Virus record (IMG/VR): IMGVR_UViG_3300047320_000132
Span: 67,101 to 131,100 of that record
Source of the DNA: a virus
Lineage: Duplodnaviria > Heunggongvirae > Uroviricota > Caudoviricetes
Direction: 5' to 3' (one strand)
Length of the DNA: 64,000 nucleotides
Under the pieces are notes generated by a model. That model was not told the origin of the DNA and made no database searches. It worked only from the letters and a program-made list of their open reading frames with translations. A program made the translations under genes and the position numbers. Positions within the stretch are counted from its first letter, which is position 1; each line of letters opens with the position of its first letter. Below are positions 1-64,000 of this stretch, in pieces.

Positions 1-147
1 ACAGATGGACTGTTTGAACATCGTGTTGGAAATCACTGCAAGTACTGTGAATTCGCACCTTGGTGCAAGGCCAAGAAAGCTGACGGTAACCTGAAGGATC
101 TGGAAGCTGGCACCAAGAAGTTCTTTAAAATCGAAAAAGTGGTATAA
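1..147 (+). CDS. 3' end of an upstream gene (partial). C-terminus resembles PD-(D/E)XK / Cas4-like nucleases with a C-x2-C-x5-C Fe-S cysteine cluster.
   Basis: Frame 1 reads ...NHCKYCEFAPWCKAKK...KIEKVV and ends at TAA 145-147. The cysteine spacing is typical of Cas4/AddB-like C-terminal Fe-S modules. Truncated by the window edge. Confidence 0.3.
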   Translation, partial: TDGLFEHRVGNHCKYCEFAPWCKAKKADGNLKDLEAGTKKFFKIEKVV

Positions 148-251
148 GATCAACGGCTTACAGAGCTATGATCAAAGAAGCGGACTTAGGTTCGCTTTTT
201 TTATTTGGAAGTGTGGTATCCTAGTTGACTTGATTAAAGCGACGGTGAAAG

Positions 252-3227
252 ATGTTTGAAATAATTAAAAGTAGCGTTAACCTGCTTGAGCAAATAGCAA
301 ATGATACTCAACAGGCCATTGTGGAATGTGGTACGGATACATACAAATTTGAAGAAGATGAAGAAGTAGGTTGTTTCTTTTGTGGTCACAAGGGATGCCT
401 GAAGCTCTTCTATAAAGAAGACGAGCCAGAAAAAGCAGGCTACCATTGCTTCTCCTGTGAAGCTCATGGAGATGTGATCGGTTGGACGATTGAATTTGCA
501 AAGTCGAAGAATGAAGAGTTGAATGCTCGTGACGCATGTCTAAAACTTGCGAAAGAGCACGATATCAAACTCCCGTCTGGGTACAATCCGGTAGCGGAGA
601 TTTTCCAGTTGGCAGCAAACTATTACCAGACCTGTTTCTGGGAAGAGTGTAACAAGCCGTACATGGAGTTGGCTAAGCTTACCCCGTTGGAATATCAGAA
701 GACTGTTCGGGGCCATAGCGAAGAAGTCTTGAAGGGTGAGTGTGTAGGCTGGTCGGATGGTGGTGTTGTAGCGTATCTTGAAGCATTGGGTTTCGATGAA
801 GAAATCCTGGATGCGTCAGGATTGAGAAGTCAAAAGACTGGCCGAGATTTTCTCCCGTCCAGAGTGTTTATCTACCCTCACTATGTGAAAGGTAAGGTAT
901 CCCACTTTACATTTAAAGATCCTTTGAAGAAGCTTGCGTATCAGCTTCCTAACAAGTATTCGATGAATGGACATGAGTTCTGGGGTCAGGATACCGTCAA
1001 CAAGAGCGACACGGTTTATATCGTAGAAGGTGAAAACGATAGACTGAGTCTGCTTGATGTTGGTAAAACTGCAGTACTGGCGACCATCGGTCAAATCTCA
1101 GGCAGTCAAGCAGATTGGCTTCGTGAAAACCTGTCTGATAAACATATCGTCACATTCTTCGATAACGATAAAGCAGGCGGCAAGTATCGTGAGAAACTTG
1201 AGAAGATCCGTAAGTTCTTCAAGAGCCTGACTCAGGTTGTGCCTGGCGTTGAAGATGATGATATTGACAAGCTTATTCATGAAGGAGCAAACGTAGATGA
1301 AATTGTTGCGGCATGTAAAGCGGCAGACTCACAGAACGTTTCTATCGAGTCCGGGACTACGAAAGTACCATTCGATGTGGACGAAGCTCTTGAGAGAATG
1401 CGAACTGCAGACGGTGAAGCAGATTCAGGAAATCGAGGATCAGAGGTTTCTGGAAGAGATTCAGGTGATTCTGAACAAGATGTCGATATTGAAATCTTAC
1501 CGCCGGGAAAAGACCTCTCTCAAAATTCCGTCGTACAGAAGAAAGGTGCGTATTGGCGGGTAACGTTCAAGGATGGTGAACCTCAGTACAACAAGATCAG
1601 TGACTTTGTAATTGTCCTGAAGAACATCTACATTACAGAAGATGGAGATCGTCATCGTGAAGTTGTCATTATTCGAGAAGATGGGCAAAAGTCAAATCCA
1701 ATGCTCATCGATTCCGAAACGAAAGTTTCCCTTAAACCCTTTAGAACGCTCCTTGCACGAGCAGTGGATGCAGATTTCAAAGGGAACGAACGTGATATGT
1801 CAGGCGTATGGGACCTCGTTTACTCTCAGTCTGCGGAGACCCAAGTCCGTGTTACAAGAACTGTTGGTCGACATGAAGGCATGCGAGGCTGGATTTTTCG
1901 GAACAAGTTCATCTCCGACACAGGTGCCGTCATCGATCCTGATAAAGACGGAGTCTTTTGGTTGGCGGGAAAAACGGTTGGTATCAGACCAGAGTCCCTT
2001 AACGTTGCCTCGAATCAGCCTAGTACAAATGGGGACAACACCGGGAAAGTCGACATCCCTTTTATTGACCCAGATGTTTCAAGAGATGACGCAGATGAAC
2101 TGATGAAGGGTATTGTTGCTAATCTCAGTAAGAATCTGAATAGTCCAGGTCAAGCTTTGACGATTCTCGGGTGGATGTATGCGTGTATCTATTCAAATAC
2201 AATCTTCTCCTTGAACAAGAGTTTCCCATTCTTGTTTCTATGGGGGACCAAAGGTAAAGGTAAGACTTCGATTGCAAAGTGGGTTCAAGACTTTTATGAT
2301 ATGCGTGATTGTGGATACACCTCGGTTTCGCAGCTTCGATCAGCCGTCGGTTGGGGTCGTAAGGTCGAATACTATTCTTCGCTTCCAGTTTTCATTGACG
2401 AGATCCGAGCGGATAAAGAGACTGGTGAATATCTGAGTTTGTTCCGTAGTTATTTCGATCGGGCTCCGAGAACTATGGGTGTGAAAGACGGTTTCGGGGT
2501 TAAGACTCAAGAAGTCCGTTCGTGCTTTATCTTTGTTGGTGAAGACTTGTTTGATGATCCAGCAGCAAGAGAACGTTGTATCCCGGTTCGTATTCCGGTT
2601 AATAATCGAGAATTGACTGACTCGTATCGTTGGCTTGAAGACCATCGGCATCTGTTTAGCGGAATGACTTATCGCTGGATCCTGGAAGCAGCAGATGATG
2701 ATCGTGAAAAGCTTAAAGAGGAGATTCGTGAACTCGACAAAGAGCTTGTTCGAGAAGCAAAATGTTCTCAACGAGTCTCAAAGAACTGGGCAGCAATCGG
2801 AGTGTTCGCACAACGGCTTGCAGAGAAGTATCTTCCGGAGTTTGATTTCAAGAAGTATCTGTTCGAAGCATCGACTGAAGAAGCAAGCAATCAGAAGTCG
2901 GACACGACGGTCATGCAGTTTTTCGAACATGTAGAAGCAATGCAGGCAGGAGAGTTTCCGAAAATTACGCATCAACACATTATGGCGGATAGCAATCTTG
3001 TACATATCTGGTTTCCAGCCGTGTATAAAGCTGTGATTGATGATAGTCGTGGAAAGTTTCCATTCTCGAAAAATGCAGTTATCTCAGCGATCAGAGAAGA
3101 GCCTTACTTTGTCGCCGACGATAGAAAGGTGAAGATGGGATTGAACGGTGCTCGGAGAATCGTATTGACGTTGGATATGGATAAGGCTCCGGACGCAATT
3201 AAGAATATTGGGAATTACAATGATTAA
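252..3227 (+). CDS. DNA primase-helicase: zinc-binding primase, TOPRIM domain, C-terminal SF3/D5-like helicase
   Basis: 991 aa. Cys-rich zinc motif CFFCGHKGC...CFSCEAHG. TOPRIM motifs VYIVEGENDRLSL and FFDNDKAGGKYRE. Walker A LWGTKGKGKTS with downstream helicase motifs. Confidence 0.8.
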   Translation: MFEIIKSSVNLLEQIANDTQQAIVECGTDTYKFEEDEEVGCFFCGHKGCLKLFYKEDEPEKAGYHCFSCEAHGDVIGWTIEFAKSKNEELNARDACLKLAKEHDIKLPSGYNPVAEIFQLAANYYQTCFWEECNKPYMELAKLTPLEYQKTVRGHSEEVLKGECVGWSDGGVVAYLEALGFDEEILDASGLRSQKTGRDFLPSRVFIYPHYVKGKVSHFTFKDPLKKLAYQLPNKYSMNGHEFWGQDTVNKSDTVYIVEGENDRLSLLDVGKTAVLATIGQISGSQADWLRENLSDKHIVTFFDNDKAGGKYREKLEKIRKFFKSLTQVVPGVEDDDIDKLIHEGANVDEIVAACKAADSQNVSIESGTTKVPFDVDEALERMRTADGEADSGNRGSEVSGRDSGDSEQDVDIEILPPGKDLSQNSVVQKKGAYWRVTFKDGEPQYNKISDFVIVLKNIYITEDGDRHREVVIIREDGQKSNPMLIDSETKVSLKPFRTLLARAVDADFKGNERDMSGVWDLVYSQSAETQVRVTRTVGRHEGMRGWIFRNKFISDTGAVIDPDKDGVFWLAGKTVGIRPESLNVASNQPSTNGDNTGKVDIPFIDPDVSRDDADELMKGIVANLSKNLNSPGQALTILGWMYACIYSNTIFSLNKSFPFLFLWGTKGKGKTSIAKWVQDFYDMRDCGYTSVSQLRSAVGWGRKVEYYSSLPVFIDEIRADKETGEYLSLFRSYFDRAPRTMGVKDGFGVKTQEVRSCFIFVGEDLFDDPAARERCIPVRIPVNNRELTDSYRWLEDHRHLFSGMTYRWILEAADDDREKLKEEIRELDKELVREAKCSQRVSKNWAAIGVFAQRLAEKYLPEFDFKKYLFEASTEEASNQKSDTTVMQFFEHVEAMQAGEFPKITHQHIMADSNLVHIWFPAVYKAVIDDSRGKFPFSKNAVISAIREEPYFVADDRKVKMGLNGARRIVLTLDMDKAPDAIKNIGNYND

Positions 3228-3411
3228 TGAATCTCTGACTATCGCATTGTCTTTGTTGTTTATTGGAATGCCTGTTTTGATTTCAGTTGCGTACTTCAAA
3301 ATAGAAAAGAAGCCACATTCTAAAACGACAAGAAAGATGTGAAATAGTTGTTGACAGAAGGCTTTACTGATATTAAAGTAGAGTCTTCTAAACAACTTCT
3401 GTCAATCTAAA

Positions 3412-3660
3412 ATGATTAAGACACACAACGCGGAACGTCCGTTTCGCAAGCCGCATCGTAGTTTTTATGGTTCTGGTAAATTCAAGTGGGCAATCTACCC
3501 GGACTATTGGAAGGACACCTGGGGTCAAAAACCACTCCTGGGTTACGTTTGGGCGGATGATGAATTCTACGCCGTACGGGAAGCTTATTCGAAGAATCTG
3601 CTTACCATGAATTACACTTTTAGGCCGAAGGCTGTAAAGATTCACGCAGCTTCAGCCTAA
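3412..3660 (+). CDS. hypothetical protein
   Basis: 82-aa ORF in a compact + strand gene series after the primase gene. Confidence 0.35.
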   Translation: MIKTHNAERPFRKPHRSFYGSGKFKWAIYPDYWKDTWGQKPLLGYVWADDEFYAVREAYSKNLLTMNYTFRPKAVKIHAASA

Positions 3661-3686
3661 CCACTTTAGAATATATTGGAAACTAA

Positions 3687-3965
3687 ATGACAACCAAAGC
3701 ACATCTCATCAACTCGATCAGCGCCGATCTCGGTATTACCAAGAAGGCAGCAGCTGGTTTTATCAACTCCTTTGCCAAGTCGGTACAAGCCGACCTGACA
3801 GCAGCTGGCGAAGCTCTTATCCCGGGCGTCGGTAAGCTGAAGACTCGTGAGCGTTCTGCTCGCTCGGGCCGTAACCCTCGCACGGGTGAAGCTCTGCAAA
3901 TCTCGGCACGTAAGACTATCCGTCTCGCTTCGTCGAAGGGTCTCAAGGCGCTGGTTAACGCCTAA
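3687..3965 (+). CDS. HU/IHF-family histone-like DNA-binding protein
   Basis: 92 aa. MTTKAHLINSISADLGITKKAAAGFINSF...GKLKTRERSARSGRNPRTGEALQISARKTIRL is a full-length match to the bacterial HU fold, including the beta-arm RNPRTGE. An intrinsic terminator follows. Confidence 0.85.
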   Translation: MTTKAHLINSISADLGITKKAAAGFINSFAKSVQADLTAAGEALIPGVGKLKTRERSARSGRNPRTGEALQISARKTIRLASSKGLKALVNA

Positions 3966-3980
3966 AGAAAGTACCAGTTA

Positions 3981-3990
3981 TTGGTATAAG
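3981..3990 (+). promoter_or_regulatory. TTGGTATAAG extended -10 promoter motif
   Basis: One of about 18 near-identical occurrences of TTGGTATAAG (TG-n-TATAAG) in intergenic positions on the + strand. Confidence 0.45.
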
Positions 3991-4000
3991 AGTGATGTAA

Positions 4001-4032
4001 AGCCAGGCAATTTTGTCTGGCTTTTTTTATTG
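4001..4032 (+). terminator. intrinsic terminator after the HU-like gene
   Basis: AGCCAGGCAATTTTGTCTGGCT hairpin followed by TTTTTTTATT. Confidence 0.6.
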
Positions 4033-4405
4033 GTATTTACGTATGAAAGAAGTTAACGAAGTTGTACTTATTTATGCAGAACTCGAATCAAGTGAAAGCT
4101 TCGAGAATGTAGATGGAACGACAGGAGGTGGTTGTGGAGAACATAATCGTATCCTCCGAGGTGTAGCCGATAGTATTGCAGCAGCAACAGGTTTGATCTA
4201 CAAAGATTACCTGCAGACTTTGCTTGATGCTGGACTCGATCAGACAGAGTTTTCGCTGCTGTTCAAGGACTACGATACTACCGAGTATTTTGAAGTAACC
4301 CTTACTGGTACTAGCGAAGGCGAAGACGGATCCAAAAACTGGACCAATATCGTTCGTTGGTACGTAGAGCCCGCAATTCTTAACGAACTCATAGAAGAAG
4401 AGTAA
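4013..4405 (+). CDS. hypothetical acidic protein
   Basis: 130-aa ORF. The start may be the internal Met at 4043. The stop lies 3 nt before the next ATG. Confidence 0.4.
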   Translation: MSGFFYWYLRMKEVNEVVLIYAELESSESFENVDGTTGGGCGEHNRILRGVADSIAAATGLIYKDYLQTLLDAGLDQTEFSLLFKDYDTTEYFEVTLTGTSEGEDGSKNWTNIVRWYVEPAILNELIEEE

Positions 4406-4407
4406 CC

Positions 4408-5304
4408 ATGAAACTGAATCAGCCTTTTACCCGTCGCATCATTTCCCCTAACGAAGAACGTGTTGCATTCAATACACCGGAGCCGGTAAAGGCTGAGGTT
4501 TCTGAGGTTCCCCCTCTTACTCCGAAAGAAGACGATGTTCCTTCGTTAGTTTCGAATAAGCCTGAAGTGCCTAGACTTGAACGGGCTTCGTCGTCTAAGA
4601 AACAAGTTGAACTCAAGGTTCCGGGAGAGGAAGAAGTTGAAGCTTCAATAGCTATGACCGATGGCGAGGTGCTTTCGCCTGAACTTCGTCAAGCGGCAGA
4701 GCCGGAAGTTCCTGAGCTTCAGCCCAAGAAGTCTGTTGAAGATGTCCTTGCAATCCCTAAGCTTGTCGTTACTAAACGTGAGCCGGTAGCTGTAGATCCG
4801 ATTGACATTCCGAAACTCGATGCGTATAACACGATGGAGGTAGTTCATCTGTTGATCGGTCGTTCACCGGAAGACGAAGAGATCATTTTGCTTCAGTCGT
4901 TTCCTGAGCGCTTCGTTCGCACCAAGAAGACGGAGGAATTTCACGCTTCTCTGCTAGCCAGGGTAAGCAGTCACTACTCAAGTATGGTGGATGCCCGGAA
5001 GTATGATTTTGAGGAGCGTCAACATCACCATGTTCTTGCCCCTAAGCCTATTTCTGCTCTCCACGCTAATAAGGGCGTGGAATGGATGGCGTACGTGCTT
5101 GATGATGGTAAAGCTGCTGAAGCGGATATCATTGGCTATGCATTACAACATAGCGTAGCTGATACAGTAGCTATACGGGAAATCAATGAGGCAAAACTGT
5201 ATCAGAGGGATCCTTCTTACGTTTTCACCTGGGCATTGGTGAAAGTGAAGATCGGCCACGACTTCGGTTCCTACAAGTTGTCTGAACTGATGCCTTCGCT
5301 GTAA
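4408..5304 (+). CDS. hypothetical protein with Pro/Glu-rich N-terminal region
   Basis: 298 aa. Low-complexity PE-rich N-terminus and a globular C-terminus. Followed by a terminator hairpin at about 5305-5340. Confidence 0.5.
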   Translation: MKLNQPFTRRIISPNEERVAFNTPEPVKAEVSEVPPLTPKEDDVPSLVSNKPEVPRLERASSSKKQVELKVPGEEEVEASIAMTDGEVLSPELRQAAEPEVPELQPKKSVEDVLAIPKLVVTKREPVAVDPIDIPKLDAYNTMEVVHLLIGRSPEDEEIILLQSFPERFVRTKKTEEFHASLLARVSSHYSSMVDARKYDFEERQHHHVLAPKPISALHANKGVEWMAYVLDDGKAAEADIIGYALQHSVADTVAIREINEAKLYQRDPSYVFTWALVKVKIGHDFGSYKLSELMPSL

Positions 5305-5340
5305 CCTTGAAGGGGCCGAATCTGGTCCCTTATTTTTTAG
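5305..5340 (+). terminator. intrinsic terminator
   Basis: GGGGCCGAATCTGGTCCC hairpin followed by TTATTTTTT. Confidence 0.5.
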
Positions 5341-5540
5341 CCGCTTGGAGCCTCTCTTGAAGGCAGGACTAGGTTTGGTATCGACCAGGCAAGCCAGCCC
5401 GTCAGAGAGGCTGTATTGAAGTCTAAGAGGTATTCCAGTCCGAAGTTTGTGGTAGTTTTTCAGACAGAACTAGAGTCCTGAGAAAAACTGGACAGACGAT
5501 TAAAAAATTTCTTATTTAAAATCAAAGACTTAAACTAGAG

Positions 5541-5940
5541 TGTCCAATTTGTCCAATTTCACTTTGCGCTCTTGGACAGCCTCAAACGTATGCTGGCTAA
5601 GGCTTTCAGAGGATTTGTCCAATTGTCCAGTTTTTTTTCTCAACCATACCTCACTTCCTTTTTCACAATAAATTTACTAGAAAATAAAAACATAGGGTTT
5701 ACACCTAGAGTCTAAGAATCCGGGGGTCTTATATATATATAATATTTGAACTTTTTAAAAAATATATTTATATATAAGAGAGGTATTGTGGGTTTTGTAA
5801 AAAGATGTGTTACTCAATTAGAAAGTGAGGTATGGTTGAAAATTTTTTCTGGACAATTGGACAAATCCTCTGAAACCCAAGCTGGATAAGGCTTTGCGGC
5901 TGTCCAGTTTCATTTTATTTTTTGGACAAATTGGACACGA
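5541..5940. repeat. about 110-bp imperfect inverted repeat flanking an AT-rich core, built from TTGTCCAAT iterons
   Basis: The left arm (5541-5655) is the reverse complement of the right arm (5821-5940), sharing GGTTTCAGAGGATTTGTCCAATTGTCCAG and TTGTCCAATTTGTCCAA. A partial copy sits at 5941-6000. A further copy runs from 63874 to 64000 and is cut off by the window end. Confidence 0.7.
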
Positions 5941-6179
5941 AGCTCTGAAAGCCAAGCTGGGTAAGGCTTTGCGGGTTTTTGGGTTTGTCCAGTTTTTTTA
6001 AAGTCATCATTCAGGTCCTCTTTTGGTATAAGTAAAGTATGGAGAGAACTGTTGATTTCGCCTTCAGCAGAGTTCCCCTTACCTTGAATTGGGCTTACGA
6101 TTTCGTAGGGCCTTGACAAGTTGGTCTTTTACCGGAAGCTGATCCCCAATCTTCATCCGGTTTTTTTTGGTCAATTGAA

Positions 6180-7019
6180 ATGAACGACAACGTACAAACT
6201 ATCGAACAAATCCGTCACCTAGACTTCAAGGCGCTAGGTGACATGCATAAGAAATATGAGAAGAACTACTTCAGTGAAAAACTGATGCCTGGTCTTCCCA
6301 CGGTCATCCGTTTCGACGGCAACGCTTTTCACACGTTCACAAAGAACCTTAGCAAGCCTTACGACAAGGATCTGGCACAGACATTCCAATGCACGGTCGA
6401 CGATCTGATTCGAGATTTGAATCCTGATCTCGCATATCATCAAAGCGATGAGATCAGCCTCTTCTGGTTCAATCTCGATACTGAGAAACCTCTTGAGTTT
6501 GATGGTAGCGTTCAGAAGTGGTTGAGTGTGTATGCAGCAAAGTGTTCGGTTATTTTTAACTCGTACCTGCAGGGCTTTCTACCAAACAAGTTTGCTGAAC
6601 GCCCAGTCTTCGATGCTCGGGTATATCAGTATCCTCGTTGGGACCTGGCATACGATTATTTTATCTGGAGGCAGTGGGACGCCAGAAAGAATAGCGTAAG
6701 CATGGCTGCACACAGTGTCTTTTTTCATGGTGAACTTCACAAGAAGAACACTGCTGAGAAAATTGAAATGTTACGTGAGAAAGGCATCAACTTTGCAGAG
6801 TACCCAGAGTCGTTCCGTCAAGGCACGTTCACCCGTAAAGTTAAGAAGATCATGCTGATCGATGACGGAACCTGGAATCGTATCCCGGAGAAGCATCGCG
6901 GTAGCAGGGAAGTAGAACGTAGTGCGATCGTGAGGCTCACGAACATTCCGAAGCTTACGTCGTTGACGGTAAGCGATGGTAGTTTCAGGCTCTTCCACGA
7001 TCAAGCCAACGTTGCCTAA
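6180..7019 (+). CDS. Thg1-like protein (tRNA-His guanylyltransferase family 3'-5' nucleotidyltransferase)
   Basis: 279 aa. VIRFDGNAFHTFTK and AYHQSDEISLFW align to the Thg1/TLP catalytic motifs (VVRxDGRGFHKFTK, GQSDEISFVF). Confidence 0.65.
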   Translation: MNDNVQTIEQIRHLDFKALGDMHKKYEKNYFSEKLMPGLPTVIRFDGNAFHTFTKNLSKPYDKDLAQTFQCTVDDLIRDLNPDLAYHQSDEISLFWFNLDTEKPLEFDGSVQKWLSVYAAKCSVIFNSYLQGFLPNKFAERPVFDARVYQYPRWDLAYDYFIWRQWDARKNSVSMAAHSVFFHGELHKKNTAEKIEMLREKGINFAEYPESFRQGTFTRKVKKIMLIDDGTWNRIPEKHRGSREVERSAIVRLTNIPKLTSLTVSDGSFRLFHDQANVA

Positions 7020-7101
7020 ATTAGTAGCAACAATTGCGGTATAAGCGTACTGCCGGGCAAATAGCTTGGTGGTACAATATTGTTTTTAGTGAGGTAACAC
7101 A

Positions 7102-8361
7102 GTGGTAAAACTCGCCGACATGGCGCTAAACGACTTGTATGCAAAACCAAAGATTACAAGTACAGTAGAGGCAGTTATTCATGTTAAAGAGGATTTCAGT
7201 AAGATCAGCCCGACGTATTGTGAGAAGGTCTGTAAGCTGAAGTGCAAGCAATACGAATCTGTCTTTTTAGCCAAGAAAGAAGTAGACATTCTTATCATCC
7301 AGGATCATGCAGCACCGGACGGTAAGTGGGATAAGTTTGAAGGTCAGCAAGAAAAGCTGATGCAGGACATCATTTTCCATCTGTGTAAGGCAGCTGGGTT
7401 CGGGAACCTGACGTATCGTATGGTCGATCTGTTGAAGTGTTCTCCGACAGAAGCAGACTTTCCGAATGGGAAAGCTCCGACAGCAACAACGCTGATGAAG
7501 TGCAGACCCTATCTCTGGCAGGAGATTGAATCCTGTAAACCTAAGGTGATCATTAGTCTGGCAACTGCAGTGACTAAAGCGTTGGGTTACAAGAAACACA
7601 GTAATACAGGTAATCGTGGTGAGTACGTAGATAACGTCGTGATTACGATTCATCCAAGAGCACTGACGATGATTCGTCAAAACGCTTCAGGAGCCTTCTG
7701 GGGACAGGAATTGTATGGAGTGATCCTCCGTGACTTCAAGAAGGCAGCAGCGATGGTTAGAGGTGAGTTGAAGCCTCCGAAGTTGGAAGATGCTGTAAAG
7801 TTTTATCGTGAGAATAGAATTCGAGTAGCAGAGTCGATTGAAGATGTGAAGAAATACGTCGATACGGTCCAGAGTCTTCCTCCTAATTCGATCATAAGTT
7901 TTGATACGGAAACCACTTCGCTCGACGGTCTTTCTGAAGATGCTCGACTTTTAACTATCCAGTTCGGGTTTAGAGATCCCGTAGACAAAGAGGTAAAGGC
8001 AGTGGTTATTCCGTTATGGCACAGATGTAACACTGCTTATGATGCCGGTGAAGCCTGGGAACTTGTAAAACCGATTCTAGAAAGTGACCGCGCAAAATGT
8101 GGCCACAATTCGAAGTTCGATATTCTTTACATTTGGTTTACAACCGGGGTACGGGTTAAGAACGTAGCTTTTGACACCCTTCTCGTCCTTCATAGTCTTG
8201 ATAGTGGGGCGCAAGGAACCTTTGGTCTTAAAGCTGCAACGTGGGATATTGTGCCTTGGACAGGACTTGGTGGATACGAAAACAGTTTGCCCGCTCTAAC
8301 CAAGGCTAAGAATCTACCTAGCGAAGAAGAAGAGTCAGAAGAGGTTGAAAGTGAAGAATAG
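7102..8361 (+). CDS. DNA polymerase I-like (family A), N-terminal part: 3'-5' exonuclease domain
   Basis: 419 aa. Exo I motif FDTETTSLD. GTG start (ATG alternative at 7120). Acidic C-tail SEEEESEEVESEE, then a TAG stop. The polymerase domain is the separate gene at 8976. Confidence 0.8.
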   Translation: MVKLADMALNDLYAKPKITSTVEAVIHVKEDFSKISPTYCEKVCKLKCKQYESVFLAKKEVDILIIQDHAAPDGKWDKFEGQQEKLMQDIIFHLCKAAGFGNLTYRMVDLLKCSPTEADFPNGKAPTATTLMKCRPYLWQEIESCKPKVIISLATAVTKALGYKKHSNTGNRGEYVDNVVITIHPRALTMIRQNASGAFWGQELYGVILRDFKKAAAMVRGELKPPKLEDAVKFYRENRIRVAESIEDVKKYVDTVQSLPPNSIISFDTETTSLDGLSEDARLLTIQFGFRDPVDKEVKAVVIPLWHRCNTAYDAGEAWELVKPILESDRAKCGHNSKFDILYIWFTTGVRVKNVAFDTLLVLHSLDSGAQGTFGLKAATWDIVPWTGLGGYENSLPALTKAKNLPSEEEESEEVESEE

Positions 8362-8983
8362 ATACATCGACCTGACGGGGAAAGTCTTCGGAAGGCTAAC
8401 GGTAAAAGGTGTCGATACATCTAGGGTTTCGAAGCGTCCTTTTTGGATTTGTGAATGCAGTTGCGGAAATACTAAGTCGATTGCCGGGGCATCGCTAAGA
8501 GGTGGCGATAGCAATTCCTGCGGATGTTTTGCTAAAGAGTTGACTGTAGAGAGAAGTAAGACGCATGGCTTGAGTAAAAGTAAAACATACAAAACTTGGT
8601 CTGGCATGTGGCACAGATGTACTAACCCTAAAAGTACCCAGTACTCAGTATATGGTGGAAGAGGTATATCTGTAGACGACAGTTGGAAGAGTTTCGAAAC
8701 TTTCCTAGCCGATATGGGTGAAAGACCGGAAGGGATGACTATAGATCGGAAAGATGTAAATGGTAATTATTGTAAGGATAACTGCAGATGGGCCACCGAC
8801 AAAGATCAAAGTAATAATCGACGCTCTTCAAAAGTAATCACTTTTAGAGGCGAATCCCTTACCCAAGTACAGTGGGCGGAAAGACTTGGCATTTCAGTTA
8901 CTACTTTGTATACCCGCCTGTTGAATAACTGGCCGTTGGACAAAGCGTTATCTGCAGTTAATTACAGGAAGAAACATGGTTAA
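8345..8983 (+). CDS. HNH homing endonuclease inserted between the polymerase exo and pol genes
   Basis: 212 aa. Phage HNH-type pattern: FGRLTV, WICECSCGN, HRCTNPK, YGGRGI, RKDVNGNYCKDNCRWAT. Overlaps both neighbours by a few nt. Confidence 0.8.
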   Translation: MKVKNRYIDLTGKVFGRLTVKGVDTSRVSKRPFWICECSCGNTKSIAGASLRGGDSNSCGCFAKELTVERSKTHGLSKSKTYKTWSGMWHRCTNPKSTQYSVYGGRGISVDDSWKSFETFLADMGERPEGMTIDRKDVNGNYCKDNCRWATDKDQSNNRRSSKVITFRGESLTQVQWAERLGISVTTLYTRLLNNWPLDKALSAVNYRKKHG

Positions 8984-10679
8984 ACGTATCGCACAGAAAG
9001 CTAAAAAACCTATAGCAGAATTATTGGAAGACAAGATTGTAGAAAAAGCTGTAGAGGCTCCTGCTGAAAAGAAGAGCAGGAAAAAGAAAGAGCAGACAGT
9101 AGTTGAAATTCCTGAAGAGAAAAAAATCTACCGTACATATGAAGACTTCGATTTCTCCGATTTGAATACATATGCGGGTATTGACTGTATTGTCACTTCT
9201 GAGATTTTGACAGCGCTTTGGCCTGATCTTGTGAAACCACAAGAGTTACTAATGCCCAATAGATCAGGCCAACCTACGAAGATAAAAGCTCCGGGTATTA
9301 TCAAGTCTGTAGTTGAAACGGAAATGATGTGCCATGAGTTCATTATAAATCTTGAAATTAATGGCATGCTTTATGATATAGAGCGTAATAGGGCTATTTC
9401 AAAGCAGATGATTGAAGAGGTCGCTGAGTTTGATGAACGTATTTTTACTGCACTTGGTAAGAGAATAAATCTGGATTCAGGCGTTGAAGTTTCGAAACTT
9501 CTTTATGATGAACTTGGATTTGAATCACCTTTCAAAACCAAATCAGGAGATGATGCAACGGATGGGGCCGCACTTTTGACGTTGGCTGGATTAAATCCCC
9601 TGGCCAATATCTACGTAACTCCAGATCCTAAGCTTCAGTTCCTGGCGGATATGGCTAAGCGGAAGGATATTAATAGCGTCCATAATACGTTCATTAAGAC
9701 CTATGTAGAAGACTTCGTTAAGAGAGATGGGCGGATTCATCCTAGTTACAACTTGTTTGGAACAAGTAGTTTTAGGATCACATCGGATAATCCTAACTTA
9801 ACTCAGCTGCCACGCCCAAAGCACGGCTATAATGTGCGGGAGTGTTACACCATACCGAATGGATATGTCTTTATCGCCTTTGACTTCTCCTCCGCTGAGG
9901 TGAAGATTCTAGGGGCGATTTGCAAAGACAAGAATATGCTTAAGGCAATTGCCGAAGGGTTGGATTTCCACTCGTATTCGGCAAGTGCAATGATGGGCGT
10001 ACCTTACGACGAATTTATTCATATTCTTGAAGATGATTCACATCCGTTGAAGAAAGAATATAAACGGATGCGTCAAGTTGCAAAAGTTTTAACCTTCAGT
10101 TTGCTTTACGGCTCTTCTGTTAATGGTATTGCAATGCAGCTAGCTCTTACTAAAGAGAAAGCACAAGAGTTGATGGATATGTATTTCAAGGCGTATCCGG
10201 GTGTCAAGGACTACATTGAGGAGTCGCATCAGATGGCTCTGTTGAATCAGAAGGTTTGGACTCCGTTTGGTCAGTACAAGCATGAGTATGTTGCCCAACC
10301 TGCATTCAAGCGTACTGCAGCATATAATGCATCTCTGCGGAATGCCCAGAATGTTCGTATTCAGAGTGCAACGTCTACGCTTGGTCTGGTAACGTTTGCA
10401 CACCTGGATCAGGCTATTCAAAAGATTGATCCTCGTTGTAAGAGTATTTGTACCGTATATGATTCGGTAGAATTTGAAGTACCGATTGAACGTGCAGCAG
10501 AAGTGATCGAAACAGCGTTCTATTACATGAACGAATGGCCCGTAGAGCATTTCGATTGGCTGGACCTTCCGATTGGCGTGGAAGGTGAAATTGGTTTTAA
10601 CTGGGGTCAGGTAAAAGAAGTGAAGCCTGGCATTACGCAGCAAGGTGTGAATGATATGTTGATGAAGATGAGAGCGTAA
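8976..10679 (+). CDS. DNA polymerase I-like (family A), polymerase domain
   Basis: 567 aa. Motif A DFSSAEVKILG, motif B RQVAKVLTFSLLYGSS, motif C VYDSVEFEV. Confidence 0.85.
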   Translation: MVKRIAQKAKKPIAELLEDKIVEKAVEAPAEKKSRKKKEQTVVEIPEEKKIYRTYEDFDFSDLNTYAGIDCIVTSEILTALWPDLVKPQELLMPNRSGQPTKIKAPGIIKSVVETEMMCHEFIINLEINGMLYDIERNRAISKQMIEEVAEFDERIFTALGKRINLDSGVEVSKLLYDELGFESPFKTKSGDDATDGAALLTLAGLNPLANIYVTPDPKLQFLADMAKRKDINSVHNTFIKTYVEDFVKRDGRIHPSYNLFGTSSFRITSDNPNLTQLPRPKHGYNVRECYTIPNGYVFIAFDFSSAEVKILGAICKDKNMLKAIAEGLDFHSYSASAMMGVPYDEFIHILEDDSHPLKKEYKRMRQVAKVLTFSLLYGSSVNGIAMQLALTKEKAQELMDMYFKAYPGVKDYIEESHQMALLNQKVWTPFGQYKHEYVAQPAFKRTAAYNASLRNAQNVRIQSATSTLGLVTFAHLDQAIQKIDPRCKSICTVYDSVEFEVPIERAAEVIETAFYYMNEWPVEHFDWLDLPIGVEGEIGFNWGQVKEVKPGITQQGVNDMLMKMRA

Positions 10680-10680
10680 T

Positions 10681-11184
10681 ATGACTGAACAAGTAACTAT
10701 TTATACGGATGGGGCTTGTTCAGGTAATCCTGGACCTGGCGGGTGGGGTTGGATCAGAGTAGTTGAAGGTATTGCACCTGCTATTATGGATCCGTTAAAC
10801 CCTTCAAAGACTCTTAAGTTGTATTCAGAAACAGCACGTGGTAGTGGTGGAGAAGAAAATACTACTAATAATCGTATGGAGCTTATGGCAGTAATAAGCG
10901 GCCTATATAATCTAAATCATAAACCGGATTTAGACATCACAGTAGTAACTGATTCGAAATACGTTTTACAAGGCATTACTGAGTGGATCAAAGGTTGGAA
11001 AGCAAAAGGCTGGATTGGTTCAAATAAAAAGCCAGTTAAAAATAGAGACTTATGGGAACGACTTGACTCCACAGTTAATCAGTTTAGTAATTTGAAGTGG
11101 AAGTGGGTAAAGGGTCATTCAGGCAATACCTGGAACGAAGCGGTAGATCAGCTCGCAGTATCAGCAATCCCAGAAAAGGAATAA
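10681..11184 (+). CDS. rnhA: Ribonuclease HI
   Basis: 167 aa. IYTDGACSGNPGPGGWG...NRMEL...TDSKYV...GHSGN..NEAVDQLA covers the RNase H catalytic residues. Confidence 0.85.
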   Translation: MTEQVTIYTDGACSGNPGPGGWGWIRVVEGIAPAIMDPLNPSKTLKLYSETARGSGGEENTTNNRMELMAVISGLYNLNHKPDLDITVVTDSKYVLQGITEWIKGWKAKGWIGSNKKPVKNRDLWERLDSTVNQFSNLKWKWVKGHSGNTWNEAVDQLAVSAIPEKE

Positions 11185-11187
11185 GAA

Positions 11188-11931
11188 ATGATTGAGGTTG
11201 GCGTAACAATTACCGGTGCAGACGATGAAGTTAATCCCGAAATTCTCGATGAAATTGGTCGAGAATACTCTGATGTCCTATCTGTAGAATGGGGCATTCT
11301 GTTTTCAAAATCACGAGAAGGCCAACCGCGTTATCCGACTGCTCAATGGAGAGAGCAGTTTTATGGAGCAACGTATCACCGTGGTAATTTCTATTCGATT
11401 TCTGCACATCTGTGTGGTAAATCAGTAGACACATTTTTAGCTTCATACGATTACTTTGAAAATGAAGTAACAATGGGCTTTAATGCGATTCAGTTCAATA
11501 AGCTTACTGAAGAAAACAAGAGCCAGATTTTCACATTCGCTAAAGAGCGCGGTGAAAGCTGTGATGTAATTTTGCAGTACAACGCTAACACCGACGTACT
11601 TTTGAATGGGATGTTTGACGATGAAGTTCCTAACGATATCAAAATCTTGCTTGATGCTTCCGGTGGACGCGGTACTTCTTATATTGAAACTGGCGGTTGG
11701 CCAGACGCACCTGAACCGTTTGCGAGTAGGTTGGCGGTTGGCTACGCAGGCGGAATCAACCCGCAAAACGTAGAACAGACTTTGTTTGATCTGCTTCAGA
11801 TGCATCGTGACGAAACAGAAGGGTTCTTCTGGATTGACATGGAGTCTGGAATTAGAACGGAAGACAAGTTCGATATCGACAAAGTAATTGACGTGCTTGA
11901 AAAAGCCAGAAAAACTCTAGCGGAGAATTAA
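11188..11931 (+). CDS. TIM-barrel protein resembling phosphoribosylanthranilate isomerase (TrpF-like); function in the phage unknown
   Basis: 247 aa. LLDASGGRGTS, VGYAGGINPQNV and WIDMESGIRTEDKFD resemble the PRAI phosphate-binding motifs. Confidence 0.4.
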   Translation: MIEVGVTITGADDEVNPEILDEIGREYSDVLSVEWGILFSKSREGQPRYPTAQWREQFYGATYHRGNFYSISAHLCGKSVDTFLASYDYFENEVTMGFNAIQFNKLTEENKSQIFTFAKERGESCDVILQYNANTDVLLNGMFDDEVPNDIKILLDASGGRGTSYIETGGWPDAPEPFASRLAVGYAGGINPQNVEQTLFDLLQMHRDETEGFFWIDMESGIRTEDKFDIDKVIDVLEKARKTLAEN

Positions 11932-11932
11932 A

Positions 11933-12166
11933 GTGAATGAACCCTTATATTTCACAATAGCTTTTTTAATTTGGCTAGGATTGACTGCGGGAATTGTAAA
12001 GATTCACAAGTTGAAATGGCGTATGTTTGAAGATAGAGAAGCTCTGATTTTCCCAATCGCAATTGCATTGATAATTTCAGTAGCATGGGTGGTAGCTTTG
12101 CCTATTATCGCAGGTATCGCCGTTATGTACGGAATCGTATTGTTACTTTTAAAAGTTATCAAGTGA
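11933..12166 (+). CDS. small membrane protein
   Basis: 77 aa with two predicted TM helices. Confidence 0.35.
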   Translation: MNEPLYFTIAFLIWLGLTAGIVKIHKLKWRMFEDREALIFPIAIALIISVAWVVALPIIAGIAVMYGIVLLLLKVIK

Positions 12167-12173
12167 GGTAGTC

Positions 12174-13181
12174 ATGGGCGGTAATGCACTCAAACTTCAA
12201 ACAGTCAGATTAGAAAAAAAGTACTATGAACACGTAGCTGCTGGGACTTCTGATGTTTTGAAACAGGCTTTTCCCGATGCTAAGGTTGCAGTTATTCCTG
12301 CGTATGAAGAAAAGGAAAGCTTTGGAGATTTGGACATTCTGATTTCAGGCATCCCGATGGATAAGCTTCAGGAGTTTGTGGAGAAGGCTTTAGTTTCTCC
12401 TGAATATCATCAAAACGGTAACGTCCTGTCGTTCGGTTTAGAAATCACAGCTCTGTTGATGAAACGGGCTATTTTTCAAATCGACTTCATCACCGTGCCT
12501 GACGAAGATTTCGACTTCGCTTTGAAGTACTTTGCCTATAACGATTTAGGCAATCTTATCGGCCAGACTGCTCATGGCGTTGGACTTAAGTTCGGCCACG
12601 ATGGTCTGTGGTATAAATACATTGTAGATACTCAACTTGTCAAAGAAATTTGCATCACGAAAGACTTCGCTGTGGCCCTTCATCTTCTGGGCTACAGCAT
12701 GTTTGAGTACAACGCTGGTTTTCGAAATCTGGAAGACATTTTCGTTTTCACTTGTAAAAGCAAATTCTTCACTACGTGGAATTATCAACTAGAGAATCGA
12801 AACGCTGTTGGCCGTGTACGGGATAAGAAACGCAAGACGTACATGGATTTTCTGGAATGGATGAAAGACAAGGATCTTCCGTCCGAACGTATGCCGAGGG
12901 ATCATGGATTTCTTATCGCCGCAAAAGAACGTCCAGACGTCGCAATGGAATTTATCCACGCCACGTTTGACTACTTCAGAGTCGAAAGAGTCAAGAAGAA
13001 GTTCAACGGTGAATTCGTTGGGCTCTGGACGGGGTTACAAGGCAAAGAGCTTGGCGGATTTATGGCGGACTACCGAGGAAACGACCGTGAAGCGTTTCTG
13101 AAGAGAATTGAGTCTATGACTTCAGAACAAGTTGAAGTCCATGTTAAACACGTATTCGAAGAATGGAGAAAGCAGCTATGA
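12174..13181 (+). CDS. putative Pol-beta-superfamily nucleotidyltransferase
   Basis: 335 aa. ESFGDLDILISG fits the minimal NTase G[SG]...DxD motif. Sits between the RNase H gene and the Hen1/Pnkp genes. Confidence 0.4.
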   Translation: MGGNALKLQTVRLEKKYYEHVAAGTSDVLKQAFPDAKVAVIPAYEEKESFGDLDILISGIPMDKLQEFVEKALVSPEYHQNGNVLSFGLEITALLMKRAIFQIDFITVPDEDFDFALKYFAYNDLGNLIGQTAHGVGLKFGHDGLWYKYIVDTQLVKEICITKDFAVALHLLGYSMFEYNAGFRNLEDIFVFTCKSKFFTTWNYQLENRNAVGRVRDKKRKTYMDFLEWMKDKDLPSERMPRDHGFLIAAKERPDVAMEFIHATFDYFRVERVKKKFNGEFVGLWTGLQGKELGGFMADYRGNDREAFLKRIESMTSEQVEVHVKHVFEEWRKQL

Positions 13182-13369
13182 CAATCACTATTCACTTTCA
13201 ATGGTGGATGATACCTACGCTGATAACTGTACTCAGTTTCAGCTGGGCTTTATTCTGGCCATTCGAGGATGGTGCTGGGTTTCTTTCTGGACTTGCTAAT
13301 CTATTTGCATTCGTACCCGCTTCCGTTCTGTCCATGATTTCCTGGATTATCGCAGGAGTTTTGAAATGA
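13163..13369 (+). CDS. small membrane protein
   Basis: 68 aa, hydrophobic. Overlaps its neighbours by a few nt. Confidence 0.3.
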   Translation: MEKAAMTITIHFQWWMIPTLITVLSFSWALFWPFEDGAGFLSGLANLFAFVPASVLSMISWIIAGVLK

Positions 13370-13599
13370 CTTGCGATCACACAATCAGGTTACCGGATCG
13401 GTATGTAACTTGGGAAGATGATTGGACCGGGGAAGAGCACGGAGAGTGGGAATACAACCGCACAGAAAGTGCTCTTAATGACATTGATTTACACCGTATG
13501 AAATGTTCTCTATGCGGAAAGATTGAGTACTACTCAGGCGCAGCGCGTGACTACTATGAGAAGGGTATTCCTTCGCCTTACATAACGGGGTTTAAATGA
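13366..13599 (+). CDS. small Cys-containing protein
   Basis: 77 aa. CDH...CSLCGK, possibly a zinc ribbon. Confidence 0.35.
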   Translation: MTCDHTIRLPDRYVTWEDDWTGEEHGEWEYNRTESALNDIDLHRMKCSLCGKIEYYSGAARDYYEKGIPSPYITGFK

Positions 13600-13775
13600 C
13601 TGAAGCTCTTGAACATTGCCCTGAATGCGGCGAGGACAAAAAGTCCAAGATTGTAAACACGCCTATCTGGTTTGAATGCAAAACTTGTGGCTATGTGGAA
13701 GATTCATTCAAAGGACCTTCGGCAACGTTTACCCGTATGCGTGACCCAGCTGGTCCGCTTAATCAATATCTCTGA
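13596..13775 (+). CDS. small zinc-ribbon protein
   Basis: 59 aa, not in the ORF track. HCPECGED...ECKTCGY. ATGA overlap with the previous gene. Confidence 0.3.
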   Translation: MTEALEHCPECGEDKKSKIVNTPIWFECKTCGYVEDSFKGPSATFTRMRDPAGPLNQYL

Positions 13776-13778
13776 ATC

Positions 13779-13788
13779 TTGGTATAAG
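13779..13788 (+). promoter_or_regulatory. TTGGTATAAG promoter motif upstream of hen1
   Basis: TCTTGGTATAAGAAAAGTATTGTGG, 70 nt before the hen1 start. Confidence 0.45.
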
Positions 13789-13856
13789 AAAAGTATTGTG
13801 GTAGGAACGCTATCCTATCTTTATCTCTTTTAGCTCCTCAACCAGAAGGTGAAATA

Positions 13857-15158
13857 ATGGCCGTACTTACTATCGGGTCTTCGAACCCCAAGTTTTCCTG
13901 GATCATTTCCAAGAACCCTGCAACGATTCGTGAAAGCGCAGAGCCCTACAAGAAATCGATCCGTCAAGGTATGGCGTATGGATGGTTCGGAGCCGATAAT
14001 CAGAGCTTTCGACTTTGGTTTAAAGACAGTCCTCAGAACTGTTCTTTTGCGGAGGGCATTGGCCAAGAGTTTGAATATCTTGACCGTACCCGTTACGCAT
14101 CTCCCTACTTGCCGATTTCGCTGATTACGAACTGTCTTGCTACAGCGTTCAAAACTGTTCAGGAAGAAGACGTTACTGAGCCGTGGAGCGCATATCTGGA
14201 AACTACGGTCGAAATTCGCAGCGCCAGCATGTTGAATCATCTGAATCAACACTTCAATGGTTCCTTCGGGTTGGACAATGGGTACAGCTTCGTAGCCGAG
14301 CATATTGCAGGCTGTGCGTACAAGGTCACTATCTCGGGACCTACCGTTCACGAAATGCTCAATGCGGCAATGGTAATTTTCCTGATGTTCTGCGTTTCGA
14401 CAAAGAGCATCTATGTCAACCTCAAGGGCGATATCGTTGAGAAGTACATTGCTGCGATCAATCGTATCAATGCACCGTACTTCATTCGTTACCTCTTCAA
14501 ACGGAATGTATTTTCAAATCGTGACACATTTCTTAAGAACAAATCGCTGCTTGATACGGACACGATCAACCTCTGGCACGGTGACACCCTTGCTCAGCGT
14601 AAAGAAGCTATCTTCCCCCACCTGGGAGGAGGAGCGACACTCGTTGACATTGGGTGCGGTGAACTCAATTACACGCTCCCACTCAGTTCGAAATATGAAC
14701 AGGTCCTTGCGTTTGAAGCGGATGACGAACTCCGCGAGAACATGCTTGAAAAACTCAAGGGACGAGAAGTCGAAAACGTTATTCTCCGAGATGCTGCAAC
14801 TCCCGAATCGATTGATGAGTGTTCCTTGCTCTTTAGCGGAGCAGACGTGCTCATCACAGAAGTTCTGGAGCACATTCCTCTTAAAGATGCAAAACAGCTT
14901 GTTGATGCCGTTCTGAAGACTGACTTTAACAAGTTGGTTATCACGGTTCCGAACAAGGCTTTCAATGTGAATTATCTGATGACAGAAGATCAGTTCCGTC
15001 ACGATGATCACAAGTGGGAAATGAATGAACAGGACTTCTACGATTGGTTCTGGAAAATCTCTAAGTCCCATGCAGTTTCAACTATCGGCCAAGGTATCGG
15101 CGATGCGGTAAATGGCGTTCACACTTCGACGATGCTTGTCGTAACGAAAAACAAGTAA
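13857..15158 (+). CDS. hen1: Hen1-like RNA 3'-terminal 2'-O-methyltransferase (partner of Pnkp)
   Basis: 433 aa. The C-terminal SAM methyltransferase motif I LVDIGCGELNY matches bacterial Hen1. The gene sits immediately upstream of the Pnkp-like gene. Confidence 0.7.
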   Translation: MAVLTIGSSNPKFSWIISKNPATIRESAEPYKKSIRQGMAYGWFGADNQSFRLWFKDSPQNCSFAEGIGQEFEYLDRTRYASPYLPISLITNCLATAFKTVQEEDVTEPWSAYLETTVEIRSASMLNHLNQHFNGSFGLDNGYSFVAEHIAGCAYKVTISGPTVHEMLNAAMVIFLMFCVSTKSIYVNLKGDIVEKYIAAINRINAPYFIRYLFKRNVFSNRDTFLKNKSLLDTDTINLWHGDTLAQRKEAIFPHLGGGATLVDIGCGELNYTLPLSSKYEQVLAFEADDELRENMLEKLKGREVENVILRDAATPESIDECSLLFSGADVLITEVLEHIPLKDAKQLVDAVLKTDFNKLVITVPNKAFNVNYLMTEDQFRHDDHKWEMNEQDFYDWFWKISKSHAVSTIGQGIGDAVNGVHTSTMLVVTKNK

Positions 15159-15167
15159 GGATCAACA

Positions 15168-17591
15168 ATGAAAATTCAAACTAAACTCCACACAGTCTTC
15201 ATTTTGGTTGGCCCTTCGATGTGCGGTAAAACCACATTCTCGAAACAGTTCGAACTTGTGTTGAACTTTCAGTTGATGAAAGCAGGACTTGCTGCAGGTT
15301 CGAAGGTTGTAAACTTGAATTCTGATGCTGAACGAATGAACGTCTTGGATGATTTGAGTCTCCATCGTTACGCTCCGGTCATGATGGAAGCTTCGGAAGC
15401 AGCTTTCAACGTGATGATGGCGAAGTTTAAAGCGGCAATTGCGTTCCCGATCAACAGTGAATTCGTAATCGTTGATACTACTGGTATGAACGATACGTTC
15501 CGAAAGGAAATTCGTAAACTCGCTGAAGAAAACGAATATCGTACTGAATTGATTACGTTTGAATATCCGAACTATCAGTACTGGTCGGAATCGAATGAGG
15601 AAGAAAAACGGGTTGTAGAATCGAGCGCCAAGCGATTCAAACAAAGCGTCCTTCCAAATCTCGGTCGTAAAGATCATGATGATTGTATTCGTATCCGTGA
15701 ACGAGACGCCAAAAAGTGGACAGATCTGGAAGTTGAAATCGAAGATTTGGGCAAGTACGCAGCTACTCAGCTCTATCTCGGTCGAGACATGCAGGTGAAT
15801 ATCATCGGAGATGTACATGAACACACGGAAGCTGCTGAACAGCTTGTAGCTAAGGTCGGTGCAAATAGCATCAATGTTCTTGTCGGTGATTACATTGACA
15901 AGGGTAATGACACTGCCAAAGCAATTGCCTTCGCCAGGAAGTTTCACACCGACGGCGGCATTATTGTCCACGGTAATCACGAATCGTATGCTGTGAAGCG
16001 TATCAAGGGTGAAATCAAAAACCCTGATCTGGAGATGGAATCGAAGTATATGAGTTCGCTTGACGTTCTGTTGAAAGACGAAACGTTGGCAGCAGAGCTT
16101 GTGGACTTGTTCGATCGCTGTTCTGTTCCGTTCTTGAAGATTCACGGCAACCAAGTCCGTACAGTTTACGTAACCCATGCTCCGTGCGAGCAGAAGTATT
16201 TGGGTAAGATGAGTTCTGCAGCACTTAAGGCTCAGCGCAATCTGTACGGTGATCGAAAAGAAGACTACCGGAAGGCTTATGAGTTTATTTTCAAGGAAGC
16301 TGTTGGGAATTTTCCTTTGCATGTGTTTGGGCACGTTGCTCACAATGCAGCCAAATTGGAACATCGTAACAAGGTGTTTCTCGATACTGGGGCTGTTTAT
16401 GGCGGCAAGCTTACTGCTTTCTGTTACAAAGGAAATCGTTACTGGTTTGATTCGGTTCAGGCAGCTGAAAAGGTAACGGTTCACAAGGGTCTTCAGAACT
16501 TCTTGACGACTCCGATAGCACCTCCGCAGAAGCCGTTCAATATCTACGACTACAAACTGTCGCCGGAAGATATGAGATTTCTGAAGCGTACTATCGCAAA
16601 CCGAGTTCAGTACATTTCAGGAACTATGGCCCCTGCCCCGTCGACTAACACTGAAATCGAAAGTCTTGAAGCTGGACTTGAGTATTTCAAAAGTCGTGGA
16701 ACGAAGCGGGTCATGCTTCAACCGAAGTACATGGGTTCACGTTGTCAGGCGTATCTATATCGTGGTAAGCCGGAAGAGTGTTTCCTGGTTTCCCGCAATG
16801 GCTTCAAGATTCGCATGACAGAAGACCTTACTGTTATGATTCAGGAACTGCTTGCTAAGTACGAAGGAGAAAGTATCGACTTCTGGCAAGAAGAACTGAT
16901 TCTTGATGGTGAACTTCTGCCGTGGACGACCCTTGGTAAAAGTCTGGTTGACGAACAGTTCCGTGCGTATGAAGGTTTGGTACGTTACGAACTGGATGCA
17001 TTGGCTAACGATGAGGAATTTGCCAAGTTGGGATTCAAGACAAAGGTCGACGTCGAAGCTCGTCAGACTGACTTGAAAGTGTTCAGCGAAACACTAGACA
17101 TCTATGCTCAGGAAGGCCGTCCAGAATACAGTGCATTCTCTATTCTGAAGGTTGACGGTAAGGTGTTTGGTGACAAATTCCAGATTGCAGATTCCTTTGA
17201 CTTGGTTAACCAGGACGACATCGTAATCATCGACCTTGAAAACGATAAAGAGGCTTTGGAAAATGCAAAGACTTTCTTCAACTGTAAAACCGTTGATGAA
17301 AAGATGGAAGGCCTTGTAATCAAGCCTCTTGACGGTACGGCAGATGTTGCACCGTATATGAAGGTTCGGAATGAAAATTACCTGACTCTTGTGTATGGCT
17401 ATGATTACAAGAACCGTTATGAAGCCCTGTGTCGTCAAAAACGTGTCGGCGGTAAGCTGAAGGTTTCTATCAAGGAACACGATCTTGCACTGGCAATGCT
17501 GACAGCAGACAATGGCCCTGCTCTGACTGAACTGGTTGTGAAAATGATCTCGCAACTGAATGAAGAAAAGACGCTGGATCCGCGTTTGTAA
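15168..17591 (+). CDS. pnkp: Polynucleotide kinase-phosphatase with ligase-like adenylyltransferase domain (bacterial Pnkp-type RNA repair enzyme)
   Basis: 807 aa. P-loop kinase ILVGPSMCGKTT. Metallophosphatase motifs GDVHE, GDYIDKGND, VHGNHES. C-terminal nucleotidyltransferase/ligase-like domain around QPKYMGSRC. Domain order matches Pnkp of the Pnkp-Hen1 RNA repair system. Confidence 0.8.
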   Translation: MKIQTKLHTVFILVGPSMCGKTTFSKQFELVLNFQLMKAGLAAGSKVVNLNSDAERMNVLDDLSLHRYAPVMMEASEAAFNVMMAKFKAAIAFPINSEFVIVDTTGMNDTFRKEIRKLAEENEYRTELITFEYPNYQYWSESNEEEKRVVESSAKRFKQSVLPNLGRKDHDDCIRIRERDAKKWTDLEVEIEDLGKYAATQLYLGRDMQVNIIGDVHEHTEAAEQLVAKVGANSINVLVGDYIDKGNDTAKAIAFARKFHTDGGIIVHGNHESYAVKRIKGEIKNPDLEMESKYMSSLDVLLKDETLAAELVDLFDRCSVPFLKIHGNQVRTVYVTHAPCEQKYLGKMSSAALKAQRNLYGDRKEDYRKAYEFIFKEAVGNFPLHVFGHVAHNAAKLEHRNKVFLDTGAVYGGKLTAFCYKGNRYWFDSVQAAEKVTVHKGLQNFLTTPIAPPQKPFNIYDYKLSPEDMRFLKRTIANRVQYISGTMAPAPSTNTEIESLEAGLEYFKSRGTKRVMLQPKYMGSRCQAYLYRGKPEECFLVSRNGFKIRMTEDLTVMIQELLAKYEGESIDFWQEELILDGELLPWTTLGKSLVDEQFRAYEGLVRYELDALANDEEFAKLGFKTKVDVEARQTDLKVFSETLDIYAQEGRPEYSAFSILKVDGKVFGDKFQIADSFDLVNQDDIVIIDLENDKEALENAKTFFNCKTVDEKMEGLVIKPLDGTADVAPYMKVRNENYLTLVYGYDYKNRYEALCRQKRVGGKLKVSIKEHDLALAMLTADNGPALTELVVKMISQLNEEKTLDPRL

Positions 17592-17610
17592 TTAAAGAAA
17601 CAAGGCTTTA

Positions 17611-17620
17611 GTGGTATAAG
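17611..17620 (+). promoter_or_regulatory. GTGGTATAAG promoter motif after pnkp, heading a structured noncoding region
   Basis: GTGGTATAAGTGAATTGG. About 300 nt of noncoding sequence follows. Confidence 0.4.
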
Positions 17621-17933
17621 TGAATTGGAATAACGTATGCTTCATTTACGTCGTAAGTGAGAGGGTAGAGTAACTTTACCCATATACTCTCCCAGCTCCA
17701 AGTTCTGAAACAGAACTTTACGCTGGGTTCCGGGCCACGCCCAACGAGGTTATTCCGTAACCAGGCCGAGATGTTTTCGGCTAGCTTCGCAAGTATCTGT
17801 TCGTTTTAGATTGTTAAACCGAAAGCCAGGGAGCAACTCCCTGGTGTATAATTCGGGCTCTTGAAATAAAAGCTCGCCCGGAATACCCCTACGTGTTGCG
17901 AAGTGACCAACGTAACAAATCAAGGAGAAATTA

Positions 17934-18284
17934 GTGTCTGAACGTAATTTGGGAGAGATCCGTCAAACTGAACTGGATCTCATTGAACAACTCACTGCAG
18001 CTAACGCTGCTGGTGAAGCTATCGTTTATCCGGTAGCAATACGCACGAAGTATTGTGCATGTTCAAGTTATGGAGAGACTGACTGTCGGTTTCATTCCAG
18101 ACTTGAACCAGGTTGGGAAGTATGTCCGGAAATCACTGAGGCTTCGCAGATCGGAACCCTCAAGAATGGGCGTTGGCTGTACATCACAACCGGTGAACCT
18201 GTCAATCAGGATGATCCGACTGAAGCACAAGACAAGGCACTCGCAGATCGCCTGTCAAATGAGCTGATTAAGGCCGTACAGTAA
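17934..18284 (+). CDS. hypothetical protein
   Basis: 116 aa. GTG start with an RBS. Preceded by a 300-nt structured noncoding region. Confidence 0.4.
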   Translation: MSERNLGEIRQTELDLIEQLTAANAAGEAIVYPVAIRTKYCACSSYGETDCRFHSRLEPGWEVCPEITEASQIGTLKNGRWLYITTGEPVNQDDPTEAQDKALADRLSNELIKAVQ

Positions 18285-18285
18285 G

Positions 18286-18318
18286 AGAAGAGGGTGCCAA
18301 GCGCACCTTCTTTTTTTA
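18286..18318 (+). terminator. intrinsic terminator upstream of nrdA
   Basis: GGGTGCCAAGCGCACC hairpin followed by TTCTTTTTTT. Confidence 0.55.
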
Positions 18319-18476
18319 GTCGGATAAAGAAAGCATATATAGCAGCGACGCTTTCTGCTAACGTAAAAAATACCGACGATATCATTGCTAACAGTTTCCC
18401 AGAAACCGTTATACTAAGAATTCCCTCCAAGAATTCAGGGTCTGAAATTACGGCCCGCTCCAGCAATGATACAATA

Positions 18477-20774
18477 ATGAACCTAGATAACATCGAAATT
18501 GAAGTAAAGCATATGAAGTTTGTAACCAAGAATGATGGCAGTAAAGAAGCCCAGAACCTCGACAAGCTGCACAAGTTTGCAGAGTTTGCATGTGAAGGCG
18601 TAGAGGGCGTATCTCCCTCAGAGTTGGAAATGGAAATTTCTCAGCATCTATATGACGGAATTCCTACCAAAGAGATTAATGAACAATTTGTTTCAGCCTG
18701 TAAAAGCCTTATGTCAGCAGGTAAGTATCACTATGACAAGGTTGGCGGTAAAGCTCTTTCTTACATCGTACGGAAGGAAGCCTACGGAGAATTCAAGTCT
18801 CCGAAACTGTTTGACATCGTGAGCAGGAACGTAGCCATTGGACGCTATGATCCCGACATTCCTACAATGTATACGGCAGAAGAATGGGAACAGCTTGATG
18901 CAATGATTGACCACAGTCGGGATGAATTGTTCCGTTTGGCTGGTGCAGAGCAGATGCGTATCAAGTATCTGAGTAAGAATCGTGTAACGAAGCAGATTTA
19001 CGAAAGTTTTCAGATTCCGTTTATCCTTGTCCCTGTAGTTCTATTTCGCAACGAAAAGAACCGCATGGTAGAAATCAAGAAAGCGTATGATAATCTAAGT
19101 CTGTTTGATATCAGTCAGCCTAGTCCGATTATGTCAGGCGTTCGCACGATTCTGAAGCAGTTCTCGTCGTGTGTTCTGATTGACGTTGATGATACAATTG
19201 ATAGTATCGGTGCTTCGCATCACGCAATTCTGAAGTATGTTTCGAACAAGGCAGGACTTGGTGTAAACGTTGGCCGTAATCGTGGACTTGGCGCACCGAT
19301 TAAAGGCGGAGAAGCGATTCACACCGGTGTGATTGGATTTATCAAGGATCTAACTGCGGGTACGAAAAGCTGTTCGCAAGGTGGTATGCGAGATGGTGCA
19401 GTAACGTTCAACTTTCCGATCTGGCACTACGAAGCTCCGGAACTGATTTTGCTTAAAGACTCGACCCTTCCGGTAGAGCAGACGAATCGTCAAGCAGATT
19501 ACTGTGTTCAGTTCAACAGGTTTATTTATAAACGTGTTAAAGACAATAAGGATATCTCGCTGTTCAGTCCCTATGAAACACCTGGCCTCTATGAAGCTTT
19601 CTTCAGCGATCAGGCGAAGTTTGAATATCTGTATGAGAAGTATGAGGCTGACCTTAGTATCCGTCGTCGTACGATGTCAGCACAAAAGCTATTCAACGAC
19701 TTTGTTACACAACGTAGTAACACAGGTCGTATGTATTTCAGTAACGTAGACACGGTCAATGAACGTTCGTCGTTCAAGGTACCCATCTACATGACGAATT
19801 TGTGCGTAGAGATCACTCTGCCTACGACTCCGCTTGACGATATTAAAGCAGGATTCCCGTCAGAAATTAGTATCTGTACCCTTGGTGCTATTAACTGGGG
19901 CAAGATTAACAAGCCTTCGGATTTTGAAGAACCGTGCCGTATGGCCGTCCGAATTGCAGATGCAGTACTCGACTACCAGGACTATCCAGTAGAGGCAGCA
20001 AGACAGTCTACAATGGCTCGTAGACCTATCGGTATCGGTATCATCGGCTTCGCTCACTTCCTGGCCAAGAAAGGTCTGCCGTATGACCGTATCTCGCTTG
20101 GTCTTATCGACGAGTTTGCTGAAGCCTGGTCGTATTACCTGATCAAAGCTTCTGTTGATTTGGCAAAGGAAAAGGGTCCTTGCCCGTTGTGGAAAGAAAC
20201 GAAGTATTCGGATGGTTGGTTCCCGCATATGACTCGTGCAGCTGGGCTGGATAAAATCCTGCCGCACAAGACCAGAATGCCGTGGAACGAGCTTAGAGCA
20301 GACCTGTTGAAGTATGGTATTCGTAACAGCACGCTGATGGCAGGGATGCCTAGCGAAACGAGTTCGCAGCTGTCAAACGAAACCAATGGCTTTGAAAAAG
20401 CTATGGGTCCGGTGATTGTCAAGCCGTCGAAAGATGCAGCGCCTCCGATTGCAGTACCCGAAGTTGATGAATTGATGTATGCTTATGATTGGCTGTGGGA
20501 ATCTAAAAGTCCCCGTGGTTATCTGGAAGTGACAGCAGTATTTCAAAAGCACATGGACCAAGGTATGTCCATTAATTTCTCGTATAATCCGAAGTTCTTT
20601 AAAGATGAAAAGCTTGATACAGAAACTCTTGGTAAAGACATTATGTACGCTTACAGCCTGGGCCATAAAAACGGTTATTACCAGAATACTAAAAAACCAG
20701 GCGAATCGGACATTCTGGGCTTCGTAGAAGATACAAGCGCAGCAGGTTGTGAAGGTGGCGCTTGCCACATTTGA
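18477..20774 (+). CDS. nrdA: Ribonucleotide reductase class I large subunit
   Basis: ATP-cone KFVTKNDGSKEAQNLDKLHKF. Active-site TNLCVEITLP. C-terminal Cys pair CEGGAC. The track start at 18294 overlaps a terminator hairpin, so the start at 18477 (or 18513) is preferred. Confidence 0.85.
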   Translation: MNLDNIEIEVKHMKFVTKNDGSKEAQNLDKLHKFAEFACEGVEGVSPSELEMEISQHLYDGIPTKEINEQFVSACKSLMSAGKYHYDKVGGKALSYIVRKEAYGEFKSPKLFDIVSRNVAIGRYDPDIPTMYTAEEWEQLDAMIDHSRDELFRLAGAEQMRIKYLSKNRVTKQIYESFQIPFILVPVVLFRNEKNRMVEIKKAYDNLSLFDISQPSPIMSGVRTILKQFSSCVLIDVDDTIDSIGASHHAILKYVSNKAGLGVNVGRNRGLGAPIKGGEAIHTGVIGFIKDLTAGTKSCSQGGMRDGAVTFNFPIWHYEAPELILLKDSTLPVEQTNRQADYCVQFNRFIYKRVKDNKDISLFSPYETPGLYEAFFSDQAKFEYLYEKYEADLSIRRRTMSAQKLFNDFVTQRSNTGRMYFSNVDTVNERSSFKVPIYMTNLCVEITLPTTPLDDIKAGFPSEISICTLGAINWGKINKPSDFEEPCRMAVRIADAVLDYQDYPVEAARQSTMARRPIGIGIIGFAHFLAKKGLPYDRISLGLIDEFAEAWSYYLIKASVDLAKEKGPCPLWKETKYSDGWFPHMTRAAGLDKILPHKTRMPWNELRADLLKYGIRNSTLMAGMPSETSSQLSNETNGFEKAMGPVIVKPSKDAAPPIAVPEVDELMYAYDWLWESKSPRGYLEVTAVFQKHMDQGMSINFSYNPKFFKDEKLDTETLGKDIMYAYSLGHKNGYYQNTKKPGESDILGFVEDTSAAGCEGGACHI

Positions 20775-20782
20775 GGTGAAAG

Positions 20783-20998
20783 ATGTACAATCTAGTTCTG
20801 GTTAGACACTTCGATAAGGAGTGCAGCGACATGTACACGAAAGTGACTGTCGAAATGGATGGTGAAGTTCTTCATGAATTCGGAGACTATTACCACGACA
20901 AGGGATATGAGAAGGCGTCGGCGTATACGTTGGCGTTCTTTGATCTCTTCGGAACTGACGAAGTTAAAGTCACAGACGAAGACCGAGTAGAAGATTAA
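20783..20998 (+). CDS. hypothetical small protein between nrdA and nrdB
   Basis: 71 aa. Followed by a terminator at about 21000-21030. Confidence 0.35.
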   Translation: MYNLVLVRHFDKECSDMYTKVTVEMDGEVLHEFGDYYHDKGYEKASAYTLAFFDLFGTDEVKVTDEDRVED

Positions 20999-21030
20999 CG
21001 AGAGCCGGGGAAACCCGGCTTTTTTACCAC
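20998..21030 (+). terminator. intrinsic terminator between nrdA and nrdB
   Basis: AGCCGGGGAAACCCGGCT hairpin followed by TTTTT. Confidence 0.6.
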
Positions 21031-21043
21031 TAGAAGTTGAGCA

Positions 21044-22153
21044 ATGACCCAAGCAACACCGCTACATGTATTTAAGATTCGAGATAAATCTCCGCTCGAC
21101 ACGAAGCTGTTTCTCGATGAATCAGGAACGGTGGACATTTCCCGTTCCGATATTGTGAAGTATCCGATCTTTGAAAAACAGGCTCAGAAGATGGATGAGT
21201 CCAAATGGGAACGAACAGAAGTCATTCTGACCCGAGACAAGATCGATTTTTATGATGTTCTCAGCACTAACGATCAATTCATCTTTACGTCTAATCTTAA
21301 ACGTCAGATGATGCTGGACACGATTCAAAGTCTAGGCCTTGCAGAAGCTTTGCTACCTCTGGCTTCGGATCCGATGATTAAACGTTGTATCAACATCATC
21401 ACGTATTTCGAAGAAGTTCATAATATGACGTATGAACATATTCTTAAGAACGTGTATAATGATCCGACGGAAGTAACGGAAAGCATTAAGCATATGGATC
21501 TTATCGTAAAGGCTGGCGAAAGCATCAGTCGTTACTACGATGATCTCCTTATGGAAACTGCAAAGTATCGTCTTAATATGACGACGCTTCACCAGTTGAA
21601 GAAGAAGCTCTGGTTGGCACTGCAGTCGATCAATGCTTTGGAAGGCATTCGATTCTTTGTTTCATTTGCGTGTAGTTTCTCGTTTGGTCAAACTGGTCGT
21701 ATGATTGGTAACTCCAGTCTTATCAAGTTGATTGCAAACGATGAACTATTGCATGTAGCGTTTACTACGGCTTTGCTTAGAACGTTGCCAGAAGACGACG
21801 AAGAGTTCTTTGTAATTCGTAAAGAATGCCTGGAAGAGTCCATGCATATCTTTATGGAAGTAGTGTCTGAAGAGAAGACTTTTAACAAGTTCCTTTTCCA
21901 GGAAGGTTCACTGATCGGATTGAACCAACACATGTTGGACCTGGAAATCGATCACCTGGCCGATAAGCGTATGCGTGCTGTTCATATGCAGTATCCGAAT
22001 CCCGCGCCGAAGACCCGTCCGCTTCCGTGGATGAGCAAATGGCTGAACGAAGGTGAAATGCAACCTGCACCGCAAGAGACTGAAAAGACTTCTTACGTTA
22101 AAGGCATTGTTAACACGTTGAATGAGAATTCGTTCGACGATATCGAACTATAA
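21044..22153 (+). CDS. nrdB: Ribonucleotide reductase class I small subunit
   Basis: 369 aa. Ferritin-like di-iron motifs (ELLH...E..H) and FFVSFACSFSF, as in R2 proteins. Confidence 0.85.
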   Translation: MTQATPLHVFKIRDKSPLDTKLFLDESGTVDISRSDIVKYPIFEKQAQKMDESKWERTEVILTRDKIDFYDVLSTNDQFIFTSNLKRQMMLDTIQSLGLAEALLPLASDPMIKRCINIITYFEEVHNMTYEHILKNVYNDPTEVTESIKHMDLIVKAGESISRYYDDLLMETAKYRLNMTTLHQLKKKLWLALQSINALEGIRFFVSFACSFSFGQTGRMIGNSSLIKLIANDELLHVAFTTALLRTLPEDDEEFFVIRKECLEESMHIFMEVVSEEKTFNKFLFQEGSLIGLNQHMLDLEIDHLADKRMRAVHMQYPNPAPKTRPLPWMSKWLNEGEMQPAPQETEKTSYVKGIVNTLNENSFDDIEL

Positions 22154-22396
22154 ATGAAAACTCCGGAACAGATTGAAAATCCGGATCTAACAGAACTTAG
22201 AATCATGGCTCGGGAGTATATGAGCCTTGTTTCTGGGGAAACGGCTTTTACAAAAGCCACTGCAAAGGATCTGGAAAACGCGCAGGCAGCCCTTGTCTGT
22301 TATGCGATTGAAGCGTTGTACGGTAAAGGTATTATTGAGAAGATTGCTTCCGAGGCAATCAGAGTCATGAATGAGATTATGAAAGATGAAGGCTGA
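22154..22396 (+). CDS. hypothetical protein
   Basis: 80 aa. Starts 1 nt after the nrdB stop. Confidence 0.35.
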   Translation: MKTPEQIENPDLTELRIMAREYMSLVSGETAFTKATAKDLENAQAALVCYAIEALYGKGIIEKIASEAIRVMNEIMKDEG

Positions 22397-22673
22397 GAAT
22401 ACAAACGTTGAAGTAGAAGGTCCGATGCTGGTTCAACTGGCAGATCCCGATTGGACATTGGTTAAAGGTCTTGCGGCACAAGCAGCTGAGCTGACTGCTG
22501 AAGGTAAAATGACTCAGGCTAATGACATTTACCAGAGCTTGGCTATCGAAGCAATGCACACGCTGTATGGTCCTAACGCCATTGTTAATTTCATTCAGTA
22601 TGCAATGGAACAAGAAGCGAAGAAGCAGGTCAGTCGTATTCAGACTCTTGGCGAGTATCGCTTCAAGGCATAA
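22386..22673 (+). CDS. hypothetical protein
   Basis: 95 aa, overlapping the previous ORF. Confidence 0.35.
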   Translation: MKAENTNVEVEGPMLVQLADPDWTLVKGLAAQAAELTAEGKMTQANDIYQSLAIEAMHTLYGPNAIVNFIQYAMEQEAKKQVSRIQTLGEYRFKA

Positions 22674-22675
22674 GT

Positions 22676-23455
22676 TTGGCATACGTTTATAAATGGGTAC
22701 ATACGCCTACTTTACAATGGTACGTGGGAGTGCGATATGCAACGGGATGTCACGTAGATGACGGATACATTTGCAGTTCAGAAAGTGTAAAACCAAGAAT
22801 TCTTCGCAATCCGAGTGAATGGAAAAGAGAGATAGTAGACGTTGGCGACGCTACCGAAATGCAGACTTTAGAGTTAGAGATACTACAGCTTTCCTATAAC
22901 TCTAAAGACACTAGATGCTTAAATAGAAATGCGACAAACGCCCCTCCTAGGTATCAAGGTCAAGATCACCCCTCGTTCGGAAAAGAAGCTTCAGAAGAGA
23001 CTCGTGCAAAGCAGAGCAAAACTCGGAAACGTCTTTACGAAGATTTGGAATTCTACGAAAAAAACGCAGAGAGAGCTAGGCAGGAGGGGTTTAAGAGACG
23101 AGGTATACCTACCGGACCCCATCCTGTAGACGTACGTAATAAAATAAGCGATACTTTAAAAGCCAATCCTCAAGTTATAGCTGCTTGTAAAGCACGAGCA
23201 GAATTACAGAAAGGAAAACCGAATATTAAATTAGGCAGACCTGTAGTAGGGATCTCTATTTCGAAAGATGAATCTGCTAAATATTTCATATCTGCTGGTG
23301 AAGCGGGGCGAAATGGATTTACCCAAAGTCAAATAAATAACTGTTGTAGTGGCAAGAGAAAATCTCATAAAGGCTATACCTGGAGATACGCTACGAAAGA
23401 AGAGATACTTGAACAATTTAATGAACACGCAGAAATATTACTCAGTAGGAATTGA
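22676..23455 (+). CDS. GIY-YIG homing endonuclease
   Basis: 259 aa. N-terminal VYKWVHTPTLQWYVGV is the GIY..YIG motif. C-terminal NUMOD-like DNA-binding repeats. Confidence 0.75.
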   Translation: MAYVYKWVHTPTLQWYVGVRYATGCHVDDGYICSSESVKPRILRNPSEWKREIVDVGDATEMQTLELEILQLSYNSKDTRCLNRNATNAPPRYQGQDHPSFGKEASEETRAKQSKTRKRLYEDLEFYEKNAERARQEGFKRRGIPTGPHPVDVRNKISDTLKANPQVIAACKARAELQKGKPNIKLGRPVVGISISKDESAKYFISAGEAGRNGFTQSQINNCCSGKRKSHKGYTWRYATKEEILEQFNEHAEILLSRN

Positions 23456-23960
23456 CCCAGGTTTCAAATCGTTAGGATTAGCAATTCTCAGCAAAGAAAT
23501 CAATTCAGAAAAAATCATTCTCGTCCATTCATGTACCTTGAATCCTTTCGAACTTGGTGGTATAATTCCTGCGCTTAAAGAAGTCTGTAGAATTGTAGAA
23601 AGTAAAATTCCCGACCACGAACAGGCGATGATTTACACTGGGATGGAACGCTACGTTTCGTACCAGAATGTGAACACCGCTGAGGCTGAGAACATCCTTA
23701 TGATGATCGGGGCCTTGATGGTTGGATTGAACTACTACAATAGTGCTGGAACAAAGATGGTTCGTGCTATTGAGTGGAAAACAGGCCTTGTTAAAGCTTT
23801 GTTCAAGTGGAAGAAGTTTACGAATCCAAGTGACAAGCTAGACAAGAAATTCAGCGTGGCTGCTGCTAACTGCTTAACTGATAACGCAAAGCATGAAACT
23901 AATCACGAATCTGATGCGATTTGTATCGCAGCTCTTCCGTTCGTCCCAGGCTTCAAATAA
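23421..23960 (+). CDS. RuvC-like Holliday junction resolvase
   Basis: YYSVGIDPGFKSLGLAILS is the RuvC/YqgF family N-terminal catalytic Asp motif. Start moved to Met 25 of the track ORF to avoid overlapping the upstream endonuclease. Confidence 0.6.
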   Translation: MNTQKYYSVGIDPGFKSLGLAILSKEINSEKIILVHSCTLNPFELGGIIPALKEVCRIVESKIPDHEQAMIYTGMERYVSYQNVNTAEAENILMMIGALMVGLNYYNSAGTKMVRAIEWKTGLVKALFKWKKFTNPSDKLDKKFSVAAANCLTDNAKHETNHESDAICIAALPFVPGFK

Positions 23961-23982
23961 AGACACCGAAGCACTTTGGGCT

Positions 23983-24294
23983 ATGCAACAGATCATCGTT
24001 GATCATGAGATGGACCGATTCAATCGTCCTCTTGAGCAGATTATCAACGAGGGTAGTCTTGGTAAGATCGAGGAAGAGAAACCCAAAAAGACTCAGGCTG
24101 AACTGGATTACGAACTGATGACTACAAAGTTCAATCCGGGCAGGGATTTGATCGTAATGAGTCCAGAGAGACTCGCAGCCATTCTTGAGCTTGGACGCCC
24201 CTATCCCCTGATGGCTGGGGTAACGATCGAAATGTTGTTTAAACATATTCTGGTGTTTGACGGCGTTCGAAATATCGGAATCGTAAAAAGCTGA
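23983..24294 (+). CDS. hypothetical protein
   Basis: About 100 aa once the start is trimmed to the Met after the RuvC-like gene. Confidence 0.3.
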   Translation: MQQIIVDHEMDRFNRPLEQIINEGSLGKIEEEKPKKTQAELDYELMTTKFNPGRDLIVMSPERLAAILELGRPYPLMAGVTIEMLFKHILVFDGVRNIGIVKS

Positions 24295-24297
24295 TTC

Positions 24298-24307
24298 TTT
24301 GGTATAA
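24298..24307 (+). promoter_or_regulatory. TTGGTATAAG promoter motif upstream of tRNA-Leu(TAA)
   Basis: TTTGGTATAAGAGAAGTACGG. Confidence 0.45.
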
Positions 24308-24350
24308 GAGAAGTACGGAGAAAAATTTCTCCTTGCTCTTTAACCCATAC

Positions 24351-24435
24351 CCGACTGTGGCGTAATCGGTAGCCGCAACGGACTTAAAATCCGTCGCCTT
24401 TTGGCGTACCAGTTCGAGTCTGGTCAGTCGGACCA
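24351..24435 (+). tRNA. tRNA-Leu (anticodon TAA)
   Basis: Acceptor CCGACTG/CAGTCGG. Anticodon stem ACGGA/TCCGT with loop CTTAAAA. Long variable arm. T-arm CCAG-TTCGAGT-CTGG. CCA encoded. Starts about 45 nt after a TTGGTATAAG promoter. Confidence 0.7.
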
Positions 24436-24461
24436 TTTCCATTTCTTCTTTAGGTTGCAAA

Positions 24462-24869
24462 ATGGCACTTAGCAAACAAGACGTGTTTAACAAGGTTTCG
24501 TTGCATCTGTTGAAGCAGTATGAGAAAAGCGTTGCCCCTGACGGAGAAAATCCGCATACGGGTAAGCAGATGACGAAGTGCATGTATCGTGGTAATAACG
24601 GCCTTATGTGCGCAGTTGGCTGTTTGATCCCTGACGAGTTGTACGATCCGTCAATCGAAGAACAAACCTCAAGCAGTGTAATTGCATGTGACGCACGGCT
24701 ACAGGAATTGTTTGAAGAAAATGTAATCGACGATGAAGTGTTTTTCTTGGACAGTCTTCAAATGATCCACGATAATACCCCAGTAGATGAGTGGTATCAT
24801 GAGCTGATTTACTTTGCAAAACTGAGTCTCCTCAATACCGACGTACTTTTTAACAAGGATGCAGTATGA
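24462..24869 (+). CDS. hypothetical protein
   Basis: 135 aa. Confidence 0.4.
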   Translation: MALSKQDVFNKVSLHLLKQYEKSVAPDGENPHTGKQMTKCMYRGNNGLMCAVGCLIPDELYDPSIEEQTSSSVIACDARLQELFEENVIDDEVFFLDSLQMIHDNTPVDEWYHELIYFAKLSLLNTDVLFNKDAV

Positions 24870-25120
24870 AAATCGTAATTGCAGACGGTGCCTTTGACGG
24901 CATTTCTGAAGAAGAGAAAGAAGAGATCATTGCAGAGATTAAAGCTGCGATTGCTGATGGCTCTTTCTTTAGTGAAGCAGAACCTGTTGATCTGGACCAA
25001 CTTGCAGCAGAAGATCCGGAGGCTTATGAGAAGCTTCTGAATAACATTGATAACCAGAAGGTCGAAGGTGAAGGTCAGACTTTCGAGGTTGACACTTCGT
25101 TTGGCAAGACGGTGCATTGA
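24866..25120 (+). CDS. hypothetical acidic protein
   Basis: 84 aa. ATGA overlap with the previous gene. Confidence 0.4.
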   Translation: MKIVIADGAFDGISEEEKEEIIAEIKAAIADGSFFSEAEPVDLDQLAAEDPEAYEKLLNNIDNQKVEGEGQTFEVDTSFGKTVH

Positions 25121-25485
25121 TGTTCCTCTACAAACGAAGATCAAGTTACGCCAACGGGCAAAAATACGCTTGCTTCGATTGTAGGGTTTGTTTTGCCAGT
25201 ACTCATTTCTGTCCGCATTGCAGAAAAGCTACAGTCAATGTAGGGCAGAGATTTAAAGCTCCTAAAAGAACGAACGTCAAAGAGTGGGATATCCTCGCTC
25301 TTTGGCACTACCGTTCAGACAGGAAAATTAGTATTGGTGGACGCAAACCGGCTACTCTTAAAGAGGCTAGAGAACGGTATAGTGAAACGCTCAAAGACAG
25401 GTTCGATCACAAGATCACTAAAAATGGACTTACACATAACGGGAAGTACGCTTCGTATAGCCCACCCTATGTGACTTTCAAATGA
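25117..25485 (+). CDS. hypothetical Cys-rich protein
   Basis: 122 aa with a CFDCRVC...CPHC zinc-ribbon-like motif. Confidence 0.4.
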   Translation: MMFLYKRRSSYANGQKYACFDCRVCFASTHFCPHCRKATVNVGQRFKAPKRTNVKEWDILALWHYRSDRKISIGGRKPATLKEARERYSETLKDRFDHKITKNGLTHNGKYASYSPPYVTFK

Positions 25486-25497
25486 TTCGGGGTTAAA

Positions 25498-25758
25498 ATG
25501 TCAGATACCATGAAATACATTATTATTAATGAACACTCTGCTGTAGTATTTCCCGCGAGTATCTACCATAGCGATGCAGCTGATATGGTGGGCGGCGAAC
25601 TTGGAAGTAGACATGTTACTGGAGCAGGGTATCTCGGTGCTGACGAACACGGAAAACTCTATGTGTATGGCCGCTCTGAGGGCTTTAATCTAGACTCCCG
25701 GCCTGAAGATTTGGAAGTCATTATGGGAGCGTTGCATAGGCCTTGTAAGCCGATGTGA
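25498..25758 (+). CDS. hypothetical protein
   Basis: 86 aa. Confidence 0.35.
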   Translation: MSDTMKYIIINEHSAVVFPASIYHSDAADMVGGELGSRHVTGAGYLGADEHGKLYVYGRSEGFNLDSRPEDLEVIMGALHRPCKPM

Positions 25759-25774
25759 TAAAATTGTTGACACA

Positions 25775-25806
25775 TATAGTGTTTCCGTATTAAAATCATT
25801 TTTACC
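25775..25806 (+). promoter_or_regulatory. sigma70-type promoter (TTGACA-N17-TATTAA) in front of the tRNA cluster
   Basis: TTGACACATATAGTGTTTCCGTATTAAAAT lies directly upstream of the first tRNA. Confidence 0.45.
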
Positions 25807-25820
25807 TGTCGGTGCTTTGT

Positions 25821-25893
25821 TCCGGAATAGCTCAGTTGGTAGAGCAACGCACTGTTAATGCGTGGGTCCCTGGTTCAAGTCCAGGTTTCGGAG
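25821..25893 (+). tRNA. tRNA-Asn (GTT)
   Basis: Acceptor TCCGGAA/TTTCGGA. Anticodon stem ACGCA/TGCGT, loop CTGTTAA. T-loop TTCAAGT. Confidence 0.75.
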
Positions 25894-25926
25894 CATAGCA
25901 TCGATAGGTTTAAGGGAAATTCTGGA

Positions 25927-25999
25927 GGGGATGTAGCTCCAATTGGTAGAGCAACTGCTTTGCAAGCAGAGGGTTATCGGTTCAAATCCGATCTTCTCC
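25927..25999 (+). tRNA. tRNA-Ala (TGC)
   Basis: Anticodon loop TTTGCAA. A G3-U70 wobble is present, which is the Ala identity element. T-arm ATCGG-TTCAAAT-CCGAT. Confidence 0.7.
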
Positions 26000-26004
26000 A
26001 GAAT

Positions 26005-26098
26005 TTTCTTTATGGGCCTATGGCGAAATTGATAGACGCGCTGGATTTAGGTTCCAGTGTCTTCGGACGTGTCAGTTTGAATCTGACTAGGCCTACCA
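26005..26098 (+). tRNA. tRNA-Leu (TAG)
   Basis: Acceptor GGGCCTA/TAGGCCT. Anticodon loop TTTAGGT. Long variable arm. T-arm GTCAG-TTTGAAT-CTGAC. CCA encoded. Confidence 0.75.
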
Positions 26099-26106
26099 TT
26101 ATTTGT

Positions 26107-26182
26107 TGCGGTGTAGTTCAATTGGTAGAACACCGGATTTTGATTCCGCATGTTACAGGTTCGAGTCCTGTCGCCGTTACCA
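26107..26182 (+). tRNA. tRNA-Gln (TTG)
   Basis: D-arm GTTC/GAAC. Anticodon loop TTTTGAT. T-arm ACAGG-TTCGAGT-CCTGT. The 1-72 pair is U-U, so the first pair is weak as in other Gln tRNAs. CCA encoded. Confidence 0.65.
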
Positions 26183-26193
26183 GTGTATTTTAC

Positions 26194-26284
26194 GGAAGAT
26201 TGGCAGAGTCCGGCTTATTGCACTAGTCTTGAAAACTAGCAACCACTTGACGGTGGTTCATCCGTCCAAATCGGATATCTTCCT
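26194..26284 (+). tRNA. tRNA-Ser (TGA)
   Basis: Perfect 7-bp acceptor GGAAGAT/ATCTTCC. Anticodon stem CTAGT/ACTAG, loop CTTGAAA. Long variable arm. T-loop TCCAAAT, with C rather than U at position 55. Confidence 0.7.
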
Positions 26285-26294
26285 AAAGTACATT

Positions 26295-26369
26295 GTCACA
26301 TTCGACTATCGACTAGGTCAACACCCTTTCACGGTGTAGAGATGGGTTTGATTCCCATATGTGACTCCA
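26295..26369 (+). tRNA. tRNA-Glu (TTC), non-canonical D- and T-loops
   Basis: Acceptor GTCACAT/ATGTGAC. Anticodon stem ACACC/GGTGT, loop CTTTCAC. The D-loop has no GG and the T-loop is TTTGATT with no C56. The same paired deviation appears in the Asp and Pro tRNAs. Confidence 0.55.
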
Positions 26370-26373
26370 GAAT

Positions 26374-26460
26374 AGAAACTTGGGGGAGTGGATTAACCCA
26401 GCACCCTGCTAAGGTGCCAGCTCTTATTAGGGCTCATCCGTCCGAATCGGATAGTTTCTG
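26374..26460 (+). tRNA. tRNA-Ser (GCT)
   Basis: Perfect acceptor AGAAACT/AGTTTCT. Anticodon stem GCACC/GGTGC, loop CTGCTAA. Long variable arm. T-loop TCCGAAT. Confidence 0.7.
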
Positions 26461-26462
26461 AG

Positions 26463-27017
26463 TTAATCGATTTTTAATTTGAAGTGTTTGACGACCTCTA
26501 CACATAGTTGTTGAAATTCTTCTAATGACAAATCGCCTTTAGCAACGTTGGCTGCTTTGCAAGCAAAATTGCAGTTTTCTAAAGTCCCCGGTCCACCTTT
26601 AGATCTAGGGACAATATGATCTAGATGATATTCTGACGTTTTGTGTAGATCTATATCTCTTCCCGTAAGGTAACACTTACCAGTAAATTTGGAGAGAAGG
26701 TCTTCCCAATTAAAAGAATCCGGAGTAAGCCTGGTTACTTGTCTACCTTTAGAGTCTTTAGTTTGAAAATCTCTAATTTTATCGTGGACTGGTTTTTTAA
26801 CTTGACCGCTTGCAGCGATAAATCGTTCCTTCTTTTGAAGAAGAGGATTATTCTTACGGAGTTCTTTGGTGCGATCTCTTACTTTTTGTTTTTGCCCATC
26901 ACCCAAGTGATAGGATATGGTAGCCTTAGAGCAATTAAGCTGTTTTTTAATTTCTGAGTATGAAGCGCCCTGCTCTCTCAGTGATTTGATTTGTTGTTCA
27001 AGAGTTGTATTTAACAT
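26463..27017 (-). CDS. HNH homing endonuclease with N-terminal HTH, inside the tRNA cluster
   Basis: 184 aa. HLDHIVPRSKGG...NCNFACKAAN is an HNH motif. The N-terminal helix-turn-helix resembles sigma region 4. It is the only credible - strand gene in the window. Confidence 0.75.
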   Translation of the reverse strand: MLNTTLEQQIKSLREQGASYSEIKKQLNCSKATISYHLGDGQKQKVRDRTKELRKNNPLLQKKERFIAASGQVKKPVHDKIRDFQTKDSKGRQVTRLTPDSFNWEDLLSKFTGKCYLTGRDIDLHKTSEYHLDHIVPRSKGGPGTLENCNFACKAANVAKGDLSLEEFQQLCVEVVKHFKLKID

Positions 27018-27080
27018 AGTTCGAATCCTTAATATGAATTATAAAAGATTCGAACCTTAAATGCAAATAGTTATTAATAC

Positions 27081-27165
27081 CGGTGTGTGGGTGAGTGGTT
27101 AAAACCAGCAGACTGTAAATCTGCCGCCTCTGGCTTCGATAGTTCGAATCTATCCGCACCGACCA
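27081..27165 (+). tRNA. tRNA-Tyr (GTA)
   Basis: Acceptor CGGTGTG/CGCACCG. Anticodon stem GCAGA/TCTGC, loop CTGTAAA. Long variable arm, as in bacterial Tyr tRNAs. T-arm GATAG-TTCGAAT-CTATC. CCA encoded. Confidence 0.75.
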
Positions 27166-27179
27166 AACAGAGAAGAATT

Positions 27180-27362
27180 ATGTCTTCTAAAACAACGCAG
27201 TACAAGGACATGGTCCTGTCTACCAACACAGATCTTTTCAAAGCAGTTCAGGACGGTGAAACTGAAAAAGCTGCGCAGATGTACAAAGATCTGAACGACG
27301 CCTTCTATAAAGCTAACCCTGGGTGGAAGCCCTATCCTTCGAAGGTGAAACATGTCGCATAA
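27180..27362 (+). CDS. hypothetical small protein
   Basis: 61 aa from the internal Met. The upstream part of the track ORF overlaps tRNA-Tyr. Confidence 0.3.
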   Translation: MSSKTTQYKDMVLSTNTDLFKAVQDGETEKAAQMYKDLNDAFYKANPGWKPYPSKVKHVA

Positions 27363-27735
27363 ACAAGTTATCGTAATGCGCAAAGACCTTGGAATGCGCA
27401 AAGGGAAAATGATTGCTCAAGGTGCGCATGCAAGTCTTGCGGCGATTCTGAGTCAGATGCGAGAATACATCCACGACACTCTTGAGTTGCAGATGGATGA
27501 AAGAACCAAGCCTTGGCTCACAGGCAACTTCAAAAAAGTGTGTGTATATGTAAATTCCGAAGAGGAACTACTCGCACTCTATGCAAAGGCAAAAGCTTCT
27601 GGCATAATCACTGCATTGATTACAGACTCAGGTCTGACAGAATTTCACGGTGTCCCGACCAATACCTGCATCGCAGTTGGTCCGGATTTTGAAGATAAGA
27701 TAGATACGGTGACCGGTGGGTTGCCACTTCTATAG
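27352..27735 (+). CDS. pth2: Peptidyl-tRNA hydrolase, PTH2 family
   Basis: 127 aa. VIVMRKDLGMRKGKMIAQGAHAS...FKKVCVYVNSEEEL...ITDSGLTEFHGVPTNTCIAVGP matches the PTH2 signature along its whole length. Confidence 0.8.
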   Translation: MSHKQVIVMRKDLGMRKGKMIAQGAHASLAAILSQMREYIHDTLELQMDERTKPWLTGNFKKVCVYVNSEEELLALYAKAKASGIITALITDSGLTEFHGVPTNTCIAVGPDFEDKIDTVTGGLPLL

Positions 27736-27747
27736 AGGAAATGTATA

Positions 27748-28020
27748 ATGAGTTTTATCCAAACAGTTGAAGACGACGTTAAAGCAGTAGTCGCAAAGAT
27801 TGAAGGTCTGTTCCACAGCAAGACTGCTGAAGAGATCAAGACCGAGCTTGAAGCAGAGGTCAAGAAGATTCAAGACGCTGCTGAAGCAAAGATCGAAGCG
27901 CTTCGTGCAAAGATTCAGCCGAAGATTGACGCAAAGCTTGCCGAAATTAAAACGGATGTTGCAGCAGCAGTTTCGACAGCAGTTGCAGATGGCGTAAAGA
28001 GCGCAATCGAAAAGGCTTAA
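27748..28020 (+). CDS. hypothetical coiled-coil protein rich in Ala, Lys and Glu
   Basis: 90 aa of amphipathic helix repeats. Confidence 0.45.
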   Translation: MSFIQTVEDDVKAVVAKIEGLFHSKTAEEIKTELEAEVKKIQDAAEAKIEALRAKIQPKIDAKLAEIKTDVAAAVSTAVADGVKSAIEKA

Positions 28021-28029
28021 AGTTTCAAT

Positions 28030-28106
28030 GTCGGGATAGCCAAATTGGTTAAGGCCTTCGCCTGCAAAGCGAAAGATTGAGAGTTCGAGTCCCTCTCCCG
28101 ACTCCA
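28030..28106 (+). tRNA. tRNA-Cys (GCA)
   Basis: Acceptor GTCGGGA/TCCCGAC. Anticodon stem TTCGC/GCGAA, loop CTGCAAA. T-loop TTCGAGT. CCA encoded. Confidence 0.7.
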
Positions 28107-28155
28107 GTTATAACAGGTCCCGCTGCTACCTGATAAAGAAAGCAGCCCAAACACT

Positions 28156-28230
28156 GGCTCCATCGTATAGTGATTATTACACTCCCCTGTCCAGGGAGAT
28201 ATCGGAGTTTGATTCTCCGTGGGGTCGCCA
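28156..28230 (+). tRNA. tRNA-Asp (GTC), non-canonical D- and T-loops
   Basis: Anticodon stem CTCCC/GGGAG, loop CTGTCCA. T-arm CGGAG-TTTGATT-CTCCG. The D-loop lacks GG. CCA encoded. Confidence 0.6.
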
Positions 28231-28702
28231 ATACAGTAGAAGCACCATGTCTGAACTGAGTTTGAAGGATCACGTTAAAGGATCCGTAGTTTTGAAAAGT
28301 ATCACAAAGGTAATCTTTGGTATACTACTTCGTCTGGACTTGAGTTTCCGGTTCCGATTTCAGATACTGGTGATGCTGAGTTTCATATCTCTGATAAAGC
28401 GCTGTTATTCATGCGCTGGATTAGAAAGCACCTAGATGAAATTGCAAAAGCAAAGCAAGAGCAAGAAGTAAGCATTGGTTAAAAGAACCTCCTCCGTTAG
28501 GTTGCGCAGTGCCCCATATGGATCGCTCCCTCGTAAATGGGAAACGTCAGGCCCGAGTGACGTAAATTCTCGGCATCCCAATTCTAGACGCTGAGCGTTA
28601 AAGCTCACTGCCAGAAGTTAAACAGACATCCCGTGTGGGGATTAGATCTGCGGGGGTATGGCCGTTACGACCTGGACAATGTCGCTAAACTTTTGTCCAC
28701 AC

Positions 28703-28780
28703 GCCCGTATAGCTCAGTTGGTAGTAGCACTCGCCTTGTAAGCGAGAGGTCACTGGTTCGAATCCTAGTTACGGGCACCA
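28703..28780 (+). tRNA. tRNA-Thr (TGT)
   Basis: Perfect acceptor GCCCGTA/TACGGGC. Anticodon stem CTCGC/GCGAG, loop CTTGTAA. The T-arm register is ambiguous (one extra nt or one mismatch). Confidence 0.6.
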
Positions 28781-28787
28781 GTATTTC

Positions 28788-28863
28788 CCCCAGGTAGCTC
28801 AGTTGGTAGAGCGGCATGTTGAAGCCTTGCGCGTCGGAGGTTCGAGTCCTTCTCTGGGGACCA
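28788..28863 (+). tRNA. tRNA-Phe (GAA)
   Basis: 76 nt with standard numbering. Anticodon loop TTGAAGC. T-arm GGAGG-TTCGAGT-CCTTC. CCA encoded. Confidence 0.65.
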
Positions 28864-28873
28864 GTTTAACAAT

Positions 28874-28951
28874 CGCGGAGTAGAGCAGCCCGGTAGCTCA
28901 GCAGGCTCATAACCTGAAGGTCGGTGGGTTCAAATCCCCCCTCCGCAACCA
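28874..28951 (+). tRNA. initiator-like tRNA-fMet (CAT) with C1-A72 mismatch
   Basis: CGCGGAGTAGAGCAGCCCGGTAGCTC...GGCTCATAACC...TTCAAATCC...CTCCGCAACCA is very close to E. coli tRNA-fMet and includes the unpaired C1-A72 end that marks initiator tRNAs. Confidence 0.7.
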
Positions 28952-28956
28952 AACAA

Positions 28957-29032
28957 CGGAACTTAGCTCAGTTGGTAGAGCCTCGGATTTACATTCCGAA
29001 TGTCACAGGTTCGACCCCTGTAGTTCCGACCA
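28957..29032 (+). tRNA. tRNA-Val (TAC)
   Basis: Perfect acceptor CGGAACT/AGTTCCG. Canonical D-arm. Anticodon stem TCGGA/TCCGA, loop TTTACAT. CCA encoded. Confidence 0.75.
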
Positions 29033-29049
29033 TTAATAACGAGGTAGAC

Positions 29050-29256
29050 ATGGCAACCGATAGTAAAGAAATCGTTCGTGTATTCCGCAGTTACAAAAAA
29101 GAGAATGGTTGGCCGATGGCTCACGAAGCTGCTAACCTAATCGAGAAGTTAGAGAAAGAAGTAGCAGATTTGAAGATTGGTATTGAAGTTCTCTGCAAAC
29201 AACTAGGTGAAGCTAATCATAATCACCTTGCATATCTAGTCGATCAACTTAAATAG
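29050..29256 (+). CDS. hypothetical protein
   Basis: 69 aa from the Met after tRNA-Val. The longer track ORF overlaps three tRNAs. Ends with TAG. Confidence 0.4.
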   Translation: MATDSKEIVRVFRSYKKENGWPMAHEAANLIEKLEKEVADLKIGIEVLCKQLGEANHNHLAYLVDQLK

Positions 29257-29261
29257 ATTTA

Positions 29262-29339
29262 CCCTGCTTAGCTCATGTCTGGTAGAGCACTCGACCGATA
29301 ATCGAGAGGTGCCTGGATCGTCGCCAGGAGCAGGGACCA
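29262..29339 (+). tRNA. tRNA-Ile (GAT)
   Basis: Perfect acceptor CCCTGCT/AGCAGGG. Anticodon stem CTCGA/TCGAG, loop CCGATAA, with C at position 33. T-loop ATCGTCG is unusual. CCA encoded. Confidence 0.65.
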
Positions 29340-29475
29340 AACAAAGCAATATGAACCACCTAGAAGAAGAAGCAGCCTGGTGTAGAGCGCAGCTTAAAGA
29401 AATGGTTGGAGACAGGTTGTACAAGTGTAGTTGCTGGATTTTGCATACAGACGAATGTGAAAGAAGGAACAAAGA

Positions 29476-29718
29476 ATGTTTGATCGATCAGAACGCAGAC
29501 ACCACGTCGAAAGGTTAAAAGAAACACGCAAAGCATACGGTTGGCGTAAAGAACCGTTGACACCCAGGCAACTCGGTGCAGTAGTACAACATCCGCAGAT
29601 GTGTTCCTGCTCTGGGTGTGGAAATCCTCGTAGACACAAGTGGTTTAAGAGCGAGTGTTTAACTCTTCAGGAACGTTCACAATTAGAAGCTCTTAAAACT
29701 TACGAGTTTGAAGGGTAA
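29476..29718 (+). CDS. hypothetical basic Cys-containing protein
   Basis: 80 aa with a CSCSGC motif. Confidence 0.35.
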   Translation: MFDRSERRHHVERLKETRKAYGWRKEPLTPRQLGAVVQHPQMCSCSGCGNPRRHKWFKSECLTLQERSQLEALKTYEFEG

Positions 29719-29728
29719 TTTCAACAGT

Positions 29729-29806
29729 CCGAGTGTAGGCTAGCCAGATTAAGTCGTCTGCTTTGGGAGCAGAAAATCGCAGGTTTGAATCCTGCCACTC
29801 GGACCA
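29729..29806 (+). tRNA. tRNA-Pro (TGG), non-canonical D- and T-loops
   Basis: Acceptor CCGAGTG/CACTCGG. Anticodon stem TCTGC/GCAGA, loop TTTGGGA. T-arm GCAGG-TTTGAAT-CCTGC. The D-loop lacks GG. CCA encoded. Confidence 0.6.
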
Positions 29807-29817
29807 CTCTTTTCACT

Positions 29818-30033
29818 ATGACAACCCTATATCAAATCAAGCTTGTTGTGGATCGTGTTTATCCTGAATACAAAGCCAATAGTGGTTTCATCGATAGTCT
29901 TGACGTCGTAGAAATCGTAATGGCTGTAGAAGATCAACTCAACGTTCAATTCGACGATTACAAACTTGAGAAGTTTCAGGCCGATACTCCGCTGGCGGAT
30001 ATTCCTGAAATTCTTTACGGAGCATTGGTTTAA
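29818..30033 (+). CDS. acpP: Acyl carrier protein
   Basis: 72 aa. SGFIDSLDVVEIVMAVEDQLNVQFDD carries the DSL phosphopantetheine-attachment serine in the usual helix-II context. Start moved to the Met after tRNA-Pro. Confidence 0.6.
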   Translation: MTTLYQIKLVVDRVYPEYKANSGFIDSLDVVEIVMAVEDQLNVQFDDYKLEKFQADTPLADIPEILYGALV

Positions 30034-30090
30034 TGTTTAACGACGCATACTTTCACAATTGGCATAGTAGACCATATAGAGGAAACTACT

Positions 30091-30492
30091 ATGTCACGCA
30101 CTTATCGCCGTCAAAAGGGTTACGTTCCTAAATACGTTATCGATGCGACTGAGCCTCTCAAAGGCCCGGATGCAGAAGACGCTGAACGTCTGACCGATCC
30201 CAAGAACTTCTACCGTGGAAAAATCCCCGGTTGGTACAAGGGTTACGCAAAGGTTAACGGGCAGTGGTTCCGCTACGGAACTAACAAAGCTTTCGGTCAG
30301 CAAATGGCTTTCTGGTTCGGGGATCACGGCTACGCCTGGCGTCGTCTCTACGGAAAGGACACTTGCAAATTTGTCCGAGGGCACACCCAGGTCCAGTACC
30401 GTATGGATGCCAAGTTGGAACTCGACAAGTACCGCAAGAACCCTGATTACGAAGTACAAATTCCCCGCAAGAATCTCTTGCCGTGGGACTGA
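30091..30492 (+). CDS. hypothetical protein
   Basis: 133 aa rich in aromatic and basic residues. Confidence 0.45.
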   Translation: MSRTYRRQKGYVPKYVIDATEPLKGPDAEDAERLTDPKNFYRGKIPGWYKGYAKVNGQWFRYGTNKAFGQQMAFWFGDHGYAWRRLYGKDTCKFVRGHTQVQYRMDAKLELDKYRKNPDYEVQIPRKNLLPWD

Positions 30493-30494
30493 AC

Positions 30495-30525
30495 AACGCC
30501 CAGCTTAGGCTGGGCTTTTTATTTG
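30495..30525 (+). terminator. intrinsic terminator
   Basis: GCCCAGCTTAGGCTGGGC hairpin followed by TTTTTATTT. Confidence 0.6.
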
Positions 30526-30533
30526 GAGAAATC

Positions 30534-31148
30534 ATGAGCTGGAGCATCGCCCTGCTTGAGAATACTGTCGAAGTTTCTGCAAAGATTGCGGAAGAGTTAG
30601 TTAAGGCCCAAAGCTATAAGGGAGAATTCTGGAGCAACGGATTTGAAGTAACTTACAAGGGTAAGCTTTACTTCAACCCCGATCACTCCGAACACATGGA
30701 CTTTTTAACAGACGAAAAGTTACTGGAAGTACTGACGAAGAACAAGGTTGAAGGCAGGATCTGTTTCGCTTCGCTTGAAGGCGACAACAGAGGTGAATTT
30801 TGGGGCTATGAATTTGATGGCAAAGGCGCAGTGCATGCGCTTGTAGGCTCCCTTGTATTTCAGCGTAAAATTGTCGAGCCGGAAATCCAATTTCCAAAAG
30901 AATACGTCCTGGTTAAAACCTCACGAGTATACTACGGTGGTCCAGTCCGAGAACCACACCTACCGGTTACCTCTTTGGACGTGGCTATAGCCCTTGCACG
31001 GGGCTCGGTTAATCCAGTTGGGTACGATGTATATGAACTGGTTCCCCGAGGCACTGAAGCCCTGCATCCAGTTTGGAGATATGCCGATCGTGCTTCATAT
31101 AAACAGGCAGTAGATCAGATTGACCCCCTTCATGACGGAGTTGAGTAA
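30534..31148 (+). CDS. hypothetical protein
   Basis: About 204 aa. Start moved to the Met with the GGAGAA RBS, because the track start overlaps a terminator hairpin at 30495-30522. Confidence 0.5.
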   Translation: MSWSIALLENTVEVSAKIAEELVKAQSYKGEFWSNGFEVTYKGKLYFNPDHSEHMDFLTDEKLLEVLTKNKVEGRICFASLEGDNRGEFWGYEFDGKGAVHALVGSLVFQRKIVEPEIQFPKEYVLVKTSRVYYGGPVREPHLPVTSLDVAIALARGSVNPVGYDVYELVPRGTEALHPVWRYADRASYKQAVDQIDPLHDGVE

Positions 31149-31324
31149 TGGAAGTCAAAGTTCAACTTACAACAGAAGAAGTAAAACAGGCTATTAAGAA
31201 TTACGTGAATACACAAGGAATGAGCCTCTCTGTTAAAGAAATACAATTCGGGGACAGAGGTGAAGCTACTGTTACTTGTGAAAAGGCGAAGCACCCAACT
31301 GGTTTTGGAGCATACGATCGATGA
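31148..31324 (+). CDS. hypothetical small protein
   Basis: About 58 aa (MEVKVQLTTEEVKQAIKNYV...). ATGA overlap with the previous gene. Below the ORF-track length cut-off. Confidence 0.3.
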   Translation: MEVKVQLTTEEVKQAIKNYVNTQGMSLSVKEIQFGDRGEATVTCEKAKHPTGFGAYDR

Positions 31325-31424
31325 GCTGGCCTGAAGCTTTCGCAACAGTAGGATGCGCATTTGCGTTCGTAGCGTTTATCTGGATCTTGACACGCTAACT
31401 GTGTTTTATTAAACTAGCAGTATT

Positions 31425-31500
31425 GGGAATATAGCTCAGTTGGCAGAGCAGCGGATTCTAAATCTGAAGGTCTCGGGTTCGAGCCCCGATGTTCCTACCA
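31425..31500 (+). tRNA. tRNA with CUA anticodon (amber suppressor-type). Amino acid identity unresolved.
   Basis: A 76-nt canonical cloverleaf. Acceptor GGGAATA/TGTTCCT. D-arm GCTC-AGTTGGCA-GAGC. Anticodon stem GCGGA/TCTGA, loop TTCTAAA, so positions 34-36 are CTA. Short variable arm. T-arm TCGGG-TTCGAGC-CCCGA. A73. CCA encoded. Confidence 0.55.
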
Positions 31501-31614
31501 AACATTTAAAGGAATTACCATGAAGCTCGATAAGCTCTAGGTTACGAAGCCTCCGTAAGACAACCTTACCTAAAAGCACCGTAGTACCTACACTTTTACT
31601 TAAGGAAATTAATC

Positions 31615-31938
31615 ATGTCTTACATTTATTCAATCATTCGCAAAGATATTCCCCTCGCAGATCAGATCGTTCAGACTGCGCATTCCGCATTTCACGCTGG
31701 CCAAGCCGATCCGAAAAACGGTGCGGCATTAGATTGTGAAATCCCTTCGCTGGTCCTCTTGCAGGTGCCAAACGAAGAAGCCTTGCTTGAGCTTCACAAA
31801 AAACTTAAGGCTGCAGGCATCGTTCACAGCACGTTCCACGAGCCTGACGATGACATGGGTTGGACGTCGATCACGACCGTGTCTATTAATCAGGAAGATC
31901 GTAAGCTCTTTAGTAATTTGCCTTTGTGGAGACCCTAA
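31615..31938 (+). CDS. divergent PTH2-like peptidyl-tRNA hydrolase candidate
   Basis: 107 aa. The N-terminus IYSIIRKDIPLADQIVQTAHSAFHAG parallels the PTH2 motif (vvRxDLxMxxGKxaAQxxHA). The rest of the protein is divergent. Confidence 0.4.
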   Translation: MSYIYSIIRKDIPLADQIVQTAHSAFHAGQADPKNGAALDCEIPSLVLLQVPNEEALLELHKKLKAAGIVHSTFHEPDDDMGWTSITTVSINQEDRKLFSNLPLWRP

Positions 31939-32166
31939 ATGAACGATAGGATTCTTATCTTCTACAATAAGGCGCATAACACTGATACCTCAATACCGCC
32001 GTGGGTCTGCCAATCTAAAGGTCAGACATACAATGTTAATCATATTACAATCGGAAGTGGCATTGGCTTCTCGACCAAGGAGAGGCCCGACCACTCTAGT
32101 ACCAAGGCGTGTCTCGTTGTTAAAGGTACGTTGACGATCAAGGATGGTGAGGCGTTGATAAATTAA
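31939..32166 (+). CDS. hypothetical protein
   Basis: 75 aa. Confidence 0.3.
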   Translation: MNDRILIFYNKAHNTDTSIPPWVCQSKGQTYNVNHITIGSGIGFSTKERPDHSSTKACLVVKGTLTIKDGEALIN

Positions 32167-32212
32167 TCTTTACAACTTTTCTTTAGATGTATGTTTAGAG
32201 TAAAATAGAAAT

Positions 32213-32758
32213 ATGAACTCTGACATACTTCAACCCTTGATAGATATGGGATTGACAGCCAAAGAAATGAGTGAACATCTTGGCTGTTCAATTCATAAAG
32301 TAAAGTACTACATGAAAAAACTGGGTATTAAAACCCAGCTTGCCCAAAAGTACGATTCATACGTTTCGTATGAACAATTAAAAACTAAAATTTGCCGCTC
32401 TTGCAAATTAGAAAAATCTGTTTTTGAATTTAGAAAAGTTGTTATATCTGGTAAAGAAAAACCCGGCTCTTATTGCAAAGCGTGTGTAAAGCAACAAAAC
32501 TATGCAGCTAAAAATAGTATTAAAAAACAGGCCTTAGATTATAAAGGTAATAAATGCCAGTGTTGCGGATACGACAAATATGAAGGCGCTTTAGAATTTC
32601 ATCATTTAGATCCTAAAGAAAAAGACTTTCTTATTTCTAGATACGGACGAGACGCTACTTTAAATGACAAAGATTTATTTACAGAATTAGATAAATGTGC
32701 TTTACTGTGTTCCAATTGTCACCGTGAGGTTCATGCAGGACTCATTAAACTAGATTGA
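32213..32758 (+). CDS. HNH homing endonuclease with N-terminal HTH, paralog of the gene at 41978
   Basis: 181 aa. GNKCQCCGYDKYEGALEFHHLDPKEKDF...LLCSNCHREVH is near-identical in its C-terminal half to the 41978 protein. Confidence 0.75.
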   Translation: MNSDILQPLIDMGLTAKEMSEHLGCSIHKVKYYMKKLGIKTQLAQKYDSYVSYEQLKTKICRSCKLEKSVFEFRKVVISGKEKPGSYCKACVKQQNYAAKNSIKKQALDYKGNKCQCCGYDKYEGALEFHHLDPKEKDFLISRYGRDATLNDKDLFTELDKCALLCSNCHREVHAGLIKLD

Positions 32759-32760
32759 GT

Positions 32761-32770
32761 TTGGTATAAG
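32761..32770 (+). promoter_or_regulatory. TTGGTATAAG promoter motif upstream of the tRNA-like elements and the AAA+ gene
   Basis: TTGGTATAAGAGAATTGTG. Confidence 0.45.
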
Positions 32771-32798
32771 AGAATTGTGAAAGAACATTTCTTTTATA

Positions 32799-32868
32799 AA
32801 CAAAATAGCTCAATTGGTAGAGCGCACATACTCTTGTGAGGCTGGGGGCTCGTATCCCCCTTTTGTTA
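32799..32868 (+). ncRNA. tRNA-like element (pseudo-tRNA?) with canonical acceptor and D-arm but a defective anticodon arm
   Basis: Acceptor AACAAAA/TTTTGTT. D-arm TA-GCTC-AATTGGTA-GAGC. T-arm GGGGG-CTCGTAT-CCCCC. The anticodon region does not form a standard 5-bp, 7-nt stem-loop. Lies 28 nt downstream of a TTGGTATAAG promoter. Confidence 0.35.
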
Positions 32869-32884
32869 GCTTAGTAAACTTCTT

Positions 32885-32968
32885 GGGCGTGACACCGTGC
32901 GCTGGCAGGTAACGGCCTCATAAGCCGTCGGAGAAATCCCATCGTGGGTTGGAATCCCACCGCGCCCA
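32885..32968 (+). ncRNA. tRNA-like element with CAT anticodon loop, long variable arm and an over-extended terminal stem
   Basis: Acceptor GGGCGTG/CGCGCCC. Anticodon stem ACGGC/GCCGT, loop CTCATAA. 15-nt variable arm. T-arm GTGGG-TTGGAAT-CCCAC. The terminal helix extends to 13 bp (AACTTCTTGGGCG/CGCCCAAGAAGTT), which is not tRNA-like. Confidence 0.35.
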
Positions 32969-33052
32969 AGAAGTTTATTGAGAAGCTTTATAACCACCCC
33001 TCTGAAGTCTAGAGGGGTTTTTCTTTGCAGCACTTTTTGTAGCCTAATCGAT

Positions 33053-35116
33053 ATGGAAACGAAGGAAATCAACGTGAGTGACATTCAAGAACAAATCGCG
33101 GAATCGAATGCAGGCGCTGCTATTGGCGAAGTTGCCAAGGCTGATGTACCCGCTGTCGCTCCGGAAGTCGCTGCGGCGGCTGCACAAGCTGCAATGATCG
33201 CAGAAGTGGTCAAGGCTGCTCTCGAAAACGCCGGTCTTGGCAAGACGGATCCGATCGCAGAAATCGCGGCGATCTCGATCAGCAGCGACGAAATGCCTGT
33301 CGCTTCCCGTCCGATTGCAGAAGTGATTCCGGGCCGTACTGGACAGATCAAGGTTTATGTTCCGTATGACATTCGTGCGGACATGAACAACTATGGTCGT
33401 GTCATCGGCAGCCGTATGAACACGTCCACGAACGAGTTCAACTACATCAACAACCCGGCACAGTTCAACGTTGCTCGTGGCGCGGGTATGGTTGGCGGTC
33501 TGGAAATCTTCAAGAACCGTTCGAACATCGAATCGTACCTGAACAACCTGGACGACTACAACGACGATCAGGACTTCATCGAACGTGTTCGTTCGCAGAT
33601 GACCCGTATCCTCGAAGAAGTGAATGCGTTCTACGCAAACACTCTCGGCAATATCAGCAATCTGTCGGTCAACAACGAGTTCACGTATGACGAACTCGCC
33701 GTTCTCCTGGCTCAGCCTGGCATCAAGCTGGTTGTCGAAGACGACTTCGCCCTGGTTTGTGTTACGACTCACGCTGCAAGTCAGCAGATGAGCATGAGCG
33801 GCCCGTACATCGCTGCAGCTGGGCATATGTACGCACGTAACGGTCAGGAAATTCAGCAATTCACGCATCAGTACTACTTCGGTGGTTACGACGGCAAGAA
33901 GAGCCTGAAGGAACTGGGCATCACGCCGTTGGAATCGGATGCTGAACTCAAAGCCCGTCTCCTCGCTCGTGGCAAGCGCGGTGTCGAAGTTACGGCTTCG
34001 TCGTCGTACATGCAGTACAAGGGCGATCTGGTTCGTCGCGGCTACTGGAGCAACACGGCTTTCCGTTCGACGGGTCGTGTCATGATCGACTTCCAGGCAA
34101 TGCGTATCATGGATCCGAACTACCGCAAGTTCTTTGGCGGAACTCAGGATCGTGACTCGTACGGCTACACGGCCAAGGCTGAAACGGTGAAGCTGAGCGA
34201 TGACGTGTATCTGACGTTCTCGCCGTATGTTTATGGCTTCTCGTTCCTGTCGAAGGTCTGGGGTGAAATGCTGGTCGACAACATCACTCCGATTCAGTTC
34301 CGTACGGATGCTTACGGCAAGCTGGTGATGGACGAAGATCAGAAGGAAATGATCGTGTCGCTGGTGGAAACCCAGCTGGAAGGCAAGAAGGTCGACATCA
34401 TCGATGGCAAGGGTGGTGGCACGATTTTCCTGCTGGCCGGTGAACCGGGTACTGGCAAGACGCTTACTGCTGAAGTTACGGCAGAGCATCTGAAGCGTCC
34501 GCTGTACATGGTTGGCGTTGGCGAACTCGGGACGAGTGCCAGCGAGCTGGAAGACAATCTGCGTCAGGTTCTGGATATCGCCGCGACGTGGAATGCAGTG
34601 CTCCTGCTTGACGAATGCGACATCTTCATGGAAGCCCGTACGGATAGCAATATCCAACGGAATGCTATGGTCGGTGTTTTCCTGCGTCTGCTGGAATACT
34701 ATCAAGGCGTTCTGTTCCTGACGTCGAACCGTGCAAGCAACATCGACAAGGCGTTCTACTCCCGTATCAGCATGGCGATTAACTTCCCTGCGCTGACTAC
34801 TGGTGACCGTGTTCAAATTTGGGAGAACAACCTCAATATGAATTCGGTGCAACTCACCGCGACGGAAATTCTTTACCTTGCCGAAACCTACGAGATCAAT
34901 GGTCGTCAGATCAAGACGGCTACTCGCAACGCTTCGGCTCTGGCACTGAAAGGCAAGCGTCCGACGGACATCAAGGACTTCCAACTGATCCTCAACAAGG
35001 GTCTGGAATTCCAGAAGGCGGTGTTCGAACGTGGTGGCAAAAACGACATGACGTTGCTGGGCATGCACAAGGATGCTCACGTCGTTGCTGACGTCGAGTT
35101 CAAAGACGTTAAGTAA
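33053..35116 (+). CDS. Large AAA+ ATPase with an approximately 450-aa N-terminal domain of unknown function
   Basis: Walker A GEPGTGKTLTA. Walker B VLLLDECDIF. Sensor-1 LFLTSNRASNID. Arg finger region FYSRIS. Codons are visibly GC-rich compared with the flanking genes. Start moved to METKEIN. Confidence 0.75.
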   Translation: METKEINVSDIQEQIAESNAGAAIGEVAKADVPAVAPEVAAAAAQAAMIAEVVKAALENAGLGKTDPIAEIAAISISSDEMPVASRPIAEVIPGRTGQIKVYVPYDIRADMNNYGRVIGSRMNTSTNEFNYINNPAQFNVARGAGMVGGLEIFKNRSNIESYLNNLDDYNDDQDFIERVRSQMTRILEEVNAFYANTLGNISNLSVNNEFTYDELAVLLAQPGIKLVVEDDFALVCVTTHAASQQMSMSGPYIAAAGHMYARNGQEIQQFTHQYYFGGYDGKKSLKELGITPLESDAELKARLLARGKRGVEVTASSSYMQYKGDLVRRGYWSNTAFRSTGRVMIDFQAMRIMDPNYRKFFGGTQDRDSYGYTAKAETVKLSDDVYLTFSPYVYGFSFLSKVWGEMLVDNITPIQFRTDAYGKLVMDEDQKEMIVSLVETQLEGKKVDIIDGKGGGTIFLLAGEPGTGKTLTAEVTAEHLKRPLYMVGVGELGTSASELEDNLRQVLDIAATWNAVLLLDECDIFMEARTDSNIQRNAMVGVFLRLLEYYQGVLFLTSNRASNIDKAFYSRISMAINFPALTTGDRVQIWENNLNMNSVQLTATEILYLAETYEINGRQIKTATRNASALALKGKRPTDIKDFQLILNKGLEFQKAVFERGGKNDMTLLGMHKDAHVVADVEFKDVK

Positions 35117-35150
35117 TCTGTAACGAAGGCCGGGCTTAGTCCCGGCTTTC
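35117..35150 (+). terminator. terminator-like hairpin after the AAA+ gene
   Basis: GCCGGGCTTAGTCCCGGC followed by TTTCTCT, a weak T-run. Confidence 0.4.
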
Positions 35151-35165
35151 TCTCGGGAGAATACA

Positions 35166-35546
35166 ATGAGTAAAGTACTGAAAAAGTTGAAGGCTATTCG
35201 CCGTCTGGTCAAGAACATTCCGGGCAAGAACATCGACTTGGACAAGTTTGTTACGACGAATGGGGCTACATACACAGACTCTGTGATGTGCCCTGCGGCC
35301 TGGATCACAACCGACGTGTTCGTTGGTAAAGGCCTGTATCTCGTCGAAGACGAGCACGGACTGTGGAAAATTACCTATAGGTCCAAAGACAACTTCGAAG
35401 CCCTGGCTGAATTTCTGGGTGTTTCAGAAAACGAAGCTGGTGATCTGTTCGGCCCGGTTTTCCACAATGAAGCGTGGGGAGGGTATCTCTCTCACAAAAA
35501 GCTCTTCCTTCAACGTATCGATAACCTGATCGAGGCGTACAAATAA
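35166..35546 (+). CDS. hypothetical protein
   Basis: 126 aa. Starts after a terminator-like hairpin at 35117-35150. Confidence 0.45.
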   Translation: MSKVLKKLKAIRRLVKNIPGKNIDLDKFVTTNGATYTDSVMCPAAWITTDVFVGKGLYLVEDEHGLWKITYRSKDNFEALAEFLGVSENEAGDLFGPVFHNEAWGGYLSHKKLFLQRIDNLIEAYK

Positions 35547-36028
35547 TGGATCCGATTGAAAGACTAAAGCAACTGGAAGCTGAACTCGCTGCTGTGAAAC
35601 TGCAGATCGCCGCTGAAGCTCGGGCTCCTGGCTTTAAGAAGGCAGCGGCGGGGGATACGTATCATCGGATCTATCAAGACTTCGACGGTTCGTTCAAAAC
35701 CTCCGCAAACACTGGCGCTCCTGCGTTTTCGCGTCGTCCTCTGTTTGGTAACAAAACCCAGGCAATGGACTTTGCGAATGCAATCCAGACCATTCTGGAA
35801 ATGCGTATACAGCCTGGCATGATGGTTCCGGAACCTCATGAAACTTCGGTGGTTGTAATTCCGCAGCGCAATGGTACAATCAAGTACCAGTCCAGCAAAT
35901 GTACGGACGCAATTCCGTCGACTATCTACGCTCGTTTCAAGACAGTCGAAGCTGCAAAGGCAGCAGTCGCTGCAGTTGGCGAAACGCGTGTCATTGCAGC
36001 AGCAAAGACGCTGGCATTTTTCAAATAA
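35546..36028 (+). CDS. hypothetical protein (N-terminal coiled coil, Ala-rich)
   Basis: 160 aa. ATGG overlap with the previous gene. Confidence 0.45.
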   Translation: MDPIERLKQLEAELAAVKLQIAAEARAPGFKKAAAGDTYHRIYQDFDGSFKTSANTGAPAFSRRPLFGNKTQAMDFANAIQTILEMRIQPGMMVPEPHETSVVVIPQRNGTIKYQSSKCTDAIPSTIYARFKTVEAAKAAVAAVGETRVIAAAKTLAFFK

Positions 36029-36034
36029 CAAACC

Positions 36035-36235
36035 ATGAAGAAAATCGCAGCAGTTGCCTACGGGATTTTGGCAACGCTCTATCTGTTGTTCCTGCTGTTG
36101 CCCGTAACACAGCAGTTGGTTAATAATGGAGGCGACCTGATTTACTTCGTGCCGCTGCTGTGGTTGACCATCCCGCTAATCGCCTTTGGCGGTTGGTATT
36201 TCTTCCTCAAACCAAAGAAACAAAAAACACAATGA
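36035..36235 (+). CDS. small membrane protein
   Basis: 66 aa with two TM helices. ATGA overlap with the SPFH gene. Confidence 0.4.
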   Translation: MKKIAAVAYGILATLYLLFLLLPVTQQLVNNGGDLIYFVPLLWLTIPLIAFGGWYFFLKPKKQKTQ

Positions 36236-37077
36236 AGAAACTTCTTCTTATCGTCGTTGTATTCATGCTCGGTGCCTGTACCAAGGTTGGCGCAGGCTTC
36301 GTCGGTGTTCAGGTGGATAACTACGGCAGTGACCGTGGCGTCCAGAACAAGGTTCTCGGCCCGGGTTCGTACTTCACCGGCTGGAACACGACTGTGTACG
36401 AGTATCCGACGTTCACGGAAAACTACGTGTACAGCAAGGCTCCGGAAGAAGGTCATCCGGCCGACGAGTCGATCACGTTCCAGGCAAAGGGTGGCGTTGC
36501 CATCAATGCTGACTTCGGTGTTGCGTATCACATCGCTGCAGACAGTGCTCCGCTTGTGTTCCAGAAGTACCACAAGGATCTGAACGGTATTACCGACGGT
36601 CCTTTGCGTAACCTTATCCGTGACAGTCTTAACGAAATCGCGGGTAAGCTTACCTTCGAGCAGATCAGCAATGACATTCCGGCCTTCATGGTTGCTGTTA
36701 ACGCTGAACTCGCCAAGCGTGCAGCACCTAGCGGGTTGTCGGTTGAACTGCTCTCGAACGTAGGCGCATTCCGTTGGCCTCCTGCGATTCAGGATTCCAT
36801 CAATGCTCAGCAACAGGCAAAGATGGACGCTATCACGTCGCAGAACCAGCTGCAGAAAACCCAGGCAGATGCTGCAAAGCGTATTGCCAATTCGGATGCC
36901 GACCTGAAGATCGCTGCAAACGAAGCACAAGCTACGGCTATTCGTGGTCAGGCACTGGCCAAGAACCCGGAGATTCTGCAACAAATGTGGATCGAAAAGT
37001 GGAACGGTCAACTTCCGACGTATCAACTCGGCAGTGGCAGTTCGGCTCTTATCCAGCTTCCGAAAATGGGTAACTGA
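36232..37077 (+). CDS. SPFH/band-7 (prohibitin/HflKC-like) lipoprotein
   Basis: Lipoprotein signal MKKLLLIVVVFMLGAC. SPFH core around ITFQAKGGVAINADFGVAYHI. A C-terminal coiled-coil Q/A-rich region is typical of flotillin/HflK-like proteins. Confidence 0.7.
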   Translation: MKKLLLIVVVFMLGACTKVGAGFVGVQVDNYGSDRGVQNKVLGPGSYFTGWNTTVYEYPTFTENYVYSKAPEEGHPADESITFQAKGGVAINADFGVAYHIAADSAPLVFQKYHKDLNGITDGPLRNLIRDSLNEIAGKLTFEQISNDIPAFMVAVNAELAKRAAPSGLSVELLSNVGAFRWPPAIQDSINAQQQAKMDAITSQNQLQKTQADAAKRIANSDADLKIAANEAQATAIRGQALAKNPEILQQMWIEKWNGQLPTYQLGSGSSALIQLPKMGN

Positions 37078-37079
37078 TC

Positions 37080-37256
37080 ATGTTAGGCTTACTTGCTTTC
37101 GTAGCTGCAAAATGTGTTGAACGATACATTGGTCTCGATGATGCGGGCAGAGAAGACGTAAATGAAGGTCTTAAGGAACTCAAGGATATGGTCGTGGGTT
37201 CTGACGAAAGTAAGAAGCCTGATCCTGAACCGTGGCCGTTTCCTCGCAGTAAGTAG
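37080..37256 (+). CDS. hypothetical small membrane-anchored protein
   Basis: 58 aa, directly after the SPFH gene. Below the track cut-off. Confidence 0.3.
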   Translation: MLGLLAFVAAKCVERYIGLDDAGREDVNEGLKELKDMVVGSDESKKPDPEPWPFPRSK

Positions 37257-37590
37257 TTTCAAGTTTCTCTTAACGACTTGGTATAAGTACATTACGGAAC
37301 ACCTATAATTTAGTTGTTCCGTTCTTCTTCAGGTGAAACCGTGTTTCTTCCTAAAGTCATCCGTGACCTTTTCCGCATTGATACGAATCCAGTCGTTTCG
37401 ATCGATGAGGAACAAATTCCGAAAACCTGTGCAGAACATCGCAGCAGAGTGATTCTGGACAATCAGTCAGCAGCACCAGTACTGGTACACTACCGAAAGC
37501 AACGTCGAGTAGTGTCGCAGCAATTGTAGTACTTTGTTTTTCCCTTCCCAAACTCGCTGAAGTTTTCGCATATAAATGGAGAGTATTCAA

Positions 37591-37998
37591 ATGGCAGACA
37601 ATCGCCAAACCAAGACCAACACCCAAGGCAAGAAGCCTTTCAACAAGGCCGGTGCGAACAAAGCTGAGATCCAGACGTTCATCGATGGTCACAAGCGCAC
37701 CGAAGTTAACCCGAAGACCGGCGAAACGAAGATTTTCTGGAAGGAAATGCTCGTCACTCCGGAAACGCACAGCCGTCCCCGTGTCGGCAAGACTGCTCGT
37801 GACGCAGCTAACGGCGCGGCTCGCCGTAACTACGAGAACAAGCAAAGCCGTGCAAGCTGGATGAACGACAGCAAGCGTACGGCGGCAAACTTCCCGTACA
37901 ATTCGTGCAACGGCAAGCGTAACCGCACTGTCGTCACCGGCAAGGGCAACGAACGTATTACCCTGACGTACAAGATGGCTGGCGGTCGGGGTAAGTAA
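37591..37998 (+). CDS. hypothetical highly basic protein (nucleic-acid binding?)
   Basis: 135 aa, very rich in Lys, Arg and Asn. Confidence 0.45.
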   Translation: MADNRQTKTNTQGKKPFNKAGANKAEIQTFIDGHKRTEVNPKTGETKIFWKEMLVTPETHSRPRVGKTARDAANGAARRNYENKQSRASWMNDSKRTAANFPYNSCNGKRNRTVVTGKGNERITLTYKMAGGRGK

Positions 37999-38124
37999 CA
38001 TGAAACCCATGCACGGTATTGCTCTAATCCTGGCATTCGCCATCGGCGGTACCGTGCTTGGATGGAGTCTGGGCGAAGGCGCTTCGTGGCTCATCGTTAA
38101 ACAAATATCAAACCGGAGTTGTAA

Positions 38125-38331
38125 ATGAAGAAAGTTTGGATCATCCGTGGCACGAACGGCGAACACTCGCATGAAGTCAAAGAAGAACTGAAGAAGGTTC
38201 GTGATCAGTTGAACAAGGAAGCAGGCTTCGATCTGAACAAGGCAATCGCCGATAACGATGGAAACATCGGCAAAGCAACGGCACTGATGCCCTTCAAGAT
38301 CAGGAAGGGTCCGGATCATCCCCGTCTGTAA
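38125..38331 (+). CDS. hypothetical protein
   Basis: 68 aa. Confidence 0.4.
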   Translation: MKKVWIIRGTNGEHSHEVKEELKKVRDQLNKEAGFDLNKAIADNDGNIGKATALMPFKIRKGPDHPRL

Positions 38332-38402
38332 CAACTGAAGTAAACGTACTGGAACTGGCTTAGGCTGGTTCCAGTTCCTTAACTCTAAACCTTTCTTTTT
38401 GT

Positions 38403-38606
38403 ATGAGCATGAATCAATGTGATGGTTGCAGGGCAAAGATCCCCCTTAAGAAAACAGCCTTAGGAGGAGAACTTCACAAAGGTGACGACTACAACAGCAC
38501 ATTCGGTTGCGATGCGTATCGTTATACAGAAGCTTTTAACGAGGAGTTTCAAAATGGATTTGAGCGAAGCCTTGAAATTTGCAGAAGAATGCAAGAAGAA
38601 CGGTAA
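38403..38606 (+). CDS. hypothetical small Cys-rich protein
   Basis: 67 aa. CDGCRAK...FGCDAY. Confidence 0.3.
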   Translation: MSMNQCDGCRAKIPLKKTALGGELHKGDDYNSTFGCDAYRYTEAFNEEFQNGFERSLEICRRMQEER

Positions 38607-38674
38607 CATCAGCACGTCAGCTAAGGCAGCCATTGCTTTGGCTGATGAAGTTAAACGGCTAAGAGAAGAAGAGA

Positions 38675-39205
38675 ATGAAAGAAGAGCGTCAGACACCTTT
38701 GGTTTCGATTAACCCTAAAGACCTACGCATCGACTGTTATGGCGGTGCCGTAGGTGGTCAAAGAGTAGGAATGGCTAATGGTGTGAGAATCACGCACATC
38801 CCTAGCGGTATTGTGACCGAATGCATTACAGAACGCAGTCAACACAAGAACAGAAACGCGGCCTTGAAAGAACTCGAAGAGCTAGTCTATGTGTGGGAAG
38901 GTTCCAAAGTATCGGAGCCTCATCCTGACGATTTCGCAGTAGACAAGTTCGCAGCCATGATGAAAGCGAAGCTTGCAAAGTCTCGTGAGAAGGGTAGAAG
39001 CGGTTGGGATGATCCAGAACAATGCAGTACAAAACGATTAGCGAATCTTCTTGTCAGCCATGTCCCCAAAGGGGATCCCGTAGACATTGCAAATCTGGCA
39101 ATGATGCTGGCGCTAAGAGAAGCCGACCCGGCATTGCTAAAAGACGCCTTTGAAGGCGAAGCTATGGCCATGATGGAACGGGAAGGCTGGTCTTCTGGAG
39201 GCTAA
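38675..39205 (+). CDS. GGQ-motif peptidyl-tRNA hydrolase domain protein (class I release factor-like; ArfB/PrfH-like)
   Basis: 176 aa. [48 protein letters not shown] is the RF-1 catalytic domain signature (GGQ plus the ERSQ..N block). The C-terminal half is unrelated. Confidence 0.65.
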
Positions 39206-39219
39206 TTTAAACCTTCATT

Positions 39220-39229
39220 TTTGGTATAA
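39220..39229 (+). promoter_or_regulatory. TTGGTATAAG promoter motif upstream of the tandem paralog array
   Basis: TTTTGGTATAAGAGAGTTGTATAAG. Confidence 0.45.
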
Positions 39230-39384
39230 GAGAGTTGTATAAGAAGTAGCCTTTAATTCTGCATCTCTCTTTTTTGGTTGGTCAAAATGCGTCGCCGTAA
39301 TACCCTTAAATTCGCAGGCTACGTCATGTGTGTCGTAGTTGGATTCACCTGCGTTCTACTAACAGCAAAACTCGGAGTAACGAA

Positions 39385-39801
39385 ATGAACAACGAAATCA
39401 AACAGGAATGGATCTCTGCTCTGCGTAGCGGCGAATACAAACAAGCCAAACATGTCTTGAACGGTGACGGCGGCATGTGTTGTCTTGGCGTTCTCTGTGA
39501 TCTTTACATGAAGAAAACTGGAGAAGGTGAATGGGTGCCGAGAACCGCTAAGGAGGAAGATAGCAGGGTTTTGCAAAAGTATACTTCCATTGGTACATTT
39601 GAAGGGTCAGAAGTTGTACCTCCTGCTAGTGTTATGAAATGGGCCGATCTCGACAAGGAAAATCCCAATACTGGAATTTACCAGGGATTTACAAAGTCCT
39701 TTGAAGATACCCCTGGCTACTTGGGGTATTCTTTGGCCGAACTCAACGACGGTGGGCTTACCTTCAACCAGATTGCTGACGTTATTCAATTCACGCTATG
39801 A
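39385..39801 (+). CDS. tandem paralog 1 of a five-gene family of short acidic proteins
   Basis: Conserved N-terminus MNNEIKQEWISALRSGEYKQ...GMCCLGVLCDLY and conserved C-terminus LNDGGLTFNQIADVIQ, with a variable middle. Preceded by a 33-aa membrane mini-ORF with an ATGA overlap. Confidence 0.6.
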   Translation: MNNEIKQEWISALRSGEYKQAKHVLNGDGGMCCLGVLCDLYMKKTGEGEWVPRTAKEEDSRVLQKYTSIGTFEGSEVVPPASVMKWADLDKENPNTGIYQGFTKSFEDTPGYLGYSLAELNDGGLTFNQIADVIQFTL

Positions 39802-40151
39802 ACCAAGAAATCAAAGCAAAGTGGGTAGCTGCGCTTCGCAGCGGTGAGTACAAACAGAGCGTCGGCTACTTGAAAAGAGACGATGGGTTCTGTTGCCTCG
39901 GAGTCCTTTCCGATGTTCACGCAAAGGAAGGAGGTCCGCAATGGGAACATGCTGGCTCTGGGATTCAAGAGGTTGAACGCTGTGGGGGGTATCCCCCTCA
40001 AGTAACTCTTAATTGGGCTGAATTCGCAGAAACTTCTCTCGTTCCTGGTTTGCTTACCAGAGAAGGGGATGGGGAAGGCTTGGTAAGCCTGAACGACTCC
40101 GGTGAATTCACCTTTTCTCAAATCGCTGACGTTATCGAGTACTTCTTCTAA
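39798..40151 (+). CDS. tandem paralog 2
   Basis: MNQEIKAKWVAALRSGEYKQ...GFCCLGVLSDVH...LNDSGEFTFSQIADVIEYFF. ATGA overlap. Confidence 0.6.
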   Translation: MNQEIKAKWVAALRSGEYKQSVGYLKRDDGFCCLGVLSDVHAKEGGPQWEHAGSGIQEVERCGGYPPQVTLNWAEFAETSLVPGLLTREGDGEGLVSLNDSGEFTFSQIADVIEYFF

Positions 40152-40501
40152 TGAACCAAGAAATCAAAGCCAAGTGGGTAGCTGCGCTTCGCAGCGGAGA
40201 ATATGTCCAAGGTCAACGATACCTGAATGGTCCCGATGGATTTTGTTGTCTGGGTGTTTTATGTGATCTATACGGTAAAGAAACTGGAGAAAAATGGTTC
40301 GATGAAGGAGGTGACGGAAAACGCATGCTGGACGGCTGGACTGTTCCTCCGCTACAAGTCCAGAAGTGGGCGGATCTTGGTAGTGATCTCGGATACACCG
40401 GCGTAGAAACTCCGGCTACTGACTCTGTTTCGCTTGTCGATCTAAATGACTCTGGTCTGCCTTTCTCTCAAATCGCTGACATCATCCAATACGCACTGTG
40501 A
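40151..40501 (+). CDS. tandem paralog 3
   Basis: MNQEIKAKWVAALRSGEYVQ...GFCCLGVLCDLY...LNDSGLPFSQIADIIQYAL. ATGA overlap. Confidence 0.6.
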   Translation: MNQEIKAKWVAALRSGEYVQGQRYLNGPDGFCCLGVLCDLYGKETGEKWFDEGGDGKRMLDGWTVPPLQVQKWADLGSDLGYTGVETPATDSVSLVDLNDSGLPFSQIADIIQYAL

Positions 40502-40854
40502 ACAACGAAGTTAAAGCCAAATGGGTAGCCGCTCTTCGGAGCGGTGAATACAAACAGGGAACAACTAGACTCAAGACTGTTTGGGATGAAGAAAATCCGA
40601 AGTTTTGCTGTCTTGGAGTTCTCTGTGATTTGCATGACAAGGAACTCAACTGCGAACAATCGTTTGAAAGCATCGCAGGAGAATTACCTGATCATGTAAA
40701 AAAGTGGGCGGGTTTGGAAGAAAACAACCCGTACATGCGTCAACCAGCTTCGCTTGCTTATCCGAAAGAATGGAGAACTCATATTTCTGTTCTTAACGAC
40801 ATCAAGCAATTTTCTTTCAACCAACTAGCTGATCTCATCGAAGCACAACTATGA
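40498..40854 (+). CDS. tandem paralog 4
   Basis: MNNEVKAKWVAALRSGEYKQ...KFCCLGVLCDLH...LNDIKQFSFNQLADLIEAQL. ATGA overlap. Confidence 0.6.
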   Translation: MNNEVKAKWVAALRSGEYKQGTTRLKTVWDEENPKFCCLGVLCDLHDKELNCEQSFESIAGELPDHVKKWAGLEENNPYMRQPASLAYPKEWRTHISVLNDIKQFSFNQLADLIEAQL

Positions 40855-41219
40855 AAAAGCGTATCAAGAACAAATGGATCAAGGCACTGCGCGGCGGTGA
40901 TTACAAACAGACTACGGGTGCGTTGCGTGACGACGAAGGTTTCTGTTGCCTCGGCGTTCTATGCAACATCCATGCTCAGGAACATCCTGAAGTTGCGGCG
41001 AAAGAACCCTGGCCAGACGAATATATGGGCGCTAGTGGCTTGCTTCCCCTGGCGGTAGCTGAATGGGCTGGACTCAATCCTTCTGTTTTGGACTCGGCTG
41101 ATGTACCGACCGATGTCAAAGTCACGTATCGTGGGAAAGAAACTAAGCTTTCTACGTTGAACGACACTGACCAACTCAGCTTCAAGAAGATCGCCCGAGT
41201 CATTGACCGCTGTTTGTAA
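40851..41219 (+). CDS. tandem paralog 5 (most divergent)
   Basis: MKKRIKNKWIKALRGGDYKQ...GFCCLGVLCNIH...LNDTDQLSFKKIARVIDRCL. Confidence 0.55.
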   Translation: MKKRIKNKWIKALRGGDYKQTTGALRDDEGFCCLGVLCNIHAQEHPEVAAKEPWPDEYMGASGLLPLAVAEWAGLNPSVLDSADVPTDVKVTYRGKETKLSTLNDTDQLSFKKIARVIDRCL

Positions 41220-41247
41220 GCCTGTAATTCAATTACGTACGTACGAC

Positions 41248-41257
41248 TTGGTATAAG
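41248..41257 (+). promoter_or_regulatory. TTGGTATAAG promoter motif upstream of the His/Ala-rich secreted protein gene
   Basis: CTTGGTATAAGTTAATTAGG. Confidence 0.45.
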
Positions 41258-41331
41258 TTAATTAGGAAGCACTATAGTTTATTATGGTTTTTCCTTTTTT
41301 CCCTTTTCAAATTTAACAAGAAGAAGTAAGA

Positions 41332-41610
41332 ATGAAAAACTTGATGCTCGCTGCTGCTGCAATGGTTATCGCAACGTCCGCTATGGCTTATGGCGTTTCC
41401 GGTGGCCACGCTTCTGCTGGTCATGTTTCCGTTTCGGCTCACTCGGCACCTTCGGTTCACACCGCAGTTGTTGAAGCCCACACTGCTCCGGTTGCTCACG
41501 AGGCACCCGTCGCAAAGGCTCCCATAGCCAAGACCCCGGTTATCGTGCCGGTCGGTCATGTTTCCGCAGCAAAGCCTGTAAGCGGCGCTTCTGCCGTGAA
41601 GGGTAAGTAA
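41332..41610 (+). CDS. secreted His/Ala/Val-rich repetitive small protein
   Basis: 92 aa. Signal peptide MKNLMLAAAAMVIATSAMA, then low-complexity repeats (HASAGHVSVSAHSAPSVHTAVVEAHTAPVAHEAPVAKAP). Confidence 0.5.
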   Translation: MKNLMLAAAAMVIATSAMAYGVSGGHASAGHVSVSAHSAPSVHTAVVEAHTAPVAHEAPVAKAPIAKTPVIVPVGHVSAAKPVSGASAVKGK

Positions 41611-41977
41611 CACCTCAACCGTCTGCGTTGAGTTCACACTTTGCGAGAAGGTGTGTTTTACAGTAGCCTACTCTGATACGAAGGCATCCTCTGATCCTGC
41701 ACGTCGTGCCGGGATTTAGGATATCGCGTCGGAACGTTACCCGACTAGGTGTTTGGACCACCGAAAATAAAACGCAGAACCCCCGTAGTCCAGTACGGGT
41801 TTCCTATTGAAGGGCTACTGTGGACCTTCCATTCTGGATAACGGAATGAAATGTGAGTACTTGATCGAAAGGTCGAGAGACAGGTGAATTAACACTAGCG
41901 AAGCATTTAGAGGAACTCAACGCTTGAAATGTCTAACTCAGTAAGCTAAAATAATTAAAAAGCTTAATGAGTTAATA

Positions 41978-42502
41978 ATGACAAAACAAGAACTTGAACA
42001 GATGACTAAAGAAGGATGGTCAACTAGAAAAATCGCGGCCCATTTTGGAGTTAGCCAATCTAGTATCAGATACCATCTTTATAAACACGATCTTAAAACA
42101 TCGACTTTTTCATATTTAAAAGTTGAAGGGAAACCTGATTGGAGAAGATGCTCTACTTGCAAACTTGAATTTCCTATTACGGAATTTCAAAAAATAAAAA
42201 ATACAGAACGATATAGAACTTCGTGTAAAAGTTGTATTTCAAATCACTTAAAGGAAATAAGAGTAAATACTAAAAGTTCGGCAGTTGAATATAAAGGCGG
42301 TAAATGCCAACTGTGTGGATACAATAAATCTCATGCTGCCTTAGAGTTTCACCACAGAGATCCTAAAGAGAAAGATTTTGGAATTGCCAAACAATGGTAT
42401 AGAAAATTAGATGATATTTTGAAGAGAGAATTAGATAAATGTGATTTGCTTTGTTCAAATTGTCATCGAGAAGTGCATGAGCAGTTAAACACAACCAAGT
42501 AG
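41978..42502 (+). CDS. HNH homing endonuclease with N-terminal HTH, paralog of the gene at 32213
   Basis: 174 aa. GGKCQLCGYNKSHAALEFHHRDPKEKDF...LLCSNCHREVH. Confidence 0.75.
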   Translation: MTKQELEQMTKEGWSTRKIAAHFGVSQSSIRYHLYKHDLKTSTFSYLKVEGKPDWRRCSTCKLEFPITEFQKIKNTERYRTSCKSCISNHLKEIRVNTKSSAVEYKGGKCQLCGYNKSHAALEFHHRDPKEKDFGIAKQWYRKLDDILKRELDKCDLLCSNCHREVHEQLNTTK

Positions 42503-42524
42503 TCAAAAAAAGGAAACCAGCAAC

Positions 42525-42938
42525 ATGAGCAACGCTATCATTCGTTTGGCGGATTCGCAATTCAGCAAGGAAGTCGAAGACTTCGGCGGTCTGAGCATCG
42601 ACCTGAAAGACGCTCTCGAAGAGCTGCAAACGAAGCAGAAGAAGGAAGCTGCACAATCGGCTGCACAGGAAGTGATGAAGCTTCTGAACGGCGCAAGCAC
42701 CAGCATCGAAAACCACGTGCATGCCATTCAGTCGGCGCGTCGTCTCGAAGCTTCGTCGAAGGTGAAGATCCACGAAATCAACAAAGCCAAAGCTTACGGC
42801 CTGGCTACGAACAACTTCGTGCCGCTGGGCATTCTGACTGGTGCAATCTTCGCCCATCACGTCGAGAACAAGGAATTGCTGAAGATCGACGAGTCCAAGC
42901 TGCCGGAAGGCTGGGACAAGAAGCCGGAATCGAAGTAA
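42525..42938 (+). CDS. hypothetical protein
   Basis: 137 aa. GC-rich codons. Good RBS GGAAACCAGCAACATG. Confidence 0.5.
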   Translation: MSNAIIRLADSQFSKEVEDFGGLSIDLKDALEELQTKQKKEAAQSAAQEVMKLLNGASTSIENHVHAIQSARRLEASSKVKIHEINKAKAYGLATNNFVPLGILTGAIFAHHVENKELLKIDESKLPEGWDKKPESK

Positions 42939-43297
42939 GCCGCTAGGTAGAACCCTGCGCAACTCAGGGTCGGGGAGCTTCGGCTCCTCGCTACGCTTAT
43001 GGTACTCTTGGGAACGACGCCCATCTCATACTACTATTATCCCGAAAGGGCCTAGTTTGAGATTCTAACTTATTAGGCATTCACTGCCGAGACGAAAGAC
43101 TCTTCTGCACACTACTTTAGCGGAAGAGGGATAGCTCTAAAGTGTGGAACTCAACCTGAGACCGCTAGACGGCAATGTTTGAGGAGGGATCCTAATTGTA
43201 AGGGCTAGACCCAAGAGGGTCCCTCACCTGTTTTACCGTTGTTCACTTTTCCCTTTTCGAAGAATCAAAACCAACCTGTTTCAAGGATAAAAGCAAC

Positions 43298-43975
43298 ATG
43301 ATGAACCTGTTCAATTCGCAATCGAAGTTCCTGAATCGCCTGTTCCGCAAGGTCGACGGTCTCGTGTGGGATGTCACGACCGGTAAGCTCGGCATTCAAG
43401 GAAACGACGGCGTGATTACGCTCGAAGTCGCTGAAGGCGAAGGCAACCGCCCCGCAACGTTCTCGATCTCCGTCAATCCGTTCGACGGTTTCGGTCTGCC
43501 GATCCCGGCATTCGCTTCGAACACTCCGCACGAACAAATCGAAATCGGCGATCTGATCGTCGGTTCGAGCAAGGTCCTGGGCTGGGTTATCGAAAAGAAA
43601 CCGGCTTCGCTGGTTCTGCTCGGCCAGGACGGCATGCAGAAGCAATACAACCCGCCGAAAGTCGCAGTCATCGGCCAAGACGGTTGCCTGGTCGTGAAGA
43701 GCCTGACGGGTCTGCTCGGCGGCTCGGGTGCTCAGAGCCTGCAAAGCTCGCTGCTGCCGCTGCTGATGATGGGCGAAGGCACGAACCTCGATCTGGACAA
43801 GCTGCTCCCAATCATGCTGTTCACGCAACAGGGTCAAGGCGCTGCTGGCGGTAACGCGCTGGCACAGATGCTGCCCATGATGATGATGATGGGTGCTCTG
43901 AACGGCAACAATGCTCAAGCGGTTCCGGGCCTGCAAGCGAAGTCGTCGGTTCCCCCGCTGCAAGTTCGTCGTTAA
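43298..43975 (+). CDS. hypothetical protein with Gly/Met/Leu-rich C-terminal region
   Basis: 225 aa. GC-rich. The - strand ORF 43265-43963 is the antisense artefact. Confidence 0.5.
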   Translation: MMNLFNSQSKFLNRLFRKVDGLVWDVTTGKLGIQGNDGVITLEVAEGEGNRPATFSISVNPFDGFGLPIPAFASNTPHEQIEIGDLIVGSSKVLGWVIEKKPASLVLLGQDGMQKQYNPPKVAVIGQDGCLVVKSLTGLLGGSGAQSLQSSLLPLLMMGEGTNLDLDKLLPIMLFTQQGQGAAGGNALAQMLPMMMMMGALNGNNAQAVPGLQAKSSVPPLQVRR

Positions 43976-44068
43976 GCAGTAAATAAACGGCTGGGCTCCT
44001 ATAAGGGGCCTAGTCTGTTTTGGAAAGACTTGAAGGTCTTTCTAAAGCAATGTATAATCGTTATCTTT

Positions 44069-44148
44069 GGGATCGTAGCTCAGCCTGGTTCAAGAGCATT
44101 CGACTTTTAATCGAATGGTCGTTGGTTCAAATCCAACCGGTCCTACCA
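44069..44148 (+). tRNA. tRNA-Lys (TTT)
   Basis: Anticodon stem TTCGA/TCGAA, loop CTTTTAA. T-arm GTTGG-TTCAAAT-CCAAC. CCA encoded. A TGTATAAT -10 lies upstream. Confidence 0.7.
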
Positions 44149-44150
44149 AC

Positions 44151-44229
44151 AGGTCAGTAGTGACAATTGGCTTAACACGCAGGACTCCAAATCCTTGAGA
44201 TTGCGGTTCGAATCCGTACTGACTTGCCA
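44151..44229 (+). tRNA. tRNA-Trp (CCA)
   Basis: Acceptor AGGTCAG/CTGACTT. Anticodon loop CTCCAAA. T-arm TGCGG-TTCGAAT-CCGTA. CCA encoded. Starts 2 nt after tRNA-Lys. Confidence 0.6.
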
Positions 44230-44249
44230 TATTAATAACAGGAGTAATC

Positions 44250-44462
44250 ATGGACGAACACGTTCTGCCAGTAGTGAAACATGAGTTTCCGCTGCAAGTC
44301 GTAATCGGTAGCGAAGTGGTGACTTTCAATTCGCCGGAAGAAATCCCTGCCGGTGCGCAGTTCAAGATTTACGTGAAACCCGAACCTGAGGTTGTGAAGG
44401 CAGTGCCGAAGATCATCAATACCGGCAAAGCTCGCACCTGGAACAACAACGCAGTGGATTAA
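44250..44462 (+). CDS. hypothetical protein
   Basis: 70 aa. Confidence 0.4.
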   Translation: MDEHVLPVVKHEFPLQVVIGSEVVTFNSPEEIPAGAQFKIYVKPEPEVVKAVPKIINTGKARTWNNNAVD

Positions 44463-44474
44463 GGAGTAGTTGAG

Positions 44475-44873
44475 ATGATGCACGGAAATGGACAACGTTC
44501 GGTTACGGTCGATCGCCTGAAGCTGATCGAAAAACTGAAGTCCAACCTTGAAATTCACATCAAGGACTACGAAGAAGCAAAGATCGGTTACAAGATCAAA
44601 CTGAAGCAGGATCTTGAAGATGCTCTGGAATTCTTCGACGAAAGGCCGTACGAACAGCTTCCCAAGCTCATCGTCCAGAACAATCCTCCGCGTAGCTACG
44701 AGAAGGAATACCTCGATGCTATCACGCTGCTCGAATGGCAAGTCGGCGATACGGTGGAACTGGACCAGACGACGTTCAAGCAATTCGTTCAGAACGAGTG
44801 GGCGTGGAGCGGCGGGTTCGAAGCGATGAACACGACCTATAAGAGCTTCGCAGCAAGCGCCGCTCGTCGTTAA
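44475..44873 (+). CDS. hypothetical protein
   Basis: 132 aa. Confidence 0.45.
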   Translation: MMHGNGQRSVTVDRLKLIEKLKSNLEIHIKDYEEAKIGYKIKLKQDLEDALEFFDERPYEQLPKLIVQNNPPRSYEKEYLDAITLLEWQVGDTVELDQTTFKQFVQNEWAWSGGFEAMNTTYKSFAASAARR

Positions 44874-44985
44874 CAAGTTTCAGTGCGGGTTTGGTATAGA
44901 TGAATGTGCAGCGGTTTTCCAAACCGACGAGACGAGTTTGATACTCGTAGCCCGCTCAAAGTATCTAAGGTAGAAAGTTCTTAGA

Positions 44986-45059
44986 GCCACTGTAGGATAA
45001 TGGATTAATCTCCGGAGCTTCTACCTCCGTTTATGCGAGTTCGACCCTCGCCGGTGGCT
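44986..45059 (+). tRNA. tRNA-Arg (TCT)
   Basis: Acceptor GCCACTG/CGGTGGC. D-arm GGAT-AATGGATTA-ATCT. Anticodon stem CGGAG/CTCCG, loop CTTCTAC. T-arm GCGAG-TTCGACC-CTCGC. No CCA encoded. Confidence 0.6.
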
Positions 45060-45356
45060 CTAAGTTCTTTCCCAGGAGTAACATTTTGGAAACCAATCAT
45101 GAAACTCAGAGCAATCTTCCTGTTTGTAGTAACGATGATGACGATGGCCTCGTGCGCAACACAGCCGAGCCCCGCGTATTACGCAAAGGATTCTTTCTTG
45201 CATGGCGTCTCAGCGACAACGAATTAGACCTCCCCGACGAGAAGGTTTGAACGAGGTTCTTGTCTCCAAAGCTAAGGGCGGCGGAGAGCATAAGAACCGT
45301 AAAGACAAACGAACGTATAAGCGTAAGCTTGACAAAGAGTCAAAGGAAGAGTTGGA

Positions 45357-45602
45357 ATGATCAAGCAAGTTAAAGACCTGAAATTCGCCGACATCGGCAT
45401 TGCTGGAAAGGAAGAAACTCCTATTCAAAAGGCTAACCGTCTGGGCGTTCCCCTGATCCCTAAGAAAGAACGTGTTCCGTTTCAGGAACCCAATCCGATT
45501 ATCGCTGTGTGCGGACAATGCGGACACGAAGTTCGCAGTATGGAATACAAATCATGCCCTAAGGGCGAATGCCCCTTCGGTAGCTCGGTTACGTTGAACT
45601 GA
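45357..45602 (+). CDS. hypothetical zinc-ribbon protein
   Basis: 81 aa. CGQCGHEVRSMEYKSCPKGECP. Preceded by a 52-aa basic mini-ORF (45203-45360) with an ATGA overlap. Confidence 0.4.
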   Translation: MIKQVKDLKFADIGIAGKEETPIQKANRLGVPLIPKKERVPFQEPNPIIAVCGQCGHEVRSMEYKSCPKGECPFGSSVTLN

Positions 45603-45638
45603 TTTTGGTGGCGTTGTAGCTGTTCGTGGTTCCCTCCT

Positions 45639-45672
45639 TTTGGTGCTCGATTTCTGAGCACCTTTTTTTTGA
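45639..45672 (+). terminator. intrinsic terminator
   Basis: GGTGCTCGATTTCTGAGCACC hairpin followed by TTTTTTTT. Confidence 0.6.
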
Positions 45673-45775
45673 TTGTCCAAGATGTTATTTGGTATAAGAA
45701 TAATGGAAATAAGTTGGAAACTATACTTATAACAGAGGCGACTCTCACTCCTACTTACAAGTCAAAGAGGTAACC

Positions 45776-46000
45776 ATGAGCTGCAAACTGAAGAAAGAGA
45801 CATCGATCGACGCAAAGAACAACGCTGTTAGACTGTCACGTTCACTAAGAAACAGTAAGCCTAAAGACGGGACTGAAAAGAGTCAGTTCAAAGCGTATTA
45901 TTGTGAAGAGTGCGATGCCTGGCATGTAACGAGTAGTCCAGTAGCACAATCCAAACCCCGGCACAAGCATACCAGTGCCTTAATACCAGCCATAACATAA
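45776..46000 (+). CDS. hypothetical zinc-finger protein
   Basis: 74 aa. YYCEECDAWH. Confidence 0.4.
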   Translation: MSCKLKKETSIDAKNNAVRLSRSLRNSKPKDGTEKSQFKAYYCEECDAWHVTSSPVAQSKPRHKHTSALIPAIT

Positions 46001-47397
46001 TGACCAAGATAATCCTTCATACCTGCGATAATGCGGAAGACAACGCAATGCTCCAGGCGTTGTACTCCCGCAGCGCAGAGAGTGTCACGACCCACCTTGA
46101 GAAAATCAAGGAGACTGGGTCGGGGAAGTTTATGTCCCAATACTACCTGGGCTATGGCCACGCGTCCATTGGGGACTGCGGCGGCGATACCCTTTACTTT
46201 GAGGGGATCTCGATGCTGGCCGCAAAGGCAATCGAGGACAACCCTCTTTTCGTCGGACAGGAGTGCAGCTCTCGATACATCGATTTCAGTACCGCCGATT
46301 TCTATAATAACGGACGTACGTTAGCAGAACTCAAAGCCATTGAGGATCTGTATGCTCGTTACCGAGCATTCTATACGTCTTCAATGGAGCCTTTGAAGAT
46401 TGCCCTGCGTGAACGATTCCCCATCCAGGAAGGAGACAAAGAGGCCGTTTACGAGAAAGCTATTGCTGCTCGTGCTTTTGATATTCTCCGTGGCTTTCTG
46501 CCTACAGGTGCTACTACCAATGTGGCTTGGACATTCCGATTTAGCAACGCTGGTGAGCACCTCACCTGGATGATGCACCATCCGCTGAAAGAAGTAAAAG
46601 AGCTTGCGGTGGAAGCGTATCGGATGTTGTGGACTAAGTACCCCAACTCGTTCAGGTTCGATCACGCTGGGTTTATCGACAGCATTAACGTCGACGGTGC
46701 TTTGCCGGAAATCGAAGGGGCCGAGAAGTATGCCTTCGAAAGCGAAATGGACAACTTCTATACACAGATCTGGGTTCCTGAAAAAGGTCGTAAGCTTTGT
46801 CGTACCGAGGATCTTCTGATCGAAGTGGAACTGGATGACGAAACTCCCAGTCTGGCCAAGTTGTCGAGCGGTTTCGTGAATCGGACGAAACGTAGCAAGC
46901 TGCATAAGCATTCCCTGTTCAGTAAACAGGACGTCTACGTTTCGGCGACTCTGGACTTCGGATCGTTCCGGGATATTCAACGTCATCGTAATGGCTATTG
47001 TAGCATGCCTATGGTGACGGATGAATTCGGCGTGCATCCCTGGTACTACGACAACCTCACGGAAGATCTACGTAAGGAAGCGTATATCCTTCTGAATGCG
47101 ATCGAAGCAACTTACGCTCTGCTTGTCCCAGATGGTACTGACGTTAATGCCCGGGCTCAAGCTCAGTACATTCTTCCGATGGGTAACGTGGTACCGGTCG
47201 TGTTGAAGTATGACATCAGGCAGTCTGTATACGTGGCTGAGTTGCGTTCCAGCAAAACGGTACATGCTACGCTTCGCCCGGTTGCCCAAGAAATGGCGAG
47301 AGTGCTGGGAGACTTCGGTATCCCTATGTACTACGACAGGGATGAAGATAACTGGACTGTACGTCGCGGTGAGCAAGATATCATCAAGAAGAGTTAA
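46000..47397 (+). CDS. thyX: ThyX-like protein (FAD-dependent thymidylate synthase family) with an apparent internal domain duplication
   Basis: 465 aa. The C-terminal half carries FRDIQRHRNGYCS, the ThyX RHR motif. The N-terminal half has a ThyX-like EGIS...SSRYI block but no RHR. Confidence 0.5.
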   Translation: MTKIILHTCDNAEDNAMLQALYSRSAESVTTHLEKIKETGSGKFMSQYYLGYGHASIGDCGGDTLYFEGISMLAAKAIEDNPLFVGQECSSRYIDFSTADFYNNGRTLAELKAIEDLYARYRAFYTSSMEPLKIALRERFPIQEGDKEAVYEKAIAARAFDILRGFLPTGATTNVAWTFRFSNAGEHLTWMMHHPLKEVKELAVEAYRMLWTKYPNSFRFDHAGFIDSINVDGALPEIEGAEKYAFESEMDNFYTQIWVPEKGRKLCRTEDLLIEVELDDETPSLAKLSSGFVNRTKRSKLHKHSLFSKQDVYVSATLDFGSFRDIQRHRNGYCSMPMVTDEFGVHPWYYDNLTEDLRKEAYILLNAIEATYALLVPDGTDVNARAQAQYILPMGNVVPVVLKYDIRQSVYVAELRSSKTVHATLRPVAQEMARVLGDFGIPMYYDRDEDNWTVRRGEQDIIKKS

Positions 47398-47478
47398 ACA
47401 AATTTAGGTATTATGGTATAAGCAAAGTGTCGGGGAAATTACTTCCTTGGCACTTTCTTTTTAGTCTAGGAGACTTAA

Positions 47479-47958
47479 ATGTATCAAGCAGATAACGGTC
47501 GTTACACCCTCATCCAGATCGAAGCTTTGGCATTGGTCCTGGAACGTACAGAAGATGGCAAGCTGGTTCACCTCGGCGCTCCCGCCCATCTCTCGCTCGA
47601 AGAGAGTCTCAATGATATCCGTGCTGGTATCAATGAAACGCTTGTCGACGTTAAGAGAACCAAGGAGATGGTCCTCAAACAGTGGAACCGTTTCCAGGCA
47701 ACCAAACCGTTCATGGAAGCTCGTGAACTGGAACTTAACGAAGTGATGTGGAAAGGCTTCGAACTGCAAAAGTACGAATCCAAAAAGACCAGCGCAATTG
47801 CCGCTCTGGAACAGGCACTGTACGAACTTACGGACATCATGCTTGAAAACGACGTAACGTTGAAGAGTCTCGAGGATTCTACAGGGACTGCTGAAGTCAA
47901 ACACGTAAGTCTGGATGACGTCAAAAATCTGTTTGACGGATTCGGAAAGAAAGAGTAA
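47479..47958 (+). CDS. hypothetical protein
   Basis: 159 aa, helical and acidic. Confidence 0.45.
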   Translation: MYQADNGRYTLIQIEALALVLERTEDGKLVHLGAPAHLSLEESLNDIRAGINETLVDVKRTKEMVLKQWNRFQATKPFMEARELELNEVMWKGFELQKYESKKTSAIAALEQALYELTDIMLENDVTLKSLEDSTGTAEVKHVSLDDVKNLFDGFGKKE

Positions 47959-48015
47959 CATAGGTTTGTGCGGTAACAGAGAGTTGCCGCTTTTCTTTAA
48001 CTTCGAGAGGCTCGA

Positions 48016-49164
48016 ATGTCAATTATATCCCTTAAGCACGAAATCGTGCAGCAGTATGAAATCGTTTCTACGGAACGCAAACCCAAAGAGTTTGATCTTG
48101 CAGTAGTAATGGGTCGTTTTGAACCCTATCACGTTGGTCACCAGATTCTCGTCAACAAAGCACTTCTGATCGCAGATCGTGTTCTTGTATTGATCGGGTC
48201 TGCAAACGCCCCCCGCACTATCAAGAATCCCTTCACGTACGATGAACGTGCGACGATGATCGCTATGTCTCTTACGCAAGAAGAGATGGGTACCTTGCAC
48301 GACAGCAGATTCTTGACGGAAGCTCTTGTAGACAACATGTACTCTGACGATGACTGGGCAAAACAAGTCCAGGAAAAAATCTCCTACTGGACTCCGAAAT
48401 ATGATGCTTCAACTCCAGTTGAAAAACGTAAACCAATAAAGATCGCAATCGTCGGCAATAAAAAAGACGAGAGTTCGTATTATCTCGATCTATTTCCGCA
48501 ATACGACTACGTCCCGGTAGATGAAGTAAAACTTGGATTTGACGCTACGTCTATTCGTGAAATCATCTTCGAAAAGCCGGGGTTCATCGATCTGCTGAAA
48601 AGCCTAGTTCCTTCGTACACTTTCGACTTTCTGAAAGACTTTATCAAGTCTCCGGAATACTACCGTCTGTCTCGTGAATACCAGATGGTTAAGAAGTATA
48701 AGGAAGCCTGGTCAGTGGCCCCGTATGCACCTACGTTTGTTACCGTGGATGCAGTGGTGAAGAAAGCTGGACACGTTCTTTTAGTCAAGCGGAAGGCGGC
48801 TCCTGGAGAAGGACTCTGGGCATTGCCGGGTGGATTTGTAGAACAGAATGAGAGGCTCAGAGATGCGGCACTTCGTGAACTCAAAGAAGAAACAAGCATT
48901 GATCTGCCTTCTGGTCTTCTGCTTGGTAGTATGGGCGAAGGCGTTGTTTTTGACCATCCTAATCGCAGCTTGCGTGGGCGCACTTTTACCCATGCTTTCC
49001 TCTTTGATCTTGACCGGGCGGATAAGAAAGCTGGAATCCCCAAGACCAAAGCAGGAGACGACGCAGCAGATGCCAAGTTCTTCACGTACGACGAAACCCT
49101 GAAGATGGCAGATAAGGTCTACGAAGATCATCTTCCCATTATTCGCAAGCTGGTCGGTATCTGA
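48016..49164 (+). CDS. nadM: Bifunctional NMN adenylyltransferase / Nudix hydrolase (NadM-Nudix type)
   Basis: The N-terminal cytidylyltransferase motif MGRFEPYHVGHQ is an HxGH box. The C-terminal Nudix box is GGFVEQNERLRDAALRELKEETSI. Confidence 0.75.
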   Translation: MSIISLKHEIVQQYEIVSTERKPKEFDLAVVMGRFEPYHVGHQILVNKALLIADRVLVLIGSANAPRTIKNPFTYDERATMIAMSLTQEEMGTLHDSRFLTEALVDNMYSDDDWAKQVQEKISYWTPKYDASTPVEKRKPIKIAIVGNKKDESSYYLDLFPQYDYVPVDEVKLGFDATSIREIIFEKPGFIDLLKSLVPSYTFDFLKDFIKSPEYYRLSREYQMVKKYKEAWSVAPYAPTFVTVDAVVKKAGHVLLVKRKAAPGEGLWALPGGFVEQNERLRDAALRELKEETSIDLPSGLLLGSMGEGVVFDHPNRSLRGRTFTHAFLFDLDRADKKAGIPKTKAGDDAADAKFFTYDETLKMADKVYEDHLPIIRKLVGI

Positions 49165-49868
49165 TGAGCAACACCATTTCCGAAGAAGATTTGACCATAA
49201 AGAATCTAACCGCTAAGTACTACGTTTATTCTTTAAGGGCTGAAAATGAACACATGCCGTTTTATATCGGTATAACTGCTGTTAATCGTAGACGTTTTAA
49301 CGAACATATGTGCAGAGCTAATAAGGGAGACAGTAAACTTGTCTATACCAAAATTAGAAAATGTATAAATGAAAACGTTAGAATAATTCACGAAGTATTA
49401 TTAACTTCAGAGTCTCAGAGCGTAGCCCTTGAAATGGAAAAGTTTTTAATTCAGTCGTATGGTAGGCAGGATATTAAAACAGGTATCCTTAAAAATCATA
49501 CGGCTGGGGGAGACGGTGTACATGAGTATCGTCATACTGAAAAAGCCCGTGAGAAAATGAAACTGGCTAAGCTTGGCAATAAGTTAAACGTTGGGCGTAA
49601 ACGACCTGATGTTGTTGAAAAATGGAGTAAGCCTATTTCTATGTTTAATCACAAAGGCGAATTGGTTAACACATTTAATTCTGCAAGAGAAGCTTGGAAA
49701 GAGACGGGTATTCATTTTGGCGGTATTTCAGCCGTATTAAGTGGTAAGAATAAACGAGTCAAACAAAAACCAACAGGTGATTATTTTGTATTCAGATTTC
49801 GAGAAGAATCTTGTACAAGTATTGAGCCTTTTAAAAATCAAAAATCTGGTCGTAGCCCTAAGCAATAG
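49164..49868 (+). CDS. GIY-YIG homing endonuclease between nadM and nadV
   Basis: 234 aa. KYYVYSL...PFYIGIT is the GIY-YIG motif. C-terminal NUMOD-like repeats. Ends with TAG. Confidence 0.75.
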   Translation: MSNTISEEDLTIKNLTAKYYVYSLRAENEHMPFYIGITAVNRRRFNEHMCRANKGDSKLVYTKIRKCINENVRIIHEVLLTSESQSVALEMEKFLIQSYGRQDIKTGILKNHTAGGDGVHEYRHTEKAREKMKLAKLGNKLNVGRKRPDVVEKWSKPISMFNHKGELVNTFNSAREAWKETGIHFGGISAVLSGKNKRVKQKPTGDYFVFRFREESCTSIEPFKNQKSGRSPKQ

Positions 49869-49900
49869 ATGCTTAGTATTTTATTTAGTGAGGAACTAAA

Positions 49901-51298
49901 ATGTCAAACTTCAAAATTAATCCGTTACTTAACGTCGATAGTTATAAAAATTCTCATTTCTTGCAATACCCACAAGGCACTTCTGCCCTGTACTCATACG
50001 TGGAAGCACGCAAGGACAACAGCGGGTTTGGGATCAAGAACTCAACGTTCTTCGGTCTCCAGGGTTTCATCAAAGACCACTTGCTCAACGCAATCACGGC
50101 TGAGCATGTCGAGTACGCAATGAAGGTCAATTCTATTCACGGTGAGCCCTTCGCTAAGAAGGAATTTGATCGCCTGGTGAAAGTGCATGGAGGTCATGCT
50201 CCGATGGTGATCCGTGCAGTCCCGGAAGGTCTGCAAGTTCCGATGTCGAATGTGCTGGTCGATGTAATGTCTACTGACGAAGAAATGCCTTGGATCGGTT
50301 CGTTCTTCGAAACCCAGATCCTTCGTGCAGCGTGGTTTGGTACTACGGTAGCTTCCATTTCGAGGCACTGTAAAGAGATCATCTTCAAGTACCTTGTCGA
50401 TACGTGCGATAGGCCGCTCGACGAAATGCCCTTCAAGCTTCATGACTTCGGTGCCCGTGGCGCAAGCTCTACGGAGACTTCTGCAATTGCTGGCGCAGCG
50501 CATCTGATCAATTTTATGGGTACAGACACCATGCTTGGCATGGAGTATGCACATCAATTCTACGGAGCTGACTACAATGGCCTGGGTTATTCTATTCCCG
50601 CTGCTGAGCATTCCACTATTACTAGTTGGGGGCGTACGCACGAAGCTGACGCTTATAGAAATATGTGCGAAAAATTCGGCCAAGGCCTATTCGCTGTTGT
50701 CAGTGATAGCTACGATATCTTTAACGCTGTTAAAAATATCTGGGGCGGAGAGCTTCGTGACTTTGTCCTGGCCCAACCTGGTACTCTTGTGGTTCGTCCA
50801 GATTCTGGTGAACCTGTATCTGTCGTTTCTACGGTGGTCGGGCTACTGGCCGATGCGTTCGGTTACAGTGTTAACTCGAAAGGCTTTAAGGTCCTGAACA
50901 AGGTCCGTGTCATTCAAGGTGATGGTGTAAACCCTGAAAGCATCGAGAAAATTCTTGCTGCTCTTAAGTTGGCTGGATTCAGCGCCGAGAACGTTGCATT
51001 CGGCATGGGCGGGGCGTTGCATCAGAAGTTGGATCGTGATACGCTTTCGTTTGCAATGAAGGCTTCGTCTGTCTGTGTTGATGGCAAGTGGCTTGACGTA
51101 TACAAGAATCCTATTGCTGGCGGTAAAACCAGCAAGCGCGGACATCTTGCACTAGTCGAAGATAATGACGGAGTGTTGACCACGATTCGTCGTGAAAATG
51201 CTATGGGTCGTGTAGATCTGTTGGAACCTGTATATGCGAATGGTGTTTTGATTCGTGACCAGTCTTTTAGCGATATTCGTCGCAACGCAGCAATCTAA
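49901..51298 (+). CDS. nadV: Nicotinamide phosphoribosyltransferase
   Basis: 465 aa. The N-terminal NPLLNVDSYKNSHF matches the conserved NadV/Nampt start. Length and overall pattern fit Nampt. Confidence 0.8.
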   Translation: MSNFKINPLLNVDSYKNSHFLQYPQGTSALYSYVEARKDNSGFGIKNSTFFGLQGFIKDHLLNAITAEHVEYAMKVNSIHGEPFAKKEFDRLVKVHGGHAPMVIRAVPEGLQVPMSNVLVDVMSTDEEMPWIGSFFETQILRAAWFGTTVASISRHCKEIIFKYLVDTCDRPLDEMPFKLHDFGARGASSTETSAIAGAAHLINFMGTDTMLGMEYAHQFYGADYNGLGYSIPAAEHSTITSWGRTHEADAYRNMCEKFGQGLFAVVSDSYDIFNAVKNIWGGELRDFVLAQPGTLVVRPDSGEPVSVVSTVVGLLADAFGYSVNSKGFKVLNKVRVIQGDGVNPESIEKILAALKLAGFSAENVAFGMGGALHQKLDRDTLSFAMKASSVCVDGKWLDVYKNPIAGGKTSKRGHLALVEDNDGVLTTIRRENAMGRVDLLEPVYANGVLIRDQSFSDIRRNAAI

Positions 51299-51346
51299 CC
51301 TCAAAGGGGAAACACTATGAAGTAATTCTATTTATGGAGGTTTCTC

Positions 51347-51541
51347 ATGAGTTTCGATAACAAGTTTTATCCGAACCGCAAAGACAATCGTCGACCTTAC
51401 CCAGATTGGGTAGGTTCAAAAGGGTTTGACAGATCCTGCCGCAATCACGGCGGTTGTAATTACTGCGTTTCGAATAGACGAATCCACTGGTTACGTGAAT
51501 TAGCCAAAGCAGACGACAAACTCAAAGAGTTTGGAATCTAG
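51347..51541 (+). CDS. hypothetical protein
   Basis: 64 aa. Ends with TAG. Confidence 0.35.
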   Translation: MSFDNKFYPNRKDNRRPYPDWVGSKGFDRSCRNHGGCNYCVSNRRIHWLRELAKADDKLKEFGI

Positions 51542-51819
51542 TGTACACGGGGCTACGGCCCCGTTTCTTATTGGAGAAAAAGATGACTACTGCTTGTGAT
51601 GGTACGTTTCCGCGCTTGGAGAACTGGGAAGTTTATCCGTATTTTCCAGGCTCACAATCTGAAGTGTTAGTTGCAGAGGGTGACATCTACAACGACAAGC
51701 GTTGGCCGGATGGTACGCATATTTACACGTCCGCTGTGAAGAACCTGGCTGATGACGAAACCTCGCTTCAGACTCGTAATACCCTTTACCAACTTGGCAA
51801 GAAACTGGAGACGGCATAA
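51541..51819 (+). CDS. hypothetical protein
   Basis: 92 aa (alternative start at 51583). Confidence 0.35.
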   Translation: MYTGLRPRFLLEKKMTTACDGTFPRLENWEVYPYFPGSQSEVLVAEGDIYNDKRWPDGTHIYTSAVKNLADDETSLQTRNTLYQLGKKLETA

Positions 51820-52313
51820 TGAATCACGCTATGTGGGAACTATATTGGTTGACCCGCTTCATCAATATCCATGATGGTGCTGGTACCGTTTGGGGTGTCC
51901 TTATGGGTGCTTTAGGTATAGGTACTTTCCTCTCTATCGTCACTTGTATTGACGTGAGGGATGGTGAGAAAAGTGCGCATGTTTATAAATGGCTTAAACG
52001 TACGTACCTAACCTTCGGCATTCCTTGGTTGATTGCAAGTTTGCTTTACACCTTCACCCCAACCAAGGAAGAAGCTGCGTTTATCGTAGCCGGTGGAGCG
52101 GTGGTAGCCGCAGCACAGAGCGATGCCGGTCAACGGATTGCTTCAAAGTCTGTAGCCGTGCTTGAGGGTAGTCTCGACACCATTCTCGGTAAGGAAGCTG
52201 TAGCCAAGGCTCAGTTGGATGTTGAGAAACGCGTTGTGGATGCTGTGAAAAACCAGATGGGGATTAAAGGTGAAAGTCAAGGATCTGAAAAAGATGCTGG
52301 AAACGGTAAGTGA
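51819..52313 (+). CDS. hypothetical membrane protein
   Basis: 164 aa with two or three TM helices. Confidence 0.45.
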   Translation: MNHAMWELYWLTRFINIHDGAGTVWGVLMGALGIGTFLSIVTCIDVRDGEKSAHVYKWLKRTYLTFGIPWLIASLLYTFTPTKEEAAFIVAGGAVVAAAQSDAGQRIASKSVAVLEGSLDTILGKEAVAKAQLDVEKRVVDAVKNQMGIKGESQGSEKDAGNGK

Positions 52314-52451
52314 TGACGCCGAAATCGTGATAGGTGGCAGTGACCATCAGTACCTGATTGCAGAGATGGAGATTAGAAAAGCGGAAAAGACCAACTATGG
52401 TCTATTCGAACCTGATGCGCTTTGTACGAATACGGTGGACGTTTTTCTAGT

Positions 52452-52492
52452 GTGGTAATTAGAAGCCGGGTTTTACGACTCGGCTTTTTTTA
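52452..52492 (+). terminator. intrinsic terminator, same family as the one at 63836
   Basis: AGCCGGGTTTTACGACTCGGCT hairpin followed by TTTTTTTA. Confidence 0.55.
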
Positions 52493-52508
52493 CTTTTCTG
52501 AAGTATTT

Positions 52509-52518
52509 TTGGTATAAG
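52509..52518 (+). promoter_or_regulatory. TTGGTATAAG promoter motif
   Basis: TTTTTGGTATAAGAGTTTTGG, directly after a terminator. Confidence 0.45.
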
Positions 52519-52576
52519 AGTTTTGGAGTAGAGTAGTTTACTTTTTCTATACTAACGTCAAGGACTTATAAGAATC

Positions 52577-52939
52577 ATGTTGACCATCGCTTTGTGGGTA
52601 ATTCTCTGGGTAGCAGTTGGCGTTGTAATCGCCGCTTTGTTTTCTATCTCGAAGGAAAAGGACCGGGTCTTCGTGTGGAAAGACGAAGTAGCAACTGAAC
52701 TTTACGAACAGTTCAACGTTGATTATCGTATTGCATTTCAGATAGTCGACGGTACATTCTCCACATGGAGTTTGATGTACAAAACTGGTATGGCGGGTAT
52801 TCCGAGGGCCGTTGCTTTGCGTCTCTTCTGGCGTAAGGCAGACGAATCGGGTTGGATGCCGCATCATTTCAACAAACGGATTATGCCTGACGAACTGTAT
52901 CATCATCATTCGTGGGGCGGCATTATCGTCGAGGCTTGA
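52577..52939 (+). CDS. hypothetical membrane protein
   Basis: 120 aa. N-terminal TM helix. Preceded by a terminator and a TTGGTATAAG promoter. Confidence 0.45.
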   Translation: MLTIALWVILWVAVGVVIAALFSISKEKDRVFVWKDEVATELYEQFNVDYRIAFQIVDGTFSTWSLMYKTGMAGIPRAVALRLFWRKADESGWMPHHFNKRIMPDELYHHHSWGGIIVEA

Positions 52940-53140
52940 ATGTCTGAAGTAAATTGGGACAAAATCAATGTTGCAATAGATTTGAAAGTACGCCCAAAAA
53001 TTTCACCCTTACCGTGTCCTCTCTGTAAGTCAGATCAAGTGCAAGTCTGCATGGACACTAACAACCCTATTAAAGACTTTGTCAAATGCAGGCACTGTCA
53101 CTGTCAAGCCCCTTTCAAAGCTTGGCAGGATAGGAAGTAA
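52940..53140 (+). CDS. hypothetical zinc-ribbon protein
   Basis: 66 aa. CPLC...CRHCHC. Confidence 0.4.
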   Translation: MSEVNWDKINVAIDLKVRPKISPLPCPLCKSDQVQVCMDTNNPIKDFVKCRHCHCQAPFKAWQDRK

Positions 53141-53172
53141 AAAGAGAGAAGCTTCGGCTTCTCTTTTAGTTT
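53141..53172 (+). terminator. intrinsic terminator
   Basis: GAGAGAAGCTTCGGCTTCTCTC hairpin followed by TTTTAG. Confidence 0.55.
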
Positions 53173-53181
53173 GGAGAAAAT

Positions 53182-53445
53182 TTGAATAGCGATATGATCA
53201 ATGGCTTGCTGGAATTCGCAGGCTCTTTCTTTATCCTCGGGCACTGCAAGGCGATGTATAATGCCAAGGACTCTCGTGCAGTAAGCCTTCTTGCTACACT
53301 GTTTTTCTTTACCTGGGGACTCTGGAACGTTTACTTCTTTCCAAGTCATGGATTGTACTGGAGCTTCCGAGGTGGACTTTTTATGGCCGCTGCCAACATT
53401 CTGTGGGCCTGGCTGATTATTTACTATAGATGGATTAAGAAATGA
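53182..53445 (+). CDS. hypothetical membrane protein
   Basis: 87 aa. Confidence 0.4.
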   Translation: MNSDMINGLLEFAGSFFILGHCKAMYNAKDSRAVSLLATLFFFTWGLWNVYFFPSHGLYWSFRGGLFMAAANILWAWLIIYYRWIKK

Positions 53446-53627
53446 AACAAAAACTAAAAGCCTTCTTCAGCAATCGCTTTATCTTCCTGGCAACGATGCT
53501 TATTTTTGCGATGCTTGTCGGCTACGACCTTTCGACACATAACTGGACCTGGTTTATTATCGATTGTATTTTCCTTACATCCGATGCTTTCATTTTCGCT
53601 GACCACACCAAAAACTGGAATTCGTAA
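53442..53627 (+). CDS. hypothetical membrane protein
   Basis: 61 aa. Confidence 0.35.
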   Translation: MKQKLKAFFSNRFIFLATMLIFAMLVGYDLSTHNWTWFIIDCIFLTSDAFIFADHTKNWNS

Positions 53628-54250
53628 TGGCTGACGCTCTCATTGAAAAATTTGACCTACTCATCGACATGGATGGGGTTGTAGCAAAGTGGTATCCGGG
53701 TCTTCTGACATTATATCAGGCGCAGTATCCAGATCGTCCATATGTCAAACCTGAAGATGTGACCAAGTTCTACGTCGAAGAACTGTATCCGGAAGAACAC
53801 CGTGATGACGTTGTGGCAATTGCCCGTCAGAAAGGTTTCTACACGTTCCTGCCGGTGATGGAGGGGGCGAAAGAAGCCCTGAAAGACATTGAGGAAAACT
53901 GCCTGGACTTCATCAATCCTTTCTTCTGTACTTCGCCAGAAGTCGAGTACGAAGACTTGATGTGCCATTCAGAAAAGGTCCAGTGGACCAATCTTCACTT
54001 CGGACCTTTCTGGGTCAAGAACACGATCATCACGAAGGACAAGACGATGGTTATCGGCGACCTTCTGATCGATGATAAACCGGCGATCAAAGGTTCACGT
54101 AAACCGGTATGGGATCACCTGCATTACGCACAGCCCTATAACAAGGGTGGGCAATTAAAGAAGCAAAACCCGGAATTGGGTTTTACGTGGAATGAATGGC
54201 CTAAACTGCGTGAGGCTATCCGCGTAGTTGTTTATGGAGAACAGGAATGA
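53627..54250 (+). CDS. HAD-superfamily 5'(3')-deoxyribonucleotidase-like protein
   Basis: 207 aa. The N-terminal LLIDMDGVVAKW is a DxDG(V/T) HAD motif I in the context typical of NT5C-type nucleotidases. Confidence 0.5.
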   Translation: MADALIEKFDLLIDMDGVVAKWYPGLLTLYQAQYPDRPYVKPEDVTKFYVEELYPEEHRDDVVAIARQKGFYTFLPVMEGAKEALKDIEENCLDFINPFFCTSPEVEYEDLMCHSEKVQWTNLHFGPFWVKNTIITKDKTMVIGDLLIDDKPAIKGSRKPVWDHLHYAQPYNKGGQLKKQNPELGFTWNEWPKLREAIRVVVYGEQE

Positions 54251-54410
54251 GTTTCGCTAACCGCCTATTTGTAGTATTGGCTGTGATTAACATAATCCTG
54301 TTTGTTATTGCAGTTCACAGCGAATATACCGGACTTGCGATTGCAGAAGCTTTTACGAGTCTTCTTTGCACCCTTGGCGCTGTATCGAAGTTCAAGTAAC
54401 GAAAGCTGTT

Positions 54411-54420
54411 TTGGTATAAG
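54411..54420 (+). promoter_or_regulatory. TTGGTATAAG promoter motif
   Basis: TTTTGGTATAAGAGTATTGG. Confidence 0.45.
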
Positions 54421-54465
54421 AGTATTGGTAGTAACAATACTTTTATGCCTACACAAGGAGAGACC

Positions 54466-55227
54466 ATGAATGACACTGATTTGAAACGCAAGAAGTTCGC
54501 TGGGATCATTAAGATCGCAATCGGAGCTATAGCGATTGCATTCCTCGCACCTGCTATCATGCTTTTAGTCAAAGGACTAATTGGCATCGCTATTGCTGGA
54601 CTCGTGAGTCTGGCGATTGTTAACGGTGCGCCCGTCATTTCGATGAAACTTGCGAACTGGAAGGTCAAAGAGATCGTCCAGGAAGCCAAGACGAACCCCA
54701 TCGAGACGATGGTCAATGTTGCAAATGACCGGGCTGACCGATTGAAGGAAGCCCTTCAGCGAATCGGCGATCTCTCTGCGAGTGTCAAAAACTTCGCAGA
54801 CAAGGTCGTTGGCTTCAAGAAGCAATGGCCCAACGATGCAGCAATGTTCGACCAGGCCGTTACCAACGCTCAAAAAGTGTTGGCCAAGTGGACCAGTGAC
54901 TACAAAGTCGCCAAGGGGGCGTTGGAAGCTTATCTGTTGGAAATCGAGAAGTGTCGTGCTGTGAATGAGATGGCCGTGGAAATGGCAGCTCTTAACAAGA
55001 TGGCGCAGATGGACTCCGACAAGTTGATGGAAGAGTTGAAGTCGAAGACTGCCATCGATGAAGTAAGCCGTCGCATGAATAGTGCAATGGCTCAACTGGA
55101 AACGTCACTGCTGGAAGAAGTCAACTTCTCGGTTACGCCGGGAACGGCAATTTCCAATAACCCTACTCCGGTCGCAAACTTCGATACTGTCGACGCACAT
55201 AGTCCGGTCGTCGCAAAGGTAGGTTGA
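54466..55227 (+). CDS. membrane-anchored coiled-coil protein
   Basis: N-terminal pair of TM helices, then a long helical region. Confidence 0.45.
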   Translation: MNDTDLKRKKFAGIIKIAIGAIAIAFLAPAIMLLVKGLIGIAIAGLVSLAIVNGAPVISMKLANWKVKEIVQEAKTNPIETMVNVANDRADRLKEALQRIGDLSASVKNFADKVVGFKKQWPNDAAMFDQAVTNAQKVLAKWTSDYKVAKGALEAYLLEIEKCRAVNEMAVEMAALNKMAQMDSDKLMEELKSKTAIDEVSRRMNSAMAQLETSLLEEVNFSVTPGTAISNNPTPVANFDTVDAHSPVVAKVG

Positions 55228-55228
55228 C

Positions 55229-55423
55229 ATGCCTAAAGTAGTTGGCCAAGACACTTCCGTAGCTAAGCGCGTTACGTGCTCTCACTGCGGAGCCATCAAC
55301 GAGTATCTACCCGACGAAGTCCGGGAGCTGTATCGTGGAAAAGATATGAGTGGCTGTAGTGAAGGCTACGATGGGTTCAACTGCGGTCAGTGCGGTAAAG
55401 AAATCCATACCTGGAGTTTTTAA
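55229..55423 (+). CDS. zinc-ribbon protein
   Basis: 64 aa. CSHCGA...CGQCGK. Confidence 0.4.
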   Translation: MPKVVGQDTSVAKRVTCSHCGAINEYLPDEVRELYRGKDMSGCSEGYDGFNCGQCGKEIHTWSF

Positions 55424-55550
55424 TGTACACGAAACAACCTGACGGCACTGGTACTTGGGATATTCTGGATCCTGACGGTGATTACCTCGTTACGATTCAG
55501 GATGAAACCTCAGCGGATATTCTACTGTCTCATCTCAACCGAGGGTAAAC

Positions 55551-55736
55551 GTGCCTGTTATCGATGTTTACTGTAGTCATTGTGGTCAAAGATTGGAACA
55601 TCAGTCAGGGCGTATCTGGCATGGTGAACACGATATTGCTCCGCAGTACTGCTGGATTGATCCGATGCACGGCTCTCGGCTTCACGAGCCTGTAATTAAA
55701 CTTGAACTTTCTTCGGAGTACACTAACTGTGTATAG
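55551..55736 (+). CDS. zinc-ribbon protein
   Basis: 61 aa. CSHCGQ. Confidence 0.35.
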   Translation: MPVIDVYCSHCGQRLEHQSGRIWHGEHDIAPQYCWIDPMHGSRLHEPVIKLELSSEYTNCV

Positions 55737-56030
55737 ACTGATTGCCAGCCTCTTGGTGGTCCTGGTGTGCGTGAGTGGCTACTTCGCCTTTGACCACACC
55801 ACGTCGACCGCTTCTGTGGGCTCTGATGACTCCACAGGCGTATCCCAGCCCTCGGCTCCGGCTGCGGCCCCGTCCTCGGACGATAACAATCTCAAAGACC
55901 TGAAGGTGAACTAAGTGGACATTACAAATCTGCTGCTTGACGCAGCGGCAATTCTGCTTGCCGTAGTTTGTGTGTTCGGCTACACCGAAGTTTTCTGCAT
56001 CCTCTTTCTTTCCAATACCCAGGAGAAGTC

Positions 56031-56960
56031 ATGATTTGGTCCCGCGTTCCCCGTATCCCTTTGATCATTCTCACAACGTTGCTCACATTTCTCGTGTGTC
56101 ACGCTGCTCACGCTCAATCTCTCGCCGTAGCAACTGGCGGGCCTGCAGGTACGTATCACGCGATGTTCAGGGAGTTGAATGCGCGTTGCGGTGTCGATAC
56201 CGGAAGCGGTATTGACATCAAGGAAGTACCGTCGTCGGGGTCGAACGAAAACGTCGACAAGATGGTGGCCAATCAGGTCAATGGCGCATTCGTTCAGACC
56301 GACGTGCTGATCCTGCGTAGCAAGACCGAAGATCTCAGCAAGGTCAAGACTCTGTTCTCGCTTCACTCGGAACAGGTTCACCTGATCGCTCGGGCTGAAG
56401 GTGTGAAAGAAGGTGGGGTTATGGGCTTCGGTGCCAAGACCATTCACTTCAACACGATTTCGGACCTGAATGGTCGTAGCGTCGGCGCTGCCGGTGGTTC
56501 GGTTCTTACTGCGAAGGTGATCAAGGCTCAAAGCGGGGTGAATTACAATGTTGCCGAATTTCCCACGAACAAAGCTGCACTCGATGCTCTTCAAGCAGGA
56601 CAGGTCGACGGTGTTGTCATTGTCGGCGGAGAGCCGATGGCTGAAGTTGCAGCGTTGCCTGCCACGTACAGGCTCCTGCCTATTCAACCTGCAATCCAGG
56701 ACAAGCTGAAGGCGGTATATCAACCTGCGCGTCTGTCGTATCGTAACCTGAACGCAGCGGGTGTGCCGACGGTTTCGATCCGGTCGTTGTTCGTGACTCG
56801 TGAATACAAGTCTGCACGCTTCGTGTCGGCTTTGACTTCGCTGCGTGCATGCTTCAACAAGAACATCGACGACTTGCAAGAAACCACAAATACGAGTCCC
56901 GCCTGGCAATCGGTTGACGCCAAGGATCAGGGTAAGTGGGCGTGGTATGACCTGAAATGA
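56031..56960 (+). CDS. periplasmic solute-binding protein, TAXI-family-like
   Basis: Signal peptide MIWSRVPRIPLIILTTLLTFLVCHAAHA. LAVATGGPAGTYHAMFRELN resembles the TAXI TGGTGGTYY motif. GC-rich. No permease gene is adjacent. Confidence 0.45.
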   Translation: MIWSRVPRIPLIILTTLLTFLVCHAAHAQSLAVATGGPAGTYHAMFRELNARCGVDTGSGIDIKEVPSSGSNENVDKMVANQVNGAFVQTDVLILRSKTEDLSKVKTLFSLHSEQVHLIARAEGVKEGGVMGFGAKTIHFNTISDLNGRSVGAAGGSVLTAKVIKAQSGVNYNVAEFPTNKAALDALQAGQVDGVVIVGGEPMAEVAALPATYRLLPIQPAIQDKLKAVYQPARLSYRNLNAAGVPTVSIRSLFVTREYKSARFVSALTSLRACFNKNIDDLQETTNTSPAWQSVDAKDQGKWAWYDLK

Positions 56961-57145
56961 ACTGGCTAACAGTTCTTTCCCATCTGTACGTTTTAGGATT
57001 CGGATTTCTCTTCGGAGCGTACCTGATGGATATTTTGAGTCATGCGCAAGGCGAAGCAAAAGATCTGCTTAAGGTATTTGTGGTTTGCCTGTTCTGGCCG
57101 ATTATTCTTCCGGGCTGGATATTCCTTGCATTACTGATGGGTTGA
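56957..57145 (+). CDS. small membrane protein
   Basis: 62 aa with two TM helices. Confidence 0.35.
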   Translation: MNWLTVLSHLYVLGFGFLFGAYLMDILSHAQGEAKDLLKVFVVCLFWPIILPGWIFLALLMG

Positions 57146-57190
57146 TTCAAAGGGCGCTTTTATAGGCCCTTTTTCTTTAGGCGAGATAAA

Positions 57191-57451
57191 ATGAACTTCT
57201 GGGTCATATACGCATCGATAGGTTTTGTATTTCTTATGTTCGGACTTGCGTTTATAAGTTACGAAGAGGACGGACACGTAGACGAAGGCGATATTGGGAT
57301 AGCCGCATTTTTCTCAGCAGTTTGGCCACTCGTGTTGACATACGGGATTTTTAGTTTTGTGTTACATATTCCGATTTGGATAGGCGGGCATTTAAAGGAA
57401 CGTAGGAATGAACAAGTTAGAGAGAAACAACGTCAACGAAGCGATAGCTAA
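57191..57451 (+). CDS. small membrane protein
   Basis: 86 aa with two TM helices. Confidence 0.35.
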   Translation: MNFWVIYASIGFVFLMFGLAFISYEEDGHVDEGDIGIAAFFSAVWPLVLTYGIFSFVLHIPIWIGGHLKERRNEQVREKQRQRSDS

Positions 57452-57576
57452 GACCTTGGCTCAAGTCCGTTCTGATTTTGAAAGTCTGGGCGGTATCAGC
57501 AAACGTTTGAAAAAAGAACAGCATAAGGCTAGAATGAAGGCCTTCGAGCAAAACGCATTTAATAAAGGAAAGAAAA

Positions 57577-57870
57577 ATGTCTGACGCAACATACGAAAAG
57601 ATTGAACCGACGTTGAACCTGGAAGAATTCAAGAATTCGACTTCTGACTACTGGGAATATTTCATTTATAGGCCTGATGTCGACCCGGCTAAGCTGGCGA
57701 TGGGCATCCATCCGGTCGGCGTACCCTTCCATTCAATAGAATTCGGAGGCAGTGTTTTTTACGTAATCGAAGGAAAACTCTGGGAAAAAGGTCACGTCGG
57801 GGTTGACGATAAAGGCGTCTTCGTCGAATTTCATAAACAGAAAGGCGAGTTCAAAGGGTACGGGATTTGA
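57577..57870 (+). CDS. hypothetical protein
   Basis: 97 aa. Confidence 0.4.
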   Translation: MSDATYEKIEPTLNLEEFKNSTSDYWEYFIYRPDVDPAKLAMGIHPVGVPFHSIEFGGSVFYVIEGKLWEKGHVGVDDKGVFVEFHKQKGEFKGYGI

Positions 57871-57871
57871 A

Positions 57872-58099
57872 ATGGGTTTTCTATATTACCTCATAGGTAC
57901 TGTGATTTCGTACTTTATTCTAGTTATGCTTCTAGGATGGTTTCTGGGTGGTGAACTAGACCTTAGTGATCCAGACGATGTTGTTGCTTCACTTGGATTT
58001 CCAGCAATAGCTGCGGTATTTTGGCCTATTACGCTCCCTCTTTCGCTAGCAGCAGTTGTAGCTTACAAAATCCTCCAGATTTTTGAAAAGAAGAAATGA
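57872..58099 (+). CDS. small membrane protein
   Basis: 75 aa from the internal ATG. Two TM helices. Confidence 0.4.
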   Translation: MGFLYYLIGTVISYFILVMLLGWFLGGELDLSDPDDVVASLGFPAIAAVFWPITLPLSLAAVVAYKILQIFEKKK

Positions 58100-58100
58100 A

Positions 58101-58553
58101 ATGACTACCTTGTATAAACATCTGCAAGAAGTACGCATCGAAGCAATGAAGGCTAAAGACACCTTCACTTCGACCAAGCTTGGCACCATTCTCGGTGAAG
58201 CGAAGCAGCTCGCTACGAAGAAAGAGAATCGAGATCCGACCGATGATGAAGTTCTGTCGGTGATCAAGAAAGGTCTTGAAGGGCTTGCAGAAATGCTTAA
58301 GCTGGAGACAGACGATTTCAAGAAAGCCAATCTCGTGCTTGAGCGTGACATGCTGCAGAAGTTCATGCCGACGCAGTTGTCTGAGTTGGAAATCAAGACG
58401 CTCATTGAAAACATGGCGTTTGACAAGCTCGGTACAATTATGGCCGTATTCAAACTTAACTTTGCAGGTAAGTACGATGGTAAAACGTTGAAGAGACTTG
58501 CGGACGAGTATCTTGCTAAATACGACCGAGTTGACTGCGATGTAGGGAGTTAA
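58101..58553 (+). CDS. GatB/YqeY-domain protein
   Basis: LSELEIKTLIENMAFDKLGTIMAVFKLNFAGKYDGKTLKRLADEYL follows the C-terminal YqeY pattern (LSeeEl..lv.eaia..g...mg.vMg.l......aDgk.v...v...L). Confidence 0.5.
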   Translation: MTTLYKHLQEVRIEAMKAKDTFTSTKLGTILGEAKQLATKKENRDPTDDEVLSVIKKGLEGLAEMLKLETDDFKKANLVLERDMLQKFMPTQLSELEIKTLIENMAFDKLGTIMAVFKLNFAGKYDGKTLKRLADEYLAKYDRVDCDVGS

Positions 58554-58554
58554 C

Positions 58555-58779
58555 ATGACTGGCCTTGAATACATTATGAATCTCAATGAGGTTTGTCAGT
58601 TTCGTAGCACTGAGCGTAAACCAGGGCCATGTTCAAATAGTGAACTCAGACGACTGCTTGACCAAGGCGCATTACGTGTCAATGGTCAAGTGGTGAAGTC
58701 TAGGGACGCTATTCCTTTTCCCGTGGCAAGCGCGGTGATGTTCCCTAAAGCAGTAAATGGAAGGATAACGTTGTTATGA
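58555..58779 (+). CDS. small S4-like RNA-binding domain protein (Hsp15/YbcJ-like)
   Basis: 74 aa. SELRRLLDQGALRVNGQVVKSRDAIPFPV resembles the S4 domain core. Confidence 0.35.
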   Translation: MTGLEYIMNLNEVCQFRSTERKPGPCSNSELRRLLDQGALRVNGQVVKSRDAIPFPVASAVMFPKAVNGRITLL

Positions 58780-59033
58780 GAATCAAAAGTGCTGCTACCT
58801 CAAAGCATTACGAGCCGGGCACGTTTACTTATGATCCGTTCTATCGGAGATTTTTCTATAGCCCAGATCTTAAGGCTTATGATGATGTTACTAAAAGCGG
58901 ATGGAAATTCTGGAAGAGAAGACGTGCTATCGAATGGACCATACATGAACGTGAACTGTTTCGCAAGGAACATGGAGTTTGGGTACCTTACAATGTAACC
59001 GGTTCGCTATTTGGTTTGTTCTTCGGTTATTGA
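58776..59033 (+). CDS. hypothetical protein
   Basis: 85 aa. Confidence 0.35.
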   Translation: MRIKSAATSKHYEPGTFTYDPFYRRFFYSPDLKAYDDVTKSGWKFWKRRRAIEWTIHERELFRKEHGVWVPYNVTGSLFGLFFGY

Positions 59034-59140
59034 TTTCAATTTTTACGTAGTTTGTGGTATAAGCAAATTGTGAGGGAAGTCATAGCCGCGTTGACTTCTC
59101 TCATTCTACTATTAGCGGCTTTTGTTTAGGTTCTACAAAG

Positions 59141-59404
59141 ATGTCTACTATTTCTCTTCAATCAGCAGCTCGTACTTTCGTTCGCAACGCAACCACTCTC
59201 CGTCAAGAAAGCAACATCAGTTTTGCTGACATGGCCGCAGCAACCAAGCTGTCGGTGTCGACGCTCAAGCGTATCGAACAATATGCTCGTCTCGGCGCTC
59301 TCGCTGGTAACTACCGTCCGAACATTGCTACAATCGTGAAGATTGCTAATGTGGCAAATGTCACGCCAGATGATCTTCTGCAACGTGAACTCGAAGTTGA
59401 GTAA
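59141..59404 (+). CDS. XRE-family helix-turn-helix transcriptional regulator
   Basis: 87 aa. NISFADMAAATKLSVSTLKRIEQ is a Cro/C1-type HTH. Confidence 0.5.
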   Translation: MSTISLQSAARTFVRNATTLRQESNISFADMAAATKLSVSTLKRIEQYARLGALAGNYRPNIATIVKIANVANVTPDDLLQRELEVE

Positions 59405-59486
59405 ATAATCGCTGTGTAGTATACTTGGGGCATAGCCTCTGAACGCTGTGTCCCTTCTGTTAAATCTCGGAACAACAGAGGCGATC

Positions 59487-59651
59487 ATGATGAATGAAGT
59501 TATTAGCGTTGCAGAGTACGAAGAAGGTTTTGCCTTGATCGAAGATTCTCAAGGCAAGTACATGGTTACAAAGGACAGCCCTGAGATCACTGAAATACAG
59601 TTTCCTCGGTGTTACCTCACAGATCGTGATCGTCAAGCCCTTCTGACGTAA
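59487..59651 (+). CDS. hypothetical small protein
   Basis: About 54 aa from the internal Met. Confidence 0.3.
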   Translation: MMNEVISVAEYEEGFALIEDSQGKYMVTKDSPEITEIQFPRCYLTDRDRQALLT

Positions 59652-60296
59652 CACAAGAACAAGTTGCATGCGGAAGTAAGGTCCGTTCTCCTGCCCGGAA
59701 TGAGCAACCTGGGTTACCTTGCAGAATTGCTTCCATGACTTAGTATTTTGTAACGACAACGTTACTAGAAGTTTGTAACAGGCTTCAAAGTTGTCTTCCG
59801 CCCAGCTTGCAGCTGGAGCGGAGACCCGAGATGTCTTCGCCGAGAAGAAGAACATCTTGTCCTTGGCCGCCGGCGCCGAAGGTTCCGGAGACGGGTATAG
59901 TAATACACATGAGTTAGTCGTGGTATAATCGTAGTAGAAGTAAAGCAGGGCTCTCGTAGCTCTGCTAAAGCAGAAGTTTGAAGTATCAAACTGTCATTGT
60001 GGAAGGCCATCTATTGGTTGAAAGCAACGGGACAGAGAGTATCTGTAACAGTGCTCTACGCTTCTCGCTACACAACGCGAAAAGCAAAATCTCTACCCAG
60101 CTGGTTGCTGGGTAAAGGCAAATTCTGGGACGTCGTCGAAGCAGGTCTTCTACCCTGGTAAAGGTACCTTTATCAGGCTGGAGCACGAGGCTTCGTAGCA
60201 GAATGAGTTCAAACTAAAAGAGCCGACGAATTTGGGTTACCGCCAAAATTGACTCCAAGTTCATAAACTTGCTCTTTCAATAAATTTCGTTTTAGT

Positions 60297-60306
60297 GGTA
60301 TAATGT
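60297..60306 (+). promoter_or_regulatory. GTGGTATAAT promoter motif inside the noncoding repeat region
   Basis: A consensus extended -10 with no ORF downstream for about 780 nt. Confidence 0.4.
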
Positions 60307-60420
60307 TTATGTAGAGCCGCATTTAACTAGGTTATCTATTGCTCAGAAACCTCCTAGTTATATTCTTTGTTCTACTTCCGCTTTAATCCTGAAGCAGTCG
60401 TCAATGACTGTTTTGGTATT

Positions 60421-61050
60421 AAAGTTCATGGGCCGTAGAAATGGATTATCTAATCCCAAATCGCAAGTCACAGGTTCGAGTCCTGTAACCCGCTGCAGTT
60501 GCGGGTTTAATTCAGTTGGCAGAATGGCGATTCCTGATTCTATTTCGATCTCTTGCCTATCTCAGTTTCACGAGCCGAATGTTCAAGGTTATCTACTAAG
60601 CCAAAGTTAGAATAAAGCGTATTACGCAGTTTCCGGAAACGGGATAGTACCTAGGTCTAACACCGTTGTACTCTGCTTGAGCTAAAGCTATCGCGGGTGA
60701 ATCCTGCATCTCCTTGACAATCCTTGCTCGTATCAAGTTTCACGACGAACCGAAAGCGTAGGGTTATCTACAAACTTCAATTGGTGAAAACTGTTAGGTC
60801 GAAAGACCATCTCCCTTGCACCACTTGTTCGTCTTCCGTTTATGCTGAACCGCTAGTATTGTGTTATCTCCATTATCAGGACGTATTTCAGGTTCGAATC
60901 CTGACGGCACAATTAAGAGCATTCTGTGTTCTTGGTTGTGCTGTAGTTAAACTGGTATAACGCGTAAAACGCGCAGTACACTCTTTGTTCAGCTTCAAGT
61001 TTGTGAGCCGTTCAGATTTGGATTATCCTTTTAAGATTTCCTCCAGATCA
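60421..61050 (+). repeat. five copies of an approximately 40-nt element AGTTTCAYGRGCCG...GGTTATCTAC carrying DnaA-box-like TTATCYACA cores. Two copies are followed by tRNA T-arm mimics.
   Basis: Copies begin near 60421, 60556, 60731, 60827 and 60981. GGTTCGAGTCC and GGTTCGAATCC stem-loops follow copies 1 and 4. Confidence 0.5.
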
Positions 61051-61079
61051 ATTTCATTTGCTCACTTCAGTTTTATACA

Positions 61080-61526
61080 TTGCTAGTATTTAGCATGTCA
61101 ACTAATTCAAATTCTAAAAAATCACAACAGTTAGGTATGCCGTTTGGTACCGCCACAAATAAGCTCAGAAAAAAAGTAATGTTTTCTCTATTAGTCAGAC
61201 ACCGAGAAAATATATGTTTTAAATGCTCAAAAGATATTGAAACAGAAAATGAACTTAGCATTGAGCATAAAAAAGATTGGTTAGATGTAGGTTCTGAATT
61301 ATTCTGGGATATAGACAACATTGCATTTTCACATCTCAAATGTAATAAACCTAGAAAAGAATTCTACGAGAGTACTCGAAAAAATATAGTAGATGGTAAA
61401 CAAGAATGTTTCTCGTGTAAAACGTTTAAACCAATTTCTGAATTTTGGAAAAACAGAACCCGACATAGTGGGATAGACAGTCAATGTAAAGATTGTGTAA
61501 AAAGATACAGACGCAGTAAAAAATGA
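61080..61526 (+). CDS. HNH homing endonuclease
   Basis: 148 aa. SIEHKKDW...NIAFSHLKCN is an HNH motif. Cys pairs CFKC and CFSC...CKDC. Confidence 0.7.
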   Translation: MLVFSMSTNSNSKKSQQLGMPFGTATNKLRKKVMFSLLVRHRENICFKCSKDIETENELSIEHKKDWLDVGSELFWDIDNIAFSHLKCNKPRKEFYESTRKNIVDGKQECFSCKTFKPISEFWKNRTRHSGIDSQCKDCVKRYRRSKK

Positions 61527-61544
61527 CCTTTCGTATGTAACCAA

Positions 61545-61925
61545 GTAGTATGTTGGTAGTCAGGGAGCAACTTCCTGGTTAAATCTGCCACCGGTCCGTT
61601 CCGCTACGTTCGTTACGTGCTTCGCACTACACGACCTACGCTGCACTACCCGGAGGCGATGAGGAGATCTGCCCCAGAACGGGCAATGAGGTTAGGTCAT
61701 AACCCCGCAACACCAAGACTTACGTATTTTGTTTCAATGAAACGATGATAGAGTAACTCTGTCAGATATCGGTTCAGCTTCGCTGACTGGGATGTGCTCC
61801 AGGAGCACGAGCTGGGGGTACCCGTCGTACCCCGGGGAAGAGCTGCAGCATGGTTCTTCTTAACACCACATGAGGTAAGTCCAAAGGTCTGTTAGCTTCG
61901 GCTTTCAGACCTTCTTTTTTTAGTC
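61545..61925 (+). ncRNA. candidate structured noncoding RNA (Y RNA / YrlA-like?) immediately upstream of the Ro60 homolog
   Basis: About 380 nt with no ORF. GC-rich with many local helices, for example CAGGGAGCAACTTCCTGG and CCCCGGGG palindromes. Ends in an intrinsic terminator GGTCTGTTAGCTTCGGCTTTCAGACC plus a T-run at about 61885-61921, directly before the RBS of the Rsr gene. Confidence 0.4.
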
Positions 61926-61956
61926 AGTTAAACTTTGTTCCTCAAGGAGCCTTAAC

Positions 61957-63579
61957 ATGTCTTTCAATTCCCTCTCTAACAATACCAACACCCGCACTCA
62001 AGCAAAGACTACGGTTCAGACCAAACCGGCTGGTAATGCTTCTGTCGCTCAAGTAAAGAACAACGCTGGCGGCTTTGTGTTTGAGGTAACGCCTCTGCAG
62101 AAGCTCGATCGTTTCCTGATCATCGGTACGAGCGGTGGTACGTTCTATCAGTCCGAGAAAGATATCACCAAGGCCAAGGTCGACGATATCGTCAAGTTGA
62201 TCCAAACGAATGGTAAGGTTGTGGTCGACCGTATCGTTGAGATCAGCCAGGCTGGTCGTGCCAAGAACAATGACTACGCGTTGCTTGCTATGGCGTTGGT
62301 CTTCACTCACGGTGACGTGGCTACGAAACTGTATGCCAAGGACAAAGTGAACCTCGTGGCTCGTACTGGCACACACTTTCTGCACTTCGTGAACTTCGCT
62401 TCCGGCCTTCGCGGATGGGGCCGTAGTCTTAAGAACGTTGCTCAAAAATGGTACTCGGATAAAACGGTAACAAATCTTGCGTATCAAGTCGTTAAGTACA
62501 AACAAAGAGACGGATGGTCGCACCGCGATGTTCTTAGACTCAGCCACGTAAAGCCTGGCGAAGACGTGGTTCGTCAAAACCTTTACAAGTACATCGTGAA
62601 GGGTCCGGAAGCGCTTGCTATAGGTGACCAGGTTCCTGAGCTTCTGATTGCAGTAGAAGAGGCTAAGACCTGCAACAAGAACAAGCTTGTACAGCTTATC
62701 GGCGAACACAGGCTTACGCATGAAATGGTCCCGAACGAAATGAAGTCGCATCCTGAAGTCTGGGAAGCACTCGTTCCGCATATGGGCCTGAATGCATTGG
62801 TTCGTAACCTGAACAAGCTGACGGCTGTTGGACTGATCAAGCCTTTCTCGGAAACGAGTAAGCTGGTCACGACCAAGCTTCTGGATGTGGAACAGCTTCG
62901 TAAGGAACGTCTGCATCCGATGTCGATTATCGTTGCTAAGAAGATCTACTCTCAAGGCAAGGGCGATAAGGGTTCGCTGGTTTGGACCCCGGACAATACC
63001 GTCAAGGATACGCTTGAAGCGGCGTTCTACCTTTCGTTCGACGCGGTGGAACCGTCTGGTAAGAATATTGTTCTGGCGCTTGACGTGTCAGGTTCAATGG
63101 GTTCGGCTATTCCGGGTGTTCCGCAGTTGACGTGTTGTGAAGGTGCTGCACTGATGGCTATGGTTTCGGCTCGTACGGAACCTTGGACTGAAGTGTTGGG
63201 CTTCGCTAAGACGTTCAAGCCGCTGAACATCACGAAGCACGATACGCTTGAATCGGCTACCACCAAGGCGCATGACTGGAACTTCGGTTCTACGAACTGT
63301 GCTTTGCCTGCTGAACATGCGCTTGCACACCGTTGGAACGTAGATGCGTTCTGTATCTATACGGACAACGAGACGTATGCTGGTAAACAGCACCCGTTTC
63401 AAGCAATGCAGAAGTATCGTCAGGGCATGAACAAGCCTGATGCAAAGCTGATCGTAGTCGGTATGGCAGTCAATGACTTCAGCATCGCAGATCCCAAGGA
63501 TCCGAACATGCTTGATGTTGTGGGCTTCGATACGCAGACGCCGCGTTTCATGTCTGAATTTATAGCTGGACGTATCTAA
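61957..63579 (+). CDS. rsr: Ro60/TROVE-domain protein (Rsr ortholog) with C-terminal vWA domain
   Basis: 540 aa. LQKLDRFLIIGTSGGTFYQSEKDI...IVKLIQTNGKVVVDRIVEISQAGRAKNNDYALLAMALVF aligns to the human Ro60 N-terminus (LHRFLCFGSEGGTYY...IRLIEDGRG...VIQEIKSFSQEGR...EPMLFALA). The C-terminal vWA MIDAS is VLALDVSGSMGS. Confidence 0.8.
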   Translation: MSFNSLSNNTNTRTQAKTTVQTKPAGNASVAQVKNNAGGFVFEVTPLQKLDRFLIIGTSGGTFYQSEKDITKAKVDDIVKLIQTNGKVVVDRIVEISQAGRAKNNDYALLAMALVFTHGDVATKLYAKDKVNLVARTGTHFLHFVNFASGLRGWGRSLKNVAQKWYSDKTVTNLAYQVVKYKQRDGWSHRDVLRLSHVKPGEDVVRQNLYKYIVKGPEALAIGDQVPELLIAVEEAKTCNKNKLVQLIGEHRLTHEMVPNEMKSHPEVWEALVPHMGLNALVRNLNKLTAVGLIKPFSETSKLVTTKLLDVEQLRKERLHPMSIIVAKKIYSQGKGDKGSLVWTPDNTVKDTLEAAFYLSFDAVEPSGKNIVLALDVSGSMGSAIPGVPQLTCCEGAALMAMVSARTEPWTEVLGFAKTFKPLNITKHDTLESATTKAHDWNFGSTNCALPAEHALAHRWNVDAFCIYTDNETYAGKQHPFQAMQKYRQGMNKPDAKLIVVGMAVNDFSIADPKDPNMLDVVGFDTQTPRFMSEFIAGRI

Positions 63580-63591
63580 CAAGGAGTCAAC

Positions 63592-63831
63592 GTGAGAGAA
63601 GAAGATTACGAATCGCTCAAGAAATTGAGCAGAGAAGAGTTTCAAGAGTATCTGAAGGCTCTTACGGTGACTCAGCAGTTAGAGCTGCTTGAGCTTGGCA
63701 TGAAAGACCTTGAGAAGTCTGTCGAGGCAGCATCTGAAAGTTTGCAAAAGAACTTCTCAAAGCAACTTGAACTTCAAGACTCTTCCCGGAAGGAAATGGA
63801 AGCGTTGCTCGTGAAGGTTATGGTTCGTTAA
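63592..63831 (+). CDS. hypothetical coiled-coil protein
   Basis: 79 aa. GTG start. Followed by a terminator. Confidence 0.35.
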   Translation: MREEDYESLKKLSREEFQEYLKALTVTQQLELLELGMKDLEKSVEAASESLQKNFSKQLELQDSSRKEMEALLVKVMVR

Positions 63832-63835
63832 ACAA

Positions 63836-63870
63836 AAAGGCCGGGGTTTCGACTCGGCTTTTTTTAGCCT
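63836..63870 (+). terminator. intrinsic terminator, same family as the one at 52452
   Basis: GGCCGGGGTTTCGACTCGGCT hairpin followed by TTTTTTTAG. Confidence 0.55.
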
Positions 63871-64000
63871 TGAAAAAAACTGGACAAATGAGGAATCACT
63901 GAAAGCCTTACTGGTATTGGGTTGCTGGTTACGTGTCCAATTTGTCCAATTTCACTTTGCACTATTGGACAGCCGCAAAGCCTTATCTGGCTTGAGTTCT

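Follow-up and report, generated by a model that had tools for sequence, protein, structure and literature searches.

Among the closest described parallels to the locus analysed here are FtsH–HflK/HflC and the m-AAA protease–prohibitin pair, which likewise combine neighbouring genes for an AAA-family ATPase and an SPFH protein. In the NfeD–SPFH operons of bacteria and archaea, the SPFH gene is directly preceded by a gene for a membrane protein, with which it is co-translated; PMC9872710 cites this operon logic through its reference 7. The same paper reports an HflK/C-like protein of a Pasteurella prophage that is released in outer-membrane vesicles, and PMC13239085 states that it is unclear what SPFH genes do in phage genomes. 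DUF7025-AAA ATPases (PF22942, PF00004 and PF23232) occur in fungi, Klosneuvirinae-type giant viruses and large phages, and our literature search returned no paper mentioning this family. Phage lipoproteins of the PHROG 200 family, which carry an SPFH domain, include gp43 of Burkholderia phage phiE125, gp48 of Burkholderia phage phi1026b, a protein of Staphylococcus phage MbpS and a 'serine protease' of a Stx2a phage. Other phage lipoproteins, T5 Llp and lambdoid Cor, exclude superinfecting phage.

The window, which is the whole 64 000-nucleotide stretch of viral DNA that was analysed, carries at 33053–37260 a block that is a new member of two known, little-studied kinds, the DUF7025-AAA ATPase and the PHROG 200 SPFH cassette. 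We favour, with a probability of roughly 0.6, the reading that the block is a conserved accessory segment, that it belongs to the non-structural arm of a large lytic phage and that it holds two separable units, a hairpin-bracketed ATPase gene and a unit running from p126 to p58. The block and its flanks contain the following features.

32799..32868, + strand: tRNA gene upstream of the block (Rfam RF00005, 49.5 bits; no ARAGORN call)
32884..32969, + strand: tRNA-Met (CAT), the last tRNA gene before the ATPase gene (ARAGORN; Rfam 37.1 bits)
32996..33018, + strand: terminator-like hairpin with TTTTTCTTT after it, 35 nt upstream of the ATPase start codon (terminator scan)
33044..35308, - strand: 754-aa antisense ORF opposite the ATPase gene, an artefact that is broken in relatives
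33053..35116, + strand: soluble AAA+ ATPase of the DUF7025-AAA family, 687 aa (Pfam, PHROG, homologues)
33350..34402, + strand: N-terminal domain of the ATPase (residues 100–450), a helical bundle followed by strand-rich modules
35125..35150, + strand: GC-rich hairpin between the ATPase stop and the p126 start, a possible terminator or attenuator
35166..35546, + strand: p126, 126 aa, specific to this phage clade (homologues in the clade)
35546..36028, + strand: p160, 160 aa, a lineage-specific insertion (absent from relatives)
36035..36235, + strand: tm66, a 66-aa two-TM membrane protein, the upstream partner of the SPFH gene
36232..37077, + strand: SPFH/Band-7 lipoprotein of PHROG 200, 281 aa (Pfam, PHROG, lipobox)
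37080..37256, + strand: p58, 58 aa, with a hydrophobic N-terminus, variable among relatives (ORF list)
37294..37322, + strand: hairpin followed by TCTTCTTC, 3' of p58 (fold of 37250–37390; not in the consensus scan)

Every ORF named in the preliminary description is found, and the complete AAA+ module claimed there is present: GEPGTGKT, LLLDECD and TSNRASN all occur in the ATPase translation, and residues 460–579 match Pfam AAA with E = 1.3e-17. The protein is composed of an Ala-rich, poorly conserved stretch up to residue ~100, a folded N-domain from 100 to ~445, and the AAA module with its lid at 457–640. Walker A (G463–T470), Walker B (D520/E521), sensor-1 (N559), R571 and N616-G617-R618 are invariant, the catalytic residues are unchanged over 25 homologues, and the start METKEINV is common to relatives. 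The ATPase matches PHROG 29662 (E = 3.7e-45), and many of its 177 homologues carry PF22942 and PF00004. It is homologous to the DUF7025-AAA ATPases over residues ~200–650, including GRVMID, YGFSF..K.WGE and the whole AAA module, and judged by its sequence it is a member of that family. PF22942 is matched by its relatives in lineages L015 and L013, whereas residues 207–294 of the window's protein score 18.1 bits, under the cut-off of 27, and the extra Ala-rich N-terminal stretch of ~100 residues is a further difference from the family. The N-domain could be modelled confidently, and the model hits AAA ATPases of giant viruses (E from 9e-20 to 7e-14), with no counterpart of this domain among solved structures; for the classic AAA module, the closest PDB entry is Cdc48/p97. 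A hydropathy scan of the ATPases of L013, L036, L177, L179 and L180 gave no TM segment, and the Pfam search found no protease domain in the window's ATPase. Unlike FtsH, the phage ATPase has no TM anchor, periplasmic domain or M41 protease, and the NCBIfam FtsH model gives a score of 16.9 against a cut-off of 1008. With its catalytic residues intact, this soluble ATPase may form a ring whose N-domain binds a protein target, which would be remodelled or disassembled in the cytoplasm using ATP. The antisense ORF is intact in the closest relative, but only 158–390-aa pieces occur in others, including L009 and L010, and all homology evidence at this position lies on the + strand. This fragmentation marks it as a shadow of the ATPase gene, in agreement with its earlier treatment as an artefact.

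The core of the second unit is formed by tm66, with hydrophobic segments at residues 2–26 and 32–54, and the SPFH lipoprotein, whose ATG at 36232 overlaps the tm66 stop as ATGA. The preliminary description had named both the SPFH/band-7 character and this coupled start; the Pfam Band_7 match scores 80.5 bits (cut-off 23.6, E = 2.1e-22), and PHROG 200 'lipoprotein' is matched with E = 4.9e-65. Among relatives, identity is 70–98% for tm66 and 83–90% for the SPFH protein, the lipobox Cys16 is kept in 15 of the 16 proteins aligned, and KW(N/D)GxLP occurs as a C-terminal motif. Compared with PHROG 200 lipoproteins, the match is full-length (25–41% identity) and extends to the lipobox Cys, SPFH domain, coiled coil and KW(D/N)GxLP; there is no essential difference, the window's gene being unusual only in lying 1.1 kb from a DUF7025-AAA gene. 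Unlike HflK/HflC, the phage protein is predicted to be lipid-anchored and not TM-anchored, and it matches no HflK/HflC model. The SPFH protein has a homologue in 679 isolate phage records, and the cassette occurs in hundreds of unrelated phages, lytic as well as temperate. In 51 of 80 IMG/VR SPFH loci the ORF abutting the SPFH start has two TM segments, and in another 9 it has one; a small TM protein is translationally coupled to the SPFH gene in about three quarters of the loci. In Burkholderia, Salmonella, Agrobacterium and Stx2a phages, too, a comparable two-TM ORF adjoins the start of the SPFH gene. This arrangement resembles that of the NfeD–SPFH operons, although tm66, with 66 aa and two TM helices, lacks an NfeD/OB-fold domain and has no Pfam match. 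By analogy with its domain family and with other phage lipoproteins, the SPFH protein would be exported and lipid-anchored at the periplasmic face of a membrane, where its SPFH domain and coiled coil would mediate oligomerization. Its two-TM partner would lie in the cytoplasmic membrane, and together they may alter envelope behaviour; the likeliest effect would be exclusion of superinfecting phage, or stabilization of the membrane during infection. The SPFH protein shares with T5 Llp and Cor its being a phage-encoded lipoprotein with predicted export, and the SPFH genes of temperate phages lie in moron-like spots, by xis and int in a Stx2a phage and near the repressor in a Burkholderia phage. 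However, SPFH lipoproteins have no sequence relationship to Llp or Cor, and the exclusion role is putative.

The preliminary description had suggested that the ATPase and the SPFH scaffold form a paired system. If so, the ATPase and the tm66–SPFH cassette would be parts of a single module at the membrane, the phage equivalent of the AAA protease–SPFH scaffold pairs: an SPFH ring would delimit a membrane patch, small TM proteins would connect it with the cytoplasm, and proteins there would be extracted or remodelled by the ATPase. Of 53 ATPase lineages, 10 have an SPFH (Band_7) gene at most 10 kb from the ATPase gene; eight of them belong to a single clade of 10. The two genes directly adjoin in L015 and L036, whose sister lineages are without SPFH, and they are tightly packed: in L036 the SPFH gene is followed by TM89 with a 4-nt overlap and then, 35 nt on, by the ATPase gene, and the order in L015 is ATPase, p100, tm93, SPFH. 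Proximity is kept though the order varies among lineages, and in the window's clade the two genes stay paired in contigs of 31–53% GC even as their other neighbours change. A search for SPFH genes gave none in 40 viral loci whose ATPase matches the AAA module only, and none in 80 bacterial loci. The genes are thus neighbours in several lineages, but most ATPase phages lack an SPFH gene inside this 10-kb range, and the ATPase is absent from 76 of the 80 SPFH loci, the remaining four all belonging to the window's clade. Of the isolate phages that appear in the lists of both searches, the PBS1 group alone matches both proteins, about 175 kb apart; in Rhizobium phage B1VFA, NMNAT and NAMPT are accompanied by two small TM genes and a prohibitin gene, and the ATPase gene follows after 11.5 kb. 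The NAD-salvage genes NAMPT and NMNAT adjoin the ATPase gene about as often as SPFH does, and NAMPT, taken as a control family, lies within about 1 kb of it in L020, L022 and L027. Hairpins on both sides of the ATPase gene also speak against a single module, and the export signal and lipobox of the SPFH protein, together with the lack of any TM sign in the ATPase, would place the two proteins on opposite sides of the membrane. Lineage proximity and the persistent pairing in the window's clade fit functional coupling as well as shared ancestry. The idea of an ATPase–SPFH system is weakly supported and a single module appears unlikely; the adjacency is better explained by the descent of both genes from an ancestral accessory arm shuffled between lineages than by mutual need, and the tm66–SPFH cassette probably works independently of the ATPase. 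As for the suggested role of the block in defence, PADLOC and NCBIfam link it to no known system. The best PADLOC matches of the AAA module are to IetA models (up to 62.5 bits, E = 1.1e-17) and its top NCBIfam match is IteA_antiphage, which would make the ATPase the motor of a phage-borne ietAS-type anti-phage defence with an unrecognised effector among the small neighbouring genes. This is very improbable: the NCBIfam model gives 54.6, a tenth of its cut-off of 510, no more than the generic AAA module is matched, and IetA has no match to the DUF7025-type N-domain. Moreover, the neighbours include no IetS-type subtilase or other protease and give no PADLOC match, and the ATPase gene lies in the accessory arm of a lytic phage beside metabolic genes.

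Returning to the conserved accessory segment, its composition is indeed GC-rich, as first described. The GC content of the block is 0.520 (52.0%) compared with 0.454 (45.4%) for the remaining window; against sliding 4.2-kb windows taken outside the block (mean 0.454, sd 0.018), z is 3.6, and the block is the top 4.2-kb stretch, the runner-up at 42.5–46.7 kb reaching 0.504. The GC3 values are 0.65 (ATPase), 0.59 (p126), 0.61 (tm66) and 0.60 (SPFH), against a length-weighted mean of 0.485 for all + strand genes. The left edge seems over-sharp because the adjoining HNH endonuclease gene (32213–32758) has only 33.5% GC. On the basis of this composition the preliminary description had suggested recent acquisition, and an island newly imported from a higher-GC host or mobile element would also suit the two tRNA genes and homing-endonuclease gene just upstream and p160, which is truly a lineage-specific insertion. 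That origin is already contradicted and can hardly be correct. The order ATPase, p126, tm66, SPFH, p140, p68 is common to four IMG/VR relatives (contigs of 88–181 kb), in which the ATPase is just 61–73% identical, and to the more distant metagenome contig L177; such conservation of the gene set in related phages had itself been named at the outset as evidence that would count against recent import. Orthologues of the ATPase and p140 are GC3-rich in all four IMG/VR relatives measured and those of SPFH in three (0.54–0.55; 0.47 in L004). No direct repeats flank the block, no integrase was found with it and its flanks bear no integration marks; near-identical DNA was not found in the isolate-phage collection, nor the gene set in any of 80 bacterial loci. 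The low-GC HNH endonuclease genes, and not the block, seem to be the recently mobile ones. The block is a long-conserved accessory segment in a family of large phages, and its high GC3 is an old property, also seen in other accessory genes and in the orthologues of related phages. The phage itself is large and lytic, a distant relative of Salmonella phage Arash and Vibrio phages D69, D181 and D148. Raised GC3 could alternatively reflect an expression class and not origin, with certain genes (early ones, for example) tuned to the host tRNA pool and AT3-rich genes depending on the phage's own 22–24 tRNAs, in line with published hypotheses about phage tRNAs. The large tRNA set in the window and the dispersal of GC3-rich genes over the accessory arm (ThyX, NMT1-like, Thg1-like and Ro60 genes, not core replication genes), with their composition retained in relatives, make this a possibility; however, genes of cellular origin with a high GC content would show the same pattern, and we hold it only tentatively.

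A 20-nt inverted repeat (32870–32889 / 32963–32982) flanks tRNA-Met, and the hairpin before the ATPase gene has a 9-bp stem (-14.6 kcal/mol, z = -2.8). The hairpin after it has a 10-bp stem (-18.2 kcal/mol, z = -2.1) and is not listed by the consensus terminator scan; given its weak T tract, transcription may continue into the SPFH unit. GGGAGA upstream of p126 resembles a ribosome-binding site. Homologues of p126 lie directly 3' of the ATPase gene, in L002–L005 and L177 only, and the protein gives no match in Pfam, PHROG, NCBIfam or PADLOC, or by tblastn against isolate phages. In four of four relatives p160 is missing and the p126 homologue is directly followed by tm66; no relatives of p160 were found in IMG/VR or isolate phages, and it is present in two Logan contigs of the same phage. 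p58, which gives no tblastn match in the relatives, is called as a gene on a Logan contig, and the hairpin at 37294..37322 is a possible end of the transcription unit from p126 to p58.

All six genes of the block at 33053-37260 lie on the + strand, and hairpins stand before, within and after them:

32996-33018, strong terminator-like hairpin, 5' of the ATPase gene and after two tRNA genes, -14.6 kcal/mol
33053-35116 (+), ATPase gene, 687 aa
35125-35150, second hairpin, 3' of the ATPase gene, -18.2 kcal/mol
35166-35546 (+), p126 gene
35546-36028 (+), p160 gene
36035-36235 (+), tm66 gene, 66-aa protein with two hydrophobic/transmembrane segments (two-TM)
36232-37077 (+), SPFH lipoprotein gene
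37080-37256 (+), p58 gene
37294-37322, third hairpin, 3' of p58

Every ORF and motif listed in the preliminary description was found, and its gene and domain calls are right (Pfam AAA, E = 1.3e-17; Band_7, E = 2.1e-22). The SPFH start is coupled by ATGA as described there, the ATG at 36232 overlapping the tm66 stop codon, and the genes from p126 to p58 overlap or are spaced by 2-6 nt. The ATPase gene would by itself form one transcription unit and p126-p160-tm66-SPFH-p58 a second. The GC-rich composition ascribed to the block is also borne out. Its GC content is 52.0% versus 45.4% in the rest of the window, a deviation of z = 3.6 relative to 4.2-kb windows elsewhere (mean 0.454, sd 0.018), and it is the GC-richest stretch of that length, followed by 42.5-46.7 kb at 50.4%. 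The shift falls mainly at third codon positions, with a G or C fraction there (GC3) of 0.65 for the ATPase, 0.59 for p126, 0.61 for tm66 and 0.60 for SPFH (length-weighted mean 0.485). The left edge seems abrupt because the adjoining gene, which encodes an HNH endonuclease, has 33.5% GC. The 754-aa antisense ORF over the ATPase gene is a by-product of that gene's codon pattern; it is unbroken in the window and the closest relative, and split into pieces of 158-390 aa in other relatives.

Deviating composition is present, but the recent acquisition that it had been taken to indicate is contradicted by the relatives of the block and by its flanks. Four IMG/VR contigs of 88-181 kb, around an ATPase 61-73% identical, share the order g31615, g31939, ATPase, p126, tm66, SPFH, p140, p68, p67, p176 and an array of DUF8296 paralogues, and a fifth, more distant metagenome contig (L177) retains ATPase, p126, a two-TM gene, SPFH, p140 and p68. 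The flanks hold no direct repeats, merely short chance-like matches, and no integrase or recombinase gene is found among the ORFs neighbouring the block. Only p160 and p58 are lineage-specific; p160 also occurs in the Logan assemblies SRR26076556 and SRR26076592. No homologues were found for p126 or p160 among isolate phages, nor for p160 in IMG/VR. The raised GC3 is shared as well: the ATPase and p140 orthologues stand out in all four IMG/VR relatives, and the SPFH orthologues are raised in three of them (0.54-0.55; 0.47 in the fourth, L004). Since these orthologues are GC3-rich, the order is kept and marks of integration are missing, the composition is old and belongs to the clade as a whole. 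It may go back to an old acquisition out of cellular genomes, or may reflect codon tuning of an expression class. Similar GC3 is found in other accessory genes of the window (ThyX, NMT1-like, Thg1-like, Ro60 and the ORFs at 42525, 43298 and 44475), and the primase, polymerase and reductase genes are without it; in the unrelated AT-rich phages L179 and L180, the ATPase and SPFH genes are GC-richer than most of their small neighbours. A compositional island in a phage genome can thus be old and common to a whole clade, and composition alone is a weak sign of recent transfer.

The genes that look recently mobile are four low-GC HNH endonuclease genes, not the GC-rich block. These are the four lowest-GC genes of the window (31-36%), at 32213-32758 (PHROG 2255, E = 8e-32), 41978-42502, 49164-49868 and 61095-61526. 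The presence and position of HNH genes differ among the relatives.

The ATPase carries a C-terminal AAA module that matches PF00004, the classic AAA family, over residues 460-579 with 64.9 bits (Pfam cut-off 21.2), and Cdc48/p97 is its nearest neighbour among solved structures. G463-T470, D520/E521, N559, R571 and R618 are invariant across 25 homologues; from the Cdc48 alignment and general knowledge, we take these to be Walker A, Walker B, sensor-1, the arginine finger and sensor-2, respectively. The aromatic residue of pore loop 1 is missing, the aligned position reading G490-E491-L492-G493-T-S; substrate threading stays conceivable, because Cdc48 D1 also lacks an aromatic residue there. Pfam finds no protease domain in the protein, and a hydropathy scan of the orthologous ATPases from five related loci gave no TM segment. 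The ATPase would be a soluble ring enzyme whose N-domain binds a protein target.

Database searching recovered 177 homologues; the close ones are metagenomic, and contigs as long as 326 kb, a Hydrotalea MAG, a Nitrososphaeraceae MAG and many fungi supply the more distant ones. The homologous part starts at about residue 200, extends to the C-terminus and includes the N-domain motifs GRVMID and YGFSF..K.WGE and all AAA catalytic residues. PF22942 (DUF7025), PF00004 and PF23232, the fungal-type AAA lid, are present in many of these proteins. The window ATPase scores 18.1 bits on PF22942 (cut-off 27) and aligns along its length to proteins with a precomputed PF22942 assignment, and the ATPase of the viral locus L015 reaches 63.8 bits. 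PF23232 has no match in the window protein at E <= 0.01 (Pfam) and is sub-threshold in the relatives L177, L179 and L036 (20.7-24 bits). We place the ATPase in a family with members in phages, giant viruses and fungi. A full-text literature search returned no papers on DUF7025 or PF22942. The shared family and a confident model of the N-domain offer a starting point for substrate-trapping work.

Neither FtsH nor ietAS fits this protein. FtsH combines N-terminal TM helices with a C-terminal M41 zinc protease, whereas the window ATPase has no Peptidase_M41 match and scores 16.9 on the NCBIfam FtsH model, far under its cut-off of 1008. Among defence models the best match is IetA, with 54.6 bits on NF042959 (cut-off 510). 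Given this sub-cut-off score and no protease domain in the neighbours that could represent the subtilase-type partner IetS (Pfam, PHROG, PADLOC), the ietAS defence system was discarded.

The SPFH protein matches PF01145 over residues 19-210 with 80.5 bits (Pfam cut-off 23.6) and belongs to PHROG 200, the phage SPFH lipoprotein family (E = 4.9e-65). The aligned proteins share a lipobox cysteine, the SPFH domain, a coiled-coil region and a C-terminal KW(D/N)GxLP motif; Cys16 of the lipobox hardly varies, and W257, G259 and P262 do not vary at all in an alignment of nine sequences. The lipobox cysteine is followed by Thr in the window protein, where the Stx2a, Munch and Burkholderia copies have Asp. 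The nine-sequence alignment was used to seed a scan of the collection, a set of 16 sequences being too diverse. Full-length relatives are found in at least 679 isolate phage records. Their hosts include Staphylococcus, Pseudomonas, Klebsiella, Erwinia, Escherichia, Burkholderia, Caulobacter, Bacillus and others, as well as Prevotella, the host of Lak phages. Stx-converting phages and large Staphylococcus myophages are among the carriers. In temperate phages, the SPFH cassette is located close to the repressor, or else to xis and int; such sites are typical of genes expressed from a prophage.

The small gene upstream is a recurrent partner. A tblastn search with tm66 gave no match even at E = 10, its hydrophobic segments probably being masked, and we inspected the upstream ORFs directly instead. 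In most SPFH loci, a small ORF ends a few bases from the SPFH start, often overlapping it. Among the best 80 IMG/VR SPFH loci, this ORF has two hydrophobic segments in 51 and one in 9; further two-TM ORFs lie at 3855-4004 in L088, about 1300-1490 in L090, 1316-1501 in L091 and 1250-1501 in L092, all four being SPFH loci. The two-TM protein frequently carries the loop motif LPxL(I/V)SA and a basic tail. The layout is shared by Burkholderia phage phiBt-TXDOH, Salmonella phage Munch and Agrobacterium phage OLIVR5, and in the Stx2a phage record LC567842 the two-TM ORF is present and unannotated. The SPFH protein would be exported and form a lipid-anchored oligomer that acts with its two-TM partner to alter the behaviour of the envelope, and exclusion of superinfecting phages would most likely be the role of the tm66-SPFH cassette. 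As a coupled pair, the two genes make a well-delimited unit for cloning and functional tests.

Two better known SPFH arrangements were also considered. HflK and HflC are TM-anchored; the window protein has a signal peptide and lipobox instead of an N-terminal TM anchor and no NCBIfam match at E <= 0.01, which speaks against this identity. An NfeD domain marks the upstream partner in NfeD-SPFH operons; tm66, with its 66 aa and no Pfam match, lacks one. Literature on SPFH proteins in connection with phages, superinfection exclusion or anti-phage activity gave nothing mechanistic and no function: a 2026 paper calls the presence of the gene in phages unclear or unexplained (PMC13239085), and an HflK/C-like protein of a Pasteurella prophage has been reported in outer-membrane vesicles (PMC9872710). 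The ATPase and SPFH families are known and common but neither has been studied, and the ATPase and SPFH genes of the block are further members of them. The conserved two-TM/SPFH pairing and the breadth of the ATPase family are the most useful by-products of the analysis.

A first tblastn pass confined the adjacency of ATPase and SPFH genes to the window's clade. This was wrong, as a profile built from diverse phage SPFH proteins found divergent SPFH genes elsewhere, with Pfam-confirmed Band_7 genes near the ATPase in viral loci L013, L015 and L036 and metagenome loci L177, L179, L180 and L181. After ATPases above 80% identity were merged into 53 lineages, an SPFH gene lay within 10 kb of the ATPase in 10 of them. 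Eight of these belong to one neighbour-joining clade of 10, on contigs of 31-53% GC; the remaining two, L015 and L036, stand alone, each with the two genes immediately side by side. This proximity speaks for some linkage between ATPase and SPFH. Four findings weigh against a dedicated system. Seen from the SPFH side, the ATPase is present in 4 of the best 80 IMG/VR SPFH loci, all four from the window's clade. No SPFH gene was nearby in 40 viral loci whose ATPase matches in the AAA module only, or in 80 bacterial loci, none of which carries the gene set; the neighbours of the bacterial AAA homologues include no recurrent real partner family, merely shadow ORFs of high-GC DNA.

As a control, we located the NAD-salvage genes. 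NAMPT lies about 1 kb or less from the ATPase gene in three lineages (L020, L022, L027), and NAMPT or NMNAT within 10 kb in five further ones (L012, L030, L036, L041, L188). The order in L036 is NAMPT, SPFH, TM gene, ATPase, and Rhizobium phage B1VFA resembles it, with a run of NMNAT, NAMPT, a pair of small TM genes and a prohibitin gene, and the ATPase 11.5 kb beyond. This neighbourhood suggests an old shared accessory arm. The simplest reading is an ancestral accessory arm in which these few conserved genes sit amid many that change fast, with reshuffling from lineage to lineage. Because of the NAMPT control and the B1VFA map, we lowered our estimate of functional pairing. Predicted topology is a further problem for a joint system, as the window SPFH protein would be exported and the ATPase bears no sign of a membrane anchor. 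We give a probability of about one in six to the reading that the DUF7025-type AAA+ ATPase, the two-TM protein and SPFH form a membrane-remodelling module, in one clade and independently in at least two other lineages. Such a module would be a soluble-motor variant of the FtsH-HflK/C and mitochondrial m-AAA-prohibitin partnerships, with which the phage would reorganise or protect the host envelope. Of the AAA+/SPFH system put forward in the preliminary description, the recurrent proximity stands, and the system itself is doubtful in view of the few SPFH loci with an ATPase and the NAMPT control.

The AT-rich phages L180 (3249-5581) and L179 (7476-9454) carry, between their SPFH and ATPase genes, small Cys-rich paralogues in arrays, each about 56-89 aa long, several ending in CPFQ and others starting M(T/K)KYR(V/L/I)(I/L)H(I/V)P(S/T)G, which look like rapidly expanding gene families.

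The window is the arm of a large phage genome that serves replication and nucleotide metabolism, with genes for a primase, a two-ORF DNA polymerase, a ribonucleotide reductase, a kinase/phosphatase/ligase fusion, ThyX, NMNAT, NAMPT, a Thg1-like enzyme and a Ro60 orthologue as well as 22-24 tRNA genes. Megablast of the block and of 1-25000 against 50,697 isolate phage records gave no close DNA match; by DNA polymerase, the nearest isolates are Salmonella phage Arash (49% identity) and Vibrio phages D69, D181 and D148 (46%). NMNAT and NAMPT genes are frequent close neighbours of DUF7025-AAA and SPFH genes in distant phages (L020, L022, L027, L036 and L337, 13589-17267). The polymerase ORFs at 7120-8361 and 8976-10679 match consecutive parts of PHROG 17, with an ORF at 8345-8983 in between, and the match to the Arash polymerase is likewise in two pieces. 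An RNA-repair and quality-control set at 6180-7019, 15168-17591 and 61957-63579 comprises a Thg1-like tRNA-His guanylyltransferase, the polynucleotide kinase/phosphatase/ligase fusion and the Ro60 (TROVE + vWA) orthologue; Rfam finds no known Y RNA in the window at the gathering threshold. The tRNA genes lie at 24351-32969 and 44069-45060, 22 of them called by ARAGORN and two more by Rfam only (32799-32868 and 44885-44956). A 20-nt inverted repeat (32870-32889 / 32963-32982) flanks the tRNA at 32885-32968 and would lengthen its acceptor stem. The tRNA at 31425-31500 (+), labelled tRNA-Pyl by ARAGORN and scoring 60.3 bits as a tRNA in Rfam, has the anticodon CTA, which would read the amber stop, and could serve amber suppression or stop-codon reassignment in infection. 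Downstream of the block, DUF8296 paralogues of about 115-140 aa form a tandem array at 39328-41600, with about five copies here and six to eight in relatives (13700-16900 in L003-L005). The gene at 38675-39205 encodes a 176-aa protein with an RF-1 domain of the peptidyl-tRNA hydrolase type, and Agrobacterium phage OLIVR5 has a small RF-1 gene like it, placed two genes before its SPFH cassette on the upstream side.

Follow-up and report, generated by a model that had tools for sequence, protein, structure and literature searches.

The family closest to the genes described here is catalogued as Pfam PF26948 (DUF8296) and as PHROG 18067, both uncharacterised. Its members are single-domain proteins of roughly 115 aa with shared invariant motifs, and we found no papers on PF26948, DUF8296, or phrog_18067 in literature searches. 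Other described systems resemble the present locus in gene arrangement or in the kind of protein encoded. The acr loci hold unrelated genes together with an HTH regulator (Aca). Polyimmunity loci (SUKH/Imm) are tandem arrays of diversified immunity-protein paralogs of polymorphic-toxin systems. The copies in viral gene accordions, such as poxvirus K3L, are near-identical and transient. A general literature search on tandem paralogs and anti-defence returned nothing directly relevant.

We analysed a 64-kb stretch of DNA (hereafter the window) from a large, lytic-type phage, in which a first-pass annotation made from the sequence alone had pointed out five consecutive genes for short paralogs of a family that it did not recognise. 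All five genes are present and their products are members of DUF8296: each copy is a full-length match to phrog_18067 (positions 1-126/129 for all five copies; E 3.6e-18 to 1.5e-23), a similarity well above chance. The family is thus a catalogued one, but homology to a characterised family, which would have spoken against the annotation, was not found; PF26948 and PHROG 18067 are both without assigned function. The PF26948 assignment was precomputed for copy 3 (P0001) and all its homologs, and for 6/6 array genes of the near-identical relative L002, while our local Pfam set lacks the PF26948 model, so that hmmscan gave no direct match for the copies. Scans of the five copies against the local Pfam, NCBIfam, and PADLOC models produced no meaningful match (PADLOC covers defence systems, not anti-defence proteins), and a Pfam match of copy 1 to ATS3 (E 0.0045; 17 bits versus a cutoff of 27) was rejected as spurious. 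A Pfam scan of the 109 members of the family alignment at E<=1 gave no consistent family, and a PDB sequence-profile search no match at E<=10. The residues W9, L13, Q20, C32, C33, L34, G35, V36, L37, W73, N99, D100, and F105 are invariant in the 109-sequence alignment and constitute the family signature, which was found in 5/5 window copies together with the family motifs W..ALRSG.Y.Q, CCLGVL, and LND....F..IA..I. The window copies, at 116-138 aa, have the single-domain size of the listed family members (104-139 aa).

The DUF8296 family is overwhelmingly phage-borne, which is supported by at least 539 relatives on viral contigs versus only 56 loci in 185,579 species genomes. In metagenomes it amounts to 45,500 clusters at 50% identity (32,678 at E<=1e-10). 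In a set of 50,697 phage records, the family is present in about nine distinct cultured phages, and a megablast search with the region found nothing among cultured phages. DUF8296 is abundant in the environment and almost absent from cultured phages, and it combines the lack of literature with a confident predicted fold that has no solved relative.

The five consecutive ORFs (39385-41219) and the elements around them are collected in Table 1. The locus is one operon, in which a promoter-like motif and a strongly conserved leader are followed by the gene for a 33-aa membrane micro-protein and by five DUF8296 paralogs coupled in translation, with no other genes. Of the host-type motif TTGGTATAAG, which resembles the extended -10 consensus TGnTATAAT, there are 11 exact occurrences and 18 when up to one mismatch is allowed, all on the plus strand (3.1 expected). 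Its occurrences are intergenic, and it stands at the equivalent relative position 5' of the arrays in the relatives L002, L004, L005, and L007. A copy at 39221 precedes the array, and the next one, at 41248, directly follows the last array gene and stands upstream of a 92-aa ORF (41332-41610); this supports the claim that the array has its own promoter. Likewise, the description of the genes as chained by ATGA was essentially correct. Stop and start codons overlap at every array junction and so join the five paralogs to one another; the overlap is ATGA at the junctions mini-ORF/W1, W1/W2, and W4/W5, TAATGA with a 1-nt overlap at W2/W3, and GTGA at W3/W4. The analysis supports the array as a separate, translationally coupled operon.

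Table 1. Features of the DUF8296 operon and its borders, in window coordinates.
Feature	Position	Strand	Remarks
Promoter-like motif TTGGTATAAG heading the operon	39221..39230	+	resembles extended -10 consensus
Leader, promoter motif to mini-ORF	39231..39286	+	conserved across relatives
33-aa single-pass membrane mini-gene MRRRNTLKFAGYVMCVVVGFTCVLLTAKLGVTK	39287..39388	+	ATGA overlap with first DUF8296 gene
DUF8296 paralog 1 (W1)	39385..39801	+	138 aa, pI 4.7; phrog_18067 E 1.7e-23
DUF8296 paralog 2 (W2)	39798..40151	+	117 aa, pI 4.5; phrog_18067 E 3.6e-18
DUF8296 paralog 3 (W3)	40151..40501	+	116 aa, pI 4.3; phrog_18067 E 1.5e-23; AF2-modelled
DUF8296 paralog 4 (W4)	40498..40854	+	118 aa, GTG start, pI 5.4; phrog_18067 E 9.4e-23
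DUF8296 paralog 5 (W5)	40851..41219	+	122 aa, pI 7.6; phrog_18067 E 2.7e-23
Next TTGGTATAAG promoter-like motif	41248..41257	+	marks downstream boundary of transcription unit

The leader is nearly invariant in the window, L004, L005, and L007, while the flanking genes show 36-70% protein identity. We rejected the leader as a structured RNA, since its predicted fold was no better than that of shuffles (z -0.9). The membrane mini-ORF reported before the array is real and encodes 33 aa, but its ATG is at 39287 instead of 39288. At the equivalent position, L004 has a mini-ORF of 33 aa and both L005 and L007 have one of 31 aa, each with a hydrophobic core and a diverged sequence; because position, length, and hydrophobicity are kept in relatives with differing sequence, we consider the mini-ORF a real gene. 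The GGAG Shine-Dalgarno sequence of the first array gene sits within it. As a general feature of the family, the mini-gene was discarded: it precedes only 11/140 arrays, 4/11 of them in this clade, versus 2.1% of random positions. A short, separately promoted early operon of small cytoplasmic proteins likens the locus to acr-aca loci and anti-defence islands, as do the gene content varying between near-identical phages and the counter-defence-type neighbours. Unlike in acr-aca loci, all array genes here are paralogs of one fold, and the operon contains no HTH (Aca) gene; the closest one lies in the HNH endonuclease gene (41978-42502), which is preceded by a separate promoter motif. With low confidence, we favour the reading that the array encodes a co-expressed panel of host-factor or counter-defence binders on one scaffold.

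To what extent the copies share one scaffold can be judged from the predicted structures. Structure prediction, proposed in the first-pass annotation for each copy, was performed with AF2 for copies 3 and 5, and both models are confident (pLDDT 92.0 and 92.2, respectively; pTM 0.87 for both). Each paralog is predicted to be a compact, cytoplasmic five-helix domain of ~115 aa with small beta-hairpins. The core helices of copy 5 are modelled as in copy 3 and the inserts differ: VR1 is a hairpin in copy 3, and in copy 5 VR1 is a helix and VR2 a hairpin. The models support one confidently predicted scaffold that would carry structurally different loop inserts in different copies. Fold comparison of the predicted model gave no match to any solved protein, and BFVD returned only uncharacterised family members. 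Identity between the copies of the window array is only 36-55%, with 25 invariant columns in their alignment. Three indel-rich loops (~21-30, 45-66, and 78-93) vary by copy in length, sequence, and even secondary structure. The first-pass annotation had described conserved ends around a completely different central region. The ends are indeed conserved and variable segments exist, but the middle is divided into two of them by a conserved helix with the motif P..V..W-A (its P80, W86, and A87 do not vary among the five copies), and the third variable loop (residues 21-30) lies within the N-terminal block. Conserved ends and a variable middle characterise the family as a whole (203 unique members), not the array alone.

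Near-invariant polar residues in the 203 unique members are R14, S15, G16, Y18, Q20, C32, C33, N99, and D100 (copy-3 numbering). The Cys-Cys pair C32/C33 sits at the start of helix 2, and C38 is replaceable, being Ser or Thr in several copies. An alternative to the panel of binders is that DUF8296 is a small enzyme, or a "sponge"-type protein binding a small molecule, metal, or nucleotide, with R14, S15, Q20, C32, C33, N99, and D100 as its site; the loops would then be weakly constrained decoration, and the arrays would raise the dose or broaden the ligand range. The polar residues and the Cys-Cys pair, near-invariant in the 203 members and in the 109-sequence alignment, are kept by all five copies (Q20, C32, C33, and the Asn and Asp in 5/5; copy 5 has Gly for S15), as this explanation would expect. 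Most loci are single-copy, and fused forms with 2-3 domains resemble pseudo-oligomers; known small sponge proteins act as oligomers. On the other hand, the family resembles no Pfam, NCBIfam, or PADLOC model and no PDB sequence, has no fold match, and lacks both a conserved His and a classic catalytic triad, and its C38 is replaceable. Purifying selection on the loops within orthogroups (dN/dS 0.2-0.55) also indicates that they are not free decoration. We consider an enzyme or sponge unlikely; if DUF8296 were one, its invariant Cys-Cys/Asn-Asp site would represent a motif not described before.

The paralogs had also been characterised as acidic, which holds mildly for four of them (pI 4.3-5.4, D+E ~15%) but not for the fifth (pI 7.6), whose orthologs in other arrays have a pI of 5.7-8.3. 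It had been suggested on this basis that they might be DNA mimics similar to Ocr or ArdA, which would block restriction or other DNA-binding defence proteins. Ocr and ArdA are likewise small, early, mostly acidic phage proteins, and the low pI of 4/5 copies in an early/accessory gene context is what such mimics would show. However, the acidity here is much weaker, with a net charge of only -4 to -9 and one copy neutral or basic. The predicted fold is compact and globular and differs from those proteins, with no match to a solved DNA mimic or any other PDB entry, and the invariant residues do not form acidic arrays. DNA mimicry is therefore highly improbable.

Comparison with related phages, also proposed in the first-pass annotation, gave 4-8 copies per array (4, 5, 6, 6, and 8 within the clade). 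Copy 1 is 100% identical to L002 copy 1 and has the ortholog L004_2 at 59%. Copy 2 matches L002 copy 2 at 100% identity and lacks a clear ortholog in L004, L005, and L007; copy 3 has none in these three arrays. The orthogroup of copy 4 is present in all related arrays (L002_5, L004_3, L005_5, L007_4), and that of copy 5 (W_5, L002_6, L004_4, L005_8, L007_6) is always the last gene of the array in the clade, the last two genes being fixed in order and identity. These data show that the five paralogs are old, that they have recognisable counterparts by orthology in related phages and are kept under purifying selection, and that copies are gained and lost mid-array, where the identical 5' DNA ends of neighbouring copies are a recombination substrate. 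Copy gain and loss was seen between near-identical genomes. In viral gene accordions, too, copy number differs between close relatives, and unequal crossover could occur here through the identical 5' ends that neighbouring copies share. In contrast to accordion copies, those of the window are 36-55% identical and are kept as orthogroups across diverged phages.

Tandem expansion also occurred independently in unrelated lineages, in which the nearest relative is at the own locus for 6/6 (L114), 5/5 (L127), and 3/3 (L092) copies, and further phage contigs hold arrays of 3-4 copies. Such recurrent expansion fits a panel of binders. The clade of the window, with its arrays and membrane micro-gene, differs in this respect from most of the family, of which 72% of the dereplicated loci sampled hold a single copy. 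Some homologs are fused into polypeptides with 2-3 DUF8296 domains, one of them with a membrane-anchored N-terminus, and P0211 contains in-frame TM segments; the fused and anchored forms suggest that the copies work side by side, sometimes at the membrane. A second explanation is that the five products, perhaps with the membrane micro-protein, make up one hetero-oligomeric complex, in which the copies are non-redundant subunits and not alternative specificities. In favour of a complex, the stop and start codons that overlap at every junction point to coupled synthesis in roughly equimolar amounts, and the order and identity of the last two subunits are fixed across the clade; the covalently fused homologs, including P0211 with its TM segments, and the mini-TM gene conserved at the head of the operon are in line with it as well. 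Nevertheless, a machine of fixed stoichiometry is hard to square with 4-8 copies among close relatives and one copy in most loci. Copies 2 and 3 lack orthologs in L004, L005, and L007, and the TM mini-ORF precedes only the 11/140 arrays mentioned above, 4/11 in this clade. Such a complex is improbable.

The variable segments had originally been interpreted as a hypervariable core under diversifying selection. According to this explanation, the array is an arms-race effector cassette under ongoing positive selection, whose core is rapidly remodelled. We calculated dN/dS as Nei-Gojobori pairwise averages, for which dS was often saturated. For the loops, most pairs gave a dN/dS of 0.2-0.55, whereas the closest pair gave 0 and one distant, saturated pair 0.98; for the core, it was 0.08-0.14, and 0.34 in the closest pair, with few changes. 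The loops evolve 2-5 times faster than the core at non-synonymous sites in most pairs, which would be expected of a remodelled core, as would the copy gain and loss in near-identical genomes and the independent expansions elsewhere. Compared with L002 copy 4, copy 3 is a mosaic, with 57-77% identity at nt 46-240 and 90-97% at nt 250-351, so that its N-terminal two-thirds are diverged beside flanks ~99-100% identical to the relative. A chimera of L002 copy 3 (N terminus) and copy 4 was rejected as its origin, since the base-by-base alignment shows only the first 47 nt as shared, and with both copies. Synonymous sites in the diverged part of copy 3 differ just as much, which points to recombination instead of selection on point mutations. 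No pair exceeded a dN/dS of 1 in loops or core, a result for pairwise averages with which a few positively selected sites are compatible. The paralogs are ancient and their orthogroups stable, and the array orthologs are 55-79% identical to L004, within the range of the neighbouring genes (44-98%), so they are not unusually fast-evolving. We found no sign of the proposed rapid diversification, and ongoing diversifying selection is quite improbable for this array. The target proteins of diversity-generating retroelements (DGRs) share the conserved scaffold with localised variable regions; however, the variable regions here vary by indels and whole-segment replacement and not by adenine-specific substitution. 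No DGR-like template repeat was found in the 64-kb window, where blastn of the array finds only the paralogs' own conserved blocks.

The panel of binders, which we tentatively prefer, would work as follows. The five proteins would be made together, early or mid-infection, and would act as stoichiometric binders sharing one scaffold. The putative conserved polar site would do a common job, contacting either one type of partner or ligand or the other copies, while the loops would give each copy its own specificity. In this way the phage could deal with several host-factor variants, host takeover or counter-defence being the most plausible setting, and the membrane micro-protein may tether or accompany the paralogs. 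Polyimmunity loci are comparable in that they, too, hold small, non-enzymatic-looking tandem paralogs with a conserved scaffold, variable surfaces, and recurrent lineage-specific expansions; they differ in that no toxin gene is adjacent here, and the context is that of a phage with replication and accessory genes as neighbours. No match to the Imm/SUKH families of Pfam was found at E<=1 among the 109 members. Several observations weigh against the panel. It has no characterised homolog or structural analogue, and its function is read from anatomy and context. The polar cluster with its two neighbouring invariant cysteines could just as well be the site of an enzyme, or one for a metal or small ligand, with the loops as decoration. 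Purifying selection on the loops, and a divergence of the orthologs that does not exceed that of genes nearby, speak against an ongoing arms race, and the prevalence of single-copy loci implies that a panel is not required for function. Extending the proposal to the family is a still less certain step, and on balance somewhat doubtful: DUF8296 might be an unrecognised fold that forms one of the largest uncharacterised counter-defence or host-takeover families of phages, whose Cys-Cys/Asn-Asp site would engage a common host target or signalling molecule and whose three exchangeable loops would set specificity, with repeated co-translated arrays, here with a membrane micro-protein, covering host variants. 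If DUF8296 were such a module, tens of thousands of environmental phage genes would be annotated at once. The arrays are a natural experiment, with five to eight scaffold variants per operon and orthologs in sister phages, and offer a practical entry to the role of the family.

The genomic surroundings also bear on this proposal, against which the lack of a constant neighbour or partner gene counts. Clustering of the neighbours of 83 loci revealed no universal partner; a helicase-like gene was found in 21 loci, all from one phage group. Ten neighbouring ORFs at five cellular loci had hardly any Pfam or PHROG matches, the only ones being to an FMN oxidoreductase and to one PHROG of unannotated function, and so gave no support for a prophage or toxin context. 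DUF8296 genes always lie among small early or accessory genes, and their neighbours across loci include rIIB, Macro, MazG, RNA ligase, and a NinI-like phosphatase. A gene for NAMPT is located elsewhere in the window.

The five tandem genes called by the first-pass annotation were confirmed as members of one family: each protein matches PHROG 18067 (phrog_18067) over its full length (E 4e-18 to 2e-23), and their alignment has 25 invariant columns. Their homology is far above chance. A homology search gave 1,761 matches at E<=1e-3, and all 120 listed (120/120) are precomputed as PF26948 (DUF8296); the assignment is precomputed annotation, the local Pfam copy being without a PF26948 model and the name DUF8296 coming from a contig look-up. 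In a profile search against 1.84 billion representatives, 45,500 clusters passed E<=1e-3, of which 32,678 also passed E<=1e-10. IMG/VR holds at least 539 relatives, 185,579 species genomes only 56 loci, spread over many phyla, and 50,697 phage records about nine distinct cultured phages, where the annotation is always 'hypothetical protein'. Literature searches for PF26948, DUF8296 and phrog_18067 found no paper mentioning any of them. DUF8296 is catalogued yet uncharacterised; it is very abundant among environmental phages but all but missing from model systems. Its proteins are always single-domain, apart from two types of departure seen in the profile-search matches: two to three fused DUF8296 domains (P0121, P0122, P0123, P0124, P0145, P0147, P0168) and in-frame N-terminal TM segments (P0211). 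The window genes are new members of this family; their arrangement as an array together with a membrane micro-gene is an elaboration specific to the clade.

The array is a compact unit on the + strand (39221-41257) of motif, leader, 33-aa ORF and five larger ORFs. Stop and start codons overlap at every junction; the proposed ATGA chaining applies to three, the other two being TAATGA and GTGA. The GGAG Shine-Dalgarno sequence of copy 1 is located within the mini-ORF. In the window the motif TTGGTATAAG, which is similar to the extended -10 consensus TGnTATAAT, has 11 exact occurrences and 18 if one mismatch is allowed, against 3.1 expected, always intergenic and on the + strand only; these sites are probably phage extended -10-type promoters of the replication and accessory region. 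One site stands at the head of the array and the next comes after it (41248), so the genes form a transcription unit of their own, in agreement with the promoter assigned to the array earlier.

Features of the array and of other regions of the window
Feature	Position	Strand	Remark
TTGGTATAAG motif	39221-39230	+	heads array
Leader, 56 nt	39231-39286	+	between motif and mini-ORF
Mini-ORF, 33 aa	39287-39388	+	clear single hydrophobic span
DUF8296 copy 1, 138 aa	39385-39801	+	ORF
DUF8296 copy 2, 117 aa	39798-40151	+	ORF
DUF8296 copy 3, 116 aa	40151-40501	+	ORF
DUF8296 copy 4, 118 aa	40498-40854	+	ORF, GTG start
DUF8296 copy 5, 122 aa	40851-41219	+	ORF
Exact TTGGTATAAG sites (11)	3981, 6023, 13779, 24299, 32761, 37278, 39221, 41248, 45689, 52509, 54411	+	
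RF-1-domain protein, 176 aa	38675-39205	+	directly upstream of array
92-aa ORF	41332-41610	+	right downstream of array
AAA+ ATPase/protease-like (PF00004; phrog_29662) and Band_7/SPFH genes	32978-35116 and 36160-37077	+	few kb upstream of array
PNK/phosphatase/ligase-like protein, 807 aa	15168-17591	+	
Nicotinamide phosphoribosyltransferase	49901-51298	+	NAD salvage
22 phage tRNA genes	24351-32969 and 44069-45060	+	
tRNA gene, anticodon CTA	31425-31500	+	amber-suppressor type; ARAGORN label tRNA-Pyl
Family A DNA polymerase, seemingly split in two ORFs	7102-8361, 8976-10679	+	phrog_17 positions 464-782 and 792-1247
212-aa ORF	8345-8983		separates the two polymerase ORFs

The motif and the ~55 nt leader are almost invariant among the window and three related phages (L004, L005, L007) despite highly diverged coding regions, the flanking proteins being just 36-70% identical. 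The leader follows the pattern GAGAGTTGTATAAGAAGTAGC.TTTAATTCT.CA.CTCTCTTTTTTGG, with another TGTATAAG and the inverted repeat AGAGAG/CTCTCT within it; the RNA fold of the leader was no better than that of shuffled sequence (z -0.9, not significant). The mini-ORF is a real gene, since the same three phages keep an ORF at this position that is hydrophobic and of almost the same length (31-33 aa) while its sequence has diverged; the earlier call of a 33-aa membrane ORF needed correction only in its start, 39287. Small TM ORFs precede DUF8296 genes in 11 of 140 arrays, vs 2.1% of random positions, and four of the 11 are in the window clade; outside it they are occasional only.

The window is part of a large phage encoding primase, split PolA, RNR, a PNK/phosphatase/RNA-ligase-like protein, AAA protease, ThyX, NAMPT and 22 tRNAs. 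RF-1-domain and HNH endonuclease genes flank the array, and Alteromonas phage AD45-P1 carries its only DUF8296 gene in a comparable SPFH/ThyX/HNH neighbourhood, the SPFH gene lying close by. Elsewhere DUF8296 is found among small early or accessory genes, next to RNA ligase, DNA polymerase B/RecA/DnaB, rIIB, Macro, MazG, NinI-like phosphatase or even a capsid gene, and no constant partner was found among neighbours across loci. The upstream 176-aa protein combines an RF-1 domain (residues 10-75, PF00472, E 3.8e-15) of the ArfB/peptidyl-tRNA-hydrolase type with a phage-specific C-terminal domain (phrog_8298), and is conserved in the clade at just 45-53% identity to L004, L005 and L007. The downstream 92-aa ORF carries a signal-like hydrophobic segment at its N-terminus, and A, V, H, S and P abound in its repetitive, low-complexity body (…HASAGHVSVSAHSAPSVHTAVVEAHTAPVAHEAPVAKAP…); its conservation is 97% in the near-identical phage L002 and weak (47%) in L004.

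AlphaFold2 models of copies 3 and 5, built from a 109-sequence alignment, reached pLDDT 92.0 and 92.2, respectively, each with pTM 0.87. Copy 3 is predicted to have helices at 3-15, 33-45, 68-74, 95-100 and 105-115 besides small hairpins, and copy 5 has the same core helices. The first variable region is modelled as a short helix in copy 5 and a hairpin in copy 3, and the second, in copy 5, as a beta-hairpin. Comparison of the fold with the PDB gave no match. Among 203 unique members, near-invariant residues are W9, A12, L13, R14, S15, G16, Y18, Q20, L25, C32, C33, L34, G35, V36 and L37, followed by L67/P68/V71/W74 and, further on, by N98, D99, F104, A108 and I111; alignment positions 21-30, 45-66 and 78-93 combine high entropy with indel hot spots. 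The conserved ends and variable middle described by the first-pass annotation are therefore present but a property of the family, not of the array, and the centre is not wholly different between copies, as a conserved helix (P..V..WA) divides its variable segments. Among the invariant residues are several polar ones and two neighbouring cysteines where helix 2 begins, which suggests a common putative functional site kept by all five copies. The proteins could be small enzymes, or bind a ligand, metal or nucleotide, through this site, a reading that we consider rather unlikely. The earlier suggestion of DNA mimicry drew on acidity, which holds for four copies (pI 4.3-5.4) but fails for copy 5 (pI 7.6); mimicry is not supported and seems hardly credible.

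L002 is 99.4% identical to the window over 5.8 kb left of the array and carries six copies, one of them missing from the window; copies 1, 2 and 5 are 100%, copy 4 94% and copy 3 80% identical to their counterparts. Copy 3 differs from its ortholog mostly at nt 46-240 (57-77% identical, compared with 90-97% at nt 250-351), where synonymous sites are no less diverged than others, which points to recombination, not selection. Window copies 2 and 3 and L002 copies 3 and 4 share their first 45-47 nt, synonymous sites included, a plausible substrate for copy gain or loss between the two phages. More distant relatives have 4, 6 or 8 copies. The duplications are old, because in a tree of all copies these cluster by orthogroup rather than by genome; the orthogroups are stable, the 'last copy' and 'copy-4' groups being found in every related array. 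Pairwise Nei-Gojobori dN/dS, with dS often saturated, was typically 0.08-0.14 in the core (0.34 in the closest pair, with few changes) and 0.2-0.55 in the loops (down to 0 for the closest pair and up to 0.98 for a single distant, saturated pair), and no pair exceeded 1 in either. Ortholog identity to L004 (55-79%) lies within the range of neighbouring genes (44-98%). The variable segments had been read as hypervariable and under diversifying selection; this most striking claim failed to hold, and an actively diversifying arms-race cassette appears improbable. A DGR mechanism is not indicated, since no further copy of the variable parts was found elsewhere in the 64-kb window, and there is no sign so far of an unusual mechanism.

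Of 134 dereplicated loci, 96 are single-copy, 22 have two copies and 16 three or more. The nearest relative of every copy is in the same locus at L114 (6/6), L127 (5/5), L092 (3/3) and L077 (3/3), pointing to independent expansions in several unrelated lineages. The operon consists of old DUF8296 paralogs under purifying selection that share one predicted scaffold and vary in three loops; the number of copies changes, and different lineages have repeatedly undergone expansions of their own. The earlier general picture of a phage-specific scaffold with variable loops in its own operon is partly supported, in spirit. We tentatively infer a co-expressed panel of cytoplasmic binders, in which the conserved polar site would handle a job common to all copies and the loops would give specificity, most plausibly toward host factors in takeover or counter-defence. 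That the five proteins instead build a hetero-oligomeric complex we regard as unlikely. The array offers a natural five-variant series of a very large uncharacterised phage family with a fold unmatched in the PDB.

At L133 (Dulcicalothrix desertica PCC 7102, 3679-6310), the tandemly duplicated unit is a four-gene cassette instead of a single gene, with ORFs of ~119, 118, 94 and 106-111 aa, the first a DUF8296 member. RNA ligase genes adjoin the arrays in L142 and L143. In the window, polynucleotide-kinase, NinI-like phosphatase and RNA-ligase-like regions are joined in the 807-aa protein, suggestive of a role in repairing RNA or tRNA; this protein and the nicotinamide phosphoribosyltransferase both represent counter-defence-type functions. 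The AAA+ protease-like and Band_7/SPFH pairing recalls FtsH-HflK/C, and the CTA-anticodon tRNA may point to TAG codons being read through or recoded in the phage.

Follow-up and report, generated by a model that had tools for sequence, protein, structure and literature searches.

A putative polycistronic array of seven Y RNA genes upstream of the Ro60 orthologue of an uncultivated phage

The window analysed here, a 64,000-nt stretch of phage DNA, carries on its + strand a gene for a Ro60 orthologue, rsr (61957-63579). Its product has TROVE (Pfam, 6e-36) and vWA_Ro60 (8e-58) domains and matches Deinococcus radiodurans Rsr (PDB 2NVO, 1.5e-110), RO60 (9NEN, 5e-102) and the 60-kDa SS-A/Ro protein (1YVP, 9e-100), the last of which is, according to the literature, the Xenopus laevis protein. 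Just upstream and co-oriented with rsr are a structured non-coding leader (59652-60208), seven stem-loop units that tile 60209-61072 head to tail, an AT-rich (31% GC) ORF with a Pfam HNH endonuclease domain (61095-61526), two 'X' repeat RNAs recognised by alignment and alifold (61527-61885), and an intrinsic terminator (61884-61921). All of these lie on the + strand. An Rfam scan of the window at gathering level returned tRNAs elsewhere and nothing else; the phage is tRNA-rich, with more than 22 tRNA genes outside this region.

The first-pass annotation, made from the letters alone, described five copies of an approximately 40-nt element in this region. We located its five cores at 60441, 60587, 60761, 60861 and 61020, and found two that had been overlooked, at 60330 (AGGTTATCTATT) and 60234 (GGGTTACCGCC), which brings the count to seven. 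The 40-nt element proved to be merely the 5' strand of a stem-loop unit of 61-162 nt, the 3' strand of which lies further downstream. In folds of all seven units the two ends pair with each other to form a long stem with a bulged helix, and a common module can be recognised. A lower stem of 6-7 bp ends in an invariant C:G pair, followed by a bulged C and a G.U pair (together the invariant C-C-G), and then by an upper stem of 8-9 bp. On the 3' side, a pyrimidine-rich internal loop terminating in UU lies between the two helices, and the return strand carries UU-G. The loops open with UUAUC, except in the first unit, where the sequence is UUACC. We infer that this is a protein-binding module common to all units. 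The apical heads above it vary from 12 to 118 nt and are of at least three kinds.

Minimal heads are found in units z, a, d and f. Unit z (60209-60283, core 60217-60277, 61 nt) has the lower stem AAAGAGC/GCUCUUU, bulged C60224, upper stem 60228-36/60254-62 and UUACC at 60237-41. In unit a (60303-60381, core 60311-60375, 65 nt) the lower stem is GUAGAGC/GUUCUAC, the upper stem 60324-31/60353-60 and UUAUC occupies 60332-36, and unit f (60994-61072, core 61003-61065, 63 nt) has GUGAGC/GCUCAC, 61015-22/61042-49 and UUAUC at 61023-27. These three, assigned by folding and by the covariance model R1 described below, score 67.5, 58.7 and 64.6 bits with that model, respectively. Unit d (60736-60839, core 60744-60833, 90 nt; R1 47.1 bits) has a small GGUCGAAAGACC hairpin in its head. 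Unit c (60569-60735, core 60570-60731, 162 nt; 17.8 bits, E 1e-3) has a 118-nt multi-hairpin head with orthologues in the related contigs L001, L004 and L006. Units b (60419-60567, core 60428-60560, 133 nt; 24.2 bits, E 2e-5) and e (60844-60993, 150 nt; 13.5 bits, E 0.018) carry tRNA-like heads of the YrlA type.

The head of unit b (60462-60530) consists of a T arm (60470-86), a 7-bp 'acceptor' hairpin (60487-60507) and a D arm (60510-26), and that of unit e (60886-60961) of a T arm (60888-904), a hairpin of ~18 bp and a D arm that holds TGGTATAAC at 60951. Thus, in both heads the order is T arm, acceptor-like stem, D arm, and alifold of the orthologues reveals compensatory changes. Both T-arm mimics noticed in the first pass (60471-60485 and 60888-60904) were verified, as was the 7-bp hairpin at 60487-60507. 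Searched with Rfam models, the two units match YrlA (RF02553) over the tRNA-like domain only, at 28.1 bits (E 0.003, model positions 23-86) for b and 23.3 bits (positions 29-81) for e, both below the gathering score of 69 bits; units in relatives score 28-45 bits. The tRNA and Y_RNA models gave no match, the latter (RF00019) at E<=10 in the region or for units z and a scanned alone. Unit d has a weak end-to-end match to nematode sbRNA (RF01656; 19.2 bits, E 1.3, threshold 38), and no unit of the array attains any Rfam gathering score. The motif GNCGAAN0-1G of the YrlA 5' strand (Chen et al. 2014) fits fully only in unit c (GCCGAAUG); unit d has ACCGAAAG, and the remaining units carry CCGC, CCGU or CCGAC at this position.

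The covariance model R1 represents the common module and was trained on this phage lineage with units b, c and e excluded. It nonetheless recovers these three at E = 2e-5, 1e-3 and 2e-2 in a search of 2.6 kb. Over the whole 64-kb window R1 has exactly seven credible matches, all on the + strand within 60209-61072, and no further credible match outside the array. The helices are supported by covariation. When 15 short units were aligned with MAFFT without regard to structure, 86% of the pair cells proved to be paired, against 41-51% in slid controls, and the covariation score is 0.46 against 0.12-0.16. For 88 units from 24 loci the figure is 91.5% against 38-47%, with double (compensatory) changes at 15 of 17 pairs; alignment A2 was fitted to the R1 model itself. 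The C:G pair, bulged C and G.U pair are invariant in 88/88 units, and CCG, UUAYC and the 3' UUG are invariant or nearly so, with an A after CCG in only about half of the units. Part of this invariance is circular because the IMG/VR loci were picked by a pattern with GAGCCG...TGGGTTATC, whereas the bacterial rsr loci were chosen by protein only and not by RNA pattern. R1 detects Y RNAs that the Rfam YrlA model overlooks.

The linkage of these units to rsr extends well beyond this phage. Conservation and covariation in related phages, proposed earlier as a check, were borne out: ten related contigs (Rsr identity 53-96%), drawn from the protein database and contig look-ups, keep the block and its covarying helices, and share the order HTH gene, small ORF, gene-free block of 1.7-3.4 kb, rsr. 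Each has 3-8 R1 matches plus additional YrlA-like units. The HNH ORF is confined to this phage and to L001 and L002, and the relatives have two to four extra Y-like units in its place. In an unrelated phage lineage (L087, Rsr identity 43%), eight contiguous units lie directly 5' of rsr and three further upstream. Among IMG/VR loci with R1 units, rsr lies downstream on the same strand in 21 of 36, and 44 of 80 bacterial rsr loci have 1-5 R1 units, with 75/75 matches on the rsr strand. The array is thus conserved and rsr-linked in many phage and bacterial lineages. With blastn, the region matched none of 50,697 GenBank phages, and an IMG/VR scan with a single Rsr protein found nothing. The best tblastn match of Rsr has 43% identity, in actinophages, which marks the lineage as uncultivated. 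No array was seen in three cultured phages that encode Ro, namely ET08, Cashline and Blueeyedbeauty (best R1 match 18 bits).

The sequences that flank and separate the units are also conserved to differing degrees. Three consensus extended -10 promoters had been reported earlier. The sites at 59921-59929 and 60296-60304 (both +) match TGnTATAAT exactly (TGGTATAAT), but the third, at 60951, is TGGTATAAC, a mimic formed by the D loop of unit e. Only the site at 60296 is conserved in relatives and plausibly real. Its predicted start (~60310-60311) coincides with the first base of unit a, and the arrangement TTTCAATAA-N9-10-TAGTGGTATAAT-N6-8-lower stem is kept in the window and in L001, L003, L004, L006 and L008. 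The 59921 site is not conserved even in L001 (Rsr 96%); its position is that of a conserved hairpin, CAUGA-GUYCG-UCAUG, and in the alignment TATAAT is missing from all relatives. The leader in which it lies, aligned with those same five contigs using MAFFT and RNAalifold, has several conserved hairpins with compensatory changes that are not Y-like, and gave no Rfam match at E<=10 and no significant R1 match. We considered GGUCCG at 59681 as a metazoan Ro motif and rejected it, since a small hairpin has this sequence as its covarying stem.

Between units a and b, an inverted repeat (60380-60424, +) forms a spacer hairpin of 19-22 bp. It folds in 6 of the 7 loci examined (the window and the same five contigs; the L009 spacer differs), with a conserved base, GCUUUAAUCCUGAAG...UUUGGWAUUAAAG, and a covarying top, and may be an RNase III-type processing site. 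The unit junctions are short, single-stranded and conserved, with the consensus YUCARGUUU. Downstream, the X repeats have a closing stem (e.g., GACUUAC/GUAAGUC) and a hairpin, CAKRGAG-YAA-CUCYMUG, that is restricted to this phage lineage; they have no credible Rfam match, the single match (sR44, E 4.5) being at chance level. The terminator, a conserved and covarying hairpin followed by U7 (-16.8 kcal/mol), ends 36 nt 5' of the rsr ATG, and no dedicated rsr promoter was seen between it and the RBS. Because it demands a -35 hexamer and a perfect stem, a simple promoter and terminator scanner overlooked the extended -10 sites as well as the terminator next to rsr; these features were instead judged by conservation. 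Given the strong terminator between array and rsr and the non-conserved 59921 promoter, the transcription units are uncertain.

We conclude that 60209-61072 is very probably a polycistronic array of seven Y RNA genes that serves the phage's own Ro60 orthologue. This agrees with one of the first-pass candidates, a small-RNA array that might be of the Rsr-bound, Y-RNA-like kind, for which there is strong support in the structure, the covariation, the shared strand, the synteny with rsr and the partial YrlA matches. An alternative is that the units are never released and form a long, structured, cis-acting leader of the rsr mRNA, through which Rsr, once bound, could autoregulate read-through at the 61884-61921 terminator or control translation. 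We think this unlikely. The position of the units on the rsr strand and immediately upstream, the conserved terminator just before the ATG and the lack of a dedicated rsr promoter are in keeping with such a leader, and processing into separate RNAs is a prediction. However, the array is retained where a 432-nt HNH gene has been inserted between it and rsr, bacterial R1 units also occur 3' of rsr (e.g., L180, 5639-6425), and units b and e bear the heads of trans-acting YrlA RNAs. Furthermore, the conserved junctions and a promoter exactly at a unit boundary suggest discrete products.

It is far less probable that the locus is a DnaA-box cluster, either a replication origin or a DnaA-titrating site. 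In its favour are seven TTATC-containing cores within 860 bp, the five quoted in the first pass being described as one or two mismatches from the DnaA box TTATCCACA. We count 3, 2, 1, 2 and 3 mismatches, so that only TTATCTACA at 60764 is one mismatch away, and boxes with at most one mismatch occur at chance in the window (16 observed, 13.6 expected), with only one in the region. The cores all lie on the same strand, each occupying the same place after a covarying RNA helix, and the conserved part is UUAUC and not the whole 9-mer. Neither a GC-skew inversion nor an AT-rich unwinding element is present, and across phyla the motif accompanies rsr. The quoted "GGTTATC" cores are the UUAUC motif of Y RNAs.

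A decayed tRNA cluster, with pseudo-tRNAs left from phage tRNA islands, is similarly improbable. The perfect T-arm and D-arm-like elements of units b and e and the many tRNA genes elsewhere in the phage could suggest it, but the arms are permuted (T, stem, D) as in YrlA, 5/7 units have no tRNA-like part, and the elements show conservation and compensatory changes, not decay. ARAGORN and the Rfam tRNA model (RF00005) are silent at 59-62 kb, with no call from 45 kb to the end of the window. The variable unit lengths (61-162 nt) and the lack of cognate genes led us to dismiss type III toxin-antitoxin RNA repeats and CRISPR. The chance that the region is spanned by a protein-coding gene, frameshifted or otherwise unusual, is negligible, for the only candidates are short chance ORFs (<=81 aa), each of the six frames has 19-28 stop codons across 59652-61094, substitutions are compensatory in helices without codon periodicity, and the equivalent block of the ten related contigs is essentially empty to gene callers.

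If the units are indeed released as Y RNAs, their expression could proceed as follows. Units a-f would be transcribed from the extended -10 promoter at 60296-60304, and unit z and the leader from further upstream. Most transcripts would end at the terminator at 61884-61921, and read-through would yield rsr mRNA. The precursor may be cut at the YUCARGUUU junctions, the consensus of which fits the RN↓WUU preference of RNase E, and also by an RNase III-like activity at the ~20-bp hairpin at 60380-60424, with exonucleolytic trimming that would halt at the stems. The common module is the predicted site at which each mature RNA binds Rsr, by analogy with the Ro60/Y3 complex of Xenopus and the Rsr/Yrn1 complex of Deinococcus. 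In this scenario, the differing heads would serve as interchangeable adaptors or gates through which a single Rsr ring is held to different host partners, for example PNPase (forming a RYPER-like complex) or tRNA-recognising factors, and decay or repair of host structured RNAs could be redirected during infection.

Y RNAs are thought to be modular adaptors for Ro60. To our knowledge, the bacteria and phages known so far each have no more than one to a few Y RNAs, which makes the range of adaptor functions hard to see. A locus with 7-11 units, a single binding module and many heads would be a natural library for studying what the heads recruit and why Ro60 is of use to a virus. The occurrence of Y RNAs beside phage rsr is already known; what is new is the size of the array, its polycistronic layout and the metazoan-like binding module. 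The published view restricts conservation to the 5' strand and holds bacterial Y RNAs to be 'not homologous'. The near-invariant UUAUC and the two-stranded bulged helix tie prokaryotic Y RNAs to those of humans and nematodes more directly than this view does, and the role of UUAUC becomes testable in bacterial or phage Ro60. We suggest tentatively, as a possibility that we consider doubtful at present, that the arrays are polycistronic 'adaptor libraries' and that metazoan, prokaryotic and phage Y RNAs are true homologues, with UUAUC an ancient Ro60-linked determinant. Homology is suggested by the spacing of CCG, UU-G and UUAUC, which equals that of human Y4 and nematode sbRNA, and by prokaryotic relatives that pass the Rfam threshold for nematode sbRNA. 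If the first part is true, 7-11 co-expressed Y RNAs could redirect a single phage Ro60 ring to many host partners; if the second is, UUAUC is not a eukaryote-specific DNA-replication motif.

Several known systems resemble this one in part. Phage polycistronic tRNA operons likewise pack many small structured RNAs head to tail with few-nt spacers, the RNAs presumably being released by host RNases, but the products here are not tRNAs, and the common module is a predicted Ro60-binding stem and not a cloverleaf. In bacteria and 22 phages, Y RNAs adjoin rsr (PMC4201824). Like bacterial YrlA, the array adjoins rsr on the same strand and shows a CG(AA)-like motif in a 5'/3' stem (PMC4201824). Units b and e have the permuted YrlA head, unit b with the 7-bp 'acceptor' hairpin also seen in M. 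smegmatis YrlA, and the minimal units, like YrlB, are without a full tRNA-like head. In contrast, the Rfam YrlA consensus is without UUAUC, the scores of 28 and 23 bits are far under the threshold of 69, and YrlA systems have one or two RNAs (PMC4201824), compared with seven to eleven tandem units here.

In Thermus phage phiLo, a phage-encoded Ro60 binds two Y-like RNAs directly upstream of its gene (Yrl1 and Yrl2), and the complexes include PNPase (PMC12135203). For phiLo, experiments demonstrated both the binding and a ternary complex that includes host PNPase (PMC12135203). PhiLo has two RNAs and no array, and its Ro60 is very distant from the window protein (E 8e-9, compared with 1e-110 for Deinococcus Rsr). 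Among solved structures, Rsr of D. radiodurans comes closest to the phage protein. Its RNAs Yrn1 and Yrn2 (RYPER) can be likened by description to the units here, as 'metazoan-like' bacterial Y RNAs with both strands of the Ro-binding helix kept, but their genes are dispersed singly and not in tandem.

Metazoan Y RNAs differ from the window units in having a GGUC/GACC lower stem where these have GAGC/GCUC, and in their Pol III context and 3' oligo-U tail. The window units fall below significance with RF01656 and RF00019 (best 19.2 bits, E 1.3), yet the RF01656 gathering score is reached by seven prokaryotic relatives adjoining rsr. In sbRNAs and vertebrate Y RNAs, UUAUC is acknowledged as a conserved motif (PMC4450293, PMC4726728). 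The array shares with metazoan Y RNAs and nematode sbRNAs a lower helix, a bulged C, ~3 nt, an upper helix of 8-9 bp, a loop that opens with UUAUC and a 3' strand with ...CUU-G..., and the CCG-N9-GGUUAUC spacing is identical to that in human Y4 and the RF01656 consensus.

Between a small ORF that ends at 59651 and the start of rsr, the sole gene encodes an HNH endonuclease. We consider it very likely, from sequence evidence, that seven Y-RNA genes, arranged in a conserved tandem array, lie in this region and serve the phage Ro60. Small Rsr-bound Y-RNA-like RNAs were the first candidate of the first-pass annotation, and seven covarying units upstream of rsr suggest that it was right. Every string quoted there is found in the sequence, and the repeats exist, but the count is seven rather than five when cores are aligned by eye and then by script. 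Nor is the repeat a ~40-nt element: each core makes up the 5' half of a hairpin unit, with the 3' half 40-150 nt further downstream. All units are on the + strand. Units z (60209-60283), a (60303-60381), d (60736-60839) and f (60994-61072) have minimal heads, b (60419-60567) and e (60844-60993) have YrlA-like heads, and c (60569-60735) has a multi-hairpin head. Gaps between units are 0-4 nt, except z-a (19 nt, containing a promoter) and a-b (37 nt, containing a long hairpin). Each unit begins with a short AGUUU-type spacer and a lower-stem strand of 6-7 nt whose last base is C, followed in every unit by an unpaired C, then G and 1-4 more nt. The upper-stem 5' strand (8-9 nt) ends in GG or GR and leads into UUAUC, replaced by UUACC in unit z. 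Between this motif and the upper-stem return strand, which is often preceded by CU, is a head that varies between units (12-118 nt); a pyrimidine-rich 3' loop of 6-10 nt ends in UU, and the lower-stem return strand then starts with G.

When 15 short units from this phage and its relatives were aligned with MAFFT, without structural input, the two helices were 86% paired, compared with 41-51% when the 3' partner was slid by 1-3 columns, and the covariation score was 0.46 (0.12-0.16 slid). The covariance model built from this alignment, R1, when run on the 64-kb window with default filters, recovered the four training units and nothing else. With filters off it added long units from outside the training set (b, E 2e-5; c, 1e-3; e, 2e-2), and its matches to the seven units are all on the + strand and together tile the region. 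In an alignment of 88 units from 24 loci, fitted to R1 and including some loci chosen with a pattern that contains the motif, 91.5% of pair cells are paired (38-47% slid), with a covariation score of 0.69 (~0.1 slid). CCG and the U, U and C of UUAYC occur in 88/88 units, some of whose loci were picked with the motif pattern, and the 3' UUG in 84-88 of 88. Conservation and covariation in related phages, proposed earlier as a check, are both found: 15 of the 17 pairs have double changes, and the array is kept in ten contigs.

These ten contigs, obtained from Rsr homologues of graded identity, all keep the order HTH gene, small ORF, gene-free block (1.7-3.4 kb) and rsr, with 3-8 R1 units per block, on the rsr strand throughout. 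Gaps of ~150 nt in the relatives' blocks contain additional YrlA-like units, so that real counts there are about 8-10. Sub-threshold matches of Rfam YrlA to units b (28.1 bits, E 0.003) and e (23.3 bits) span exactly the T arm, acceptor-like stem and D arm. Orthologues of both types in relatives retain these arms, with compensatory changes in variable stems. The head of unit c is also conserved, being common to three relatives (L001, L004 and L006).

The genome is large, phage-like and tRNA-rich (at least 22 tRNA genes at 24-45 kb of the window), with all genes in this part directed rightward and no DNA-level relatives among 50,697 GenBank phages. A tRNA with anticodon CUA at 31425-31500, labelled tRNA-Pyl by ARAGORN, is of amber-suppressor type and could point to stop-codon reassignment or suppression in this phage. 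Rfam alone, and not ARAGORN, reports tRNAs at 32799-32868 (49.5 bits) and 44885-44956 (37.9 bits). Many nucleotide and NAD salvage genes (ThyX, an NMNAT-Nudix fusion, NAMPT, NT5C) lie at 46000-56960, along with a GIY-YIG homing endonuclease (49164-49868); the part of the window that was scanned yielded neither an RNA ligase nor an RtcB gene. The ORF at 61957-63579 carries TROVE and Ro60-vWA domains and, by its sequence, qualifies as a true Ro60 orthologue; among solved structures Deinococcus Rsr is the nearest (1.5e-110), and two 60-kDa Ro/Ro60 entries, 9NEN and 1YVP, come next (~1e-100). The HNH gene (61095-61526; 143 aa; 31% GC versus 46% for the window) is shared by this phage and its 96% relative alone, at the site where L003, L004, L006 and L008 hold two to four extra Y-like units. 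A homing endonuclease seems to have inserted here in place of part of the array.

Of three extended -10 promoters annotated in the first pass, only the one at 60296-60304 is conserved, lying at a fixed distance from the start of unit a (its first base) in six genomes; that at 59921 is not conserved even in the 96% relative, and the D-loop of unit e accounts for that at 60951. Other signals are the (C)AGUUU(C) junctions common to the units, a 19-22 bp hairpin at 60380-60424 with a conserved base and covarying top, and a strong, covarying intrinsic terminator at 61884-61921, 36 nt before the rsr ATG. With no obvious promoter between terminator and start codon, rsr is implied to depend on read-through or antitermination. 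RNase E prefers RN↓WUU, and RNase III needs ~20 bp. Such signals suggest that one or two precursor transcripts would be cut into units by host RNases, and that rsr may be expressed by read-through. One alternative alone deserves some consideration, in which the units work in cis, as a leader through which rsr would regulate itself. We regard this as improbable, because the HNH gene sits between array and rsr, some bacteria have units downstream of rsr, and promoter and junctions coincide with unit boundaries.

An origin or DnaA-titrating locus is very unlikely: the cores, described as within one or two mismatches of the DnaA box, are actually at distances of 3, 2, 1, 2 and 3, near-consensus boxes occur at chance frequency in the window, and there is no GC-skew inversion. 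A decayed tRNA gene cluster is just as hard to credit, given that ARAGORN and Rfam tRNA find nothing in the region. The absence of an ORF was correctly noted, and with 19-28 stop codons in every frame of 59652-61094 a hidden, frameshifted or unusual protein-coding gene is the least credible reading of all.

Other structured RNAs flank the Y-RNA array. Upstream, a 560-nt conserved non-coding leader (59652-60208), which is not Y-like and has no Rfam match, contains several hairpins with compensatory changes (such as CGGA-AGUAAGG-UCCG, CCCGG-N10-CCUGGG, GUAACG-ACAA-CGUUAC and UACCCAGC-UGGU-GCUGGGUA). Between the HNH gene and rsr (61527-61885) are two tandem 'X' RNAs, with closing stems (CCUUUC.../...GAAAGG-like, GACUUAC/GUAAGUC), a conserved GUAU...AUGAG and a covarying hairpin, CAUAGAG-YAA-CUCUAUG. 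Rfam offers no credible match to either, and their conservation is restricted to this phage lineage.

Scanning IMG/VR with a pattern and then with R1 found units in 36 viral loci; in at least 21 of these a divergent rsr (35-48% identity) follows downstream, on the strand of the units. One of them, L087, from another phage lineage, has eight contiguous units, the last ending 80 nt before rsr, and three more upstream. Among 80 bacterial rsr loci selected on protein similarity only, 44 have 1-5 R1 units; all 75 matches are on the rsr strand, and 66 fit CCG-N9-13-UUAUC, UUACC or UUCUC. This distribution indicates that the module is a general rsr-linked RNA. What sets this phage lineage and some others, likewise uncultivated, apart is the large tandem array, which an R1 search found to be absent from three cultured Ro-encoding actinophages. 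Two jumbo-phage contigs (L020, 277 kb; L080, 465 kb) carry R1-type units scattered over several kb of a single strand at intervals of 1-2 kb, and the flanking sequence retrieved contains no rsr. Five Verrucomicrobia MAG contigs (L139, L144, L152, L169, L173) have rsr and R1-type Y RNAs amid roughly 6-20 tRNA genes per 9.6 kb; these contigs may derive from prophages or from phages that were mis-binned, or tRNA arrays and Ro60 may have a conserved association.

RNAs of this kind are already known, since Y RNAs lie beside rsr in more than 250 bacteria and 22 phages (PMC4201824), and the Ro60 of Thermus phage phiLo binds two upstream Yrl RNAs and complexes with host PNPase (PMC12135203). The interest of the array is in its size, modular heads and metazoan-like binding module. 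None of the window's own units passes an Rfam threshold, and Y_RNA gives no match at E<=10 to units z and a scanned on their own. We therefore class the units as Y-RNA-like by architecture and context, and do not assign them to RF02553, RF00019 or RF01656 (nematode stem-bulge RNAs). Compared with the two Yrl RNAs of phiLo, there are seven tandem units here and up to eleven in other lineages. The 7-bp hairpin of unit b recalls the 7-bp 'acceptor stem' that makes Mycobacterium smegmatis YrlA an RNase P substrate (PMC4201824). Whereas conservation in bacterial YrlA RNAs is reported to be limited to the 5' strand (bioRxiv 10.1101/312249; PMC4201824), the units keep both strands of the binding module and the bulged C. 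Their loop opens with UUAUC, which is not in the Rfam YrlA consensus and is a conserved motif of nematode sbRNAs and vertebrate Y RNAs (PMC4450293, PMC4726728). Unit d aligns with the RF01656 consensus end to end, on both strands, but at 19.2 bits (E 1.3). Seven prokaryotic R1 units by rsr in other loci pass the gathering score of that family end to end (39-43 bits versus 38): L180 5644-5709, L173 3836-3909, L148 1429-1496, L162 3628-3697, L152 3842-3910, L139 3842-3911 and L163 1094-1163. The CCG-N9-GGUUAUC spacing is the same in the RF01656 consensus and in human Y4 (GGCUGGUCCGAUGGUAGUGGGUUAUCAG).
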